From an uncultured delta proteobacterium (GTDB lineage: Bacteria; Myxococcota_A; Polyangia; Polyangiales; Polyangiaceae): 64,000 nucleotides of DNA. Positions 1 to 64,000 of the stretch are shown piece after piece (position 1 is the first letter of the stretch; each line of letters opens with the position of its first letter). A program made the translations under genes and the position numbers. The DNA is taken from the NCBI GenBank assembly GCA_963782055.1, contig CAWAIF010000003.1:3584001-3648000 (forward strand). The letters run 5' to 3'. The notes under the pieces are model-generated. The model was given only the letters and a program-made list of their open reading frames with translations, did no database searches and was not told where the DNA came from.

Positions 1-395
1 CGCAGATCGGGCCGTGACGCGACGACGATGCGATCGCCGAGCTCGGCGAGGTCGATGCCCATGGCGTGGGCCAGGCGCTTGTAGCGGCGCTTCGTGAGAC
101 GCACGCCTTGCTCGAGGTCGGCGTGCACAACATCCGCCGCCGTGCACCTGAGCCCGCCCCACGCGGCGCGGCCCGCGGCCATGGCGAGCACGAGGGCTTG
201 CGCCAGCATCGTCTTTCCGGAGAAGCCGTAGCCCGCGAACATGTGCGGCGCTCCGCTGCCCGCGGTCATGCCGAGGGCTTCGACGATGTACTCGAGCGGC
301 GGATCGTCGGTCGCGAGCGCGGGGCCGTTGAGCAGGACGATCGCGTTCGGATCCGGCGCGGCCGGCTTGCCCTCGAGGCTGATCACGTTGCTCAC
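1..395 (-). CDS. AAA_25/RepA-like (RecA-fold) helicase, N-terminal part only; runs off the window
   Basis: Not in the ORF track; translated by hand from GTG at 395, which overlaps the primase stop (GTGA): MSNVISLEG...PPLEYIVEALGMTAGSGAPHMFAGYGFSGKTMLAQALVLAMAAGRAAWGG...VVHADLEQG. Walker A GxxxxGKT is followed by the hhhhDxE strand typical of AAA_25. Confidence 0.75.
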   Translation of the reverse strand, partial: MSNVISLEGKPAAPDPNAIVLLNGPALATDDPPLEYIVEALGMTAGSGAPHMFAGYGFSGKTMLAQALVLAMAAGRAAWGGLRCTAADVVHADLEQGVRLTKRRYKRLAHAMGIDLAELGDRIVVASRPDL

Positions 396-1297
396 GATGC
401 GCTCCGGTTCTGTAGGGGTCGCAGATCGGAACGCTTCCGCGCGCCGTCCAGCTTGTGCGCGAGCTCGCCTTCGCTCCACGGCGGCTTGCATCGGATGTTG
501 AACTCGGCGAGCAGCGCCTCTTGCTCGGCGTGGCTGTCGACGTTCGCGACGATGACGCACGCGGCGCGAAAGGTGGCCTTGTGCCCTCCGGAGCCAGAGA
601 CGGCCGGATCCATCGCAGCGAGGTACGCGCGCACGCGGTCCAGGGTCGGCGTCCGGCCGATCGTGGCCTGGGCCCTGGCGAGCATGGCTCGCGCTTCGGC
701 CTCGAGCTCGGCGGCGGTGACGAGTGCGGCGTCGACGTCGAAGGGCCGGCCGTCGCTCGCGTAGCACTCCCAATGCCCGCCCGGCCGAACGCAGGGCAGG
801 TACCAGAGCCGGCACGGATCCACCGCGCTCGAGTCGAGGGGAGCGCCAGCGTCCCGAAGGTTCGCGTGCACGTTGCCGATGTAGCGCGCGTGCTCGTCGC
901 CCGTGGCGGGCCTGGACAGCGCCACGATCGCGCGCCAGCGGGGCGCCTCCACCGTGCTCGAGAACGTCGTGTAGACGACGTGGCGGTAGCCGCTGAGGAG
1001 CGCGTGAGCCCTCGCCACCGGCATCCCGGTTTCGTCGCCGTCGAGCCCCAGGGCGGTGACGCGGGCCACGTTGGCTTCGCAGCGCGGGCCGTTCAGCTCG
1101 GCGAGGCAGAAGGCGCCGTGCTCTTCCTTCGCGGTCGCGCGCACGGGGTTGCCGATCCACCGGAGGAGCCCGTCCCAGTCTTCTCCGTCGACCCAGATCC
1201 CACGGGGCTTCGGAATGCCGTTGGCCCACTGGCCTTCGGGGGTCCTGGCGAGCTTGCCGCCGAACCAAAGGCGCTCGGGAGGGTAGAGCGTGATCAT
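392..1297 (-). CDS. Phage/satellite primase (AEP-like N-terminal domain plus PriCT-like C-terminal domain)
   Basis: LGLDGD (DxD), VVYTTFSS..PRWRAIVAL and DPCRLWYLP motifs; C-terminal AYLAAMDPAVSGSGGH..TFRAAC...FNIRCKPPWSEGELAHK. Start set at ATG 1297, which overlaps the upstream stop (ATGA). Confidence 0.7.
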   Translation of the reverse strand: MITLYPPERLWFGGKLARTPEGQWANGIPKPRGIWVDGEDWDGLLRWIGNPVRATAKEEHGAFCLAELNGPRCEANVARVTALGLDGDETGMPVARAHALLSGYRHVVYTTFSSTVEAPRWRAIVALSRPATGDEHARYIGNVHANLRDAGAPLDSSAVDPCRLWYLPCVRPGGHWECYASDGRPFDVDAALVTAAELEAEARAMLARAQATIGRTPTLDRVRAYLAAMDPAVSGSGGHKATFRAACVIVANVDSHAEQEALLAEFNIRCKPPWSEGELAHKLDGARKRSDLRPLQNRSAS

Positions 1298-1641
1298 GCT
1301 GCTCCCAGGGCCGGAGGCAGGTGGATCCACGTCCGCGTTCTGCCGCTCGCGTGGCAGTGCACGACGATCGCGCCGCACCGGGGATCGTGAGCCCTGACGA
1401 GCGCGGCCTGGCGCCGATAGTCGAAGCGCTCGAGGACGCCGGCCACGGCCTCCAGGTTGCCGACGAGCATCTGATCGTCAACGACGAGCGCGGCGTCTGC
1501 ACCGTGTGCGAGGGCGGCCTCTCCAGCGGCGAGGAGCGCGGGGTCGTTGCAGGGTGTGGAGTCGTCGGCTAGATTTCTCACGTTCGTTCCGTTCTCTCGA
1601 GGCGCCGCGCTTTCCTTGCTGGGGGTCGCGGCGTCTCCCAT
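1294..1641 (-). CDS. Hypothetical element protein (115 aa)
   Basis: ATG at 1641 (MGDAATPSKESAAP...); its stop overlaps the primase start. Confidence 0.5.
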   Translation of the reverse strand: MGDAATPSKESAAPRENGTNVRNLADDSTPCNDPALLAAGEAALAHGADAALVVDDQMLVGNLEAVAGVLERFDYRRQAALVRAHDPRCGAIVVHCHASGRTRTWIHLPPALGAA

Positions 1642-1648
1642 TTCGGGG

Positions 1649-1825
1649 TCAGCGTTTCGCGCGCTTCCGGAAGCCCATCTTTTCGAGCAGCGCGTCACCG
1701 GAGGCGCGCGCCTTGTCCGCGTCGAGGCGCCGCGCGCGGCGGGCTCCGATCGTCGTGGGCTGCAGACGAGCGGCGACGAGCTCGGCCACGCGCTCGGCGA
1801 GGGCTTCCAGCTCGGCCGGCGTCAC
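1649..1825 (-). CDS. Small basic hypothetical protein (58 aa), possibly DNA-binding
   Basis: Below the track cut-off. MTPAELEALAERVAELVAARLQPTTIGARRARRLDADKARASGDALLEKMGFRKRAKR; its GTG overlaps the upstream TGA. Confidence 0.55.
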   Translation of the reverse strand: MTPAELEALAERVAELVAARLQPTTIGARRARRLDADKARASGDALLEKMGFRKRAKR

Positions 1826-2034
1826 GAGCGGCCACCCGGCAGGACTTCGAGCGTCCGCGGTCCGAGCACGATCCCGAGCTTCGCGGCCTGCTCGATGATG
1901 TCCTCACGAGCTCGCCGGACGCCGATGGCGTGCGCCCCTTGCTCGATGGCCTTGCGCGCCGTGGCGACGGCGACGCGAGCGTGTGCGGCGAGGAGAAGCA
2001 CCTGGTCAGGCATGGGGTGGAAAACGATTCCCAC
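1822..2034 (-). CDS. Small hypothetical element protein
   Basis: 70-aa ORF with normal amino-acid composition; its stop is coupled to the next start. Confidence 0.5.
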   Translation of the reverse strand: MGIVFHPMPDQVLLLAAHARVAVATARKAIEQGAHAIGVRRAREDIIEQAAKLGIVLGPRTLEVLPGGRS

Positions 2035-2105
2035 GCTCGCCCATCGTTGCCACGCGTCTGCTCACACCTGCAGGTGTGCGAATCGCACCTATTACGTGAG
2101 CGATC

Positions 2106-2801
2106 TCACCCGCGGTTGCGGAAGTTCCAGACGCCTCGCGCGACTCCAGACGGGACACCGCACGTCAGCAGGAACTGCACGACCATCGTCTCGGCCATGT
2201 AGTAGTGCTCGCCCGGCTCGCCGCGTTGGCGCTTGCGTTTGAGCGTGGCCGTGAACGCGCGTTGCCACGCGTCGCCCTCGATCTTCGCTTCCGTCGTGTG
2301 CTCCGCGACGAGTGCCCGAAGGTTCGGCGCCCCGTACAGCACGAGCACGGTGAGGGTGCGCGCGATCTCGTCGGTAGGGCGGCCCATCTCCAGGTGCTCT
2401 ACAAGCACGCGGTGGACGTCTTCCAGGTCGTCTTTCCGCTCTTGCGCGATCTGCGGCGGGTACTTGTGAGCGCTCTTCAGGTGCAGCGCGGCACGGTTCG
2501 CCAGGCCGTGCACGGCCTTCGCGTCGCCCTCGCGAAGAACCGTCAGCACGCGGGCCACGTCGACAGCGTGCGCGCGCGCCTGGGGGTCCACCGTGGCCTT
2601 CGCGATGAAGGTCCACATGGCAAAGAGATCCCCGAGTCGGCGCGTAGCCACCGCCAGCGTCTCGGGCGAGCCCCAAGGCAAGTGCCCATCGTCGGCGCGC
2701 AGCTCTTCCACGACCGGAGGAGGCGCGGGGCGAGGTACCGCACGCGGCCGCGTCGGCGCTCTCCGTCCGGCCGGGGTCGCCGTCGCTTTCTTCGTCGCCA
2801 T
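2106..2801 (-). CDS. Hypothetical element protein (helical, possibly a regulator)
   Basis: ATG 2801 (MATKKATATP...); protein-like composition; no recognisable motif. Confidence 0.55.
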   Translation of the reverse strand: MATKKATATPAGRRAPTRPRAVPRPAPPPVVEELRADDGHLPWGSPETLAVATRRLGDLFAMWTFIAKATVDPQARAHAVDVARVLTVLREGDAKAVHGLANRAALHLKSAHKYPPQIAQERKDDLEDVHRVLVEHLEMGRPTDEIARTLTVLVLYGAPNLRALVAEHTTEAKIEGDAWQRAFTATLKRKRQRGEPGEHYYMAETMVVQFLLTCGVPSGVARGVWNFRNRG

Positions 2802-2805
2802 GGGC

Positions 2806-3018
2806 CTACTCACGATCGCGCCTCCGCTCTGCCAGATCAACCACGTCCGCGCCGCCCTGGCCCGCGTCGTCGCCGCCCAGGAGCTCGCCTTCCCAGCGGT
2901 GCACGAGCTTGGCCAGCGCGACGTCTCGAGCAGCGAGCGCGGCGCCCTTCACGGCGGCGAGGGCGCGGTGTGCGTCGAGGCGCGGATCGGCGCCGGCTTG
3001 AATCGTCCTCGGGGACAA
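2806..3018 (-). CDS. Small hypothetical protein at the element boundary
   Basis: 70-aa ORF ending VVDLAERRRDRE, next to the att site; start uncertain. Confidence 0.35.
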   Translation of the reverse strand: MSPRTIQAGADPRLDAHRALAAVKGAALAARDVALAKLVHRWEGELLGGDDAGQGGADVVDLAERRRDRE

Positions 3019-3058
3019 ACTGCTTGGGAACTGTGCGGAATTATTGGGCTGACACGTT

Positions 3059-3080
3059 TTCGAATCCCGTGTCCCGCTCC
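3059..3080 (+). repeat. Probable attR: duplicated 3' end of tRNA-Gly
   Basis: TTCGAATCCCGTGTCCCGCTCC reads as T-loop, T-stem 3' side, acceptor 3' strand TCCCGC, U73 discriminator and CC, as in bacterial tRNA-Gly. There is no 5' tRNA half upstream. Confidence 0.7.
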
Positions 3081-3227
3081 CCCAGGGAGGATGGCGTCAG
3101 GCTGGCGCGAGGCCTCCCTCGCTTGCTTCCCCTTCGTCCTCCCGCACTCGTGCATCGGCGCTGACGGGCGGCACACGCGGGGCGGATGCCGATGCACTCG
3201 TGCACTCGGATTCGAATCCCTTGCGCC

Positions 3228-3248
3228 GGCATCGGCCTCGCCGATGCC
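3228..3248. terminator. Hairpin GGCATCGGC-CTC-GCCGATGCC, possible terminator of the 3288-3854 gene
   Basis: Perfect 9-bp stem 40 bp downstream of the stop; no clear U-tract. Confidence 0.35.
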
Positions 3249-3287
3249 TGGAAACGGGCGGGGCGCGGGCCGGATGCGGACCCGGCC

Positions 3288-3854
3288 TCAGAAGCGGCCG
3301 GCGAGGCTCAGGAGGGCGCCGTTGCGGGTGGGGGTCAGCGAGGGCGTGATCGTGAGGGGCGGCGCGTGGTCGCGGGGGTGTCGGGCCCGAGCGAGGACGA
3401 AGGAGTCGACCGTGGTCGCGGCGAGGAAGCCCATCGCCGCGCCGATGCAGGGACCTTCGAAGAACATGTCGTTGAGGTTGTTGGGACGGATGACAAAGTC
3501 GATCGGGATGCCGATGGTGGCCGCCACGCCCACGATCCACCCGAAGCGCATGCCCAGGCTCCCGAGCGCCGTGAGATAGCGCTTGTGCAGCAGGTGGACG
3601 ACCGGGCCGGTGAAGAGGGCGAGCAATCCGATGGAGAGCATCGGCGCGTAGAAGGCGTAGGTGCCCTCGAGGCTGGGGACGGCGGCGACGACCGCGGTCA
3701 CCCACGTCGCCGTCGCCGCGACCGACGTGTCGGCCACGAGGATCTGCCAGCCGTACGCGCGCGTGTCGTCGCGGGGCGGATCGGCGCGCGCGGACCCCGC
3801 CGTGCACGCGACCATCAGAGCTGCGGAGAGCCCCACCCACCCCGCACGTCCCAT
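3288..3854 (-). CDS. Exported/membrane hypothetical protein of myxobacterial type
   Basis: Signal peptide ending ARA|D, YGWQILVAD motif, several hydrophobic segments, C-terminal LSLAGRF. Confidence 0.7.
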   Translation of the reverse strand: MGRAGWVGLSAALMVACTAGSARADPPRDDTRAYGWQILVADTSVAATATWVTAVVAAVPSLEGTYAFYAPMLSIGLLALFTGPVVHLLHKRYLTALGSLGMRFGWIVGVAATIGIPIDFVIRPNNLNDMFFEGPCIGAAMGFLAATTVDSFVLARARHPRDHAPPLTITPSLTPTRNGALLSLAGRF

Positions 3855-4004
3855 CCCGAACCTTGACCTGCGCGGCGCCGAAGTGCCAGCGCCGCGGCGG
3901 GGCCCGGGAGATCCACGTCGGGATGGGGGCCGCCGGCATGGCCGAGGCCCGGAGGAGTGGCCGACGCTTGACGTTCCCCTGCCCCGTTCCTCATAACCTC
4001 CCCC

Positions 4005-4748
4005 ATGAAGAAGCTCGTCCTGCTCCGCCACGGCCAGAGCCAGTGGAACAAAGAGAACCGCTTCACCGGGTGGGTGGACATCCCGCTCAGCGAGGAGGGG
4101 CTCGCCGAGGCGCACGCCGCCGCCAAGCTGCTGCGCGAGGGCGGCTACGACTTCGACGTGGCGTACACCTCGGTCCTGAAGCGCGCCATCAAGACGCTCT
4201 GGGTCGTCCTCGAGGACAGCGACCGGATGTGGCTCCCCGTCATCCGGAGCTGGCGCCTCAACGAGCGGATGTACGGCGCCCTGCAAGGGCTGAACAAGGC
4301 GGAGACCGCCGCCAAGCACGGCGAGGCGCAGGTGCAGATCTGGAGGCGCAGCTACGACACGCCGCCCCCCGCGATGGAGGAGAGCGACGAGCGCTGGCCG
4401 GGGCGCGACCGGCGCTACGCCGGCCTCCCCAGGAGCGAGGTGCCGCGCACCGAGTGTCTGAAGGACACCGTCGCGCGCTTCCTTCCCTTCTGGGAGAGCG
4501 ACATCGCCCCCGCCATCCGCCGCGGCGAGCGCGTGCTCATCGCCGCGCACGGCAACAGCCTGCGCGCGCTGGTCAAGCACCTGGACAAGGTGGGCGATCA
4601 GGAGATCGTCGGCCTGAACATCCCGACGGGCATCCCCCTCGTCTACGAGCTGAACGACGACCTCACCCCGATCAAGCACTACTACCTGGGCGATCCGGAG
4701 GCGGCGAAGCGCGCGGCGGAGGCCGTCGCGGGGCAGGTCAAGGGCTGA
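4005..4748 (+). CDS. gpmA: 2,3-bisphosphoglycerate-dependent phosphoglycerate mutase
   Basis: [24 protein letters not shown] and AAHGNSLR motifs. Confidence 0.97.
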
Positions 4749-4812
4749 CGACCGCCCGCGCGCGGCGCGGAGACCTTTGCGATGCGCCCCCGTGGGTGGC
4801 ATTCTTTCGCCG

Positions 4813-5322
4813 ATGCGCCTCGACGCCGCTCGCCGCGGGGGCTTCTCGATACCGCTCGCCGCGGGGGCGCCGCGGTGGCTTCTCCTCGCCGCCGCGCTGC
4901 TGCTGTCCTGCTCGAGCGACCCCGCCGCGCCGCCGAAGCCGGCCGCGTTCTGCGCGAGCGATCCGCGCGTCGCGGATTTCTCCCTGGGACTGCAGGCGGT
5001 CTGCCCCGACGGCAAGCTGCAGATCAGCATCGACTCGGCGGCTCCCGACCCGGTGATCCAGGGCGTCAACGACTGGGTGATCTCGGTGCGCGACGGCGCC
5101 GGTCAGCCCGTCGACGGCGCCACCATCGACGTCAAGCCGACGATGCCCGACCACGGCCACGGCAGCCCCACGCGCACCACCGTCACGCCCAGGGGCGGCG
5201 GGCAGTACGCGCTGGACGGCATCAACCTCTCCATGCGAGGCGTGTGGCTCATCACCCTCGACGTCACCGCCGGGCCCGTCACCGACACCGCGACCTACAC
5301 CTTCTGCGTCGACGGCAGCTGA
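4813..5322 (+). CDS. YtkA/FixH-like Ig-fold lipoprotein
   Basis: Lipobox LLSC; KPTMPDHGHG motif; INLSMRGVW. Confidence 0.75.
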   Translation: MRLDAARRGGFSIPLAAGAPRWLLLAAALLLSCSSDPAAPPKPAAFCASDPRVADFSLGLQAVCPDGKLQISIDSAAPDPVIQGVNDWVISVRDGAGQPVDGATIDVKPTMPDHGHGSPTRTTVTPRGGGQYALDGINLSMRGVWLITLDVTAGPVTDTATYTFCVDGS

Positions 5323-5326
5323 GCGC

Positions 5327-6661
5327 TCACGGCACGCAGCCGTAGCCGGCGTCCTTCTTCCACTCCAGCACGGTGCCGCTCAGCGTGAACGTCGGCATCT
5401 TGGCGACGAGGCTCGCGTCCAGATCGCCGCTCTGGACCAGCGCGTTCATCACGTCCAGGCCGATGGGGACGATCCGCACCCGCATCTTCACGTCGTCGAC
5501 CGCCGGGGGCAGCGTGTATGGCCTCGAGACCGCGTGGTAGTACGCGGGGTTCTGCGGATCGTTGGTGACCGCCGGCTGGAGGAAGTCCTCCTGCTTGCTC
5601 TGCGCGTCCCAGAGGAAGAGCGCCGGGGCCTTCGCGCCGTCGAAGAGCTGCTCGCGCAGCAGCCAGAGGTCGGGATCGGCGAGGGTGGTCACGTCGGTGC
5701 CGTCGGGCACGACGCCGGACTGGTAGACCGTCTGGCCCGCCGCCGTGCCGACGAGCTCGACCCAGAGGCGCCTGTCGTGCGCCGCGCCGCTCGGCCACGC
5801 GTGGCCGACGAAGGCGTTGTCCAGGGTGACGGTGACGTTGGGTCCACCCTGCGGCGGGTCGACGCACAGCTTGGCGACGATGGCGGCGTCGAGCAGCGTC
5901 TGCACCGCCTTCTTCTGCCCGTCGGCGTCCGGGAAGGGCGTGAGGGCGACGTCCACCGCGGCCATGGAGTGATCGTGGATGCGGCGGTCCGGCGCGCCCT
6001 CCACGTTCGCCGCCTTGCCGGTGCTGGCGGTCATGTGGCAGCCGCCGCAGGAGTCGAACACCGTCGGGTTGGTCTGCGCGTAGAGGCTGCCCTTCCACTC
6101 CGCGAAGGTGCGCTCGATGTCCACGCCGTGCCCGTTCTGCACGTCGTGGCAGCTCCCGCAGAGGCCGGAAGAATCCGGGGTGGAGAGGTCGTGGAGCGCC
6201 GAGGACATGGACGCGTGCGCCGCGCCGGGCGCGGGATCGGCGATGGGGCCGCGGATGACGTCGTCGTCGGCGAGCACCGGGCCGCCGTTGTGATCCTGGG
6301 CGATGCTCGTCACCGAGTGGCAGAAGAAGCACGTGACGCCGTGGAGGTTCGCCGGGATACCGGAGAGATCGCTGCCGTCGGTGAGCCCCATGCGCTGCGC
6401 GAGCGGCGCGTGGCAGCGGACGCAGAGGTCGTTCTTTCCCTGCTCGCGCACGAACCGCGCGTTCATCGCGACGAAGACGGGGTCGTCGGTCGCGTACGCG
6501 TGCATGCTGCCCTGCCACTGGGCGAACTGCGTGGGGTGGCAGCCCGCGCACGACTGCGGGTCCATGAGCTGGTCCTTGGTGAGCTGGGGCACCGGCGGCG
6601 GCGAGCTTGAGCAGCCGAGCAGGGCGAGGACCGGTGCGATGACGAGCTTCCAGCAGCGCAC
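5327..6661 (-). CDS. Pentaheme c-type cytochrome lipoprotein (c554-like N-terminal domain)
   Basis: Lipobox LLGC; CAGCH, CVRCH, CFFCH, CGSCH, CGGCH; WQGSMHA and GHAWPSG motifs; GTG start at 6661. Confidence 0.85.
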   Translation of the reverse strand: MRCWKLVIAPVLALLGCSSSPPPVPQLTKDQLMDPQSCAGCHPTQFAQWQGSMHAYATDDPVFVAMNARFVREQGKNDLCVRCHAPLAQRMGLTDGSDLSGIPANLHGVTCFFCHSVTSIAQDHNGGPVLADDDVIRGPIADPAPGAAHASMSSALHDLSTPDSSGLCGSCHDVQNGHGVDIERTFAEWKGSLYAQTNPTVFDSCGGCHMTASTGKAANVEGAPDRRIHDHSMAAVDVALTPFPDADGQKKAVQTLLDAAIVAKLCVDPPQGGPNVTVTLDNAFVGHAWPSGAAHDRRLWVELVGTAAGQTVYQSGVVPDGTDVTTLADPDLWLLREQLFDGAKAPALFLWDAQSKQEDFLQPAVTNDPQNPAYYHAVSRPYTLPPAVDDVKMRVRIVPIGLDVMNALVQSGDLDASLVAKMPTFTLSGTVLEWKKDAGYGCVP

Positions 6662-6671
6662 GATGGAGAGC

Positions 6672-7028
6672 TTAGTTGTCGGGGGCGCCGCAGACCAGCC
6701 ACCCGAGCAACTTCGCGCGCTCGTCCGCGCCGAGCAATCCGTCCTGCGGCATGCGGCACGAGTAGACCTGGTTGAGCACCGCGCTGCGACGCACGTGGAC
6801 GTCGTCGTACGTGACGAGGGGCACGGTGCCCGCCGCGCCTCCTTGCGTGTGGCAGCGCGTGCAGCGGCTCGCGACGATGGGCTGCACGTCGGCCGACCAG
6901 CTCGGCGACGGCGTGGGGCACGCCGCGGGGAGATCGTTGGGACACGATCCACCGCCACAGGCCGCGAGGAGCGAGCTCGCCGCGAGGATCGCGACGATCG
7001 CGAGGATCAAAGAGACGTCCGCGCGCAC
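6672..7028 (-). CDS. Small monoheme cytochrome c lipoprotein
   Basis: Lipobox LAAC; VQPIVASRCTRCH; RMPQ as candidate distal Met; start uncertain. Confidence 0.75.
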   Translation of the reverse strand: MRADVSLILAIVAILAASSLLAACGGGSCPNDLPAACPTPSPSWSADVQPIVASRCTRCHTQGGAAGTVPLVTYDDVHVRRSAVLNQVYSCRMPQDGLLGADERAKLLGWLVCGAPDN

Positions 7029-7086
7029 ACGGGTTTGTATGTGAGATTCACTCGCACCGGTCAAGCGCGCGTCCGCGACGAGGGGC

Positions 7087-7115
7087 TTGCGTTCGCGTCC
7101 CGCTGCTGCTTAGGT
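7087..7115 (+). promoter_or_regulatory. sigma70-type promoter, probably near-leaderless
   Basis: TTGCGT-N17-TAGGTT, 8 nt before ATG 7124. Confidence 0.45.
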
Positions 7116-7123
7116 TGGCCGCG

Positions 7124-7660
7124 ATGCTCGAGCTCGTCGCGGCGTGGCTCGTGGGGGCCATGGTGGCGTGGGTCCCTCCGCAACACGAGGTGGACCGCGA
7201 TCGCTACGACAGCATCGCGCACGACGTCGTCGCCGTAGCCTTCGACAAGACCGAGGAGCCGGTGTTCGCCGGGGAGCTCGGCCGCGCGAAGACCGCGCTG
7301 TTGATGGCCTCCATCGCGAGCTTCGAGAGCGGCTTCCGCGCCGACGTGGACGACGGACGCGTCACCGGAGACCACGGCGAGTCCTTCTGCCTGATGCAGA
7401 TCCGCGTCTTCGGCAAGACCGCGGAAGGGTGGACCGGCGCGGACCTGGTCCACGACCGGCAGAAGTGCATGCTGGCCGGGCTGCGGCGCATCCGCACCAG
7501 CTTCGCGTGGTGCAAGGACCACGCGCTCGCCGACAGGCTCGCCGGCTACACGGTGGGCACCTGCCGCGACAACGAGCACCTCTCGCGCGACCGCGTGTGG
7601 CGCGCGAAGGCGTTCTGGGCGCGCTCCCCCTTCGTCCCCCCCGACGATCCCGTCCCCTGA
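7124..7660 (+). CDS. Putative lysozyme-fold/lytic transglycosylase-like exported protein
   Basis: N-terminal hydrophobic segment; SIASFESGF (catalytic ES) followed by SFCLMQI (GLMQ-like motif II). Confidence 0.55.
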   Translation: MLELVAAWLVGAMVAWVPPQHEVDRDRYDSIAHDVVAVAFDKTEEPVFAGELGRAKTALLMASIASFESGFRADVDDGRVTGDHGESFCLMQIRVFGKTAEGWTGADLVHDRQKCMLAGLRRIRTSFAWCKDHALADRLAGYTVGTCRDNEHLSRDRVWRAKAFWARSPFVPPDDPVP

Positions 7661-7665
7661 GCCCG

Positions 7666-8739
7666 ATGGAAGCGACCTCGCTGTCCTTCGAGCTGGAGAG
7701 GCTGCTCGTGCGCGAGTTCCTCGACGAGTGGCGCAACGTCAACCGGTCCTACTTCAAGGGCGCGCTGACGGCGCCGGTGCTCTCGCTCGCCGAGCATCGC
7801 TCGCACCTCGGGCGGTGGACCTCGGCGACACGCACGCTGGAGCTCTCCCGCCCGCTGGTGCTGGAGCGGCCGTGGGGCGTCGTCGTGGAGGTGCTCAAGC
7901 ACGAGATGGCGCACCAGTACGTCCACGAGGTGCTCGGCCGCACCGACGAGACGGCGCACGGCCCCGCGTTCCGGGAGGTGTGCGCGCGCCTGGGGATCGA
8001 CGCCGCTGCGGCGGGCATGCCGGACGCGCCGGCGCCGGTGGAGGACCGCATCGCGCCGCGCATCGCGCGCCTGCTCGCCCTCGCCGAGAGCCCCAACGTC
8101 CACGAGGCGGAGGCGGCGATGGCCGCGGCCCAGCGGCTGATGCTCAAGTACAACCTGGAGGCGCGCTCCGCCGGCACGCGCGGCGCGTACGGCTTCCGCC
8201 ACCTGGGGCCGCCCTCCGGGCGCGTCGGCGAGCCGGACCGGCTGCTGGCGATGATCCTGGCGAAGCACTTCTTCGTGGAGGTGATCTGGGTGCCCGTCTA
8301 CCGCCCGCGGGAGGGCAAGCGCGGCAGCGTGCTGGAGGTGTGCGGCACGCCGGAGAACCTGGCGCTCGCCGAGCACGTGCACTCCTTCCTGCGCCACACC
8401 GCCGAGCGCCTCTGGGTCGAGCACAAGCGCGCGGGCGGGCTGCGCGGCAACCGCGACCGCCGCGTCTTCCTCGCCGGGGTGATGGCCGGCTTCGCCGAGA
8501 AGCTGGCGTGGCAGGCGAAGTCCAACCGCTCGCGCGGGCTGGTGTGGGTGAAGGACGGCGACCTGGAGCAGTTCTACCGGCGCCGGCACCCGCACATCCG
8601 CAACGTGCGCTACGGCGGGCAGCGCCGCAGCGACGCGTTCGCCCACGGCAAGGAGGCCGGCAAGCGCATCGTCATCCATCGCCCCGTGAAGGCGGCGGGG
8701 GGTTATCATGGTCGACTCCTCGGGCCTTCCCGGAGCTGA
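7666..8739 (+). CDS. SprT-like zinc metalloprotease with DUF2786-like domain
   Basis: HEMAH and HGPAF motifs; RIARLLALAESPNVHEAEAAMAAAQRLMLKYNL. Confidence 0.85.
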   Translation: MEATSLSFELERLLVREFLDEWRNVNRSYFKGALTAPVLSLAEHRSHLGRWTSATRTLELSRPLVLERPWGVVVEVLKHEMAHQYVHEVLGRTDETAHGPAFREVCARLGIDAAAAGMPDAPAPVEDRIAPRIARLLALAESPNVHEAEAAMAAAQRLMLKYNLEARSAGTRGAYGFRHLGPPSGRVGEPDRLLAMILAKHFFVEVIWVPVYRPREGKRGSVLEVCGTPENLALAEHVHSFLRHTAERLWVEHKRAGGLRGNRDRRVFLAGVMAGFAEKLAWQAKSNRSRGLVWVKDGDLEQFYRRRHPHIRNVRYGGQRRSDAFAHGKEAGKRIVIHRPVKAAGGYHGRLLGPSRS

Positions 8740-8741
8740 CG

Positions 8742-9227
8742 ATGGGGAAGCTGATCTTCTCGACCGCTTTCGGACCATGCGTGCTGGAGTACGGCAGCGC
8801 GGGCGTGACGCGCATCGCCCTGCGCCGCGGCCGCGCGCCGGCGAAGCGGGCCGACGAGGACGTGCCCCGCTTCGTGCGCGCGGCGGCGCGGCGCATCGCG
8901 CTGCACCTGTCCGGCCACCCGCAGGACCTGCGGGCGGTGCCGCTGGACCTCTCGCTGGTGCCGCCCTTCCACCGCCGCGTCTACGAGGTCGCGCGGCGCG
9001 TGCGGTCCGGGCAGACGATCACCTACGGGGAGCTGGCCGCGCGCGTCGGCTCCCCCGGCGCCGCCCGCTCGGTGGGCCAGGCGATGGCCCGCAACCCCTT
9101 CCTCATCGTGGTGCCGTGCCACCGCGTGCTCGGGGCTGGCGCGCGCCTGGGTGGCTTCTCGGCCCCGGGAGGCGTCAAGACGAAGGCCCGGCTCCTGGAG
9201 CTCGAGGGCTCGCGGCAGCGCGCATGA
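8742..9227 (+). CDS. ogt: Methylated-DNA-[protein]-cysteine S-methyltransferase
   Basis: TITYGELA, ARSVGQAM and VPCHRV active site. Confidence 0.92.
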   Translation: MGKLIFSTAFGPCVLEYGSAGVTRIALRRGRAPAKRADEDVPRFVRAAARRIALHLSGHPQDLRAVPLDLSLVPPFHRRVYEVARRVRSGQTITYGELAARVGSPGAARSVGQAMARNPFLIVVPCHRVLGAGARLGGFSAPGGVKTKARLLELEGSRQRA

Positions 9228-9883
9228 CCCTGCCCTTCGACGCCGGGGAGGCGCTGCGCGCGGTGACCGGGCGGGACGCGCCGCTGGCGAAGCTCGCCGC
9301 GCGCGTCCCCTTCACGCTGCAGATCGCGCCGCGCGCCGGCGTGTTCGATGCGCTCGCGCGGTCCATCCTCTACCAGCAGCTCAACGGCAAGGCGGCGGCG
9401 ACGATCCACGGTCGCTTCCTCGCCCTCGCCCGGCCGAAGGCGGACGGCGTCGACTGGACCTCCACCCCCACCGACCCGCGGCGCGTGCTCCGGCTGAAGG
9501 ACACCTCGCTGCGCGCCGCCGGCGTCTCCGGCAACAAGGTGCTCGCCATCCGCAATCTCGCGCGCAAGGTCCAGGACGGCACGGTCCCCCCGATGGAGGA
9601 GCTCGCGGCGATGGACGACGAGGCCATCGTGGAGCGCCTCACCGCCGTGCGCGGCATCGGCCGCTGGACCGTGCACATGCTCCTCATCTTCCGCCTCGGC
9701 CGCCCCGACGTGCTCCCCGTCGACGACTACGGCGTCCGCCAGGGCTTCGCGCGTCTCTATCGCAAGAAGGAGCTCCCCTCGCCCGCCGACCTCGCCCGCC
9801 GCGCCGAGCGCTGGCGCCCGTACCGCACCGTCGGCAGCTGGTACATGTGGCGCGCCGTCGAGCACCTCCCCCCGCGCAAGTAG
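9224..9883 (+). CDS. alkA: DNA-3-methyladenine glycosylase II (HhH-GPD)
   Basis: ILYQQL, VRGIGRWT (HhH), LPVDDYGV and WRPYRT. Confidence 0.88.
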   Translation: MTLPFDAGEALRAVTGRDAPLAKLAARVPFTLQIAPRAGVFDALARSILYQQLNGKAAATIHGRFLALARPKADGVDWTSTPTDPRRVLRLKDTSLRAAGVSGNKVLAIRNLARKVQDGTVPPMEELAAMDDEAIVERLTAVRGIGRWTVHMLLIFRLGRPDVLPVDDYGVRQGFARLYRKKELPSPADLARRAERWRPYRTVGSWYMWRAVEHLPPRK

Positions 9884-9910
9884 GGCATCCTTGTGTAGGA
9901 TGCGGGCCCC

Positions 9911-11992
9911 ATGCGCTCTCGCCTCCTCCTCCCGCTCGCCCTCGCCGCCGTCACCGCCCTCGCCGCCACCGCCCGCGCCGACGAGGGCATGTGGCCCTTC
10001 AACATGGTGCCCAAGGCGCAGATCCAGAAGGACCACGGCGTCGCCCTCACCGACGCGTGGCTGGACCACCTGCGCCTCTCCACGGTGCGCATCTCCAGCG
10101 GCGGCACCGGCTCCTTCGTCTCGCGCGGCGGGCTGCTGCTCACCAACCATCACGTCGCCTCGGAGTGCATCGCCAACCTCGCCTCCGCCACGCACAACTA
10201 CATGGACGAAGGCTTCCTCGCCGGGCGGGACGGCCCGGAGGCGAGGTGCCCGAACATCGCCGCGGACGTGCTGGAGACGATGGAGGACGTCACCGACAAG
10301 GTGACCGCCGCGCGCAAGCCGCAGATGAGCGACGCCGACGCCAACACCGCCATGAAGGCGGCGATGAGCGAGCTGGAGAAGTCCTGCACCGAGAAGAACA
10401 AGGCGGCGCTGGGCGACGCGCGGTGCGAGGTGGTCACGCTCTACGCCGGCGCGAAGTATCAGCTGTACACCTACAAGCGCTACACCGACCTGCGGCTGGT
10501 CTTCGCCCCGGAGGCGAAGATCGCCTTCTTCGGCGGCGACCCGGACAACTTCACCTACCCGCGCTTCGACCTGGACATGGCGCTCTTCCGCGCCTACGAG
10601 GGCGGCAAGCCCGTCGCCCTGAAGGACTGGCTGACGTGGAACCCGGCGGGCGCAAAGGACGGCGAGACGGTCTTCGTGAGCGGCAACCCGGGCAGGACCG
10701 GGCGGCTGTCCACCGTCGCGCAGCTCGAGCAGCTCCGCGACACCGTCTACCCGTACGTCATCGACGCCCTGAAGCGCGAGCGCGACCTCCTGCAGAAGCT
10801 GGGCGCGCAGGGGCCGGAGTACGAGCGCGAGGCGCGCGAGGAGCTCTTCGGCGTGCAGAACGCCATCAAGGCGCTGGACGGCTACGAGCGCGGCCTGCGC
10901 GACCCCGCGCTGATGAAGAAGAAGCGCGACGACGAGGCGGCGCTGGTGAAGGCCATCAAGGCGGACCCCAAGCTGAAGGCCGAGTACGGCACCACCTTCT
11001 CCGACGTCGCCAGGGTGGAGGCGAAGGTGCGCACGCTCTACAGGCCCTACTTCGCGCTGGAGCGCACGGGCGGCTCCGAGCTGCTCGGCTTCGCGCGGAC
11101 GCTGGTGCGCTGGGCGGACGAGCGCTCGCTGTCGAGCGACAAGCGCCTGCGCGAGTACGGCGACGCCAACATGGATCAGGTCAAGCAGCAGCTCTTCTCC
11201 GCCGCCCCCGTCTACGGCGCGGTGGAGGTGGTGCTGGTGCGCGCGTGGATGGAGCGGGCCCAGCGCACGCTGGCGGGCAAGCCCATCCTGGCCAGGATCC
11301 TCCACGGCGAGACGCCCGCACGCGCCGCGCAGGAGCTCGTCGCTCGCTCCAAGCTCTTCGACGTCTACGCTCGCAAGCGGCTCTTCGCGGGCGGAAAGGC
11401 CGCCATCGCCGCCTCGCACGACCCGGCGATCGAGCTCATGCGCGCCATCGACCCCGACGCCCGCGCGATCCGCAAGCAGTACGAGGACGACGTGGAGGCC
11501 CCGATGCGCCAGCTCGGCAAGAAGGTCGCGCAGGCCACCTTCGCGGTGCGCGGCCAGAGCATGATGCCCGACGCGACCTTCACCCTGCGCCTCTCGGTCG
11601 GCGTGGTGAAGGGCTACACCGAGCACGGCAAGGCCATCCCCTTCGCCACCGACTTCACCGGCATGTACGCCCACGCCACGGGCAAGGACCCCTACGCCCT
11701 GCCGCCGCGCTGGCTGCAGAAGAAGGGCGCCCTCAAGCTGGGCACCAAGCTGGACTTCGTCTCCACCGACGACATCATCGGCGGCAACAGCGGCAGCCCG
11801 GTGGTGGACGCCAAGGGGCAGCTCGTCGGGCTCATCTTCGACGGCAACATCAGCAGTCTGCCCAACAACTTCATCTACCGCGAGGTGACCGAGCGCGCCG
11901 TCAGCGTCGACTCCTCCGGCATGCTCGAGGCGCTCCGTGACGTCTACGGCGCCGGCGCCCTCGCCGACGAGATCCTCGGAAAACGCATGTAG
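9911..11992 (+). CDS. S46 family dipeptidyl peptidase
   Basis: ARA|DEGMW, TGSFVS..LLLTNHH, GGDPDNF and DIIGGNSGSP. Confidence 0.95.
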   Translation: MRSRLLLPLALAAVTALAATARADEGMWPFNMVPKAQIQKDHGVALTDAWLDHLRLSTVRISSGGTGSFVSRGGLLLTNHHVASECIANLASATHNYMDEGFLAGRDGPEARCPNIAADVLETMEDVTDKVTAARKPQMSDADANTAMKAAMSELEKSCTEKNKAALGDARCEVVTLYAGAKYQLYTYKRYTDLRLVFAPEAKIAFFGGDPDNFTYPRFDLDMALFRAYEGGKPVALKDWLTWNPAGAKDGETVFVSGNPGRTGRLSTVAQLEQLRDTVYPYVIDALKRERDLLQKLGAQGPEYEREAREELFGVQNAIKALDGYERGLRDPALMKKKRDDEAALVKAIKADPKLKAEYGTTFSDVARVEAKVRTLYRPYFALERTGGSELLGFARTLVRWADERSLSSDKRLREYGDANMDQVKQQLFSAAPVYGAVEVVLVRAWMERAQRTLAGKPILARILHGETPARAAQELVARSKLFDVYARKRLFAGGKAAIAASHDPAIELMRAIDPDARAIRKQYEDDVEAPMRQLGKKVAQATFAVRGQSMMPDATFTLRLSVGVVKGYTEHGKAIPFATDFTGMYAHATGKDPYALPPRWLQKKGALKLGTKLDFVSTDDIIGGNSGSPVVDAKGQLVGLIFDGNISSLPNNFIYREVTERAVSVDSSGMLEALRDVYGAGALADEILGKRM

Positions 11993-12044
11993 TCTGCAAA
12001 AGTCGAGCGCATGGCCCCCCGGGTCGCTACCATGACCTGGACCG

Positions 12045-13448
12045 ATGGCGACGGACGAGGACAGCTACGAGCTCTCCGAGGGCACCCGCCTGCTCGATCG
12101 TTACGTGGTCATCGACCGCGTGACCGGCGGCGGGATGGCGTCCATCTACCGCGCCACCGACGAGCGCCTGGACCGCGTGGTGTGCGTGAAGCTGCTGCGC
12201 CTGGTGCTCGAGGCGGGCAGCACCAGCGGCAGCGCCGTCTACCGCGCCACCTACTCGCACTTCCTCCAGGAGGCGCTGGCCCTCTCCCGGCTGATGCACC
12301 CCAACACCCTGAAGATCTACGACTTCGGCTACCTGGAGGAGTCGGGGAGGCCCTTCCAGATCAGCGAGTTTCTGGACGGCGGCCACCTGGAGCACCTGTT
12401 GCGCCGGCGCGGGGCGCTCCCCGCCGAGCAGGTGCTCTCCATCCTGGAGCCCATGGGCGGCGCACTCGCCGAGGCGCACGATCACGGCATCATCCACCGC
12501 GACGTCAAGCCGTCCAACATCCTCTTTGGCCGCATCGGCGGGTCGCTGGTGCCGAAGCTGGCCGACTTCGGCATCGCGCACTCCAACGTGAAGCGGGCCC
12601 AGGCCGACGAGGACGAGCCGGTCAGCGTCGTCACCCTCTTCTCGCCGCGCTGGGCGGCACCGGAGCAGCTCGCCGGCGGCGCCTCCAGCACGGCGACCGA
12701 CGTCTACGCCCTCGCGCTGGTCACCGTGTTCATGCTCCTCGGCCGGTCCATGTTCGACGGCAAGGAGGTGCGCGCCACCTTCCCCGAGCGGATCACCGGC
12801 GACGCGCTCGTCACCCGCAGGCTCGCGGAGATGGGCGTCCCCTTCGCCGCGCAGGCCGTCTTCCTGCGGGCGCTCCGCGCGCATCCGAGCCAGCGCACCC
12901 AGAGCGTGACCCAGTTCGTCCGTGAGCTGCGTGCCGCCCTCAACGGACCCACCAGCATGCACCCGCCGCCCCCGCGGCCCCCCAGCATCACGACGGAGAT
13001 TGACGTCCCGACCTCCCGCGCCGCCCCCGCGCCACACGAGGTGCGCTTCGGGGCCCACTCGGCCCGGATGGTCACCGTGGACGAGCGCCTGGACCTGACC
13101 ATCCCCACCCCGGCGGGGGTGGAGGCGCGCGTCCGGCTCACCTTCGTCCCCAGCCTGGATGGCTACCGGCTGAACATCAAGGGGCTGAACTGCTTCGTCG
13201 CCAAGGAGGGGCGCCCGGCGGCGGCGGCGCTGGCCGACAGGGACGGCTCGGTGGAGCTGCTCACCAGCGCCCGCGAGCGCATGGGAACGCTGCGATACTC
13301 CTTCGGCACGGTGGTGGGTGGCGACCGCGTCTTTGGGGTGAACGGCGACCAGTTGGTGGTACCCTTGCATGAGGCGGCACGGTCCGTGGCCGTCATGCTG
13401 GACACCGGCGAGGTCGTCGTGATGTCCCAGAGGAGCGGAGCGGCTTGA
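12045..13448 (+). CDS. Ser/Thr protein kinase (Hanks type) with an unknown beta-rich C-terminal domain
   Basis: GGGMASIY, VCVK, HRDVKPSN, DFG, WAAPE and DVYAL. Confidence 0.92.
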   Translation: MATDEDSYELSEGTRLLDRYVVIDRVTGGGMASIYRATDERLDRVVCVKLLRLVLEAGSTSGSAVYRATYSHFLQEALALSRLMHPNTLKIYDFGYLEESGRPFQISEFLDGGHLEHLLRRRGALPAEQVLSILEPMGGALAEAHDHGIIHRDVKPSNILFGRIGGSLVPKLADFGIAHSNVKRAQADEDEPVSVVTLFSPRWAAPEQLAGGASSTATDVYALALVTVFMLLGRSMFDGKEVRATFPERITGDALVTRRLAEMGVPFAAQAVFLRALRAHPSQRTQSVTQFVRELRAALNGPTSMHPPPPRPPSITTEIDVPTSRAAPAPHEVRFGAHSARMVTVDERLDLTIPTPAGVEARVRLTFVPSLDGYRLNIKGLNCFVAKEGRPAAAALADRDGSVELLTSARERMGTLRYSFGTVVGGDRVFGVNGDQLVVPLHEAARSVAVMLDTGEVVVMSQRSGAA

Positions 13449-15337
13449 CGCAACGAAACTCACCGACGGCGAGCGACACCCCGGAGGAGCTCGAGCCTCT
13501 CCGGAGCGGGACCACGCCCGACGGAGTTCCCGCGGCCGCGGCGTCGTCGGGCCCGGTGCCGCGTCCCTTCGCCCGGCCGGCCACCCCCACCACGCCCTTT
13601 TCCCCGCAGAACGCGGTGCATCAGGCGATCGCCGCCGGGACAGCGGGCCCCCCGCCGGTGCCCGCTCGCCCCCCCGGGGCCTCCTCCGGTCCGCCGCCGG
13701 TGCCCTCGCGCCCGCCGCCCTACCCCCCGCCTCCGGTGGCGGCTGCCCCTTCCTTCACCCCGCCGCCGCCGTCCTACACCCCGGCTCCCGGCTTCAGCCA
13801 GCCGCCGCCCCCGGTGGGGCTCCGCGCCGACGCCGGGGCGGCCACCTCCCGCGCCCGCGGCTCGCTCCTGCGGTCGCGCGGGTACGCCTTCCTGCTCAAC
13901 GCCCAGGGCCTCCCGATCGAGGTGGGCTCTGGCCGCTTCGCCAAGGCCTACCTGGGGGAGGAGCGCTGGCTGGAGTCCAAGACCGACTTCCGCCGGCAGA
14001 TCGTCATCAAGATCCTGCAGAAGGGCGTGAGCGAAGAGGACGCCATGCGCTTCCAGATGGAGAAGGAGCTGCTCGAGCGCGTCCAGGGCCACCCCAACGT
14101 GATCCGCCTCTTCGCCTCCGGCGAGGGCGACGACGCCGAGTTCATCCCGCCCTCCATCCGTGATCAGGTCGAGTCGGAGTACATGATCCTGGAGAAGCTC
14201 GACATGTCGCTCGAGGAGCGGCTGAAGGGCTCGCGCGGCGGCAGCCAGAAGGAAGACCTGCTCGCCTTCAGCATGCAGGAGCGGATCTTCCGCGTGCTCG
14301 ACTACATGATCCCCACCGCCTCGGCGATCGAGTACGCCCACCTCGTCCGCAACATCTGCCACCGGGACATCAAGCCGGCCAACGTCCTGGTCGCCCTCCC
14401 CGACCCGAACCTGCGCGGCTCCACCCTGGAGGTGCGCCTGGCGGACTTCAACGTCGCCAAGCTGCACGACGACGACGTCAGCATCCGGATGACGCAGCTC
14501 CGCTCGGTGCCCGGCACCCTCTTCTTCCAGAGCCCCGAGCAGGAGACGAACATCATCGAGCTGCTCGTCAACGTCCAGCAGGGCGTGGCGGAGGTGGAGT
14601 TCTTCGAGGACTTCTACATCCAGATCGAGAAAAACGACACCTTCTCCCTCTTCAACCGCGGCGAGCAGTACCCGGTGCTCTACGCCGACCGCGCGCGCAA
14701 GCGCATCATGCTGGCACGCCCGTACCGCGGCCCCTCCGAGACCAACGTCCGCGCGCGCATCCAGAAGAGCGTCGGGCGCCCGGCGGACATCTACTCGCTC
14801 GGGGCGATGTTCTACTACCTGATCTCCGGGGCCTACGCGAACCCGAAGACCCTCTACGACACCTTCCACAAGTTCATCGAGTACGAGCGCACCGAGGAGA
14901 CGAACACCATCGAGGGCTACCTCGCCCACGAGTACTCGGTGATCAACTCCTTGCGCGCGCCCAAGAGCGAGGACGGCGTGGAGCTCGCCCCGGCCGACCG
15001 CTTCTTCACCTACAAGCACTACCTGGACGGCAACGGCGAGCTCATCGACCCGCACGTCATGCGGATCATCGCCCGCTGCATGATCCGCAACAAGCCGGAC
15101 AGCTACTGCCAGGCGCACGACACCGAGACGCGCGGCGTGAGCGACCTGGTGCAGGATCTGATCGAGCTCTACACCATCTTCGGCGTGCACCCCGCGGCGC
15201 GGCCCCCGCACCTGGGCCGCATGGGCGGCGGGCACAGCAAGCCGAAGAAGCGGTCGCTGGACCGGGTGGGGAGCACGGTGCGCTGGTGGTGGGCGAGCTT
15301 CATGCAGACCCTGCGAGGCGGCAAGAAGCGCAAGTGA
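13445..15337 (+). CDS. Atypical Ser/Thr protein kinase (Pro-rich N-terminus, DFN, large insert)
   Basis: [34 protein letters not shown] and ADIYSLG; TTG start overlaps the previous stop. Confidence 0.88.
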
Positions 15338-15382
15338 GCCTCACCCCCGCGGGGGGGGCGCCGTCACCGGCTTGTCGAGGGC

Positions 15383-16301
15383 TCAGTGGCGCACCGCGCT
15401 GGACGGCGCGGCCGCGGCGATCTGCACGTCGTCCTGCGACGGCTCGGGCCGGTTCGGCTTGTAGGCGTGCTCGGGGCCGGGGAAGGTGCCCGCGCGCACC
15501 TCGCGCACGTAGTCGCCGACCGCGCCGACGACGGCGTCGCCCAGGGCGGCGAAGCGCTTGGCGAACTTGGGCGAGTGCCCGCGCGACATGCCGAGCAGAT
15601 CGGTGCAGACGAGCACCTGCCCGTCGCACCCCACGCCGGCGCCGATGCCGATCGTCGGGACGCGCACCGCTTGGGTCACGCGCGCGGCGAGGTCCGGGGG
15701 GATGGCCTCCAGCACGATGCAGAAGGCGCCCGCGCTCTCCAGCGCGACGGCGTCCCGCACCACCTGCTCGGCGGCGTCGTCTCCCCTGCCCTGCACCTTG
15801 AAGCCGCCCATGGCGTGGACGCTCTGCGGGAGCAGCCCCACGTGCCCGACGACAGGGATACCCGCCCGCACGATGCGCAGCACGTGCTCGGCGAAGGCCT
15901 CCCCGCCCTCCAGCTTGACGCTCTCGAAGGCGCCGTCCTTCATCATCCGGCCGGCGCTCTCCACCGCCTGGAGCGAGGAGACCTGGTAGCTCATGAAGGG
16001 CATGTCGCCGACGACGTGCGCCCGCCCCACCCCGCGCGCGACGGCGCGGCCGTGGTAGCAGAATCTCGTCGAGCGTCACCGGGATGGTGTTCTGCAGGCC
16101 CTGCACCACCATCCCGAGCGAGTCACCCACCAGGACCATGTCGACGCCCGCCTCGTCCACGAGACGCGCCATGGTGAAATCGTAGGCGGTCACCATCGCG
16201 ATGGCGTCGCCTTCTCCTGCCGTCGACTTCCGGGCCCGAAGCTCCGGTGCCGTGATCTTGCGCGCGCCGCCGGGCGCGCGCGCGCTGTTCGTGTTGTACA
16301 T
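15383..16301 (-). pseudogene. panB: 3-methyl-2-oxobutanoate hydroxymethyltransferase with a +1 frameshift near 16062 (possibly a sequencing error)
   Basis: MVTAYD...LVGDSLGM in one frame; GDMPF, VKLEGG, GHVGL, TIGIGAG and DGQVLV in another. Removing one A from GAATC (16061-16065) gives the continuous reading [13 protein letters not shown]. Confidence 0.9.
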
Positions 16302-16418
16302 GCGATCCTCGGGTCGCCGCTCGAAGGTCGAGTCGACGCCTGTGGGGAACTTAGCCCCAGACGAGGCGTCGGGCAAGATGAGTCAAGGCCGAATCTCGGT
16401 GCTAATGTCCCGTGCCGC

Positions 16419-16856
16419 ATGCGCCGCGCCCACCTGATCCTCGGGCCCCTCGCCCTCGCCGTCGCGCTGGGGGCGTGCGACCGGCCTCCCTCCTCCGACA
16501 AGGCCACGGTGTGGACACCGGCGGACCACGATCAGCTCGACCCCTCGCAGAAGGTGGCGGGCCCTCAGGTCAACGCGAAGCCCGCCGCGGGCCAGGGCGG
16601 CGCCAAGACCCTCATCGAGATCACCTGGATGCAGAACTGCTCCGCGTGCCACGGCGAGACCGGCCACGGCGACGGCCCCAACGGGCCGATGGTCAAGGCG
16701 CCCGACCTCACCCGCGACGACTGGCAGGCCACCGTCAGCGACGCGCAGATCGCCGCGCGCATCAAGAGCGGCAAGGGCCTCATGCCCAAGTTCGACATGC
16801 CCGACTCCACCCTGCAGGGGCTGGTGGCGCGGATCCGGGCGCTGCGGGGGAAGTGA
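16419..16856 (+). CDS. Monoheme cytochrome c lipoprotein
   Basis: Lipobox LGAC; CSACHG..GHGDGP; GKGLMPKF. Confidence 0.88.
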   Translation: MRRAHLILGPLALAVALGACDRPPSSDKATVWTPADHDQLDPSQKVAGPQVNAKPAAGQGGAKTLIEITWMQNCSACHGETGHGDGPNGPMVKAPDLTRDDWQATVSDAQIAARIKSGKGLMPKFDMPDSTLQGLVARIRALRGK

Positions 16857-16859
16857 CCA

Positions 16860-17242
16860 GTGCGGAGGCGGGCGTCCCTCCTCGTCTTCGCCATCCTGGG
16901 CGCGGCGCTCTATTTCTTCCTGGCCCCCCGCTGGCCCAAGGACCAGTCGGTGAACGTGGTCCTGGGCGATGGGGCGAGCCGCGTCCGCGAGGTGACGCTA
17001 CGCTACGAGAGCGCCGGCGACGACGCCTGGTCGCGCGAGGCCACCTTCCTGTACGACGAGAACAAGGCCCCGCGCGTCGTGCACCACGCGCCGCGCCTAC
17101 CCGACGGAGACTACGTGGTCGAGATCGAGCTACAGAGCGACGCCGGAGCGACGACCGTCTCGCGCAACGTGGCGCTGCGCGGCGGGTCGACATCCATCGA
17201 CGTCGCCGACGCCCTGACCTCCCTCGCCCACGCCGGAGCCCC

Positions 17243-17246
<4 letters not shown>
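16860..17246 (+). CDS. Membrane-anchored hypothetical protein (Ig-like)
   Basis: N-terminal transmembrane segment and beta-rich body; coupled to both neighbours. Confidence 0.7.
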
Positions 17247-18589
<1,343 letters not shown>

Positions 18590-18597
18590 CCCTTCTT

Positions 18598-18638
18598 CTC
18601 CCCCCTCCCTCGTAGGGAGACGGGGCCGGGGGGTGAGG
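18598..18638. repeat. REP-like extragenic palindrome between convergent genes
   Basis: Minus strand reads CCTCACCCCCCGGCCCCGTCTCCCTACGAGGGAGGGGGGAG with hairpin CTCCCT-CGT-AGGGAG. A related short CCTCACCCCCGCGGGGGG lies at 15339-15360, also between convergent genes. Confidence 0.5.
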
Positions 18639-19898
18639 TCAGAAGCCGGCGGAGATGCCGAGCGTCAGCAGGTAGGCGCGGGAGTCGGTCACCGGGTCCC
18701 CGGCCAGGGTGTAGTCCTCGTAGTTGAAGAAGAGGATGTCGGCGTTGCCGATGGCCTTCAGCTCCTTGACGAAGCTCTTCTGCGTGGAGGCGAACGCGTA
18801 GGTGACGCGCAGGCCGACGAGCCCGCTCCAGAAGGGGGACAGCTCGCGGTCGGCGGTGAAGTACTGCCCCTTCGGGCCGAGGGGCGGGTCGCCGCCGGTG
18901 TAGTCGTCGCTCCAGAAGATGGCGCCCGTCTGCTTGTAGATGCGGCCGTCCAGGCCCACGCGCAGGGCATCGCCCAGGTACTGCTCGTACTCCGCCTCCA
19001 GCGACCCGGAGACGATGTTCCAGGTGTCCCAGTAGCCGCGCAGGCCGAGGCGAATGGCGGACTTGAGCGGGCGCAGGTAGACGTTGCCGCGCAGCGCCAG
19101 CGAGTGGCGCGTGCGGTTGCCCGGGTCGTGCTCCTGCGCCTTGAGCCCCTGCCCCAGCACGATGCTGCGGTACGGGTCCGACTGGAAGCCGTTGACGATC
19201 TGCATCGTGTAGACGGCCTGGGTCTGAAAGGTCGGCGTCCACGCCTGCGACCAGCTCCCCTGCAGGCTGTCGATGGCGATGTCGCGGGTGGTGCGCGTGG
19301 CGTCGTCGGTGAAGCAGCCCTTCGACGAGGGCAAGGCCAGTCGCAGGGAGGGCAGCGCGTTGGGGTTCTGCACCAGGTCGCACACCGAGTCGAAGTTGTG
19401 GGCGAAGTCGATCTGGAGCTGGGTGTTGTGCTCGAACAGCTCGGTGCGGGCGGTCACGTTGAAGGAGTGCGAGCGGTAGTCGTTCTCCGTGGAGTAGACG
19501 TACCCGCCGCCGAAGCTGGCGCTGCCCTGCTTGATGGTGAAGGAGCCCTTGCCCACGTTGCGGAAGTCGTGGACGCTCGCGGTGGAGATGACGTCCGCCA
19601 CCGGCTGCGTGGCCTTGTACGCGGGCCCGGCCTTGATGGAGACGCTGGCGCCGGAGACGACGTCCGCCTCCCACCCGGCGGTGACGTTCAGCCAGTCGGT
19701 GGGGCTGACGCCCGCCGTGACCGAGGGCGTGTAGACGAACATCTCGGTGCGCGACGGCTTCTCGTAATAGACCGAGTGCGTCGTATCCAGGGTGAGCACC
19801 TGCGCGCGCGCCGGCCGCCCCAGCGCGAGGAGCGCCGCGGCGAGGGCGAGCGACACGGCCCACGAGGCCGCGCGCGGGGGCCGTCGGCTCAGTTGCAC
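18639..19898 (-). CDS. DUF3570-like outer-membrane beta-barrel protein
   Basis: ADVVSGAS, STENDYRS, GFQSDPYR and TADRELS motifs; C-terminal Phe; start overlaps the DUF4266 GCGCN-stop. Confidence 0.8.
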   Translation of the reverse strand: MQLSRRPPRAASWAVSLALAAALLALGRPARAQVLTLDTTHSVYYEKPSRTEMFVYTPSVTAGVSPTDWLNVTAGWEADVVSGASVSIKAGPAYKATQPVADVISTASVHDFRNVGKGSFTIKQGSASFGGGYVYSTENDYRSHSFNVTARTELFEHNTQLQIDFAHNFDSVCDLVQNPNALPSLRLALPSSKGCFTDDATRTTRDIAIDSLQGSWSQAWTPTFQTQAVYTMQIVNGFQSDPYRSIVLGQGLKAQEHDPGNRTRHSLALRGNVYLRPLKSAIRLGLRGYWDTWNIVSGSLEAEYEQYLGDALRVGLDGRIYKQTGAIFWSDDYTGGDPPLGPKGQYFTADRELSPFWSGLVGLRVTYAFASTQKSFVKELKAIGNADILFFNYEDYTLAGDPVTDSRAYLLTLGISAGF

Positions 19899-20101
19899 CC
19901 GCACCCTCCGCCCGCCACCCCCGATCCGCCGAAGGACCCCTCGCGGTTGTCGATGGCGTGGTGCACCTGCGCCGCGACGACGGGATCACCCTCGAACTGC
20001 ATGATCGGGTCGGCGAGCACCGCGCGCTGCTGCGGCTGAACGGTCACGCACCCCCAGAGAGGAAGGGTCAAGAGAACGAGCAGCAGGGTTCGCATCGCCA
20101 T
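19889..20101 (-). CDS. DUF4266-like small lipoprotein
   Basis: Lipobox LWGC; LADPIM; REGSFGG..GGGCGCN C-terminus. Confidence 0.88.
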   Translation of the reverse strand: MAMRTLLLVLLTLPLWGCVTVQPQQRAVLADPIMQFEGDPVVAAQVHHAIDNREGSFGGSGVAGGGCGCN

Positions 20102-20106
20102 GTCCC

Positions 20107-20901
20107 TCAGAAGTACACGCCCAGGCCGCCGGTGACCGTCTGCGCGTTGGCATACGACTCCGCGGTGAACAGCGTCATGTTGCTGGCCTCGATGCGCACC
20201 AGGATGCGGTTGCGCAGCGCGAACAGGAACCCGCCGCCGGCACGGGTCACGAAGAGGTCCTCGCGCTGGAGGACGAAGGAGTCCGCCTTGGGGAAGACGC
20301 TCAGGCCGCCGCCGCCCAGGCTGAGGAACGGCGAGAGCACCCAGCGAGGGAACGGAAAGATGGTGACGTTGCCGCCGTAGAAGACCTGCGCGCCGTCGGC
20401 GGTGAGGCCGTCGCCGAAGAAGCCCTCGATGCTGAAGGTCTTGTCCAGCACCATCTGCGGGCGCACCTCCACGTAGCCGTACTGGCGGGTGGAGTTGTCG
20501 CGGATGGGGATGCTCAGCATGCCGCCCATCAGCGCGAAGCCGGCGCGCGAGCCCTCGAGCGGGGGCGGCGCGAAGAGGCCCGGGCGGCTGGGGGCTCCCG
20601 GCTCACCCGGCGTCACCGCGAAGGGCTCCACCTGCTCGCCCATCGCGTAGGCGCGGCGGCCGTCGGGCAGCAGCACGCGCAGCCAGAAGCCGCTGCCCTG
20701 CCGGCCGTCCAGCGCGAAGGTCTCCCCGCGGTGCGCCGAGTAGATGACGCGGAAGGCCACCCCTGGCCCGCTGCGCAGGTCCGCCGTGTCCACGACGACG
20801 CGGGCGAACGCCTCCGGCTCGTCGTCCGCCGCCCGAGCCGCCGGGGCGACCATCACGAGGAACAGCGCTGCGAGGAGGAAGCCGAGGAGCAGCCGCCTCA
20901 T
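20107..20901 (-). CDS. SH3b-domain outer-membrane beta-barrel protein
   Basis: Signal peptide; LRSGPG..F..G..WLRV (SH3b); amphipathic strands ending GLGVYF. Confidence 0.75.
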   Translation of the reverse strand: MRRLLLGFLLAALFLVMVAPAARAADDEPEAFARVVVDTADLRSGPGVAFRVIYSAHRGETFALDGRQGSGFWLRVLLPDGRRAYAMGEQVEPFAVTPGEPGAPSRPGLFAPPPLEGSRAGFALMGGMLSIPIRDNSTRQYGYVEVRPQMVLDKTFSIEGFFGDGLTADGAQVFYGGNVTIFPFPRWVLSPFLSLGGGGLSVFPKADSFVLQREDLFVTRAGGGFLFALRNRILVRIEASNMTLFTAESYANAQTVTGGLGVYF

Positions 20902-21548
20902 GGTTTGGACGCCCAGGTCTGGATCACGTCGAGGATGGCCTGGTCGTTGGGATCGTAGATCTGACGCGGGTGCGCCTGCGTGCTGGTGGGGCGCACGTAG
21001 ATGGGCGCCGTCGCGTAATCGCGGCTCATCTCCAGCGAGACGGAGGTGTAGTCGGCGCGCGCCGCGCTGCCCTGCGAGACCTGCGTCGGGTCGACGGGAA
21101 CGTCGCCGCCGCCGCAGTCGACCGGCGGGTGATCGAGCAGCGCCATTCCGCTGACGGCCGAGGAGTTGAAGTGGCAGTTGCCGTTGTCGCCCGGGTCCCC
21201 CGAGCCGCAGCCTTTACCGAAGATGAGCACCGGCTCCACGTGGCAGTAGTAGTAGTCCTCGTTGAACTGCGTGTTGGGGATGACGAAGTTGGGGCCGGGG
21301 TCGACGGTGGTGCAGGACGACGCCACCGTCGCGGTCAGGGCGACAGCGCCTGCGGCGAGCATCCAGCGGGCCGAGCTGGCGCGCGCCACGAGCCGTCGCC
21401 AGGGCGTGGCGCCCGGGCTGGAATGTGCTCGTGAGCCGGTGGGCACGGAGCGACGATAGACCGTCCGACCGTGTGCCGGCAACACCAGGGTGTGTCCGGG
21501 CGGACGCAGCGGCGCCTGATTCATCGCCGCGATTTCGACCACTTGCAC
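20898..21548 (-). CDS. Cys-rich lipoprotein (true start probably nearer 21362-21390)
   Basis: Lipobox VASSC; YYYCHVEPVL..GCGSGDPGDNGNCH; HP..IY...IQTW. Confidence 0.65.
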   Translation of the reverse strand: MQVVEIAAMNQAPLRPPGHTLVLPAHGRTVYRRSVPTGSRAHSSPGATPWRRLVARASSARWMLAAGAVALTATVASSCTTVDPGPNFVIPNTQFNEDYYYCHVEPVLIFGKGCGSGDPGDNGNCHFNSSAVSGMALLDHPPVDCGGGDVPVDPTQVSQGSAARADYTSVSLEMSRDYATAPIYVRPTSTQAHPRQIYDPNDQAILDVIQTWASKP

Positions 21549-21811
21549 ATTTTCCGTCCCTGGCGCGGCGCATGCGTGACGTTGTCCTACCTTTCGGAGG
21601 CCCGCGCCCGCTGGCTGGACGGTTTCACTTGCATAAGTCGCAGCCAGGTCGCTAGAAAGTTTCCTGTCCGCAAGGGGTGTCGTATCTTATCTTACATGTG
21701 GGATTCCCTCGCTCCCTCCGTCAGTAGGACCTCAGAGGCAGCGATTCGAGCGAAGGACCCCACCGCCCATGTGGCGCGCATTCCCGCGCGGCCCGGGGCA
21801 CCGGAGAGACG

Positions 21812-22009
21812 ATGAAGCTCACCCCCTGGTATCTCGCTGCCATCGCCCCGATCGCCGTCGCCGGCTGCTCGGGTGCCTTCCTCGGCCAGTTCGCCGTGCT
21901 GGCGCTGACCCTCGGCATCTTCTTCGGCACCCTGTCGCTCGGCCGCCACGCGACGCCGGCCCCCGTGGCCGACGCCGGCCCCGCTGGCCAGGTCCACAAG
22001 CGCGCCTGA
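21812..22009 (+). CDS. Small hydrophobic lipoprotein-like protein
   Basis: GGAGAG Shine-Dalgarno; lipobox VAGC followed by a second hydrophobic segment. Confidence 0.6.
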   Translation: MKLTPWYLAAIAPIAVAGCSGAFLGQFAVLALTLGIFFGTLSLGRHATPAPVADAGPAGQVHKRA

Positions 22010-22108
22010 GCGCGTCGGGCCGACCTCCGGCCGCGCGTCGGTGACGATCGCAAGTCGGAGACGGTTGCGCTCGGCCCGGACCTGCGCTACTCGCCGGAGC
22101 GCGATTTC

Positions 22109-22180
22109 GGGCGCATAACTCAGCGGTAGAGTGCCACCTTCACACGGTGGAAGTCGCAGGTTCAAATCCTGCTGCGCCCA
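22109..22180 (+). tRNA. tRNA-Val(CAC)
   Basis: GGGCGCA/TGCGCCC acceptor stem, anticodon arm CCACC-TTCACAC-GGTGG, GGTTCAAATCC T-arm; CCA not encoded. Confidence 0.95.
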
Positions 22181-22199
22181 CGAAGAACCCCCGGCAGCC

Positions 22200-23009
22200 T
22201 CACGGCGCCCCCCGCGGCCTCCAGAGCCGCGCCAGCTCGATCCCGACGATCATCTTGAAGACGAGCGGGTCGCTCGCATCGGTGAAGCCGTGGCCGACCC
22301 CGACGTTGAGATCCAGTCCCTTCGTCAGGACGAAATCACCTGCAAAGTACAAGTAATGCTCCTGCTCGGCGAGGGGCAGCGGGTTCGCGATGGGGCCGAC
22401 GCCGCCGTAGTACTCCAGGCCGACGGCGGCGCGGGGCGAGAGCACCAGATCGAGCAGCGCGGCGGGCTCGAAGCCCGGGCCCTCGCTGCGGGTGAGGGGG
22501 ACGCCCACGATGGGGTTGATGGAGGCGCGGAGCATCCCGTACTCCACCGACGCGATCGGACGCACCTCGATCGCCCACTGCTCGGCGTCGAAGAGCGTGG
22601 GGACGTCCCCGAGCTCCAGGTTGAGGCCGAAGTGGAAGTACCGGAAGGTGTCCGGCGGCACGACGAACTTGCTGCGCAGCTTGAAGCCCGCCCACTCGAT
22701 GCCGCGCTCGGGGACGTACGCCGTCTGGATGTAGACGCCCGGCTCCCAGAAGGACGTCAGCCCCAGCGCGCCCTCGAAGGTCCAGTGGAGCTGGCGGTCG
22801 GTGGGGGCCTCCGGGCCGGCGGCGTCGCGCTGCCCGCGCGCCACCAGGTTGACGTGGTTCTCCAGCGTCAGCAGGCCCGGGGCGTTGGCGGTGCCGTCGT
22901 AGACCTGGATCTCGAAGGGGTCGGTGGCGCGCGCCGCGGGAGCGGCGAGCAGCGCGCAGGCGAGGCTGGTCGCCGCGACGAAGCGCGCGGGCGCTCGGAC
23001 CGGTAGCAC
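22200..23009 (-). CDS. Putative outer-membrane beta-barrel/transporter-like protein
   Basis: Signal peptide ARA|TDPFEIQVYD; alternating beta-strand pattern; VGLEYY and LNVGVG. Confidence 0.7.
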   Translation of the reverse strand: MLPVRAPARFVAATSLACALLAAPAARATDPFEIQVYDGTANAPGLLTLENHVNLVARGQRDAAGPEAPTDRQLHWTFEGALGLTSFWEPGVYIQTAYVPERGIEWAGFKLRSKFVVPPDTFRYFHFGLNLELGDVPTLFDAEQWAIEVRPIASVEYGMLRASINPIVGVPLTRSEGPGFEPAALLDLVLSPRAAVGLEYYGGVGPIANPLPLAEQEHYLYFAGDFVLTKGLDLNVGVGHGFTDASDPLVFKMIVGIELARLWRPRGAP

Positions 23010-23126
23010 GCCTAACGATCTCCCACGCCGTCACTGTACGCGTCTCGACGGGCGTCGGGGAGCCGGCGGGGCGGCACGTCGCACCCGGCCTCGCCAACGG
23101 GCTGCCGGGCGTGGTAGTGCGGTCGC

Positions 23127-23552
23127 GTGCGATCGCCGCCTCGCGTCCGCGCCGCGACCCTTCACGTGGCCCTGCCCCTCGCGGTCGGCGCGCTCACGTA
23201 CGCCCTCTGGCCGCGGGGCGTCGCCGCCGAGCTGCTCGCGCGGCGTCTGGGCGCGCCCGCGTACGCCGGCCTCCCCCGCCCCCCCGCGTGGCTGCTCGGT
23301 CACGCCGCCGACGCCCTCTGGGCCTACGCCATGGCGGCGCTGGTCACCATCGTCTGGCGGGGTGGCCCCGCGCGCCCGCGCGCGGCCTGGACGCTCACCG
23401 CCTTCAGCGTCGTCGTCGCGGCCGAGGTCGGCCAGCGGCTCGGCTGGCTCCCCGGCACCTTCAATCCCACGGACCTCCTCGTCACGAGCCTCGCGTTCGG
23501 GGTGGCGGTCCTCTTGCTGCGAACCCCCATCCCCGAGAGACGCCCTGCATGA
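23127..23552 (+). CDS. DUF2809-like membrane protein
   Basis: ADALWAYA, AEVGQ and GTFNPTDLL; start uncertain. Confidence 0.65.
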   Translation: MRSPPRVRAATLHVALPLAVGALTYALWPRGVAAELLARRLGAPAYAGLPRPPAWLLGHAADALWAYAMAALVTIVWRGGPARPRAAWTLTAFSVVVAAEVGQRLGWLPGTFNPTDLLVTSLAFGVAVLLLRTPIPERRPA

Positions 23553-24367
23553 GCACGACCAAGCAATCCGACGCCCCGAAGCACCTGGCCACCTTCCTCG
23601 GGATCGTCCTTCTGGGCGCGCTCGCGATGGGCAGCCACCGCAAGTCGAAGGTGACGGTGACGCACCCGGAGGCCGGCGCGGCGGTGGCGACGGTCGACGC
23701 GGCGGCCACCGAGAAGGCGGACGTGCCCGACCCGGCTTCGGACTACACCTCGCTCGACGACGCCAAGCTGGACGGCGCCAAGGCGTACGGCAAGACCGCC
23801 CTCATCCGCGTGTGGCGCGGCAACACCGAGCCGAAGAAGGTCACCCTCTACCAGTGCGGCGCCAAGGGCATGAGCTGGCTCAACGCCACCTACACCGAGG
23901 AGCAGAAGGCGCTCGTCAAGGCGCTGCCCACCACCATCTCGCTGCACGGCCGCTGCCCGCGCGTGCTGGTGAAGATCACCGGCAAGGAGCGCTACGGCGG
24001 CATGCTCAAGGCGGAGCTGCAGCAGATCCTGGACGTGGAGGCGGCGGAGGAGAAGCCGCTGCCCGCGGGCGTCGACTTCGTCTCGATGGACGACGTCAAC
24101 ATGACGGGCAAGAGCGCGGCCGGGAAGGTGGCGCGCATCCGCGTCTACCGCGGCAACGAGGACACCAAGAAGTTCGTGGCGTACGAGTGCGGTCGCGTCG
24201 GCGGCATCCAGTTCGTCAACGTGCACTACACGCCGGACCAGAAGGAGGCCATCAAGACGCTGCCGACGATGCCCTCCGGCTGCCTGCCCATCAAGATCAA
24301 GCTGAAGAGCCAGGACTTCACGCACACCTGGACCGCCGACCTCGTCGAGGTCGACAAGGACGAGTGA
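23549..24367 (+). CDS. Exported hypothetical protein with two tandem homologous domains
   Basis: N-terminal transmembrane segment; internal duplication visible in the translation. Confidence 0.75.
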   Translation: MSTTKQSDAPKHLATFLGIVLLGALAMGSHRKSKVTVTHPEAGAAVATVDAAATEKADVPDPASDYTSLDDAKLDGAKAYGKTALIRVWRGNTEPKKVTLYQCGAKGMSWLNATYTEEQKALVKALPTTISLHGRCPRVLVKITGKERYGGMLKAELQQILDVEAAEEKPLPAGVDFVSMDDVNMTGKSAAGKVARIRVYRGNEDTKKFVAYECGRVGGIQFVNVHYTPDQKEAIKTLPTMPSGCLPIKIKLKSQDFTHTWTADLVEVDKDE

Positions 24368-24389
24368 CCGATTGCGCTAGGCTCTTGCC

Positions 24390-24848
24390 GTGGCGCGCAA
24401 GCTCTCCCTGCCCACCCTGGAGGACCGCCTCCGCGGCAACCCGACGCTTCAGCAGGCGCGCCGGCGCCTCGGCGGGCGCGGCAGCACCTCCGCGCGCGCC
24501 GGGGGCGTCGTCGTCACCGGCGGGGCGCGGGGGGTGGTGCTCTACGCCGATGACACGGAGTGCGACGTGCTGCTGGAGTCCGGGCTGGTCAAGCGCACCG
24601 CCCTCGACCGCGTGACGACGACGTCGGGGGCGCCCGCAGCGCTGGAGGAGGCCGCGGTGGCCGTCCGTGTCTTCGCCCGCCTCGCCGAGGGAGAGCGCGT
24701 GCGCTTCGAGCAGCTCGAGGCGGCCGCCGCGGAGGGCCGCCTCATCGAGAAGTGCCGCTACGGCGCGCTGATCGCCCGCGACGACGGGAGCATCGTGGCG
24801 GTGGGCTTCCGGCGCATCTGGCCGCTCTCCCCCGCCGCCACGTCGTAG
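24390..24848 (+). CDS. Hypothetical protein (possibly SH3/KOW-like folds)
   Basis: 152-aa ORF with TAGGCT-N6-GTG immediately upstream. Confidence 0.65.
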   Translation: MARKLSLPTLEDRLRGNPTLQQARRRLGGRGSTSARAGGVVVTGGARGVVLYADDTECDVLLESGLVKRTALDRVTTTSGAPAALEEAAVAVRVFARLAEGERVRFEQLEAAAAEGRLIEKCRYGALIARDDGSIVAVGFRRIWPLSPAATS

Positions 24849-24891
24849 CGCGTTTGCGCCGCGCGCGCGGGGCGTGCAGACTGGCCCCCGC

Positions 24892-26826
<1,935 letters not shown>

Positions 26827-26873
26827 CCAGGCGAGAGGGAGCCTTCGCGCCCGGATGGCGTACGATACTCCCG

Positions 26874-27242
26874 ATGCAAGGACCTCCGCAGAACCCCTGG
26901 GGCCAGCCTCCGCAAGGCGCTCCCCCTCCCGGTTACGGCTACGGTGCGCCCGGAGGCTACGGGCAGCCCGGCATGCCGCCGCAGGGCATGCAACGGGCGT
27001 GGCCGGGCTACGGCTGCCCCCGCTGCGGCAGCCCGCACGTTCGCCAGCCGGGCTTCACCTGGTGGGGCGGCCTGATCGGCCCGAAGATCCTCTCTCACAC
27101 GATCTGCGCGAGCTGCGGCCTGGGCTTCAACGGCAAGACCGGCAAGTCGAACAACACCGCCATCGCGATCTACATGGGCGTCGCCGTTGCCCTGGTCTTG
27201 ATGGTCTTCGGCTTCGTGGCCTTCGCCGGCGCGATGAACTGA
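26874..27242 (+). CDS. Small Pro/Gly/Gln-rich zinc-ribbon membrane protein
   Basis: CPRC...CASC and a C-terminal transmembrane helix. Confidence 0.7.
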   Translation: MQGPPQNPWGQPPQGAPPPGYGYGAPGGYGQPGMPPQGMQRAWPGYGCPRCGSPHVRQPGFTWWGGLIGPKILSHTICASCGLGFNGKTGKSNNTAIAIYMGVAVALVLMVFGFVAFAGAMN

Positions 27243-27246
27243 CGAG

Positions 27247-27891
27247 CTACGGGCTGGGGGCTTCAGGCTCTTCGACGACGAGCGCGAGCAGCCTCCCCCA
27301 CAGCGCCTCTCTTCCCTCCCCGCTCTCCGCGCTGAACCCGGTGACCTTGCAGCCCGCGTCCTTCTGGATCTGGAGCACGGCCGCCTTGCGCCGCGACGAC
27401 GGCAGCTTGTCCAGCTTCGTCGCCACCACGATGCACGGCTTGTGCACCACCTGCTCCATGAACTCGAAGAGCTGCCGCTCCTCGTCCTCCACCCCGCGGC
27501 GCACGTCCACGATGACCACCAGCGCCCGCAGCGCCTCGCGTCGCTCCAGGTACTGCTCCACCATCGGCCCCCAGGACTTGCGCTCCTCGCGGCTGCGGGC
27601 GGCGAAGCCGTAGCCCGGCAGGTCGGTCACCATCAGGTCGACGTCGCGGCCCTCGCTGTGCACGCGCGCCTGAAAGAGGTTGACGGCGCGCGTCGCGCCC
27701 GGCGTGCTGCTGGTACGCACCAGCTTCTTGCGGGAAAAGAGGGTGTTGAGCAGGCTGGACTTGCCCACGTTGGAGCGCCCGCCGAAGGCGATCTCCGGGG
27801 CCTCGCCCTCCGGGAGCGACGCCAGGCCGGTGGCCGAGGCGACGAAGGACGCGCTGTCCACGCGGAACTGGGTGGCTCTTGCGTCCTTCAC
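27247..27891 (-). CDS. engB: Ribosome biogenesis GTPase YihA/YsxC
   Basis: GRSNVGKSS, PGAT, DLPGYG, TKLD and FSA. Confidence 0.95.
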   Translation of the reverse strand: MKDARATQFRVDSASFVASATGLASLPEGEAPEIAFGGRSNVGKSSLLNTLFSRKKLVRTSSTPGATRAVNLFQARVHSEGRDVDLMVTDLPGYGFAARSREERKSWGPMVEQYLERREALRALVVIVDVRRGVEDEERQLFEFMEQVVHKPCIVVATKLDKLPSSRRKAAVLQIQKDAGCKVTGFSAESGEGREALWGRLLALVVEEPEAPSP

Positions 27892-29531
27892 GGGGCGGCA
27901 CCTTGCTTCGTCGCGCGGCCGCGCGCAAGCCGCCTTCGCACGCCGCCGGCGACCTCCCGTAGCTCCGGGGAGCGCAGCACCCACGCGGCGGCGAAGAAGA
28001 CGACCGCGAAGACGCCGCCGGCGGCCAGCCCGGGGAGGGCTCGCGCGGCCGCGCCCTGCCCCGCCGGGAGCATCCGCGCGACGGCCCAGCCGCACCCGCC
28101 CGCAGCCGCGGAGGCCGCCAGCGTTCGCGCCGAGGAGCCGAGCACCTCCCGGGCGCACAGCGTGCCCAGTCGCCGCCGCAGCGCGACGAAGAGCAGCGCC
28201 ATCTGCACGGTGCTGGAGCCGGCGACCGCCGCGGCGATCCCGGCGTGCCCCATGGGCTTGCGCAGGAGCAGGGCGAGCCCGATGAAGGCGCACAGGTCGA
28301 TGGCGCTCACGATCACCGGGGTGCGCGTGTCCCCCAGCGCGTAGAAGACGGGCACGAGCTGCCGCACGGCCGAGACGGTCCAGATGGCGCCGCCGAGCCA
28401 CACGAGCGCGCGCGCGGTCTGGTGCGCCGCCGCCGCGTCGAAGGCGCCGCGCTGGAAGAGGGTGACGACCACCGGCTCGCCGAGCACCACCAGCGCCACG
28501 CTGCAGGGCAGCGCCACGAACATGGAGAGGCGCATGGCGTGGGCGTAGGTGCGGGCCACCTCGTCGAGCGCGCCTTTCGCCGCGAGCGCCGACAGCGAGG
28601 GCAGCGCGGCGGTGGACAGGGCCATCACGAAGATGCCCTGCGGGAAGTCGCACAGGCGCATCGCCCAGGTGAAGTAGCTCTGCGCCCCGGTGCCCAGCTC
28701 GGAGAGGAAGCGGCGGGAGAGCACCAGGTCGACGTAATACACGCCGATCCCGAAGGTCATCGGCCCCAGTCGCCGGAGCACCTCCCGCACCCCCGGGTCG
28801 GAGAAGTCGACGATGGGCCGCGAGAAGAAGCCGATGCGCCGCAGCGCTGGCCACTGCGCCAGCACCTGGAGCGCGCCGCCGACGAGCGCGCCGATGCCCA
28901 TCGCCCAGGCGGGATCCATCCCGGCGCGGGCGAGCGCCGCCGGGAGCGCGAATGCGGCGACCAGGAAGGCGACGTTGAGCAGCCCGGGCGCGAAGGCGGC
29001 GACCGCGAAGCGCCGCTTGGCGTTGAGCGCCGCCATGCCCAGCGCGGCGGTGCCCATGAAGAAGATGTACGGGAAGCACAGCCGCGTGAGCGACACCGTG
29101 CGCTCGAACTCGGCGGGGCGCGCGTGATACCCGGCCGCGAACAGGTCGGTGAGCGGCCGCGCGAAGACCATCCCGAGGACGGTGACCACCGTCAGCGCCA
29201 CCAGCGACGCGCCGCGCACGCGCGCGAAGAAGGCCTGCGCCTTCTCGTCGCCGTCGGTCGCCAGCTTGCCCGAGAGCACGGGCACCACCGCGCTGGCGAC
29301 CGCGCCCTCGCCCAGGAGCTGCCGCAGGGCGTTGGGGATGGTGAAGGCGACGAAGAAGGCGTCGGTCTCGGCCCGCCCGAAGACCGCGGCGAGCGCCATG
29401 TCGCGCCCCAGCCCGAGCAGCCGCGAGACCAGGGTCCCGGCGCCCACCACTCCGGCCCGCGCGGCGAGCTTCCTGCGCTCGCCGGCGCCCTCGCCGGCCA
29501 CGTCGCTGGGGGGCGTCGGTTGACCCGTCAA
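27888..29531 (-). CDS. murJ: Lipid II flippase
   Basis: SRLLGLGRD, AFTIPNALRQLLGEGA and FQRGAF; many transmembrane helices. Confidence 0.95.
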   Translation of the reverse strand: MTGQPTPPSDVAGEGAGERRKLAARAGVVGAGTLVSRLLGLGRDMALAAVFGRAETDAFFVAFTIPNALRQLLGEGAVASAVVPVLSGKLATDGDEKAQAFFARVRGASLVALTVVTVLGMVFARPLTDLFAAGYHARPAEFERTVSLTRLCFPYIFFMGTAALGMAALNAKRRFAVAAFAPGLLNVAFLVAAFALPAALARAGMDPAWAMGIGALVGGALQVLAQWPALRRIGFFSRPIVDFSDPGVREVLRRLGPMTFGIGVYYVDLVLSRRFLSELGTGAQSYFTWAMRLCDFPQGIFVMALSTAALPSLSALAAKGALDEVARTYAHAMRLSMFVALPCSVALVVLGEPVVVTLFQRGAFDAAAAHQTARALVWLGGAIWTVSAVRQLVPVFYALGDTRTPVIVSAIDLCAFIGLALLLRKPMGHAGIAAAVAGSSTVQMALLFVALRRRLGTLCAREVLGSSARTLAASAAAGGCGWAVARMLPAGQGAAARALPGLAAGGVFAVVFFAAAWVLRSPELREVAGGVRRRLARGRATKQGAAP

Positions 29532-29534
29532 GCG

Positions 29535-29909
29535 TCACATCCTGGGGATCGGCTCGTGCTCGCCCGCCCCGAGCTCCGCCCGGCACGCCTCGCACTGACA
29601 GAGCGCGCGCAGGTACCTGAAGGAGTACAGGCCGCTGCCGTGCCCGTCGAACCACTGCAGGCGCAGCGCGTAGTTGCCGACCACCTCGATGTCGTCCAGC
29701 TCCAGGGCGATCCCCTCCGCGGGCACGAAGGAGATGGTGCCGGTGTGGCCCTGGCACCCCGCGCACGGGCAGTAGCCGCGCAGGATGACGTGTGGGTAGA
29801 CGCTCTTGTGGCCGTCGCCCCAGTCGATCTCGGTGACGGTCGCACCGCGGGGGGAGCGCACGGCCACGCAGCGGGTGCGGGCTCGGTCGTCGGTGCTGGG
29901 ATCGGTCAC
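29535..29909 (-). CDS. DUF971 (GBBH-like N-terminal) protein
   Basis: LRGYCPCAGC, VGNYAL and DGHGSGLYSF. Confidence 0.9.
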   Translation of the reverse strand: MTDPSTDDRARTRCVAVRSPRGATVTEIDWGDGHKSVYPHVILRGYCPCAGCQGHTGTISFVPAEGIALELDDIEVVGNYALRLQWFDGHGSGLYSFRYLRALCQCEACRAELGAGEHEPIPRM

Positions 29910-30865
29910 GGGGCTCCTCGGTGCACGATGCGGCGGGCCGCCTGGAGGCCGGTCAGCCCGCCGGCGGCGCCTACCCTGGAAACGGCCTTGGCGCCGAGGA
30001 TATGCCCCACCCGCAGCGCGTCGCCAAATACCTGCGGGTCCCGCCAGGCCGGCGTGCCCGGGCGGGCGTCGCGGCGGACCAGCACCGCGAGCAGGCCAGC
30101 GAGGAAGGCGTCCCCCGCGCCGGTCGCGTCCACGCACCGGGCCGGCCGCGCCGGGGCGCGCGTCTCGCCGTGCGCGCCGCGGGCGATCGCCTCCCCGGGG
30201 CCGTCGGTGATCACCCACGTGGCGTGCGGCGCGCGCGCGAGGAAGCGCCCGCCGCCCAGCGCGGCCAGGTCGGGCCGCGAGCCCTTGATCAGGTCGGCGT
30301 GGCGCGCGAGCCGGGCGATCGCCCGCCGCATCTGCGCGGGCTCCTTCCAGAGGTGCGCGCGCACGTTGAGGTCCACCACGATGCTCGCCCGCTGCGCGCG
30401 TGCCAGCCGCGCCAGCGCGTGCGTCGCCTTCGCGAGGCCCGGGTGCACCAGGGTGCTGGTGCCGAACAGCACCCAGCGCGCCCGCGCCATCGCCGGGCGC
30501 AGGTGGGACGCGCGCACGCTCATGTCCGCGGTCTGGTGGCGGTAAAAGAGGAAGCTCGGCTCCCCGCGCGCGTCGCGCCGCACGAAGGCCAAGCCGGTGC
30601 GCTCGGGGAGCTGGACCAGCAGCGACGAAGCCACGCCCTCGGCGCGCAGCCGCACCGCCAGCGCCTCGCCGAAGGCGTCGCGGCCGACGCCCCCGACCAC
30701 CGCCGAGCCCACGCCGAGCCGCGCCAGGCCCACCGCGACGTTGGCCGGCGCGCCCCCCAGCTCGCGCCGGAAGACCCGCGCGATGGGCTCGCCCGCCACG
30801 CGCGGGCCAGCCTCGAAGACGTCCCAGAGGATCTCGCCGAAGCAGATGACGTCGGGGCGGCTCAT
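29906..30865 (-). CDS. PfkB family carbohydrate kinase
   Basis: GEILWD, GGAPANVA and DATGAGDAF. Confidence 0.92.
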   Translation of the reverse strand: MSRPDVICFGEILWDVFEAGPRVAGEPIARVFRRELGGAPANVAVGLARLGVGSAVVGGVGRDAFGEALAVRLRAEGVASSLLVQLPERTGLAFVRRDARGEPSFLFYRHQTADMSVRASHLRPAMARARWVLFGTSTLVHPGLAKATHALARLARAQRASIVVDLNVRAHLWKEPAQMRRAIARLARHADLIKGSRPDLAALGGGRFLARAPHATWVITDGPGEAIARGAHGETRAPARPARCVDATGAGDAFLAGLLAVLVRRDARPGTPAWRDPQVFGDALRVGHILGAKAVSRVGAAGGLTGLQAARRIVHRGAP

Positions 30866-31566
30866 GCGCGGCCGGTGGAGGGGTCGAAGCCGGCGTGGGC
30901 GGCCATCGCCGCGTCCACGAGGGCGATCATCGCGTCGGCCTGCGACGAGGTGAGCTCCCCCCCCTCCCCGGCTTGCAGCCGCACCGCCATCGCGCGCAGC
31001 TCGGCCGAGACCACGCGTCCCGCGCCGCCGCATGCCCGACAGACCAGGCCCCCGCGCGCCGGATCGAAGGCCCCTGGTCGGTCCTGCGGGCAGGGCTTGC
31101 CGCAGCGCACGCAGCGCTCGAACTCCAGGGCGTAGCCCACGTCGGACAGGAGCCGCAGGCTCGCCGCCGCCAGCTCACGGCGTGGATCGGTCGATGGGTC
31201 GTCCAGGGCGTCCAGGAAGGCGACCAGCGTCGCGTACGCCGAGGGCTCCGGCGTCCGCGGCGGGCAGAGGTGGCGCACCCACCGCAGGGCGACGCCGGCG
31301 GCCTCCACCGCCTCCAGCCTCCCGAGGATGCCCGCCCGCACGCGCACAATCTCCGCCTCGCGCAGGGGCGAGACCTCCCCGCCCTGGTCGTCGTAGGCGA
31401 GGCGCACGGTGTGGAAGGGCTCCATCGCCCCGCCGACCCGCCTGGCGCCGCGCCGCGCGCCGCGCACCATGAGCGCGACCTTGCCCTCCGCCAGCGTGAG
31501 CGCGGTGGCCACCACGTCGCTCTCGCCGTACGGCACCGTGCGGACCATGAGCGCGTCCGTCTGCAC
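30862..31566 (-). CDS. recO: DNA repair protein RecO
   Basis: YGESD, VRGAR and the CVRC...CRAC zinc motif. Confidence 0.9.
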   Translation of the reverse strand: MQTDALMVRTVPYGESDVVATALTLAEGKVALMVRGARRGARRVGGAMEPFHTVRLAYDDQGGEVSPLREAEIVRVRAGILGRLEAVEAAGVALRWVRHLCPPRTPEPSAYATLVAFLDALDDPSTDPRRELAAASLRLLSDVGYALEFERCVRCGKPCPQDRPGAFDPARGGLVCRACGGAGRVVSAELRAMAVRLQAGEGGELTSSQADAMIALVDAAMAAHAGFDPSTGRA

Positions 31567-31586
31567 GCGCCGCGCGGCCTTGCGGG

Positions 31587-32045
31587 CTAGACGAGGCGCG
31601 GCGCGTCCCCGGCGTGCTGCATCGTCTGCTGCATGCTGAGCTCCGCCGGCATGTCGTGACCGCGCGGCTTGAGCACGATGCTGAGCGCCAGGGTGAAGAG
31701 GATCAGCAAGAGCACGAAGGCGATGGCGACGCCCACGCGCTTGCCGCTCTGCCGGACGGCGGTGACCGGCGAGGCGACCGGCAGCGGCGTGGCGATGACC
31801 ACGCGCCGGCTGGAGGTGTAGCGGGCCAGCGCCTCGGCCGGCGCCACGCCCACCGACTGCGCGTACGACTTGAGGAAGCCGCGGACGAACACCTCGCCCG
31901 GCAGATCGTCGAACTGGTCCGCCTCGATGGACGCGAGCGTCACCACCGGGATGCGCGTCACGCGCGAGACCTCGGCCAGGCTCATCTGCCGGTCCACGCG
32001 GTGTCGCTTGAGGAAGTTGCCAACCGATTCGATCGTCACATCCAC
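31587..32045 (-). CDS. RodZ-like HTH membrane protein
   Basis: LPGEVFVRGFLKSYA and a single transmembrane helix. Confidence 0.85.
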   Translation of the reverse strand: MDVTIESVGNFLKRHRVDRQMSLAEVSRVTRIPVVTLASIEADQFDDLPGEVFVRGFLKSYAQSVGVAPAEALARYTSSRRVVIATPLPVASPVTAVRQSGKRVGVAIAFVLLLILFTLALSIVLKPRGHDMPAELSMQQTMQHAGDAPRLV

Positions 32046-32067
32046 CTCCGAGTGGAAGGCATGCCGC

Positions 32068-32913
32068 TCATGGCGCCGCCGGGGCCGGCGCCGCGTCCGG
32101 CTTGGAGCACCCCGCGCCGACGAGCATCGTCGCGCAGGTCTTGCCGGCCGGGGTGTCCACCGAGATGTCCCGGCAGCGAATGAGGTCGTTGCAGGCGTCG
32201 GCGTGCTTGCCCAGCTTCAGGCGAACCTTGCCGCGCTCCTGCCAGGCGTCCTGCAGGTTCTGGCAGTCGGTGCTGTCCACCTCGACGGCCTGCGAGAAGT
32301 TCGCCTCCGCCTGGGCGAGGTCGCGCTTCTTCTCGAAGGCCATCCCCAGCCGGTAGAAGCCCACGCAGAACTTGGGCTGGGTGACCGCGTTGCGCAGCGA
32401 GGTGATCCCGGCGTCGACCTGGCCGTCCAGCACCTGCGCCCAGCCGAGGTTGCCCCAGGCCAGGTAGCTGGCGTTGTACGACGGGTCGGTGACGAGGGGC
32501 TGCAGCACGGCGATCGCGTCCTTGTATTTCTCTTCCAGGATCAGCACTTGGCCGAGAAGGTTTCGAGCATCGCGGAAGGTCGGGTCTTTGTCGAGCGCTT
32601 TGCGGGCGTAGGATTCGGCCTGCGCCATCCGGCAATCGGGGGACTGCAGCCCCTGATTTCCGGAGCAAAACCAAAGGTATAGCGTCGAAGTGAAATAAAG
32701 AGCTTTCGCGTTGTCCCCGTTCAGATCGACCGCCTTCAGGCCGTGATCCAGGGCCGCCCGGGGCTGCCCCTTGTAGAAGTAATCGCGGGCGAGATCGTAC
32801 TCGGCGTCGGACTGGCGCTCCGGGCTCTGGGCGCCGGGTGTGTTGCCGGTGCCGCATCCGATCGCGACGGCGGTCAGCGCGGTGCCGAGCAAGCGACGGA
32901 CGGTCGGGGACAT
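32068..32913 (-). CDS. tgl: TPR lipoprotein, Tgl/PilF-like secretin pilotin
   Basis: Lipobox AIGC, TPR repeats (NLLG, WGNLGW, PKFCVG) and paired Cys; upstream of a RodZ-like gene and recO. Confidence 0.75.
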   Translation of the reverse strand: MSPTVRRLLGTALTAVAIGCGTGNTPGAQSPERQSDAEYDLARDYFYKGQPRAALDHGLKAVDLNGDNAKALYFTSTLYLWFCSGNQGLQSPDCRMAQAESYARKALDKDPTFRDARNLLGQVLILEEKYKDAIAVLQPLVTDPSYNASYLAWGNLGWAQVLDGQVDAGITSLRNAVTQPKFCVGFYRLGMAFEKKRDLAQAEANFSQAVEVDSTDCQNLQDAWQERGKVRLKLGKHADACNDLIRCRDISVDTPAGKTCATMLVGAGCSKPDAAPAPAAP

Positions 32914-33041
32914 TGGGCAAGTCGGACGGCGGGGACCCGTCCGAGGCCGAGTCCGTAGCGCAGGCCGCCCGCCACCGTCAACCCTCGTGGCCCGGCGTGG
33001 CCGCGGGTGGACCGTACGCCCCAGGACCGCGGTCCCCTCCC

Positions 33042-33743
33042 CTACATGGCTTCTTCGCCGCGGAGCTCGTCCTTCGTGCCCATGAGGACGTAGAGCCTGC
33101 GCATCGCGTCCAGGTCGGGCAGCTCGATCTTCTCGCCGGTGATGCGCAGGTAGCCCTGATCCCGGAGGCGCTGCACGCCGCGCTTGACCGTGTCCACGTC
33201 CAGGCCGACGCGGCTGGAGAGCTCCACGGGGGAGACGGAGATCTCCGCCGCCACACCCTCGCCGTCCGCGCCCGCGCGCTGCGCCAGCTTGAGCAGGGCG
33301 CTGACGATCTTGAACTGGGTGTCGCGCAGCAGCATGATCTCGATCTGGTCCTCGGCGTCGCGCACGCGGCCGATGAGCTGCTCCATCACGCGGATGGCGA
33401 CGGCGGGGTAGTTGACCAGCAGCGACCGGAAGGTCATGCGGTCGAGGGCGAGGGCCACGCCGTCGGTGAGGGCGACGGCGGTGGAGTTGCGCGCGGCGGC
33501 GTCGAGCAGCGCGGACTCCCCGAAGAGATCGCCCGGCTTCAGCACGATGAGGCTGCGCTCCATCGTCCGCACGCGCTTGAGCAGGCGCACGCGGCCCTCC
33601 TGCAGCAGGTAGGCGTCGCCGGACGGCTCGCCCTCCTTGAAGAGGGTCTCGCCCGCCACGAAGGCCCGGCCGTAGCGGGCGGTGAGCCGGGCGTGCTCGG
33701 CGGTGCCGATCTCGACATCTTCGTCACGGGGAGCGTCGGTCAT
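33042..33743 (-). CDS. Crp/Fnr family transcriptional regulator
   Basis: cNMP domain (FGE.ALL...RNSTA) and C-terminal HTH; no FNR-type Cys cluster. Confidence 0.9.
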   Translation of the reverse strand: MTDAPRDEDVEIGTAEHARLTARYGRAFVAGETLFKEGEPSGDAYLLQEGRVRLLKRVRTMERSLIVLKPGDLFGESALLDAAARNSTAVALTDGVALALDRMTFRSLLVNYPAVAIRVMEQLIGRVRDAEDQIEIMLLRDTQFKIVSALLKLAQRAGADGEGVAAEISVSPVELSSRVGLDVDTVKRGVQRLRDQGYLRITGEKIELPDLDAMRRLYVLMGTKDELRGEEAM

Positions 33744-33783
33744 GTCGGCGTGCCCAACAGACGTACCAGAAAGCCCTTGCGCC

Positions 33784-34371
33784 CTAAAGCGTTCCCTTCG
33801 TCGACGGAACGCCCCGCGCCCGCGGGTCCACTCGCGTCGCCGCGGCGAGCGACTTGGCGAACGCCTTGAAGCAGATCTCCACGATGTGGTGCAGGTTGCG
33901 GCCGGCGTGCAGGACGACGTGCAGGTTGCACTGCGCGCCGCGGGCGAAGCCCTCGAAGAAGACCTCGGTGAGCTCGCTGTCCCAGGTGCCCAGCTTGGCC
34001 TTGGGGAGCGGCACCTCCCAGACGAAGAAGGTGCGACCGGAGAGGTCGAGCGCGACCGTGGCGCGCGCCTCGTCCATCGGCAGGGTCGCCCAGCCGTAGC
34101 GGGCGATCCCCGCCTTGTCGCCGAGCGCCTGCGCCACCGCCTGCCCCAGCACGATCGCCAGGTCCTCCGTCGTGTGGTGGCCGTCGATCTCCACGTCCCC
34201 CTCGGCGCGGACGGTGAGGTCGACGAGGCCGTGCCGGCCGACCTGCTCGACCATGTGCGAGAGGAAGGGCAAGGGCGTCTGGACGTCGACCTTGCCGGTG
34301 CCGTCGAGGTCCAGCGTCACCTCGATGCGCGTTTCCTTCGTGGTGCGGGAGACTGTCGCGACGCGACCCAT
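33784..34371 (-). CDS. hisB: Imidazoleglycerol-phosphate dehydratase
   Basis: RTTKET, IDGHHTTED, PMDEA and NLHHIVE. Confidence 0.96.
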   Translation of the reverse strand: MGRVATVSRTTKETRIEVTLDLDGTGKVDVQTPLPFLSHMVEQVGRHGLVDLTVRAEGDVEIDGHHTTEDLAIVLGQAVAQALGDKAGIARYGWATLPMDEARATVALDLSGRTFFVWEVPLPKAKLGTWDSELTEVFFEGFARGAQCNLHVVLHAGRNLHHIVEICFKAFAKSLAAATRVDPRARGVPSTKGTL

Positions 34372-34419
34372 GGAGGACGAAGTAGACCACGCGCGCGGGC
34401 GCGAGGCCAAACGGGCGCG

Positions 34420-35124
34420 TTACTTCGTCGCCAGGCTGTCCAGCAGGGTGTCGAGCTCCGCGCGGGCGGCGGTGACGCTCTTCTGCGGGCCGGTCATCTT
34501 GAAGAAGTGCGGCATGCCGGGCGTCTCGACGATGGCGCCGAGGAGCTGCCAGTTTTGCTCGGCGCCGCCGCTCATGCCACCGCCGAAGGTGCCCTCGACG
34601 CTGACCACGGTGACGTTCAGTCCCTTGACGGTGCGCTTGGTGACCATCGACTTCTTCTCGCCCTGGAACTGGTCGATCCAGCGCTGCACGTTGGCGTCCA
34701 CGCCGCCGCCGGCCTGGGTGACCGACAGCTCGGGGTCCGAGGTGTCGCCGGGGGCGTGCGGGATGCGGTAGGTCGCCAGGCGCATCGGGCTGGGGTTGGG
34801 TACCTTCTGCCAGCGCGCGGGCGCCGTCCACGTCAGGTTGCTCTCCGCCGCGGGCGGAGCCGTCATGCCGGCGGCGCCCATGCCCGCCGCGCCGCCCATG
34901 TCCCCGATCGGCGGGTGTCCAGGGGGTAGGTCGCCGGTCATCCCGCCGCCCATGTCCTCGTTGGGCTGGGGGTCCGCCGCCTGGTTGGCCACCGGCTCCG
35001 CTGCCCGGGCGACGGCCTCGGGCGTGGAGCGGTAAGCCTGACCGGCGGCGAAGGCCCCCGCGCCCACGATCGCCGCGACGATGACGACCGTGGGCAGACC
35101 GACCTTGACGTCTGCAAAGCTCAA
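34420..35124 (-). CDS. Membrane-anchored hypothetical protein (LPPGHPP linker plus PsbP/Mog1-like domain)
   Basis: N-terminal transmembrane helix; WTAPARW..MRLATY...GGVDANVQRWIDQF...FFKMTGP. Confidence 0.7.
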   Translation of the reverse strand: MSFADVKVGLPTVVIVAAIVGAGAFAAGQAYRSTPEAVARAAEPVANQAADPQPNEDMGGGMTGDLPPGHPPIGDMGGAAGMGAAGMTAPPAAESNLTWTAPARWQKVPNPSPMRLATYRIPHAPGDTSDPELSVTQAGGGVDANVQRWIDQFQGEKKSMVTKRTVKGLNVTVVSVEGTFGGGMSGGAEQNWQLLGAIVETPGMPHFFKMTGPQKSVTAARAELDTLLDSLATK

Positions 35125-35134
35125 GCTGTTCTTC

Positions 35135-36436
35135 TCACTGGGGTCGGCTGGGGAGGCTGCTGGGATCGGAGCCCTTGAGGGTCACGATGGAGTCCCAGAG
35201 CAGCTGCTTGGTGTAGGTGGGGTTGTGCACCCCGAAGTCGCCGCCGTGGGCGACCAGGAGGAAGTTGTATAGCGCGCCGGCGTGGGGTCCGTCGATGCTC
35301 AGGTTGCTCCCGTTGGTGCCGCTGCCCGCGCGCACCTTGTCCAGGGCGAACTGCCCGTCGGCCAGCTCATCCGGCTGCAAGGGGAGGTTCGGCTTGGTGG
35401 TGGAACGGGTGAGGTAGCCGGCGTCGTTGAGCAGGCCCTGGAGCTCGAAGAGCCCGTCGCGCACCAGCGACTGGCCGCCCTGAACGTCGTAGTTGGTGCC
35501 CTGGTAGGTGGTGTGGCAGGTCTTGCAGAAGGAGACCTTGGGCACCAGCGAGTGATCCGGCACGTTGGCGTTGTCGGGGTTGGGGCCCATGTGACAGCTG
35601 ACGCACGCGTTGGCGATCGTCATGTGGGTGGAGGTGCCGTACTTCATGCCGGCGAACTCGTAGCCACCCTTGCCGCTGTAGATGTCGCTCTGCGGCCCCT
35701 CGTGCGGGCCCCAGTAGGGGCTGGAAAGGACGTTGCCCGTCGCGGTGACGTAGGCGGTCACGTCCTTGCGCGACTTGTGGCAGAAGACGCAGACGTTGGC
35801 GGCCTTGAGGCTGATCGTCTGCCCTACGCCCGCCCCGCCGTCGGGGCTCTTCTCCAGGTAGACGACGTCGTTGGGACCGCCGGGGACGCGGATGGGCGCC
35901 GAGCCGGCGACGTACTTGCCGGTGACGTGCGGGTCGTTGGTGGAGTTGAAGTCGTGGCAGGTGGTGCAGTGGATCAGGCCGATGGTGCTCGAGCCGCCGT
36001 AGCCGATCTCGGTGACCTTGCCGTTGTTGGCGAGGAAGTTGGTGTGCCCCTTCGGCACGTCCACCGGCGTGCCGGCGTCGTCCGCGATGGAGTACATGTT
36101 GGCGACACGTTGCTGGATGCCATCCACCGCGTGGCAGTTGCCGCACGCCTCGCCGGGGGTGACCTCGCTCTCCTGCGGGTGCGAGTGCGCGCTCAGCTTC
36201 CACTCGTCGACGACGCCGCCGAAGGTGTGGCAGGGCGCAGTGCACGCGCCGCCGCCCGCGTCGGGGATCGTCGTCGGGCCGGCCGGACCCTCGGGGCCCG
36301 CCGGGCCTGTCGGGCCTGCGGCGCCGATCATGCCGGCCGCTCCCGGATCTCCCTTGTCGCCCGTGCAAGCGACCACAAGACCGACAGACATGATGGTGGC
36401 AAAGAAAGCGGTGAAGAGGGAGCGAGGGCGGGTCAT
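35135..36436 (-). CDS. Hexaheme cytochrome c lipoprotein with collagen-like stalk
   Basis: Lipobox VVAC; Gly-X-Y run; CTAPCH, CGNCH, CTTCH, CVFCH, CVSCH, CKTCH; PHEGPQ and GVHNP..LL.DSI motifs. Confidence 0.88.
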   Translation of the reverse strand: MTRPRSLFTAFFATIMSVGLVVACTGDKGDPGAAGMIGAAGPTGPAGPEGPAGPTTIPDAGGGACTAPCHTFGGVVDEWKLSAHSHPQESEVTPGEACGNCHAVDGIQQRVANMYSIADDAGTPVDVPKGHTNFLANNGKVTEIGYGGSSTIGLIHCTTCHDFNSTNDPHVTGKYVAGSAPIRVPGGPNDVVYLEKSPDGGAGVGQTISLKAANVCVFCHKSRKDVTAYVTATGNVLSSPYWGPHEGPQSDIYSGKGGYEFAGMKYGTSTHMTIANACVSCHMGPNPDNANVPDHSLVPKVSFCKTCHTTYQGTNYDVQGGQSLVRDGLFELQGLLNDAGYLTRSTTKPNLPLQPDELADGQFALDKVRAGSGTNGSNLSIDGPHAGALYNFLLVAHGGDFGVHNPTYTKQLLWDSIVTLKGSDPSSLPSRPQ

Positions 36437-36646
36437 GGGAGTCCTTCCTACTGGCGAGTTCGGTGGTGGATGCGAGGCCACGCCCCTGACGTCGCATGGG
36501 AACTGGTCGTCGACGCCCCCGAAGACTGGGCGGGCGGGCCTGCAGACGGTTGCCAGACCGGCTGCCTCGCCCCCGAAGACCACCTAAGCAGAGGTCATGC
36601 CGACGTGATAGAAGCGCAAAGGTGAGTATGGCAAGGCGAAACGCAC

Positions 36647-36678
36647 TGCAGACCGCGCGCCACGGCGAATACTTTGCA
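36647..36678. promoter_or_regulatory. Two back-to-back candidate sigma54 (-24/-12) promoters
   Basis: Minus 36647-36662 reads TGGCGCG-CGGT-CTGCA; plus 36663-36678 reads CGGCGAA-TACT-TTGCA; both are GG-N10-GC. Confidence 0.4.
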
Positions 36679-36743
36679 GGCGTCCCCTGCCGACTCGTGG
36701 TGACAACGGTGCGTCGGCCGGCGGGATGCATGTCGGGACGGCC

Positions 36744-38282
36744 ATGAGGGTGCTGGAACGGTGGAACGTGCGAGCGCTGGTGGCCCTCACGGCGGCCCTG
36801 TCCTGCTGCAGCGAGGCGCGGGACGACACCGGTCTGCCGCCCACCTACCACGGCAGCGTGGCGACGATCCTGGACGCCAGGTGCGCGAGCTGCCACTCCG
36901 GCGCTGCTCCCGCGGGCGGGTGGCGCGCGGACACCTACCTGGGGGCGATCGGGTGCACGGCGGACGGGACGCCGGCGATTGGACCCGGGCCAGTACCCAT
37001 CCTGACCGCGCTGGACCGGCCCGACCACGCCGGCTTCGCGACTGCGGACGAGCGCGACGAGCTCGCCCGATGGATCGCCGCCGGTGCGCCCAGCATCCGG
37101 AGCGGGACGCACGACGCCTCCTTCGCCGACCCTCGCTCGCCCGACAGCCACGGCCGCTTCCTGCGCGCGATGCGCTGGCGGCCGATGCTCGACCCGAAGG
37201 ACCCCGACGCGTGTGGCAAGTGCCACGACGGCGCGCCCACGCGACCGGCGGGCGCGCAGGGCTTCGCCCCCGGCGCCACGCCCTGCACCACCTGCCACAC
37301 TGACCCCGGCGGCGCGCTCGCGTGCAGCACGTGCCACGGCTCCCCCGGCAAGGCCTCCCCCCCGCGCGACAAGTGCTTCTTCCCCGATGACCCTCCGGAC
37401 GTCATCCACCCCGCGCACACAGGGCCGAGCCCGTCGAACGCGGGCGGCCTCCCCTGCTCCACCTGCCACCCGCAGCCGGCGCAGGGCCAGTTCGACGGCA
37501 CGCACGGCGATGGCCACGTGGAGGTCTGGTTCGACTACGCGGTAGCCGGCAACCAGGCGCACTTCGACGAGACCACCAAGCAGTGCACCGGCACCTGCCA
37601 CGACAAGGGCGGCGCGCGTCCCGGCCCCTCCTGGACCGAGACGACACCGATGACCTGCAACGACTGCCACACGTCGCCGCCGGCCAACCACTACGCGGGC
37701 GCGTGCACCTCCTGCCACAAGGAGGCGAACGCCACGGGCACGGCGCTCGTGGACCCGCACCTGCACGTCAACGGCAAGGTGGATCTGGGCGACGGCAGCG
37801 GCAAGTGCGGGGCGTGCCATGGCGCCGGTGACCGCCCCTGGCCGTCGACAGGCGCGCACCTGGCGCACCTGCTGCCCAAGTTCGCGGCGCCAGTGTCGTG
37901 CGACACCTGCCACCCGGTGCCGGGCGCGGGGGACAAGCACCCACTCGGACTCGGCGCCCCCATCGTGCGGCTGGTGGGCCTGGCGACGGCCGGCGCCCGC
38001 CACCCGACCTACGATCCGCAGACCAAGACTTGTGCGGACACCTACTGCCACGCGGGCCCCGGCGCGAGCGTGCCCGCGCCCAAGTGGACCGACGGGCCGA
38101 AGGCGATCACCTGCGGCGGGTGCCACGCCATCCCGCCGAGCGCCCCGCACTCGACGGGCACCAACTGCAGCACCACCACGTGCCACCAGGGATCGACGAC
38201 GCTGATCGCCAGCGGACCCGTGCTCACGCCTGCGGGCGCGAAGGTCCACGTGAACGGGGTGATCGACCGGCAGGTGCCCTAG
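36744..38282 (+). CDS. 13-heme CxxxxCH/CxxCH-type cytochrome lipoprotein
   Basis: Lipobox-like ALSCC; 10 CxxCH, 1 CX3CH (CTGTCH) and 2 CX4CH (CADTYCH, CSTTTCH); HxNG/HxDG repeats and P.W...C..CH pairs. Confidence 0.9.
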   Translation: MRVLERWNVRALVALTAALSCCSEARDDTGLPPTYHGSVATILDARCASCHSGAAPAGGWRADTYLGAIGCTADGTPAIGPGPVPILTALDRPDHAGFATADERDELARWIAAGAPSIRSGTHDASFADPRSPDSHGRFLRAMRWRPMLDPKDPDACGKCHDGAPTRPAGAQGFAPGATPCTTCHTDPGGALACSTCHGSPGKASPPRDKCFFPDDPPDVIHPAHTGPSPSNAGGLPCSTCHPQPAQGQFDGTHGDGHVEVWFDYAVAGNQAHFDETTKQCTGTCHDKGGARPGPSWTETTPMTCNDCHTSPPANHYAGACTSCHKEANATGTALVDPHLHVNGKVDLGDGSGKCGACHGAGDRPWPSTGAHLAHLLPKFAAPVSCDTCHPVPGAGDKHPLGLGAPIVRLVGLATAGARHPTYDPQTKTCADTYCHAGPGASVPAPKWTDGPKAITCGGCHAIPPSAPHSTGTNCSTTTCHQGSTTLIASGPVLTPAGAKVHVNGVIDRQVP

Positions 38283-38295
38283 GGGCGTTCCGCGG

Positions 38296-40296
38296 CTAGC
38301 GCCGGAAGACGTGGCAGCCGTTGCATGCGGCGGCGGCGGGCTGGTGACCGCGCCTGTCGGTGTGGCACTTGCCGGTGCACGTGACGCGGTCGGCGTGCGG
38401 CGGACCGTGGGGGACGTGGCAGGTCAGGCAGGCGATGGCGTGACCCCGCACCGTGTGAAGACCGGGGAGCCGCGCGCGCTGGTGACAGGTGGTGCAGGCG
38501 GGCGGTGAGGCCGGCCCCATGGGGCCGTGGGGCCGGTGGCATGTCCGACAGCCCGCCGCGGCGAGCACGCCCACCGGGCGGCCGTGGATGGCCTTCGCCT
38601 TGTCGGCGTGGCAGCTCGTGCAGGCCGCGTGGACGCCGAGCGAGCCGGAGTGCGGGTCGTGGCAGCCGGTGCACTTCGCGTGGCCCGGCGGCGCGGTGTG
38701 CACCTCGGTCGCGTGACAGGACACGCACGTCGGCTTCGCCACCGGGGTGTGGGGCGCGCCGTGGCAGCCCTGGCAGTTGCGGTGGCCGGGGCGCTCCAGG
38801 ACGGCGGTCGCCATCGGCACGTGGCAGCGACCGCAGAGCTGTGGGCCGAGGCTGGCCAGGTTGAACTGGTGCGGGCGGTGACAGCCCTCGCACCGCACCT
38901 TGCCGGGGGCGTGGAAGGACCGGTCGTCGTGCGCCTGCGAGTGGCAGGTGGAGCACGCCGACGCCACCGTGGACGGCGATGTCGGGTGCGGGCTGTGACA
39001 GCCGACGCACGCACCAGGCTGCGGCGGACCGGCGGGGCTGGTCCCGCTCTTGACGGAGGCGAACTGCGCGGCCGCCGCCGGGTGGCTCGGGTGCACGCCC
39101 TGGTGACAGCCGGCGCACGCGAGCGCCGGCGACGCGCCTGGACGATGAGGATCGTGGCAGCTGGTGCAGACCGCGTGTGCCGGCACGCGGTCCGACGCAA
39201 GCGCGTGCACGCCGGCGTGACACCCGCCGCACGAGGAGGCGGCCTGGCTGAAGGCGTGCGGCTTGTGGCACCCGGTGCAGGAGTGCCCGGCAGTCGCCAG
39301 CGCGCCGGAGTGGTCCTGGTGACAGCCCAGGCACGGCTTGACCGTGGCGCGGGTGGCGTCGTGAGGGATATGGCAGGTGTCGCACGCCTCGTGGCCAGCC
39401 ACGTGCGGGCCGAAGGGCCGCACCTTCGGCGCGGAGACCGAGAGGGCGGCGAGCATCGGGCCGGGGCGATCGGAGGGCGGGCCGGTGCGCGCGGTGGTGG
39501 CGGCGAAGCCCGCGCCGACGTGGCACTTCATGCACACGGTCCGCGCCTGCGCCAGGGTGGCGTGGGGCGCGTGGCAGGTGGTGCAGACCTGCCCGGGCGC
39601 CGCGTGCTCCGGCGCGAGGGGCGCGGCCACCGAGGCCAGCTCCCCTTCGCGCGGGGCCACGAAGGGAGGCGACGGGGCGCCAGCCTCTCGGGCCGCCGTG
39701 ACGGCCGCGGCCACGGGGTGGACCTCCGCGTCGATGGGGACGCCCGCGTCCCGTACCGCCACGGCGAAGCCGTCGTGCTTCGCCCCGACGCCGGCGTGAC
39801 ACGTCGTGCAGTCGGCCAGCACCACCGCGCCCGCCCGCGTGGCGGGGTGCATGACGTGGCACGCGTCGCACGCGACATCGGCCGTCGCGTGACCCGCAAT
39901 GGCGGCCACGGCGCCTTGCGGCTTGGTGTGGCACGTCACGCACGGAGTGGCGGCCCCCGGCCGGAATGCATGACACGTCAAGCACGTGGTGGGCGACCGC
40001 GCGTCGCCGACGTGGGCGTGCGCGACCTCGGCGGCGTGGCACCCCTTGCAGACGCTCACCTGGGGGTGTGGGTCGAAGGTGTTGCCCTCACCGTGGCACT
40101 TGCCACAGGGGATGTGCTTCTGGTCGACGTGGACCTTGTGCATCGGCGCGGTGCGCGCCTGCTGCCAGGTGAGCGGCACCGCCTCCTTCGGCGAGGGCAG
40201 CGGCGTACGCTGCCGCGCCAGGAAGAAGACCAGCACCCCGAGCGCCGCGGTGAGCGCGAGGGCGGCGAGCCAGACTCGAGCGCGGGGCAGCTTCAT
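38296..40296 (-). CDS. 27-heme membrane-anchored multiheme cytochrome c
   Basis: ATG at 40296; N-terminal transmembrane helix; 26 CxxCH plus CTGKCH, many arranged as CxxCHxPH...CxxCH doublets. Confidence 0.9.
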   Translation of the reverse strand: MKLPRARVWLAALALTAALGVLVFFLARQRTPLPSPKEAVPLTWQQARTAPMHKVHVDQKHIPCGKCHGEGNTFDPHPQVSVCKGCHAAEVAHAHVGDARSPTTCLTCHAFRPGAATPCVTCHTKPQGAVAAIAGHATADVACDACHVMHPATRAGAVVLADCTTCHAGVGAKHDGFAVAVRDAGVPIDAEVHPVAAAVTAAREAGAPSPPFVAPREGELASVAAPLAPEHAAPGQVCTTCHAPHATLAQARTVCMKCHVGAGFAATTARTGPPSDRPGPMLAALSVSAPKVRPFGPHVAGHEACDTCHIPHDATRATVKPCLGCHQDHSGALATAGHSCTGCHKPHAFSQAASSCGGCHAGVHALASDRVPAHAVCTSCHDPHRPGASPALACAGCHQGVHPSHPAAAAQFASVKSGTSPAGPPQPGACVGCHSPHPTSPSTVASACSTCHSQAHDDRSFHAPGKVRCEGCHRPHQFNLASLGPQLCGRCHVPMATAVLERPGHRNCQGCHGAPHTPVAKPTCVSCHATEVHTAPPGHAKCTGCHDPHSGSLGVHAACTSCHADKAKAIHGRPVGVLAAAGCRTCHRPHGPMGPASPPACTTCHQRARLPGLHTVRGHAIACLTCHVPHGPPHADRVTCTGKCHTDRRGHQPAAAACNGCHVFRR

Positions 40297-41354
40297 GGGG
40301 CGTGGCAGAGGACGCAGGGCGTGTCGTGGGTCTTGTCGAGCGTGCTGTTGAAGCCGGGTCCGTGCGGGTTGCCGCCCGCGCCGCCCACCTTGTGACAGCC
40401 GACGCAGAGCATCTCGCCGGCGCCGCCGTGGCAGGCCGCGCACGAGGCGGGGTCCATGCGCGCGGCGGGCCCGTGCGCGCCGCCGCTCGCCAGCACCCAG
40501 CCGGGCGGGTGAGGGCTCTTGCCGCCCTGCGGGGTGGTGGCGCCCACCTGGTCGCGCTCGTGGCAGTCGGCGCAGAAGCGCTCGCTGCGGTGGCAGGTGC
40601 TGCACAGGCCGGGCGACGCGCGCGCCTCGTCGGCGTGCCGTGAGACGAAGCCGGCCGGGTGCAGCCCCTCCACGCGCGGCCGGTCGAAGCGGAGCTTCCA
40701 CGGCAGGGCGGGCGTGGTCACGCCGTGGCAGCTCGCGCAGAAGTGCTCCTCGTGACAGGTGGCGCACAGGTCGCGAGAGGCGGCCGCCTGCACGCCGTGC
40801 TCGCGGAGGAAGTCGCCGTCGTGCACCAGGTGGCTGGTCGGGGTGACGTGCTCGGCGGGGAGGTCCACGTGGCACGCGTTGCAGTCGCGGACGCGCCACT
40901 GATCCTTGTGCACGTGGCAGGTGAAGCACTGCGCCATCGGCGGGCGAAGCGTCGCCTGCTCGGTGCTGCCAGCGCCCACGTGGCACACGACGCACTGCCC
41001 GCGCACCTGCGCGACGTGCTTGGCGTGCGCGAAGCGCAGGTGCTGGCGGGCGAGCTCGTCCTCCTGCTCGGTGTGGCGCATGCCGTGGCAGGTCAGGCAA
41101 TCACGGGTGTCGTGGGGCTTGCGGTGGCACGAAGCGCACTTCTTCGCGGAGGGGAGGTGGAGCGGGCCGGTGTCGCCGGCGCGCTGCACGCCCTCGTGGC
41201 AGACCAGGCAGTTGATGCCCTTGAGGGAGTGCGCGCGGTGCTCGAAGGGGTGCTGCTGATCGCGCGGGTGAATCCCGAGCACGCCGGCGCACGCCGCGAC
41301 GGAGAGCGCGAGCAGCAACGGCAGCAGGGAGCGAAGCGAGGGGCGGCGCGTCAC
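40293..41354 (-). CDS. 13-heme cytochrome c3/c7-like lipoprotein
   Basis: GTG at 41354; lipobox VAAC; FEHRAH and FAHAKH; 13 CxxCH. Confidence 0.9.
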   Translation of the reverse strand: MTRRPSLRSLLPLLLALSVAACAGVLGIHPRDQQHPFEHRAHSLKGINCLVCHEGVQRAGDTGPLHLPSAKKCASCHRKPHDTRDCLTCHGMRHTEQEDELARQHLRFAHAKHVAQVRGQCVVCHVGAGSTEQATLRPPMAQCFTCHVHKDQWRVRDCNACHVDLPAEHVTPTSHLVHDGDFLREHGVQAAASRDLCATCHEEHFCASCHGVTTPALPWKLRFDRPRVEGLHPAGFVSRHADEARASPGLCSTCHRSERFCADCHERDQVGATTPQGGKSPHPPGWVLASGGAHGPAARMDPASCAACHGGAGEMLCVGCHKVGGAGGNPHGPGFNSTLDKTHDTPCVLCHAP

Positions 41355-42563
41355 CGCGCCCTCTCGAAGGTGTAGGAGAGCCGGGCCAGGGCGTCGATCT
41401 CGTGCTTGTACTGCGGGCCGGCAGAGGCCTCCAGCGCGGCGGCGACCTCCCAGCCCGGCGCCGGGCGGTAGCCGACGGAGGCGAGGGCCCACGGCCAGAG
41501 GTCCCCCTGCCCGTTCGGGTCATCCGGGCGCACCAGCTCCAGCTCCGCGCCGGCGTGGAAGTGCCACGGGAGCGGCAGGCTCGCGGTGGCGCGGATGCCG
41601 ACCCACCGCGAGGTGTCGAAGTAGACGCGTCGCAGCTCGGCGCCGAGGGTGCCGTTCCACTTGTCGTCCAGGGCGAGGCGCCCGCGGAGCGCGACCTGCC
41701 CGCCCACGATGTCGTCCTGCACCTGCGCCGACGCCGTCCCCACCAGCTTCAGCCGGGGCGCGGCCTTCCAGTAGACGCTGCCGCCCGTGGTGGTCGCCGC
41801 GATGTCCCCCAGCACCGAGAAGAGCGACGTCTTGGGGAGAAGCCGGCCGGGCGATCGACTGGTGAGGAACGCCTCGAAGCGGAGCGGGCCGGTCTGCACC
41901 GAGGCGGAGACGAGCGCCTCGGCGAGGCCGGGGTCGATGAGAATCGAACGCGGCGCGGCCTGTCGCGGAGAAGACCTTGCCCGGCGTGAGCGTCAGGTCG
42001 GCGCCCGCTTCCTGGTACTCGGGGTGCTCCTCGTTACGCTGCTGCATGTACGATCCGCCGACGGCCAGCCAGTCCCCTGCGGTCTGCGCGACGCGTCCGC
42101 CGACGGCCCACTCGACGCCGTGGTAGTCGAAGCGGGGCGCCACAGGGAAGCCCCCGAATGCCTCCACGCTCGTCCCCCACGGCAGGCGCAACAGCCCCCG
42201 CACTCCGTCCAGGTGGAGCGGCCGGATCGCGCCGGTGGCGATCACCATGCGCCCCGCGCGCACCTCGCCGAGGCCGTGCGGATCGCGGACGCGAACCGAG
42301 AGCGTCAGCACGTCGCCGGTGGCCTCCGGATCGTTGGTGACGCCCACCCACATCACCGACTCGGCGTCCACCCACGGTCGCAGCCGGTCCTGGCCGGTGA
42401 GCACGAGCAGCCCCGCGGGGGTGCCCGACTGCGGCGACGTCTGGACGAGAGCGTCGCCCCGCAGGCGCAGCGGATCCGCCGCGGCGATCGCGGGGACCAG
42501 CGCAAAGGCTGCGGCCAGAAGGGTCACGAGAGACTTGCCTCCGTGACGACGAGACGCTTTCAT
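41351..42563 (-). pseudogene. Outer-membrane beta-barrel (porin of a porin-cytochrome module) with a +1 frameshift near 41942 (possibly a sequencing error)
   Basis: Signal peptide AAA|DP, amphipathic strands and C-terminal ARLSYTF. Removing one A from GAATC (41941-41945) joins the two frames as AAFDLIDPGLAEAL. Confidence 0.75.
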
Positions 42564-42596
42564 CGCGGTTCCATTGAGTGGTACGAGCAAATCGGC

Positions 42597-43250
42597 ATGC
42601 ACGAGTGGCTAGGATGGACAGCGTTGGGGTGTGCGGGGATCGCGGCGGCGCTGCTGATCCAGCACCTGTGGCGCAGGCCCGCCCTCACTCCGGACACCCG
42701 CCTGCGCCTCCTCTTCGGGCTGGGCGTGTTTCCCATCCTTAGCGCCGGCGCGGCCAACATCAAAGGTTTCCAGTCGATGGAGTCTCGCAAGTTCTGCGGC
42801 TCCTGCCACGTGATGATCCCCCAGGCGACGGATTCGCGAAACCACCAGAGCCACTCGCTCTCCTCCATTCACGCGCGCAACAAGTTCTTCGGGGAAGACA
42901 ACTGCTACTCGTGCCACGCGGACTACGGCATGTACGGCTTCGTCGTCACCAAGATGGGTGGCATGCGGCACGTCTACTACTACCTCACCAAGTTCCGGTC
43001 TGTCCCGGTCGACGAGGCGAAGCGAGAGATCCGCATCAACAAGCCGCTGCCTAACGGCAACTGCATGGAGTGTCACACGACCACGGCGCCCGACTGGCTG
43101 GAGATCGGCGACCATGCCTCCGCGGTGGAGGGCGTACGCAACGGCAGCATCTCGTGTGCGAGCCCCGGCTGCCACGGCTACGCCCACCCCAACACCAAGA
43201 CCGCCGCCGAGCTCGAGCTGGCGCGGCCGGTGGGGGACGCCGGGCTGTGA
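42597..43250 (+). CDS. NapC/NirT family tetraheme quinol dehydrogenase
   Basis: Two N-terminal transmembrane helices; FCGSCHVM, CYSCH, TKMGG, NCMECH and CASPGCH. Confidence 0.85.
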   Translation: MHEWLGWTALGCAGIAAALLIQHLWRRPALTPDTRLRLLFGLGVFPILSAGAANIKGFQSMESRKFCGSCHVMIPQATDSRNHQSHSLSSIHARNKFFGEDNCYSCHADYGMYGFVVTKMGGMRHVYYYLTKFRSVPVDEAKREIRINKPLPNGNCMECHTTTAPDWLEIGDHASAVEGVRNGSISCASPGCHGYAHPNTKTAAELELARPVGDAGL

Positions 43251-43531
43251 AGCTGCGCATCCCCTCCAACGACGCCACGCTCCGCATCGCGTGCGTGATG
43301 GCGCTCCTGGCGCTCCCGCTGATGGTGTGGTCCGTCTTCGACCCCACCGTGTGGCCGATCATGGTCGCCCTCTCCGTCGGCCAGGCGCTCGGGACGCTCT
43401 CCTTCTTCGCCTTCCTGGTGGTCGTCGCGCGCGACCTGCGCATCCGCCGGAAGCTGCGCATCCAGGCCGCCACCGACGCGGCGAGCCTCCCGCCGCCCAG
43501 CGTGAGCGAGCCCCCCGAGTCGAAGGGATGA
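43247..43531 (+). CDS. Small two-helix membrane protein coupled to the NapC/NirT gene
   Basis: GTGA overlap; two hydrophobic helices. Confidence 0.7.
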   Translation: MKLRIPSNDATLRIACVMALLALPLMVWSVFDPTVWPIMVALSVGQALGTLSFFAFLVVVARDLRIRRKLRIQAATDAASLPPPSVSEPPESKG

Positions 43532-43616
43532 TTCCCTTCACGGCGGCTTCCGGGCATCGGGGCGGCCTGTGCCGCCCCGGCGACGAGTGAGAGCGCCGTC
43601 CTGGACGGCTCTGGAG

Positions 43617-43698
43617 TGCGAAGGAGGGGACTTGAACCCCTACGGTGTTACCCGCTAGCACCTCAAGCTAGTGCGTCTGCCAATTCCGCCACCTTCGC
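43617..43698 (-). tRNA. tRNA-Leu(GAG)
   Basis: GCGAAGG/CCTTCGC acceptor stem, CTAGC-TTGAGGT-GCTAG anticodon arm, long variable arm, GGTTCAAGTCC; CCA not encoded. Confidence 0.95.
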
Positions 43699-43734
43699 GT
43701 GGGCCCGGAAAGAAAGACCAATCCGAGGGCGCCG

Positions 43735-44811
43735 TCAAGCGCGTCGTTTCGCTTCCAGCAGGGCCGAGACGATCTCGCCCACCTCGAAGGGCTTGCGGAC
43801 CCAGAGGGCGCCGGTGGAGCCCTCGGGCAAGGCGTCGGCGCTGCCGGTGATGAAGACGATGGCCGCGCGCTCCGCCTGACGGCGGACCAGGTCCAGGGCG
43901 CCCTGGACGTCGGCGGCGATGGGAGAGAGGTCCACCAGCACCGCGTCGTGGTCGGCCCGCAGGTGGCTGGCGAGCTCCCCGGCGGTGCGCGCGACGGTGA
44001 CGTGGGCGCCGCGGGCGGAGAGGGCAGCCTCGAGCAGGTCGGTCACGTCGGCGTCGTCCTCCAGGATGAGGACGCGCGAGCCGGCCAGCACGGCCGCCTT
44101 CAGGGTGGAGCGCGAGGGCGAGCCGGCGCGAGGCTCCTCGGCGCGCGGCCAGGTCAGCCGGAAGCGGGCGCCGCCGTCGGGGTCGGAGGCGAGGGCGAGG
44201 TCCCCTCCCGCCGCGCGGGCCATGGCCCGCGCGTGACGGAGGCCCACGCCGGCGCCCCCGGTGCGGGTGGTGTCGCCCTCGAAGACCGTGCTGGAGCGCT
44301 CGTCGGGGATGCCCGGGCCGTCGTCCTCCACCTCCACCGTCACCTGAGCACCGGAGACGATGCTGACGATGCGCACCTCGCTGCCGCGCGGGGCGTGGGC
44401 CAGGGCGTTGAGCACCAGGTTGGTGACGATCTGCGACACGTCCTCCCCGAGGGGCACGCGTGTGCGGTCGTCCCCGCGGCGCACCAGGCGAATCCCCGCC
44501 CGCTCCGCCTCCACCCGGAGGGCCTCCTCCGCGCCGCGCAGCACCTCCCCCAGCTCGGCCTCGCGGCTCGCGGGGACCTCGGCGCCGATGGCGCGGCGGG
44601 CGAGGTCGCGCGCGGCGCGCGCACGCTGCTCGACGATGCGCAGCGCGTGCTCCACCTCCTCGGCGGTGGCGCCGGGGGCGCGAGCCTCGGCCACCCACCC
44701 CAGCAGCACGGTGAGGGCATTCGACACCTCGTGCAACGCCCCCTCGAAATCGTGGCCGGGGGTGTCGGGGACAGAGCCCCTGACCGTGCTGGGATGTTTG
44801 GCGTCCGGCAA
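43735..44811 (-). CDS. Hybrid histidine kinase/receiver lacking an input domain
   Basis: LHEVSNAL, NLVLNA, DDGPG and GVGL; receiver with LILEDD, LVD and KPF. Confidence 0.9.
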   Translation of the reverse strand: MPDAKHPSTVRGSVPDTPGHDFEGALHEVSNALTVLLGWVAEARAPGATAEEVEHALRIVEQRARAARDLARRAIGAEVPASREAELGEVLRGAEEALRVEAERAGIRLVRRGDDRTRVPLGEDVSQIVTNLVLNALAHAPRGSEVRIVSIVSGAQVTVEVEDDGPGIPDERSSTVFEGDTTRTGGAGVGLRHARAMARAAGGDLALASDPDGGARFRLTWPRAEEPRAGSPSRSTLKAAVLAGSRVLILEDDADVTDLLEAALSARGAHVTVARTAGELASHLRADHDAVLVDLSPIAADVQGALDLVRRQAERAAIVFITGSADALPEGSTGALWVRKPFEVGEIVSALLEAKRRA

Positions 44812-46089
44812 TCAGCCCTCCGTGGGCGGTATCTTGGGGGTGTTGCCGCTCGTCAGGCGCCGGGCGGCGGCGGCGAGGTCGATGCCGGTGGCGGCGCGCA
44901 CCTGCTCGGCCGTGAAGATGGCCTTGCGGGCGAGATCGCCGTCCTGGACGGTGGGAAGGACGGTGAGCTTGCGGACCCCGACCTTCTGCGTGGCCCCGGC
45001 GATGGCCTGGGCGAGGGGCATCATCTTCTGCACGACGAGCACCTCCCGCGCGGAGCTGCCGGCGCGCTTGTACTGCTCGACGAGGGCGTGCAGCGAGGCG
45101 GCCTGCGCCCTGCCCTGCTCCACGATGCGGGCGGCGGCGCCGCGCGCCCGCTCCTCCGAGGCCTTGCGCTGGGCCTCTGCCGGCTGGACCACCTCGGCGT
45201 CCAGCTTGCGCTGCACCTGCAGGACGCGGGCCTTCTGCCGCTCGATCTCCGCGCGGGTCTTGGCGACCTCGGCGGCGACCTGACCCTCCGATTCGGCGAT
45301 CATGGCTGTCCTCTTGGATCGCGCGTCGGCGATTCGCTTGGCGTACTGCTGCCGGGCGATCTCCAGGTCGGCGTCGATCTTGGCCAGCTCGGCGTTCATG
45401 ATGTTGGTCGCCTTCTGGACCGCCGCGTCGGCCTGGGCGGAGGCCTCGGCGATGGCGGCGTCCTGCCGGACCGTGGCGCCGCGGATGCGGCCGATGGAGT
45501 TGAAGTAGCCGACGTCGTCGGAGACGCTCTGGATCTTGAGCGTGTCCAGCGCGAGGCCCATGCGGTTCATGTCGTGCTCGGCCTCCTCGATGAGGCTCTG
45601 CGCGAAGCGGGTCTTGTCCTCGTTGACCTGCTGCGGGGTGAGCTGCGCGAGCACGCCGCGCAGGTTGCCCTCCAGCGTCTCCTTGGCGATACGCATGATC
45701 TCCGGCTGGGACTTGCCGAGGAAGCGCTCCACCGCGTTGGCGAGCAGGTTCTCCTCGCCGGCGACCTTGACGTTCGCCACGCCGACGACGTTGAGCGGGA
45801 CGCCGCCGCGCGCGTAGGCGTTCTGCACGACCACGTCGATCGTGAAGGTGGTGAGGTCGATGCGGTCCACCTGCTCCAGCAGGGGCACGCGCAGGCTGCG
45901 ACCGCCGCGGACGGCGCGGTAGCCGACCTCCTTGCCGCTGACCAGGCGGCGGCGGCCGCTGAAGATGAGCGCCTCGTTGGGGGTGCTCACGTAGAGCAGA
46001 CGACGGAGCATCATCGAGAGGAAGATGAGGACGACGAACGCCGCGAAGACCAGGACCGCGATGATCCCGAAGGGGTTGTTGCCATTCAT
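44812..46089 (-). CDS. Flotillin (SPFH) protein 2
   Basis: N-terminal transmembrane helix, PNEALIFSG, LEGNLRGVLAQLTP and Ala/Glu-rich coiled coil. Confidence 0.92.
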   Translation of the reverse strand: MNGNNPFGIIAVLVFAAFVVLIFLSMMLRRLLYVSTPNEALIFSGRRRLVSGKEVGYRAVRGGRSLRVPLLEQVDRIDLTTFTIDVVVQNAYARGGVPLNVVGVANVKVAGEENLLANAVERFLGKSQPEIMRIAKETLEGNLRGVLAQLTPQQVNEDKTRFAQSLIEEAEHDMNRMGLALDTLKIQSVSDDVGYFNSIGRIRGATVRQDAAIAEASAQADAAVQKATNIMNAELAKIDADLEIARQQYAKRIADARSKRTAMIAESEGQVAAEVAKTRAEIERQKARVLQVQRKLDAEVVQPAEAQRKASEERARGAAARIVEQGRAQAASLHALVEQYKRAGSSAREVLVVQKMMPLAQAIAGATQKVGVRKLTVLPTVQDGDLARKAIFTAEQVRAATGIDLAAAARRLTSGNTPKIPPTEG

Positions 46090-47435
46090 CGCGAGCCTCC
46101 CCTCAGGGTGGCGGGCGGCAGCTCGCCGGGTGGACTCGAGCCCACCGGGCCGATGAGGGCGCGGACGTCCACGCCCATCGCCCGGCCGGTCTCCTCGAGC
46201 ACGCGCGCCACGCTCATGGAGAAGGCGGAGGCCACCGCGCCGAGGCTCCGGCCGTCGCCGCCGTCGACGATCTCCAGCTCGGTCACCTCGAGCTGGGAGA
46301 CGCGGGCGACCGCCGCGGCGACGACCCCGTCGAGCTGCTGCAAGAGGTAGATGTCGCGGCCGCTCCCGCCGGCCGCGGCCCACTCCGCGACCACGAGGCT
46401 GAGGGCCTCGGCGGTGGCCTTGCCGTTCTCGGTGATGGGCGCCGCCTCGCCGCGCGCGCGCGACGCCTGCGCCTGGGCCTGGGCCTCGGCGGGGAGCACC
46501 GTCTCGACCTGCAGCGCGAGCTTGGCGAGCTCGGCGCGCAGCCCCTGGAGGTCCTGCTCGGCCTTGGCGCGCGCGGTCTCCGCCGCCACCTGCGCCTCGT
46601 TCTCGATGCCCTGCGCCTCCGCCTCCAGCTTGGCGATCTCCGCGCGGAAGCCGTTGCGCCTCTGGAGGATCTGCGCCTCCGCCTGCTGCTGCGCGCTCTC
46701 GGCGCGCTGCCGGTTCTTCGCCTGCTCCTCCTTCACGCGCTGGTCGGCCTGGCTCTCGGCGTTCTGTCCGTCGCGCACCATGGCGGCGATCTGCGCGCGG
46801 CCGAGGTTCTGCAGGTACTTCTGGTCGTCGGCGACGTGCTGGACCTTGAGCACGTCCAGCTCCAGGCCCAGCTTGTCGAAGTCGTCCTTGGCGTTGTGGA
46901 CCAGCGAGCCGGCGAACTTCAGGCGGTCCTGGTTGACCTCCTCCGGGGTGAGCTGGCTCAGCACCTCGCGCAGGACGCCTTCGAGCGTCTGCTTGGCGAC
47001 CATCAGGATCTGGTTGGTGGGCACGCCCAGGAAGCGCTCCACGGCCTGCCGCACCAGCTTCTCGTCGGTGGAGATCTTGACGTTGGCGATGGCGTGGACG
47101 TTCAGGGGGATGCCGCCCTTGGAGAAGGCGTTCTGCACCGCCACCTCCACGCCGTACAGCCGTACGTCCATGCGCGAGACCTGCTCGAGCAGCGGCCAGC
47201 GGAGGGCGCGGCCCCCGTGGATCACCTTGAAGCCCACCTGCGAGCCGTCCGGCAGCTTGTGCTTGCGGCCGGAGAAGACCAGGATCTGGTTGGGAGCGCA
47301 GATGTAGAGGAAGCGCGTCACGAAGAAGACGACGATGAACAGCGCCAGGAGCGCGCCCACGCCCACCCCCAGGCTCTGCGCGAGGTCGGCGGGATCGAGG
47401 ATCGTGTCGCCGCCCGGTGTCGGTAGAGGAGCCAT
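46086..47435 (-). CDS. Flotillin (SPFH) protein 1
   Basis: PNQILVFSG, LEGVLREVLSQLTPEEVN and EA-rich coiled coil. Confidence 0.92.
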   Translation of the reverse strand: MAPLPTPGGDTILDPADLAQSLGVGVGALLALFIVVFFVTRFLYICAPNQILVFSGRKHKLPDGSQVGFKVIHGGRALRWPLLEQVSRMDVRLYGVEVAVQNAFSKGGIPLNVHAIANVKISTDEKLVRQAVERFLGVPTNQILMVAKQTLEGVLREVLSQLTPEEVNQDRLKFAGSLVHNAKDDFDKLGLELDVLKVQHVADDQKYLQNLGRAQIAAMVRDGQNAESQADQRVKEEQAKNRQRAESAQQQAEAQILQRRNGFRAEIAKLEAEAQGIENEAQVAAETARAKAEQDLQGLRAELAKLALQVETVLPAEAQAQAQASRARGEAAPITENGKATAEALSLVVAEWAAAGGSGRDIYLLQQLDGVVAAAVARVSQLEVTELEIVDGGDGRSLGAVASAFSMSVARVLEETGRAMGVDVRALIGPVGSSPPGELPPATLRGGSR

Positions 47436-47515
47436 GCGGCCGAGACTACGCCCCTCGGGTTGGGGTAGGAAGCCAATGTGACGAGCTGCCCCAGCCGCAC
47501 GCGCGTGACGTCACC

Positions 47516-48064
47516 TCAACTCAGCTCCTTCGGCGCGCGGCTGACGGTGAGGCGGTCTTCTTCCAGCTCCTCCACGACGACCGAGTCGCCCTCCGCCAGT
47601 GGCTCGTCGGAGTGGGCGACGTAGTCGACGACGCTCCCCTTGACGCTGACGCGCACCTTGGCGTGTCCCTCGTCCGACGGCGGAACGATCACCCGGCCGA
47701 CCAGGCCGACGACGTCGCGCGCGCCCACCACGCTGGAGGTGTCCTTGACCAGCAGCCGCCGGATCACCAGCGAGGCCGCCGCGCCTGCGGCGAGGCCCGC
47801 GCCCAGCGCGACGACCAGGGCGACGATCTTGCCGGCGAGGCCGAGGAGGCTGAGCGCGCCGCCCACCAGCCCGAAGGTCATCAGGGCGAAGGCCCAGAAG
47901 CGGACGCTGGCGAGGACCCACAGCGCGGAGTCCAGCCCGGCGTCGTGGTCGCCGTGGACCCCCACATCGTGGTCCATTCCACCCGGTGCGTCGTGACCAC
48001 CCACGAGCTGCAGCGCGAGCGCACCGAGCCCGACCACGAGGGCCGCGAGGTAGACCGCAAGCAT
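47516..48064 (-). CDS. Short NfeD-like protein
   Basis: Transmembrane helices plus C-terminal OB-fold (VGLVGRV...EGDSVVV); directly upstream of the flotillins. Confidence 0.82.
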   Translation of the reverse strand: MLAVYLAALVVGLGALALQLVGGHDAPGGMDHDVGVHGDHDAGLDSALWVLASVRFWAFALMTFGLVGGALSLLGLAGKIVALVVALGAGLAAGAAASLVIRRLLVKDTSSVVGARDVVGLVGRVIVPPSDEGHAKVRVSVKGSVVDYVAHSDEPLAEGDSVVVEELEEDRLTVSRAPKELS

Positions 48065-48098
48065 GTCCGGAGGATGGTAGCACCCTCCGAGGCCGCGC

Positions 48099-49493
48099 CT
48101 ACTCCTCCACCACCCGCGCGCCGTCGCCCTCGGCCGTGAGCAGGTCCAGGGCCTTGCGCGCGGCCTCGACCGTGATGTTGCGCGCCTCGACGATCATGGC
48201 GGCGACGCGCTCGACGAGGCCGCCCTCCGCGCCGGCGGCCATGGCCACCGCGCGGGCGTGCAGCGCCATGTGGCCGCGCTGGATGCCGTCGGTGGCGAGG
48301 GCGCGGACCGCCGCCAGGTTGGAGGCGAGGCCGACCGACGCCGCGATGGCGGCCAGGTCCTGCGCCCCGCGCGTGTCCAGGATGCGCAGCGACAGCCGCG
48401 CGGCGGGGTGCACGCGCAGGGTGCCGCCCACCGTGCCGAGCGCCATCGGCAGCTCCAGCCGACCGAGCAGCTCGTCCCCCTCTCGCCGCCAGGTGGCCAG
48501 GGGCGCGTAGCGTCCGCTCCGCGCCGCGAAGGCGTGGGCGCCTGCCTCCACCGCGCGCCAGTCGTTGCCGGTGGCGATGACGACGGCGTCGATGCCGTTC
48601 ATGATGCCCTTGTTGTGCGTGGCGGCGCGGTACGGGTCCGCCTCCGCGAAGCGCGAGGCGTTGACGATGCCGTCGATCACGGCCGAGCCGTCCATCCCCT
48701 CGGTGGCGAGGACGCGCGCCGGGATGCGGCAGCGGACGCGCACGCAGCGGCGGTCGCAGAGGTTGGACAGGATGCGCAGGCCCACGCGGCCGCCGGAGAG
48801 CTCGGCGAGGCGCGGGGCGACGGCCTCTGCCACGCCGTTGACGAGGTTGGCGCCCATGGCGTCGCGGCAGTCGACGAGCACGTGCACCGCCATCATGCCG
48901 TCCTCGGGCGTGGTGCCCTTCGGGCTGTCGGCCCGCGCTTCGCGCGGGACCTCGGGTGACGTGCCCTTCGGGCTGTCGGCCCGCGCTTCGCGCGGGACCT
49001 CAAGGAAGCGCACGTCCAGCTCGCGCGCGCCGCCGCCGCGCTCCACGAGGCCGGGGATGGCGCGGTCCGCCAGGGCGAGGACCTCCTCGGCGTGGGCGAG
49101 CACCTGCGCGCGTGCCCGCTCGCGATCGCGCACCTCGATGAGCTGCACCTGGGCGATCATCAGCGGGGGGTCGGTCTCGACGGCGAAGCCGCCGCCCGCG
49201 CGCACCATCTTGGCGGCGTTGGACGCCGCGGCCACCACGCTGGGCTCCTCCACCACCATCGGCACGACGTGGTCGTGGCCGTTGACCCGCACGTTGAGCG
49301 CCACGCCGTAGGGGAGCGCGTAGATGCCGATCACGTTCTCGACGAACTTGTCGGCGGTGTCCTCGTCCAGGCCGCCGCCGTCCAGCGAGCGCGCCATGTC
49401 CGCGACCTCGACGCCGGTGGCCTCGCTCACCAGCGCGCGCCGCTCCTCCACCGTCATCTTGTAAAAGCCCGGGAATCTGGACGTACGTGCCAT
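48099..49493 (-). CDS. mvaA: Class II HMG-CoA reductase carrying an in-frame tandem-repeat insertion
   Basis: ENVIG, EEPSVVAA, DAMGAN, THNKGIMNG and GIQRGHM. Confidence 0.93.
   Translation of the reverse strand: MARTSRFPGFYKMTVEERRALVSEATGVEVADMARSLDGGGLDEDTADKFVENVIGIYALPYGVALNVRVNGHDHVVPMVVEEPSVVAAASNAAKMVRAGGGFAVETDPPLMIAQVQLIEVRDRERARAQVLAHAEEVLALADRAIPGLVERGGGARELDVRFLEVPREARADSPKGTSPEVPREARADSPKGTTPEDGMMAVHVLVDCRDAMGANLVNGVAEAVAPRLAELSGGRVGLRILSNLCDRRCVRVRCRIPARVLATEGMDGSAVIDGIVNASRFAEADPYRAATHNKGIMNGIDAVVIATGNDWRAVEAGAHAFAARSGRYAPLATWRREGDELLGRLELPMALGTVGGTLRVHPAARLSLRILDTRGAQDLAAIAASVGLASNLAAVRALATDGIQRGHMALHARAVAMAAGAEGGLVERVAAMIVEARNITVEAARKALDLLTAEGDGARVVEE
48902..49001. repeat. 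Tandem 48-bp palindromic repeat (about 2.1 units) inside the HMG-CoA reductase gene
   Basis: Identical 41-mer at 48913-48953 and 48961-49001; each unit holds the hairpins GCCC-TTC-GGGC and CCCGCGC-TTC-GCGCGGG. Confidence 0.92.
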
Positions 49494-49500
49494 GTGCTCC

Positions 49501-50391
49501 TCACGAAAGGACGGTGACGCCGTCCACGTCGACGTGGAGGTCGAGCGCATTCATGCCGGCTCTCCCCGCGCGCTGCAAGAACGCGTGGGAGGGCTCTCGC
49601 GTACCGACGAAGACACCGACGTCGCCCCCACCTGCGCCGGATGGCGCGAAGGCGGCGCCCTCGGCGCCGGCGGCCGCGGCGAGATCGGCGAACGCCGCGG
49701 GGACGATGGGGGCGTCGGCCGCCGCGCCCAGCGCGGCGAGCGCGGGAACCGACGCGGCGATCTCGGCGACGAACGCCCCCGCGTCCCCGGCGAGCGCCGC
49801 CGCGGCGGCCCGCCGGGCGATCGCCGCGAGCGCCGCCATGTGCGCCGCGTGGGCCGCGGCGTCGCGGGCGCGCAGGGCGTCCACGCGGGCGCGCAGGTCG
49901 CTGGTGCGGGCGCTCTGCCCGCTGAAGAAGGCGCGGACCAGGAGGCCCGGCGGAATACGTGTACTCTGCACGCTCACCGCCGGCCCCTCGCGACGGAAGA
50001 CGATGACGCCGCCGAAGACACTGGCGGCCACGTCGAAGCCGCTGCCACCACCCTGGACCCCGGCGTGCGCGGCGAAGGCCGCCTCGCGGAGCGCCTGGCG
50101 CACCGCGGGGTCGCGCACGTCCTCCCCGCGCTCCGCCGCGCGCAGGGCGAGCGCAGCCACCACCGCCGCGGCGCTGGAGCCGAGGCCCAGCTTCGTGTCC
50201 CCGTCGCAGAGCGCGCTCGTGTCGATCTCCGGCGGGTCGTCCATCGCGGCGCGGACCTCCGCCGGCGCACCGGCGGCCCCCCTGCCCTGCGCGAAGGCGT
50301 GACGGTCGACCGCGCACACCACCGCGGGCGCGCCCTCCAGCACGGCGTACGCCCCGGAGAGCAGCAGCTTGCCGGGCGCCCGCGCCCTCAC
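49501..50391 (-). CDS. Phosphomevalonate kinase (GHMP family)
   Basis: APGKLLLSGAYAVL, KLGLGSSAA, GSGFDVAAS and SGAGGGD. Confidence 0.85.
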   Translation of the reverse strand: MRARAPGKLLLSGAYAVLEGAPAVVCAVDRHAFAQGRGAAGAPAEVRAAMDDPPEIDTSALCDGDTKLGLGSSAAAVVAALALRAAERGEDVRDPAVRQALREAAFAAHAGVQGGGSGFDVAASVFGGVIVFRREGPAVSVQSTRIPPGLLVRAFFSGQSARTSDLRARVDALRARDAAAHAAHMAALAAIARRAAAAALAGDAGAFVAEIAASVPALAALGAAADAPIVPAAFADLAAAAGAEGAAFAPSGAGGGDVGVFVGTREPSHAFLQRAGRAGMNALDLHVDVDGVTVLS

Positions 50392-51377
50392 GGCTCCGCC
50401 TCCACCACGCGCGCGCCGGGGCCCGGCCTCGCCTCGATCACCCGCAGCACGCCGGGCGTCGCCTCCAGCAGCGCGCGCGCGCGCGCCGCGTCGGCCCCGG
50501 CGGACAGGACCTTGACGTGCGGCCCCGCGTCCATCGTCGCGAAGGCGAGCATCCCGGCGTCGCGCAGCGCGTTCACGCGGGCGAGCGCCTCCAGCGTCGC
50601 CGGCGCGAGGTACATCACACCGGCGGCGATGGCCGCCGCGTGCATCGCGAGGGCGCTGCGTTCGGCGAGCTCGCCCACCGCGCGCAGGTCGCGCGCGAGG
50701 AGCGCCTCGCGCATCGCGGCGAAGATGCGGGGCGCCTCCGCAAGCCACGCCGCGTAGTACGGGCTGGTGGCGGCGGTGCGGTTCATCCCCTCGCGCGAGG
50801 AGACCTCCTTCGGCGACTCGCGCGTGACGCAGACGAGCATCGTCACGTCCAGGTGGTCCGCGGGGGCGAGGGGGCGCGCGGCGAGCGGCTCCGTCTCCTC
50901 GCCCTGCGAGGCGCCGGCCGGGAGCTCCACGAAGCCTCCGAAGACGCTGCGCGCGGCGCTCGCCGAGCTGCGCCGCGCCAGATCGCTGAGGCGCGCGGGG
51001 TCCCAGTCGAGCGCGTAGGCACGCGCCGCGGCGAACGCCAGCGCGGCGAAGCCCGAGGCGCTGGAGGCCAGGCCGCCGGCGGTGGGGAAGTCGTTGTCGC
51101 TCGTCACCCGCGCGAAGCGGGCGTCGCCGGTGGCCTCGCGGACGCGGCCGAGCAGCTCGCGGACGCGGTCGAGCTCGGCGGGCCCGCACGGCGCGCCGTT
51201 GAGGACGAGCACGTCGTCGGCCAGGGCGGGGTCGACGTCCACGCGCGTGCGCGTCCGCAGGCCGTCCAGCGTCATGGAGAGGCTGGGCACCGCCGGGTAG
51301 TTACCCGCGCGCCGCTGCTTGCCCCAGTACTTGGCGAGGGCGATGTTGGGGTGCGCGATGGCGATGGCGTGGCTCAC
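50388..51377 (-). CDS. mvaD: Diphosphomevalonate decarboxylase
   Basis: HPNIALAKYWGK, FPTAGGLASSAS and TMDAGPHVK. Confidence 0.95.
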   Translation of the reverse strand: MSHAIAIAHPNIALAKYWGKQRRAGNYPAVPSLSMTLDGLRTRTRVDVDPALADDVLVLNGAPCGPAELDRVRELLGRVREATGDARFARVTSDNDFPTAGGLASSASGFAALAFAAARAYALDWDPARLSDLARRSSASAARSVFGGFVELPAGASQGEETEPLAARPLAPADHLDVTMLVCVTRESPKEVSSREGMNRTAATSPYYAAWLAEAPRIFAAMREALLARDLRAVGELAERSALAMHAAAIAAGVMYLAPATLEALARVNALRDAGMLAFATMDAGPHVKVLSAGADAARARALLEATPGVLRVIEARPGPGARVVEAEP

Positions 51378-52339
51378 GGGGACGCCCGCTCCGCGCCGCC
51401 GGCGGCCCGCTCGCGCGGGGCGGCGGGACCGGCCTCGGCGATGAAGCCGGAGAAGCCGGCGCGCTCCCACGCCGCGAGGACGCCCTGCGCGGCGGCGCGC
51501 GACTCGACCAGGGCGACCACCGACCCGCCGCCGCCCGCGCCGGTGAGCTTCGCGCCGAGCGCCCCCGCGGCCCGCGCGAGCCCGCACATCTGCTCGATCT
51601 CCTGCGTGGAGAGCAGGAGCCCGGCGAGCAGCATCTGGTTCATGTCCAGCAGCTTGCCGAGGGCGAAGAGATCGCCCGCCTCGATCGCGAGGCGCGCGTT
51701 GTTCACCACCGCGCGGACGCCCTCGAACGTCTTGTCCACCACCTCCGGCCGCCGCGCGCGCTGCCGCGCCACCGACTCCACCATCGAGCGCGTGCTCGAC
51801 GCCATCCCGGAGTGCCCGACCGCCAGCACCAGCGGCGCCCCGATCGGCAGCGGGGCCGGCGGCAGGCCGCGCTCGAAGAGCACCGAGCCGCCCAGCGTCG
51901 CCACGGCGGCGTCGACGCCGGAGGGGTTGCCGTGGAAGACGCGCTCCCACTCCATCGCCCGCGCGATGATCGCCTCGTCGGAGGCGGCCGGATCGACGGC
52001 GCGCGCCACCGCCACGCCCAGCGCCGCGGAGCAGCCGAGGCCGGCGCCGGGCGGCAGGTCCGCCTCGGCCTCCACCTCCAGCGGGCCGGCGACCCTCGAC
52101 GCCTCGAGGAGGGCGCGGAAAGCGCGCGCCAGATCACGCTCCGCATCGTCCGCGGCGACGTCGATGCCCCACGTCCTGACCCTCAGCCGCGAGGGACCCA
52201 CCAGCAGCGGCCGCGCGACGGCCGTGGCGCCGCGATCCACGCCGACGGCGATCGCCGGGACGCCGTAGACGACGGCGTGCTCGCCCACCAGGATCACCTT
52301 CCCGCAGGCGCGGCCGCGGGTCTCGCGCGTCGCGCTCAT
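51374..52339 (-). CDS. mvk: Mevalonate kinase
   Basis: GKVILVGEHAVVYG, PGAGLGCSAA, HGNPSGVD and KLTGAGGGG. Confidence 0.93.
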   Translation of the reverse strand: MSATRETRGRACGKVILVGEHAVVYGVPAIAVGVDRGATAVARPLLVGPSRLRVRTWGIDVAADDAERDLARAFRALLEASRVAGPLEVEAEADLPPGAGLGCSAALGVAVARAVDPAASDEAIIARAMEWERVFHGNPSGVDAAVATLGGSVLFERGLPPAPLPIGAPLVLAVGHSGMASSTRSMVESVARQRARRPEVVDKTFEGVRAVVNNARLAIEAGDLFALGKLLDMNQMLLAGLLLSTQEIEQMCGLARAAGALGAKLTGAGGGGSVVALVESRAAAQGVLAAWERAGFSGFIAEAGPAAPRERAAGGAERASP

Positions 52340-53406
52340 GCCTCGCGCCCCACCAGGGCGGCGGCGGCACCGCGCAGGACCGACTTGCCCTCCGCCGGCA
52401 AGGGGATCGCCTCCAGCCGGTCGCGCGCGACGCGCGCGAGCTCGCCCATGCGCGACTCGACCCGCGCCCTGGCCCCGCACTCCACCATGCAGCGGACCAG
52501 CGCCTCCACCTCCTCTTCGGGGGCGTCGGGGACGCCGAGCACCCGCGCGAGGAGCGGCGCCGCGCGGCGATCGCCCTCCAGCTCCGCCACCAGCGCTGTG
52601 CGCTTGCCACGCAGGATGTCGGTGCGCGCCGGCTTGCCGGTGCGCGCCGGGTCGCCGAAGGTGCCGAGCAGATCGTCCTGGAGCTGGAAGGCGACGCCGA
52701 GGGGCTCGGCCGCCTCCGCCAGCACCTCGCGCACCGCCGCCGGCGCCCCGGCGAGCGCCGCGCCGATCACCAGCGGCGCGCGGACGGTGTAGCTCGCGGT
52801 CTTGAGGGCGTGCATGCGCTCCACAGCCGCGGGCGTCGTCGCGGCGCCGCGGACGTCCAGCACCTGCCCGAGCACGACGTCCCCTTCCATCCGCGCGAGC
52901 TCCTGCATCGCCGCCACGAGCGAGGCCGGCGGCAGCGGCACCGACACGAGCGCCTCCAGCGCGAGGGCGGCGCCGTAGTCTCCAGCGAGCACCGCGCACG
53001 CGTCGCCGGCGTCGCGCGCGCCGAAGCGGTCGCGCAGCATGGCGTGCACGCTCGGACCGCCGCGACGCACCTCGTCGCCGTCCATCCAGTCGTCGTGCAC
53101 GAGCAGGTACGCGTGAAGGATCTCCACCGCCACCCCCGCCTGGACGACCGCGGGCGCGCCGCCCGGTCCACCGCACGCCTCGTACGCGGCAGCCAGCAGC
53201 ACCGCGCGCACACGCTTGCCACCGCGCGTGGCGAGGTCCCCCAGCGCCGAGACGACCGCCGAGGCGTCGGCGCCGAGCGGCTCGAGCGTGGCCAGCCGCC
53301 GGGCGAAGAAGGACGCGAGGGCGCCCTCCACCGCCGCCTTGACGGGCCGCGCGAAGGCCAGGAAGCAATCCTCGTCGGTCACCTTGCTCGCCGCCTCCGC
53401 CATCAT
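52336..53406 (-). CDS. Polyprenyl diphosphate synthase (GGPP synthase-like)
   Basis: GGKRVR, HDDWMD..RRG, KTASY and FQLQDD. Confidence 0.9.
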   Translation of the reverse strand: MMAEAASKVTDEDCFLAFARPVKAAVEGALASFFARRLATLEPLGADASAVVSALGDLATRGGKRVRAVLLAAAYEACGGPGGAPAVVQAGVAVEILHAYLLVHDDWMDGDEVRRGGPSVHAMLRDRFGARDAGDACAVLAGDYGAALALEALVSVPLPPASLVAAMQELARMEGDVVLGQVLDVRGAATTPAAVERMHALKTASYTVRAPLVIGAALAGAPAAVREVLAEAAEPLGVAFQLQDDLLGTFGDPARTGKPARTDILRGKRTALVAELEGDRRAAPLLARVLGVPDAPEEEVEALVRCMVECGARARVESRMGELARVARDRLEAIPLPAEGKSVLRGAAAALVGREA

Positions 53407-53567
53407 CGCCGCCTGCTCCCACGCGCGCGCCGGCGCGGGCAGCCCTGTAGCACGAGTCGAGGCGGCGGCGCAGGCGAGCGAATCGGTGCGTTTTAGCATC
53501 GAAGAAACAACGTGAAAGGGCCCCGGAAAATCCCGCCTGCGGGCGTCGTCGGGCCCGTGCCCCCCGA

Positions 53568-53596
53568 ACCGTAGGGGGCCAGCCCGCGGAAGTCAA
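53568..53596 (-). promoter_or_regulatory. sigma70-type promoter of the mevalonate operon
   Basis: TTGACT-N17-TACGGT on the minus strand. Confidence 0.5.
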
Positions 53597-53626
53597 CGCG
53601 CCGCGACGCCGTTTTCCATCGTGTTA

Positions 53627-53640
53627 TTGAATGGTTTCAA
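53627..53640. promoter_or_regulatory. Palindromic operator TTGAA-N4-TTCAA (Crp/Fnr-like geometry)
   Basis: Perfect 5-4-5 inverted repeat in an AT-rich patch between divergent isoprenoid genes. Confidence 0.4.
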
Positions 53641-53769
53641 ACTTCTCTGAATCATTCGACGTTTCTCCGGCGCGGCGGGCGCGTCGCGCTCCCCGGACAT
53701 ACCGCAGCGCGGCCCGCAGACCTTCCTTCGGCGCGCCAGGTCCGGATGCGCTACGAACGGGGCCGGGCC

Positions 53770-54846
53770 ATGAGCGCAAGCATCGGGCAGCGCAAGACCG
53801 ACCACCTCCAGCTCTGCGCCGAGGAAGACGTCGGCTTCCGCGGGGTCTCCACCCTGCTGGAAGGCGTCCGCCTGGTGCACGACGCCCTCCCCGACCTTCG
53901 CGCCGACCGCCTCGACCTCTCCACGCGCGCCTTCGGCAAGACCCTGCGCGCGCCCATCGTCATCGCCTCCATGACCGGCGGCACCGAGGAGGCGGGGCGC
54001 ATCAACCGCGAGCTCGCGTCCATCGCCGAGGAGCGCGGGTACGTCTTCGCGCTCGGCAGCCAGCGGGCGATGGTGGTGCGCCCGGAGTCGCGCGCCAGCT
54101 ACCTCGTGCGCGACGTCGCCCCGAGCACCGCGATCCTGGGCAACCTGGGCGTGGTCCAGGCGCGGGGGATGTCCACGGCGGAGGTGCAGGCGCTGGTGGA
54201 CGCCGTCGGCGCCGACGCGATGTGCATCCACCTCAACGTGGCGATGGAGCTCGTGCAGCCGGGCGGCGACCGCGACTTCGAGGGGGGGCTGGAGACCTTC
54301 GGCCGCCTGGCCCGGGAGCTCTCGGTGCCGGTGATCGTCAAGGAGACGGGGTGCGGCATCTCCCCCCGCGTCGCCGCGCGCGTGATGCGCGAGGGGGTCG
54401 CCCACGTCGACGTGTCGGGCGCCGGCGGCACCTCGTGGGTGGGCGTCGAGACGAAGCGCGCGGAGCAGGTGGGCGACGCCGCCGGCCGCAGCCTGGGCGA
54501 GGCGCTCTGGGACTGGGGCATCCCCACGGCCGCCTGCGTGGCGAGCGTGGCGCCGCTCGGCCTGTTCGTCATCGCCACCGGTGGGGTGGCGTCTGGCATG
54601 GACGCCGCCCGCGCCCTCGCCCTCGGGGCGCAGCTCGCCGGCATCGCCCGGCCGGCCCTCAAGGCGGTGCGGGCGGGCGGGCGCGCGGGCGCCCTGGCCT
54701 TCTTCGACGCCGTGGAGGCGGAGCTGCGCGCGGCGATGCTGCTCACCGGCAGCCAGACGGTGGCCGACCTGCGGCGGGCGCCGAAGGTCCTCTCCCGCGA
54801 GCTCCAGGCGTGGGTGGAGCAGCTCTCCGCGGGATGCGGACCGTGA
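53770..54846 (+). CDS. fni: Type 2 isopentenyl-diphosphate isomerase
   Basis: RKTDH, SMTGG, GSQR, IHLN, KETGCG and GAGGTSW. Confidence 0.95.
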   Translation: MSASIGQRKTDHLQLCAEEDVGFRGVSTLLEGVRLVHDALPDLRADRLDLSTRAFGKTLRAPIVIASMTGGTEEAGRINRELASIAEERGYVFALGSQRAMVVRPESRASYLVRDVAPSTAILGNLGVVQARGMSTAEVQALVDAVGADAMCIHLNVAMELVQPGGDRDFEGGLETFGRLARELSVPVIVKETGCGISPRVAARVMREGVAHVDVSGAGGTSWVGVETKRAEQVGDAAGRSLGEALWDWGIPTAACVASVAPLGLFVIATGGVASGMDAARALALGAQLAGIARPALKAVRAGGRAGALAFFDAVEAELRAAMLLTGSQTVADLRRAPKVLSRELQAWVEQLSAGCGP

Positions 54847-54864
54847 TACGGTCGGCCGAAGGCG

Positions 54865-55776
54865 ATGAGCGAACGCAAGAAACGCAAGAGTGAGCCGCCG
54901 CCGCCGACGAGGCCGTCGCAGCGGCCCTCGCAGAGGCCGAGCGCGCGTCCGGGCAGCAACCGCCCGGAGCCCTCGCAGAAGGCGTCCATCCAGGCCTTCT
55001 TCAAACGCGGCGCCCAGTTCGCCGAGGAGCTGCTCCACGACAACGAGCGGCTGCGCCGCGCGAACCTGGGCCTGGAGGCGGAGAACGCGGCGCTGCGCAC
55101 GCAGCTCGCCAGCGACCGGGCGATGCGCGATCTGCTGCGCAAGATCAAGCAGCTCGAGAAGGAGAAGCTGCAGCTTCTGTCCCACGTCCACGAGGCGCAG
55201 CGCGAGTCCACGCGCTACTCCTCCCGCTACTCCGAGATGGAGGAGGAGCTGAGCAAGCTGGCCAACGTCTACGTGGCGAGCTACCAGCTGCACTCCACCC
55301 TGCGGCTGCCGCTGGTCATCAAGCACCTGCAGGAGCTCCTCCAGCAGCTCGTCGGGGCGAGCAGTCACGCCATCTTCATGGCGGAGCCGAACCGCCGGAA
55401 CCTGGTGCTCATCGCGAGCGAGCGGGTGGATCGCCGGCGCCTGGGACGCCTCCCCCTCGGCGGCGACGACCCCGTCGCGCCGGTGGTGGAGCGTGCCTTC
55501 CTCACCGGCGTACCGCAGATCACCCACGGCGAGCTCGCGGAGGCCGGCGAGGACGCGCCCGCCGCCGTGGTCCCCCTGCATTTCGACGACCGCGTGATGG
55601 GCGTCATCGTGGTCTACTCCGTCTTCGAACAGAAGCCCCGCTTCGTGCCGGTGGACTTCGAGCTCTTCAAGATGCTCGGCGCCCACGCGGCGAGCGCCAT
55701 CGCCGGCGCCCTCCTCTACGCCGCCGCGGGCTCCACCCTCCCCGGCCCCGAAGCGCTCCAGGACCTGAGCGCATAG
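54865..55776 (+). CDS. Coiled-coil plus GAF domain protein
   Basis: Long heptad region, then LANVYVASYQLHSTL and a C-terminal GAF pattern (VVPL..MGVIVV). Confidence 0.8.
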   Translation: MSERKKRKSEPPPPTRPSQRPSQRPSARPGSNRPEPSQKASIQAFFKRGAQFAEELLHDNERLRRANLGLEAENAALRTQLASDRAMRDLLRKIKQLEKEKLQLLSHVHEAQRESTRYSSRYSEMEEELSKLANVYVASYQLHSTLRLPLVIKHLQELLQQLVGASSHAIFMAEPNRRNLVLIASERVDRRRLGRLPLGGDDPVAPVVERAFLTGVPQITHGELAEAGEDAPAAVVPLHFDDRVMGVIVVYSVFEQKPRFVPVDFELFKMLGAHAASAIAGALLYAAAGSTLPGPEALQDLSA

Positions 55777-55823
55777 AGTTCTACCCCGCACTTGTTTTCC
55801 GTTACGCTGAGGACCCAATCGCG

Positions 55824-56204
55824 ATGACCGCCGAGTACACCTGCCTTGTCGTCGAAGACTCGCCGATGATGCGACAGCTCCTCGTCTTCGCGCTCTCGCG
55901 CGTGAAGAACCTGAAGGTGACCGAGGCCGACGACGGCGTCGACGGCCTGCGCAAGCTCGCCGGCACCAAGTTCGATCTCATCCTGACCGACATCAACATG
56001 CCCATCATGGACGGGCTGAAGCTGGTCAAGCGGGTGCGCTCCGACCCGATGCACAAGGACACCCCCATCATCATCATCACCACCGAGGGCTCGACGGAGG
56101 ACCGGCAGCGCGCCCTGCAGCTCGGGGCGAACGCGTACATCACCAAGCCCATCCAGGCGCCGCAGGTGATCGCCAAGGTCAAGGAGCTGCTCAAGACCGA
56201 ATGA
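55824..56204 (+). CDS. CheY-like single-domain response regulator
   Basis: VVEDS, LTDINMP, IITT and YITKP. Confidence 0.93.
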   Translation: MTAEYTCLVVEDSPMMRQLLVFALSRVKNLKVTEADDGVDGLRKLAGTKFDLILTDINMPIMDGLKLVKRVRSDPMHKDTPIIIITTEGSTEDRQRALQLGANAYITKPIQAPQVIAKVKELLKTE

Positions 56205-56238
56205 AGGGCCGTCCGCCGTCCCCGCGGGTGGACGGCTC

Positions 56239-56853
56239 GTGAGCGCCAGGGTCAAGGTGTGCGGCGTGACGACAGCCGCCGACGCGCTCGCGTGCGTCGA
56301 GGCGGGGGTGGATGCCATCGGGCTGAACTTCGTTGCGTCCAGCCCGCGGGCGATCTCGGCGCAGGAGGGCCGCGTCATCGCGACGGCGATCGCCGGGCGC
56401 GTGCTCGTCGTGGGGGTGGTGGCGGACATGACGGTGGAGGGGATGCGGCGCCTCGCCGCCGACGTGGGCCTGGGCTGTCTCCAGCTCCACGGGGACGAGC
56501 CGCCGGCGGCGGTGGCGGCGCTGCTGCCTCACGCGTACAAGGCGCTTCGCGTGGCCGGCCCCGGGGACGTGGCCCGCGCCGACGACTACCCCGGGGATTA
56601 CCTGCTGGTGGACGCGAAGGTGGAGGGGCGACTGGGCGGTACCGGGAGCTCCTTCGACTGGCGCCTGGTGCGCGAGCTGGCCACGCGGCGCGAGCTCACC
56701 CTCGCAGGCGGCCTGCACCCCGGCAACGTGGCGGAGGCGATCGCCGCGGTCCACCCCTTCTGCGTGGACGTGGCCTCCGGCGTGGAGATCCCCGGCCAGC
56801 CGCGCCGGAAGGACCCTGCGCGCGTCCTCGCGTTCGTGCGGGCAGCCCGCTGA
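56239..56853 (+). CDS. trpF: Phosphoribosylanthranilate isomerase
   Basis: VKVCG, QLHGDE, GGTG..FDW, LAGGL and VDVASGVE. Confidence 0.94.
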   Translation: MSARVKVCGVTTAADALACVEAGVDAIGLNFVASSPRAISAQEGRVIATAIAGRVLVVGVVADMTVEGMRRLAADVGLGCLQLHGDEPPAAVAALLPHAYKALRVAGPGDVARADDYPGDYLLVDAKVEGRLGGTGSSFDWRLVRELATRRELTLAGGLHPGNVAEAIAAVHPFCVDVASGVEIPGQPRRKDPARVLAFVRAAR

Positions 56854-56911
56854 ATTCGCCCATCTCCTGCCTCGTGCTGCAGCGGTCCATCCTCGTGCTA
56901 CATTGCAGTGC

Positions 56912-57550
56912 ATGACCGGGGGACGTTGTCCGCAGCACGGACTGGCACTTTCGCCCGACGGTACGTGCGTCCTCTGTCGCCGCGAGTCCCCGAAGGGCGC
57001 GGGCATCCCTCCCTGGGTGGTCAAGGCCTCCGGCGTGGTCGTCGTCGGCCTCGCGCTCTTCGCCGCCGCGCGCTTCGGCCTTCGCGTCTGGCAGAGCGCG
57101 GAGGCGCCGTCGGTCGCGGTGCCCGACCGGCTCCCCGCCCCGCCTCGCCCCGCGGTCTCCTCGCACACCACGGCCTTCGCCTCCGCGTCCCCGGTCACCC
57201 CGGCGACCGGCGGCGGACACATCGAGGCGTTCGCCGGCGCGCCGAAGCCCGACTGGGCCGCCGAGCAGAAGTCGCGCCTGCCGGAGGAGCGCAAGAACGT
57301 CTCCATCACCATGTACACCACCTCGTGGTGCCCCCACTGCCGCGAGGCGCGCGACTGGCTGGACGCCCACGGCCAGCCCTACTTCGAGCGCGACATCGAG
57401 CGTGACCCTGACGCCAACGCGCGGATGCGCAAGCTCAACCCGCGCGGCGGCGTGCCCACCATCGACGTGGAAGATCAGGTGATCGTCGGCTTCGACCCGG
57501 GGAGCCTGGATCACGCCATCGACCTGGCGGCGCAGCGCCACCTGATGTGA
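56912..57550 (+). CDS. Membrane-anchored glutaredoxin-like protein with N-terminal Cys/His cluster
   Basis: CPQH..CVLC, a transmembrane helix, then WCPHC...GGVPTI (Grx/NrdH-like). Confidence 0.82.
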   Translation: MTGGRCPQHGLALSPDGTCVLCRRESPKGAGIPPWVVKASGVVVVGLALFAAARFGLRVWQSAEAPSVAVPDRLPAPPRPAVSSHTTAFASASPVTPATGGGHIEAFAGAPKPDWAAEQKSRLPEERKNVSITMYTTSWCPHCREARDWLDAHGQPYFERDIERDPDANARMRKLNPRGGVPTIDVEDQVIVGFDPGSLDHAIDLAAQRHLM

Positions 57551-57553
57551 GCC

Positions 57554-58921
57554 TCACGCCGGGAGCGCGAGCACGGTGCGCGCGCACACCTCGCGGCGGA
57601 AGGCGGCGGGGTCGCTCGTGTCGATGGTGGCCAGGGCGTCAGCGGGGCACTCCCCCCGCGCCACCAGCGCCGCCAGCGCGCGCAGGTGAACGCGCTCGTC
57701 CTGACCGCCAGCGTCCTTGCGGTCGCGACGCTCCAGGCCGCCCATGGCGATGTCCACGACCCGCTCCGCCACGGCGGCGAGGGGCTCGCCGCGGAAGGGC
57801 GCGCGAAGGGCGGCCTTCCACGCGACCTGCTGCAGCGCGGACACCTCCTCGAACGTCCACGGCGCGACGAGCTGCTCCAGCTCCGCGAGCGCCCTGGCGT
57901 CGTACAGGAGGCCCGCGTAGAGCGCGGGGAGCGCGCACGCGGTGGCCATGCCCTGCATGTCGGCGCTGCGGATCTCCAGCGTGCGCTTGAGCCGCACCTC
58001 GGGGAAGAGGGTGTTCAGGTGCTGCTGCCAGTCCGCCTGCGTGGCGCGCTCCCCCTGGAAGCCGCTGGCGAGAAAGTCGCGGAAGGTCTGCCCGGTGTTG
58101 GCGAGGATGCGATCGCCGCGCTTGAGCAGGAACATGGGGGCGTCCAGCGCCCACTCGACGTAATCGGCGAAGCCGGCGTCCTCCTTCCACACGCCCGGCA
58201 CCAGGCCGGTGCGCGGGGCGTCCACGTCCAGCCAGACGCGCGCGCGCATGGAGAGGCCCTCGTGCCGCTTGCCCTCCACCCACGGGCTGTTGGCGAACAT
58301 CGCCGCGCAGAGGGGGGCGATGGCGAGGCACGCCCGCAGCTTGCGCATGGCGTCCGCCTCCCCGTGGTAGTCCAGGTTCACCTGCACGGTGGCCGTGCGC
58401 AGCATCATGTCCAGCCCGTAGGTGCCGCGGGTGGGCAGGTACTCGCGCATGATGGCGTAGCGGCCCTTGGGCACCCAGTGCAGGTCCTCGCGGCGGGCGA
58501 AGGGGTGGAAGCCCACGCCGAGCCAGCGCACGCCCATGGCCTGCGACTCCGGGGCGATCTCGCGCAGGTGCTCCTCCATCTCGGCGCGGATGGCGTGCAC
58601 GTCGTGGGAGGGGCGACCGGACAGCTCGAGCTGGCCGCCGGGCTCCAGCGTGACGCTGGCGTCCCCGCGCCGCAGGGCGATGAGCGGGCCGCCGGCCTTC
58701 TCCCGCTCCGGCTTCCAGCCGAAGCGTGTCTCCAGCGCCCCGAGGACGCGGGCGATCTCCACCTCGTACGCCACCGGCGCGCACTCTTCTCCCCGGACGC
58801 CGATCTTCTCCATCTCCGGGCCGAGGCGCTCGCCCTCGCTCGCCGCCGCCTCGTGGAAGAGGGCGAGGAGATCGTCGTGGCCTCGGATGGGCGAATCGCT
58901 CTGCTGGGAGTCGCTGGTCAA
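57554..58921 (-). CDS. gshA: Glutamate-cysteine ligase (GCS2, plant/alphaproteobacterial type)
   Basis: TLEPGGQLELSG, PKGRY.IM, QVNLD, FANSP and LFPEVRLKRTLEIR; start uncertain. Confidence 0.9.
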   Translation of the reverse strand: MTSDSQQSDSPIRGHDDLLALFHEAAASEGERLGPEMEKIGVRGEECAPVAYEVEIARVLGALETRFGWKPEREKAGGPLIALRRGDASVTLEPGGQLELSGRPSHDVHAIRAEMEEHLREIAPESQAMGVRWLGVGFHPFARREDLHWVPKGRYAIMREYLPTRGTYGLDMMLRTATVQVNLDYHGEADAMRKLRACLAIAPLCAAMFANSPWVEGKRHEGLSMRARVWLDVDAPRTGLVPGVWKEDAGFADYVEWALDAPMFLLKRGDRILANTGQTFRDFLASGFQGERATQADWQQHLNTLFPEVRLKRTLEIRSADMQGMATACALPALYAGLLYDARALAELEQLVAPWTFEEVSALQQVAWKAALRAPFRGEPLAAVAERVVDIAMGGLERRDRKDAGGQDERVHLRALAALVARGECPADALATIDTSDPAAFRREVCARTVLALPA

Positions 58922-59006
58922 GGTCGGGGTCGTTTGTCTACCAGCGCCGGGTGGTCCCGCACAGGGCATTCCTCCTGCCCTGCGTGCTAGCCTGCCTTGT
59001 CCTTCG

Positions 59007-59678
59007 ATGCTCCGTGAGCTCTTTCATCTCGCGCGCCACGCCCCGGCGACGCTCCGTCTCAAGTCGCGGCTCCCGCAGGTGGACCTGTACGACGAGCTCA
59101 TGCTGCGCGGCGAGGCCGCCGGCATGGCGGCGCACCGGCGCGCGCTGGTGAGCGATCTCCTCGGCGAGGTCCTGGAGATAGGGAGCGGCACCGGCCTCAT
59201 GTTCGAGCACTACCCCGCGGAGGTGAAGCTCACCGCGCTGGAGCTGGACGGGGACTTCCTGGCGCGGGCGGGCGACCGCGCCCGGAGCGCCGCAGCGGAC
59301 GTCACCCTCCTGCGGGGCGACGCGGCCTCGCTCGCCTTCCCCGAGGAGGCGTTCGACGCCGTCGTCTCCTCGCTCGTGCTGTGCAGCGTGGAGTCGCCCG
59401 CGGACGCCCTCGCCGAGATCGCGCGTGTGCTGCGCCCGGGCGCGCCGCTGCGCCTCATCGAGCACGTGGTGAGCGAGCGGCCCGTCGCGGCGGCGCTCAT
59501 GCGGGCGGCGGACCCCCTCTGGCTCCACCTGAACGGCCAGGGCTGCCGCATGGCGCGCGACACCGTGGCCACCGTGGGCGAGGCTGGCTTCGTGGTGGAG
59601 AGCGTGGAGGCCTTCCAGGTCTTCTCCCCCGGCCTCCCGGCGTTCCCCATGCGCGCGATCCGGGCGCGGCGAGGGTGA
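59007..59678 (+). CDS. Class I SAM-dependent methyltransferase
   Basis: VLEIGSGTG, GDA..L.F, LVLCSV and RVLRPG..IEHV. Confidence 0.88.
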   Translation: MLRELFHLARHAPATLRLKSRLPQVDLYDELMLRGEAAGMAAHRRALVSDLLGEVLEIGSGTGLMFEHYPAEVKLTALELDGDFLARAGDRARSAAADVTLLRGDAASLAFPEEAFDAVVSSLVLCSVESPADALAEIARVLRPGAPLRLIEHVVSERPVAAALMRAADPLWLHLNGQGCRMARDTVATVGEAGFVVESVEAFQVFSPGLPAFPMRAIRARRG

Positions 59679-59685
59679 GGGCGGG

Positions 59686-62514
59686 TCAGGCCTTCGCGGT
59701 GCTCGCGCGGATGGTCTTCTTCCGGTCGAAGATCCGCAGGCGCCGCACCAGCAGGTCCAGCAGGTAGACGCCGATCGCCGCCGCGACGAAGCGCGACCAC
59801 AGGTCCTGGTGGTAGGTGATCGTCTGGCCAGCGGGGTCGAAGAAGTCCTTCGGCGTGGGGTCCAGCTTGCCGCCGGTCACCTCCGCCGCGCGCGCCAGCG
59901 TCGTCGTGTCGGGCGCGAGCGCGAGGTACTCGCGCGGGTACGGGTTGGTGACGTGGCCGAAGCTCTCCGCCACCGTGGCGGTCTTGAAGCCGCCCTTGCC
60001 GTCGTCGATCGACTTCTGCAGCGCGGCGTGGAGCACGAAGGACCCGTAGTGATCCAGGGGGAAGTCCGCGGTGTAGCGGCCGGGCGCCGTCTGCGGCATG
60101 GGCACCTTGCGCACCGTCTTGGAGGGCAGCGGGCCCTTCACCTCCAGCTTGGCGTCCAGGCCGTTCTGGAACTTGTCGTCCGCGCCGATGGCGTCGATGG
60201 ACGCCTTCACGTGGCCGGTCGCCGGGTCGATCTCCGCGCGCATGTCGAACTGCTGGCGCTTCTTCTGCCGCATGTGCTCGCGCACCAGCTGCCCCCAGAA
60301 CTGGCCGTAGCCGGGCCACTTCAGCCACTCCACCGCCCAGAGGTTCTTCACGTCGCTCGTCCACGCGAGCGACCAGCCGAGGCCGACGTGCCACCGCGCC
60401 AGGATGGGCTCGCCCACCTCGCTCTCCAGGATCTCCTGCGCCGGCGCCGGCTTCATCTTGGTCGCGACGTAGCCGTGCAGGTACGGCGCCGAGCCCATGT
60501 CGATGCCCTTCAGGAAGTCCGCCGGCGCGACCACGCGCGGCTGGAAGTACTCCTCCACCGCGGCGGAGCGGCTCACCATCTCGGTCTCGCGCGTGAAGAC
60601 GCGCGGCAGCTGCGTCGGGTCGAGCACCTTGTAGAAGCGGCCGCCGCCCAGGTCGGAGACCATGCGCAGCAGGTTCTCGTCCACGCCGCCGCCGAGGCCC
60701 ACGGTGGTGACCGTGATGCCCTCCGCCACCATGGCCTGGACCAGATCGCGGATGCCTCCCTGCGGGGCCTGGCCGTCGGTCAGCAGGATGACGTGCTTCT
60801 TGCGCGCGGCGGTGACGGTGAGCGCCTGGTAGGCGGCGTCCAGCGCGCTGAAGATCTCGGTGCCGCCGCCGGGCTGGATGCGCGAGATGTCGTTCTGGAT
60901 GCGGGCGCGGTACTTGGCGCTCGTCATCTTCACCACGTGCGTGGGGCTGGTGTCGAAGGCGATGACGTCCAGCAGGTCGTCGCTCGACAGCGTGTCGGCC
61001 GTCGCCTTGGCGGCCGCCTTGGCCATCTCCAGCGGCTGACCGCTCATCGACCCGGAGCGATCGATGACCAGCACCATCGCGACGCCGGGCTCGTCCTTGC
61101 GCTTCTCCGAGTCCATGCGGACCGGCAGGATCCGCTCGATGGTGGTGTGGTACCAGCCGCCCAGCCCGTAGCCGCTCTCCCCGCCGGCGAAGAGGAAGCC
61201 GCCGCCCAGATCGCGCACGTAGCTCTCCACGGCGTCCTGCTGCGTGAGGGAGACCGCGTCCGCGGGCGCGTCGGAGAGGATGACGAAGTCGTAGCGCTCC
61301 AGCTCGCTCAGGCTGGAGGGCAGCCCCGCGGGCTCGGCCACCTGGACGTTGAACTGCTGGGCGGACAGGGCGCTGGCGAGGTAGCTCGCGTGCGAGGGCT
61401 TGCCCTCGACGTAGAGCACCGCCGGCTTGCCGATGACCGTCGCCGTCACCGCGTAGCGGTTGTTCTCGGCGAAGCGATCGTGCTGGATGTCGGTCAGCGC
61501 CAGCGAGTAGGTGACGTCGCCCGCGTAGGCCACCTTGCTCTGGAACATGACGTCGTTGTCGCCCGCCTTCAGGTCGAGCGTCCGCACGCCGCCCAGGCCG
61601 TTGATGGCCTCACCCTGCATCAGCGTCGCCTTCGCCTTCTGTGCGCGGCTGGAGAAGATGTTGGCGTGGATCTGGAACGTCTCGCCCTCGTGGATGCGGT
61701 CGGGCAGGCGCAGGTCCCGCAGCGCCACCTCGCCGGGGACCGGGCGGGTGTACGGGATGCTGAAGATCCTGACGCCGAACTCGTGGGCGCGCTCCGCCTC
61801 CGCCAGCACGTCGCCCTCGGTCTGCACGCCGTCGGTGAGGATGACGGCGCGCCGCAGGTACCCGGAGGGGTACAGGCCATAGGCGAGCTGCAGCGCGGAC
61901 GCCAGATCGGTGCCGGCGTCCAGGCCGCGCTTGGCGGGCTTCTTCCCGTCGGGGGGCGCGGCGCCGGGGTTCTCCTTCACGTCCAGCGCGTCGTGGCGCA
62001 GGAGGTCCGGCGCCTTCCGCGCGTCCTCGGCGAGCGGCACCACCCGCGGCCGCTCGGAGAAGGTGATGACCTTGACCAGATCGTCCTTGGGCTTCTCGTC
62101 CAGCGCCTTCTGGATCTGCGCCTTGGCGTCGGCGATGGCGGCGTCGGGCACCGACTCCGAGACGTCCACCACGAAGACGGTGCACACCTTCTGCGTGGTG
62201 GAGGTGCGCGCCAGCCGCGAGAGCCCGAGCGCCAGCAGCGCCACGAAGGCGAGGCGCAGGATCACCGAGATCACGCGCTGCGGCCACGGGAGGTCGGCGA
62301 GCGACCAGCCGATGACGAAGACGATGAAGGGCGGCGCGAGCACGGCGATGCCCAGCATGCGCGGGGCGAGCAGCTCGTAGTCCTTGCCGTCGTGCTTCCA
62401 CGCGAGGGTGGGTCCCGCGTACCAGACGTAACGCAGGTAGAGCCACAGCCCCACGGCGAGCACGCCGGCCACCAGCGCCCCGAAGAGCGCCCGCTTGAGC
62501 CACACGCGGCTCAT
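59686..62514 (-). CDS. Membrane protein with two VWA domains and a GATase1-like domain
   Basis: MIDAS motifs DVSES and DRSGS, two ILTDG-type motifs, YVRDLGGG..AGG..YG.GG, and terminal transmembrane helices. Confidence 0.88.
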   Translation of the reverse strand: MSRVWLKRALFGALVAGVLAVGLWLYLRYVWYAGPTLAWKHDGKDYELLAPRMLGIAVLAPPFIVFVIGWSLADLPWPQRVISVILRLAFVALLALGLSRLARTSTTQKVCTVFVVDVSESVPDAAIADAKAQIQKALDEKPKDDLVKVITFSERPRVVPLAEDARKAPDLLRHDALDVKENPGAAPPDGKKPAKRGLDAGTDLASALQLAYGLYPSGYLRRAVILTDGVQTEGDVLAEAERAHEFGVRIFSIPYTRPVPGEVALRDLRLPDRIHEGETFQIHANIFSSRAQKAKATLMQGEAINGLGGVRTLDLKAGDNDVMFQSKVAYAGDVTYSLALTDIQHDRFAENNRYAVTATVIGKPAVLYVEGKPSHASYLASALSAQQFNVQVAEPAGLPSSLSELERYDFVILSDAPADAVSLTQQDAVESYVRDLGGGFLFAGGESGYGLGGWYHTTIERILPVRMDSEKRKDEPGVAMVLVIDRSGSMSGQPLEMAKAAAKATADTLSSDDLLDVIAFDTSPTHVVKMTSAKYRARIQNDISRIQPGGGTEIFSALDAAYQALTVTAARKKHVILLTDGQAPQGGIRDLVQAMVAEGITVTTVGLGGGVDENLLRMVSDLGGGRFYKVLDPTQLPRVFTRETEMVSRSAAVEEYFQPRVVAPADFLKGIDMGSAPYLHGYVATKMKPAPAQEILESEVGEPILARWHVGLGWSLAWTSDVKNLWAVEWLKWPGYGQFWGQLVREHMRQKKRQQFDMRAEIDPATGHVKASIDAIGADDKFQNGLDAKLEVKGPLPSKTVRKVPMPQTAPGRYTADFPLDHYGSFVLHAALQKSIDDGKGGFKTATVAESFGHVTNPYPREYLALAPDTTTLARAAEVTGGKLDPTPKDFFDPAGQTITYHQDLWSRFVAAAIGVYLLDLLVRRLRIFDRKKTIRASTAKA

Positions 62515-64000
62515 ACGGTGATCCTCCGGTGGTAGGTGATCCACTCCAGGGCCGTCACGATCACCGCGGCCAGCAGCAGGTACAGCCACACCTCGCGGCG
62601 CACGCTCACGTGGAAGCCCTCCACCTTGCCGGCCTCGTGACCGTCCACGGTGAGCTTGTCCGCCGGGGCGATGGCGCTCTCCGAGTCGTCGAGCAGGTTG
62701 GCGGCGAAGCGGACCGTGTCCTTTGCCTTGGTGGCGTCGGCGCCGCCGGCCTTCGGCGCGGGGGCCGCGCCCGCCGGGGCGAGGTCGAGCTGGTAGAAGC
62801 CGGCGCGCTGCCCCAGGTACACCGCCCTGCCCTCGTGGATGGGCACCTCCTGCTTCACGCCGCCGGGCAGCACCAGCTCCGCCTCCTTGCCCGCCGCCCC
62901 GACCGGGATGTGCCACACGTCCCCGGTGCGGAAGCTGGAGAGGTACGAGGCGTCCTCGTCGGTGAACCAGTTGATGACGTCCAGCAGGAAGACCGGCCAC
63001 GCCACGCGCAGCGGCAGGTCGCTGTCACGCACGTCGAAGCCCATCGCCACGAACTTGAAGCCGCCGCGCGTCCCGGCGACGAGGATCGGCCCCTGCCCCT
63101 CCGACGCGCCCACGACCTTGTCGCCCGTCTCCGGCTTCAGGGTGTGCCCGCGCGAGACGTTGACGTTGTCGAGCGCGGTGAATCGCACGATGGGGTGCTT
63201 GCGGTCGATGCGATCGAACCCCGGCTGCGGCACCTCCTTCTCCACCTTCACCGGTGAGCCGGGACCGGCCGGGTCGATGTAGAAGGCGTTGGCGCGCGGC
63301 GGCTCGGCCGGCGTCGCGCCGTCGAAGATCATGACGTCGAAGTGCTCCTGCCCGGCCGCGTACTTGTTCGCGTAGACGACGGGCGTCACCTGCGTGACGT
63401 CCAGGTACTCGTCGAGCAGCAGCGCCGCCTCGAGGTAGGTGTTGCCCGGGGTGACCACGAGCACCTTCGCCCGCCGCCTCTCGGGGAGGAGCGCGTAGGC
63501 GTGATCGTCGGCGGGCAGGTCGTCCTTGCCGCCGCCGATGACCTGCAGCTTCGCCTCCAGGGTCCGGCTGGCGCCGGAGAGGTTGGGGTAGAAGCGCGGG
63601 AGCCGCTCCCCCGGCCTGAGGCGCAGGCGCGTCAGGTCGACCAGGGTCCCGTCCCCCAGCAGGGAGAGCTCGATGTCCGCCTGCTCCGGGCCGCTGTTGG
63701 TGACCTCCAGCATCACCTCGTAGCGGCTCTTGTCGAGCGGGTAGCGGCGCACCGAGAACTGCGTCACCGCGACGTTGTCCTTGCCCTTGCCGACGGGCAT
63801 GAAGGACAGCTTCACCTTGCCGACGTGGACGGGGCCGGCGGCGTCCACGGCCTCGCCGAGGTCCCCGTCGGAGACGACCACGATCTCGCCGTTGTCGACG
63901 CCGCGCAGCGTGTCGGTCGCGAAGCGCAGGGCGCGGGCGAAGTTGGCGCGCGCCTCCGTCGGCCGGACGGCGTCGACCGCGCGCTCCAGCTCGGAGGTAT
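62511..64000 (-). CDS. BatA/VWA-type membrane protein, 5' end outside the window
   Basis: Frame is open to the window edge (..ANFARAL..EIVVVSDG); SDLPLRVAWP; C-terminal transmembrane helix ending LEW. Confidence 0.8.
   Translation of the reverse strand, partial: TSELERAVDAVRPTEARANFARALRFATDTLRGVDNGEIVVVSDGDLGEAVDAAGPVHVGKVKLSFMPVGKGKDNVAVTQFSVRRYPLDKSRYEVMLEVTNSGPEQADIELSLLGDGTLVDLTRLRLRPGERLPRFYPNLSGASRTLEAKLQVIGGGKDDLPADDHAYALLPERRRAKVLVVTPGNTYLEAALLLDEYLDVTQVTPVVYANKYAAGQEHFDVMIFDGATPAEPPRANAFYIDPAGPGSPVKVEKEVPQPGFDRIDRKHPIVRFTALDNVNVSRGHTLKPETGDKVVGASEGQGPILVAGTRGGFKFVAMGFDVRDSDLPLRVAWPVFLLDVINWFTDEDASYLSSFRTGDVWHIPVGAAGKEAELVLPGGVKQEVPIHEGRAVYLGQRAGFYQLDLAPAGAAPAPKAGGADATKAKDTVRFAANLLDDSESAIAPADKLTVDGHEAGKVEGFHVSVRREVWLYLLLAAVIVTALEWITYHRRITV

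Follow-up and report, generated by a model that had tools for sequence, protein, structure and literature searches.

The CymA-MtrCAB/OmcA, MtoAB and PioAB systems combine a NapC-family quinol dehydrogenase with a barrel-embedded cytochrome and a surface cytochrome, and the same logic can be read in a gene cluster from an uncultured member of the Polyangiaceae (Myxococcota), which we analysed within a stretch of 64,000 nucleotides (the window). The components are different, however. The Mtr/Mto/Pio barrel (PF11854) has 26-28 strands and ~650 residues compared to 22 strands and ~400 residues for the window barrel, the Mtr/Mto partner is a DmsE/MtrA decaheme instead of a 13-heme lipoprotein, and the OmcA/MtrC decaheme (TIGR03507) is absent from the window cluster while present in the clusters of many relatives. 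Profile searches gave no match to PF11854 (MtrB/PioB) in the host genome and none to TIGR03508 (DmsE/MtrA decaheme) at E 0.01 for the 13-heme protein, which carries a lipobox. The preliminary description of this DNA, according to which the components look unlike MtrA/MtrB, was thus correct on this point.

In layout the cluster resembles the Pcc clusters of Geobacter and Anaeromyxobacter (OmbB-OmaB-OmcB; group IV Adeh_3391/3392), where a porin of 18-22 predicted strands lies next to a multiheme cytochrome and the outer cytochromes are variable, some having atypical CX3-15CH motifs, as is also the case here (PMC4245776). The Anaeromyxobacter porin (18-22 strands) adjoins a 12-14-heme cytochrome of ~340 aa; partners with 12 hemes measure 338-344 aa (PMC4245776), and the 13-heme partner in the window 353 aa. 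In Pcc clusters the porin is always linked to a gene for an exported cytochrome of 5-14 hemes. The architecture, earlier proposed to be undescribed, is not that of MtrA/MtrB, but its porin and cytochrome follow a published layout. Unlike Pcc clusters, that of the window includes a NapC-like quinol dehydrogenase and its two-helix partner; clusters of its type further contain a wire of 24-34 hemes and surface proteins that are OmcA/MtrC or OcwA-like, and the barrel partner, a lipoprotein, begins with an ActA/c7-like module.

The ExtEFG and ExtABCD clusters of G. sulfurreducens likewise place a heme lipoprotein after a barrel (18-21 predicted strands), and have a conserved core around which outer cytochromes are replaced by non-orthologues (PMC6148476); ExtG/GSU2724 has atypical heme motifs, as do cytochromes here. 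The Ext lipoprotein beside the barrel has five hemes and not 13, belongs to a different phylum, and no quinol dehydrogenase is described for the Ext gene sets (PMC6148476). Very heme-rich members are also found in other predicted porin-multiheme clusters, PCC3/PCC4 (PMC5566968) and EET1-4 from peat (bioRxiv 10.64898/2026.05.27.727921), all from other phyla; the main text of the latter paper mentions neither Myxococc- nor Polyangi-. In PCC3/PCC4 there is also an inner-membrane protein that has five helices and two HX13H motifs (PMC5566968), while the only heme-free inner-membrane protein in the window cluster has two helices and no His. The likeness to OmbB, ExtB, ExtE and Adeh_3391 is one of layout, as drawn from published descriptions. 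The paper defining Pcc used BLAST E < 0.01 for similarity (PMC4245776), and among the matches listed in our barrel and cytochrome homologue searches there was no named Geobacter or Anaeromyxobacter, no PDB entry and no plasmid.

With a probability of roughly 0.7, we consider the window cluster to be a porin-cytochrome conduit leading from quinol to the cell surface and organised like the Pcc/Ext clusters of Geobacter and Anaeromyxobacter, not like the Mtr system.

Cytochromes of the cluster

The gene order and strands given earlier for positions 35135..43531 agree with our re-check of the coordinates, and a motif count on the predicted proteins returns the same 63 heme motifs (4+13+27+13+6), of which 57 are CxxCH and six atypical; the genome-wide background is 0.41 CxxCH per 8.4 kb (six-frame ORFs). 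On the left the cluster extends further, to a conserved secreted or membrane-anchored protein of uncertain start (34420-35124, minus strand) that the first reading had overlooked. It has a homologue beside eight of the 82 barrel homologues that we collected, with 45-58% identity in three type-A loci, and no Pfam or NCBIfam match. Its best Atlas matches are unnamed clusters, and the nearest named ones (DcrB/DUF4946/PsbP, ~0.90) share few features with it; as a lead only, it is possibly PsbP/DcrB-like.

The NapC/NirT-family tetraheme (217 aa; 42597..43250, plus strand) matches PF03264 with 35.3 bits (cut-off 24.1) and is followed by a 94-residue protein with two hydrophobic helices and no His (43247..43531, plus strand), the two-helix partner noted on first inspection; the two genes occur together in 12/12 loci having either. 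Three of its motifs are CxxCH and the fourth is Cx4CH, a pattern found in 12/12 relatives. NrfH is its best NCBIfam match (E 5e-10) but, like all NCBIfam equivalogs, lies below the cut-off. The membrane helix expected of the tetraheme falls below the threshold of the hydropathy scan (1.6), which called no helix. We regard the tetraheme as a candidate quinol dehydrogenase.

The 27-heme cytochrome (666 aa; 38296..40296, minus strand; 26 CxxCH and one Cx3CH) has 24.7 aa per heme, 40 free His and a hydrophobic helix at residues 8-26 in place of a lipobox, and its start codon (ATG) shares bases with the stop codon of the 13-heme gene. Judged from these features, it is a candidate wire spanning the periplasm.

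Besides the barrel partner, the cluster has two further lipoprotein cytochromes, which may face the outside. One (512 aa; 36744..38282, plus strand) has 13 motifs of CxxxxCH/CxxCH type (10 + 1 + 2), scores 73.7 bits against TIGR01904 (cut-off 27) and occurs with 30 of the 82 barrels. The other (433 aa; 35135..36436, minus strand; lipobox VVAC24) has five CxxCH and one Cx3CH motifs, a short Gly-X-Y linker and a putative C-terminal helical bundle of NrfA/OcwA type. The "collagen stalk" attributed to it earlier amounts to only ~30 residues, under the Pfam cut-off. In a region that takes in the terminal helices and the last two hemes, its family profile matches NrfA (8bcx, E 8e-6) as well as 6i5b (E 2e-5), and the protein reaches 21 bits against TIGR03507 (OmcA/MtrC; cut-off 209). 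The active-site heme motif of NrfA is CxxCK, and KxQH/KxRH is also typical of NrfA; a motif search found neither in the six-heme protein, and it has no PF02335 match. An NrfA-type heme core and a C-terminal three-helix bundle are present in OcwA, a nine-heme surface cytochrome of the Gram-positive Thermincola potens (PMC6703420); the similarity of the six-heme protein, a lipoprotein of a diderm, to OcwA is weak. The nitrite-reducing activity of OcwA is weak, and CxxCK is given as a motif in the same paper, which names 6I5B once (PMC6703420). We regard the six-heme protein as an NrfA/OcwA-like candidate for a surface terminal reductase, and its gene is the most replaceable part, accompanying 10/82 barrels.

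The barrel and its partner

One extra base at 41942 interrupts the reading frame of the barrel gene (41351..42563, minus strand), and the conduit is therefore not "complete", as was first claimed, in the sequence as given. Reading through with X gives 403 aa ending in LSYTF, in keeping with the ~400-aa beta-barrel noted at first. An AF2 model of a homologue with 60% identity (P0002; pLDDT 83.5) has 22 strands and no plug. Foldseek matched the model to 22-24-strand barrels, with usher translocation pores in the top rows; fold likeness between large barrels is unspecific. By sequence, homologue searches gave no Pfam, NCBIfam or PDB family for the barrel, and none of the 82 homologues matches PF11854 or any NCBIfam family. 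A geometric estimate puts the Calpha diameter at ~40 Å for 22 strands versus ~48 Å for 26, i.e. tighter than MtrB.

The lipoprotein encoded next to it (353 aa, 13 CxxCH; 40293..41354, minus strand) consists of an N-terminal six-heme ActA/c7-like module and a C-terminal seven-heme module, the latter modelled at low confidence (pLDDT 44-78, without hemes) and with no fold match. Barrel and cytochrome form a fixed pair: a multiheme cytochrome gene adjoins 81 of 82 barrel ORFs, the remaining one being at a contig end, and where only the barrel was used to choose loci, the cytochrome gene is immediately downstream in 61/62. In nine loci it is reduced to the seven-heme module and still adjacent. For 43 of the 82 barrels no other multiheme gene was present inside the fetched 8-20 kb, and an obvious input or output is therefore not found with every pair.

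The surface partners vary between loci. Many relatives' clusters have an OmcA/MtrC decaheme, and all seven that were tested exceed the TIGR03507 cut-off, i.e. are true members of that family. Labilithrix luteola, which is cultured, has the same cytochrome set as the window cluster, with AKV00463.1 and AKV00464.1 as its barrel-cytochrome pair.

In the conduit that we favour, the NapC-like tetraheme and its two-helix partner would oxidise quinol, and the membrane-anchored 27-heme protein would span the periplasm. The 13-heme lipoprotein, if fully loaded with heme, would accept electrons at its six-heme module, which is ActA/c7-like and would lie in the periplasm, and thread its seven-heme module into the plug-less 22-strand barrel. 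The CxxxxCH and the six-heme NrfA/OcwA-like lipoproteins (OmcA/MtrC in many relatives), if facing outwards, would, under oxygen shortage, hand electrons on to acceptors outside the cell, for example Fe(III), Mn(IV) or humics. The first reading of the cluster as a porin-cytochrome conduit is supported by the plug-less model, the barrel-cytochrome adjacency and OmcA/MtrC in relatives' clusters, while its claim to a novel architecture is less so. Weighing against the conduit are the low-confidence model of the seven-heme module, the tighter barrel, the pairs lacking other multiheme genes and, in this genome, the frameshift and the reduced number of conserved barrel columns.

Frameshift, direction of flow and other functions

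A truly frameshifted barrel had been named at the outset as grounds for rejecting the conduit. The extra base is in the assembly, but the gene is in a single frame in 15/15 full-length matches from relatives and the assembly has other frameshifts (three in 189 non-barrel orthologue matches, ~196 kb); both make an assembly error likely, and we find this probable rather than a real lesion. The converse, that the cluster in this genome is an acquired, decaying island whose conduit is dead, would be compatible with a conduit in the family as a whole. Apart from the extra base, it could draw on the tRNA-Leu(GAG) gene at the right edge (43616..43698, minus strand), a possible insertion site, on flank genes of which 0/8 were found in 12 type-A loci of relatives, and on a barrel tree where the nearest relative is L. 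luteola and not the same-genus genomes. Moreover, the barrel retains 114 of 121 highly conserved columns (homologue median 120; as few in 10/109), placing it in the lowest tenth. Against decay, the seven other genes are intact with all heme motifs present, the GC content equals that of the left flank (0.722 vs 0.726), and the barrel branch is not long (0.40, as for L. luteola); together with the further frameshifts in the assembly, this leaves decay possible but unlikely.

The same conduit might also run inwards, from Fe(II), reduced humics, cathodes or other cells to the quinone pool and on to oxidases or an N2O reductase. NapC-family cytochromes are reversible, and the host has three oxidase types (aa3, cbb3 and bd) and a full-length NosZ homologue as sinks; with NosZ besides these oxidases the host is not simply aerobic, although its lineage was described at first as usually regarded as aerobic. 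Two-gene porin-cytochrome pairs without a surface partner, like the 43 above, typify Fe(II) oxidisers (PMC4245776). The subfamily of the window, however, carries OmcA/MtrC or OcwA-like surface proteins, which are known terminal reductases, and no NiFe hydrogenase was found; inward flow appears improbable. We rate equally low that the barrel, instead of sheathing an electron path, serves as a channel by which heme lipoproteins are exported or anchored, or that the cytochromes are a periplasmic electron store (capacitor) for short anoxic spells. The usher pores, type-A loci lying among universal-stress/CBS genes in two genomes (G034 and G019) and the storage offered by 63 hemes are in line with this, but large-barrel similarity is no specific guide, and one particular cytochrome family always comes next after the barrel, even when cut to seven hemes, a pattern more readily expected with a structural partner than with a general exporter. 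Finally, the NapC-like and six-heme proteins might make up a periplasmic reductase of NrfHA type for nitrite (or sulfite/hydroxylamine), to which the other cytochromes would be carriers. This is very improbable in spite of the NrfA and NrfH best matches and the activity of OcwA (PMC6703420), given the missing NrfA signatures and a six-heme gene that is exchanged while the barrel pair is fixed.

Distribution in the Myxococcota and implications

Among 301 sampled Myxococcota genomes, the barrel profile matches 98 and that of the partner cytochrome 145. A second subfamily, in which barrel and cytochrome stand alone as a pair, occurs widely across the phylum; this genome has a copy (C3:1411746-1414700), and a cytochrome match is present in 26 of 27 genomes of one family (f26). 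The MHCscan supplement already lists the L. luteola cytochromes and flags the 13-heme protein of this species as one that FeGenie does not detect. Since, in addition, the barrel belongs to no Pfam or NCBIfam family, homology-based iron-cycling screens likely miss the core of such clusters. We found no experiment on the cluster in the literature, but L. luteola DSM 27648, a type strain available in culture, has it, and it can therefore be tested directly. If the conduit reading holds, extracellular electron transfer in the Myxococcota would not be limited to Anaeromyxobacter, and in structural terms a conduit of 22 strands whose periplasmic module is ActA-like would be a novelty alongside MtrAB.

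A wider and more doubtful proposal is that the 22-strand barrel and the seven-heme module constitute an unrecognised, phylum-wide outer-membrane wire of the Myxococcota, unrelated to the Geobacter Pcc porins, with the stand-alone pair as the ancestral form and one subfamily having added a quinol dehydrogenase of its own as well as surface cytochromes borrowed from elsewhere. If so, extracellular electron exchange, possibly with prey or neighbour cells, would be a general trait of bacteria known mainly as aerobic predators.

Cluster genes and the barrel reading frame

The five cytochrome genes of the preliminary description and their motif counts were borne out: the NapC-like gene (42597-43250, + strand; three CxxCH and one Cx4CH), the 13-heme lipoprotein gene (40293-41354, - strand; 13 CxxCH), the 27-heme "wire" (38296-40296, - strand; 26 plus one Cx3CH), the CxxxxCH-type cytochrome (36744-38282, + strand; 10 + 1 + 2 motifs) and the six-heme, OcwA-like cytochrome (35135-36436, - strand; 5 + 1 motifs), in total 57 canonical and six atypical motifs. 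Genome-wide, CxxCH occurs at only 0.41 per 8.4 kb; of the 182 such motifs that lie in ORFs with at least two, the locus accounts for 57 (7.58-Mb, 97%-complete genome). The barrel (41351-42563, - strand) and 13-heme genes share a four-base overlap, as do the 13-heme and 27-heme genes. The cluster protein homologues that carry names belong to Labilithrix and other Polyangiales/Myxococcales, from which the host is reasonably taken to be a myxobacterium of Polyangiales type. The parts and their linkage are directly observed, and judged from sequence we consider this a real, conserved, predicted porin-multiheme cluster. A separate five-heme lipoprotein-like cytochrome (5327-7006, - strand) has weak ExtKL/UshA-like matches below cut-off, and similar five-heme genes are present elsewhere in this genome, at C3:3486002 and C3:6800154.

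The conduit had also been called complete, which held for the cytochrome genes and motif counts but not for the barrel gene, broken by one extra base at 41942. In this assembly the barrel is FRAMESHIFTED and is not contained in any one ORF; the frame switch lies near 41940 as judged by codon-position GC. With X put at the extra base, the read-through product has 403 aa, carries a signal peptide and ends in an LSYTF strand. All 15 full-length matches, from 12 relatives, are single-frame (41 genomes searched; 15 matched, including its own). The control was a comparison of the window's genome with 514 ORFs drawn from 37 loci in relatives. It yielded 191 orthologue-like matches, 196 kb in all, of which 184 stayed in one frame and 7 were split. 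The barrel accounts for two of the 7 and the query for two more; the other three are frameshifts elsewhere in this genome, and hence approximately 1.6% of genes carry such a break. These three lie at G000:C3:1434721, 3122520 and 3967535, in genes that are otherwise conserved. The window barrel's branch (0.40, same as L. luteola) is not long in a tree of 67 barrels. Of 121 highly conserved columns the protein retains 114, a low score yet within that of intact homologues, which range from 105 to 121 with a median of 120; 10 of 109 score no higher. The extra base is quite likely an assembly error; that the conduit copy in this genome is dead, a matter separate from the mechanism, is the less likely reading.

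A barrel-cytochrome pair with exchangeable partners

The barrel represents an unannotated 22-strand family whose surface partners are modular. Of 301 genomes sampled across the phylum, its profile matches 98 (with six candidates scored in each) and the 13-heme profile 145. Among 62 loci selected by barrel match (44 from the 301-genome sample, 18 from other barrel searches) the 13-heme protein has a homologue directly downstream in 61, the remaining one stopping at a contig edge, and the barrel is directly upstream in 19 of 19 loci selected by cytochrome match. Since these same loci went into the final barrel profile, its E-values are not independent.

Altogether 82 barrel ORFs were found, 37 in heme-rich clusters, 43 isolated over the 8-20 kb retrieved and two other. 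Their partners include a CxxxxCH cytochrome (30), a wire with 19 or more hemes (20), an OmcA/MtrC-like decaheme (14; 7 of 7 tested in relatives passed the TIGR03507 cut-off), the NapC-like protein and the two-helix protein (43247-43531, + strand, in the window) always together (12), an OcwA-like cytochrome (10), the secreted or membrane-anchored 34420-35124 protein (8) and a 7-8-heme membrane cytochrome (3). Gene order is exactly as in the window in one relative (G243, locus L097). In G258 and G273 an OmcA/MtrC decaheme accompanies the NapC, barrel, 13-heme, wire and CxxxxCH genes.

Several variants were also seen. CxxxxCH-type cytochromes with 26-34 canonical motifs lie directly upstream of the barrel in L042, L044, L045, L049 and L050 (family-level groups f29, f37). 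The partner is cut down to the C-terminal seven-heme module in L059, L079-L082, L089, L090 and L099 (f26; cytochrome profile matching 26 of 27 genomes) and in L093. In L119-L122 (f43) a weakly related barrel, a seven-heme homologue, and diheme and 7-8-heme proteins are encoded one after another. After the pair at L038:6354-13186 come genes for a DsrP/NrfD-type membrane protein, which scores above the NF045798 cut-off, for a tetraheme and for Rieske/cytochrome b-like proteins, together a possible third quinone link. The type-A clusters (a class of 12 loci) of G034 and G019 lie amid universal-stress-protein, CBS-domain and response-regulator genes (L034:11941-14119, L035, L030:16771-17415; one UspF-like match, others read from sequence), surroundings suggestive of low-oxygen control. 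A second, distant pair in the window's own genome (G000:C3:1411746-1414700; L058:7747-10703) lacks any further multiheme neighbour across 18 kb and belongs to a separate stand-alone subfamily, in whose cytochrome the lipobox is by a crude pattern mostly missing (present in 2 of 41 vs 34 of 39 others).

In the barrel tree (quick maximum-likelihood search, midpoint root, kin not independent) a heme-rich subfamily of 30 rows (29 rich, one alone), containing the window copy, is set apart from stand-alone rows with SH-aLRT 96, and the rich/alone label changes 3 times vs 22 in shuffles. The nearest barrel is that of L. luteola (54%), not those of same-genus genomes, a tRNA-Leu gene lies at the cluster edge and the flanking genes are not shared with relatives; together these suggest a mobile or differentially retained cassette.

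Predicted electron path and related systems

We infer, with a probability of about 0.68, an outward porin-cytochrome conduit from quinol to an extracellular acceptor; its assembly, topology, direction and acceptor are predictions. Quinol would reduce the NapC-like tetraheme, which would pass electrons to the 27-heme wire and from there to the six-heme, ActA/c7-like N-module of the 13-heme lipoprotein; they would then enter its seven-heme C-module inside the barrel and may leave through the surface lipoprotein cytochromes. Inward electron flow is improbable, and an export channel or periplasmic capacitor equally so; an NrfHA-like reductase is very improbable. No standard periplasmic partner for the NapC-like gene was present in the genome among those tested, nor did the genome search give an NrfA-length match, a NiFe hydrogenase or NirK.

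The working logic resembles that of CymA-MtrCAB, but barrel and partner tests failed and Mtr membership is ruled out. The conserved barrel motif 'P...SIFxVF' presumably resembles ExtB/ExtE, and the His-rich C-module ExtC/ExtF, which we take as a lead only. By described layout, not sequence, the cluster agrees with Pcc as architecturally defined: in the text available of Shi et al. 2014 (PMC4245776) porins have 18-22 strands and partners 5-14 hemes, and a two-gene Anaeromyxobacter cluster (Adeh_3391/3392) is included. With the Geobacter Ext clusters, as far as the available part of PMC6148476 describes them, this cluster shares a core that is conserved while the outer cytochromes are replaced. 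PCC3/4 identity is excluded, since the five-helix protein given as a PCC3/4 feature in the portion available of PMC5566968 is missing. Parts of the cluster have been noticed before. In the accessible MHCscan supplement (PMC11475568) four L. luteola cytochromes stand in succession, 349, 584, 514 and 438 aa long and with 13, 26, 11 and 6 motifs, the barrel being absent from that listing; length and heme count lead us to identify the first as AKV00464.1, which is encoded beside barrel AKV00463.1. A lake survey (bioRxiv 10.1101/2022.03.26.485925, available part) has Myxococcota richest in novel multiheme clusters, alongside MtrC and ExtABC matches. No description of this cluster was found in the available text of the literature searched, including PMC12133095, PMC11492766, PMC11495043, PMC8805035 (term search) and a peat preprint (bioRxiv 10.64898/2026.05.27.727921).

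Host metabolism and significance

Its gene content marks the host as an aerobe with enzymes suited to low oxygen and probably to N2O. An aa3-type oxidase adjoins alternative complex III, and cbb3 and bd oxidases and three cytochrome c assembly matches are present. None of the four molybdopterin matches (NasC-like, FdhF/YdeP, NuoG and an unassigned one) reaches a NapA cut-off. A full-length NosZ homologue (G000:C3:6721575-6723443) scores 418 bits where the clade-I model demands 625, and is probably clade II. Elsewhere in the window, two SPFH/flotillin genes (44812-47435) precede HMG-CoA reductase and GHMP-kinase genes of the mevalonate pathway (48099-53596, - strand).

The conduit logic is not new, and reports of comparable predicted conduits are coming from other phyla; the cluster is worth following because of its breadth across Myxococcota, its stand-alone subfamily and the cultured test strain.
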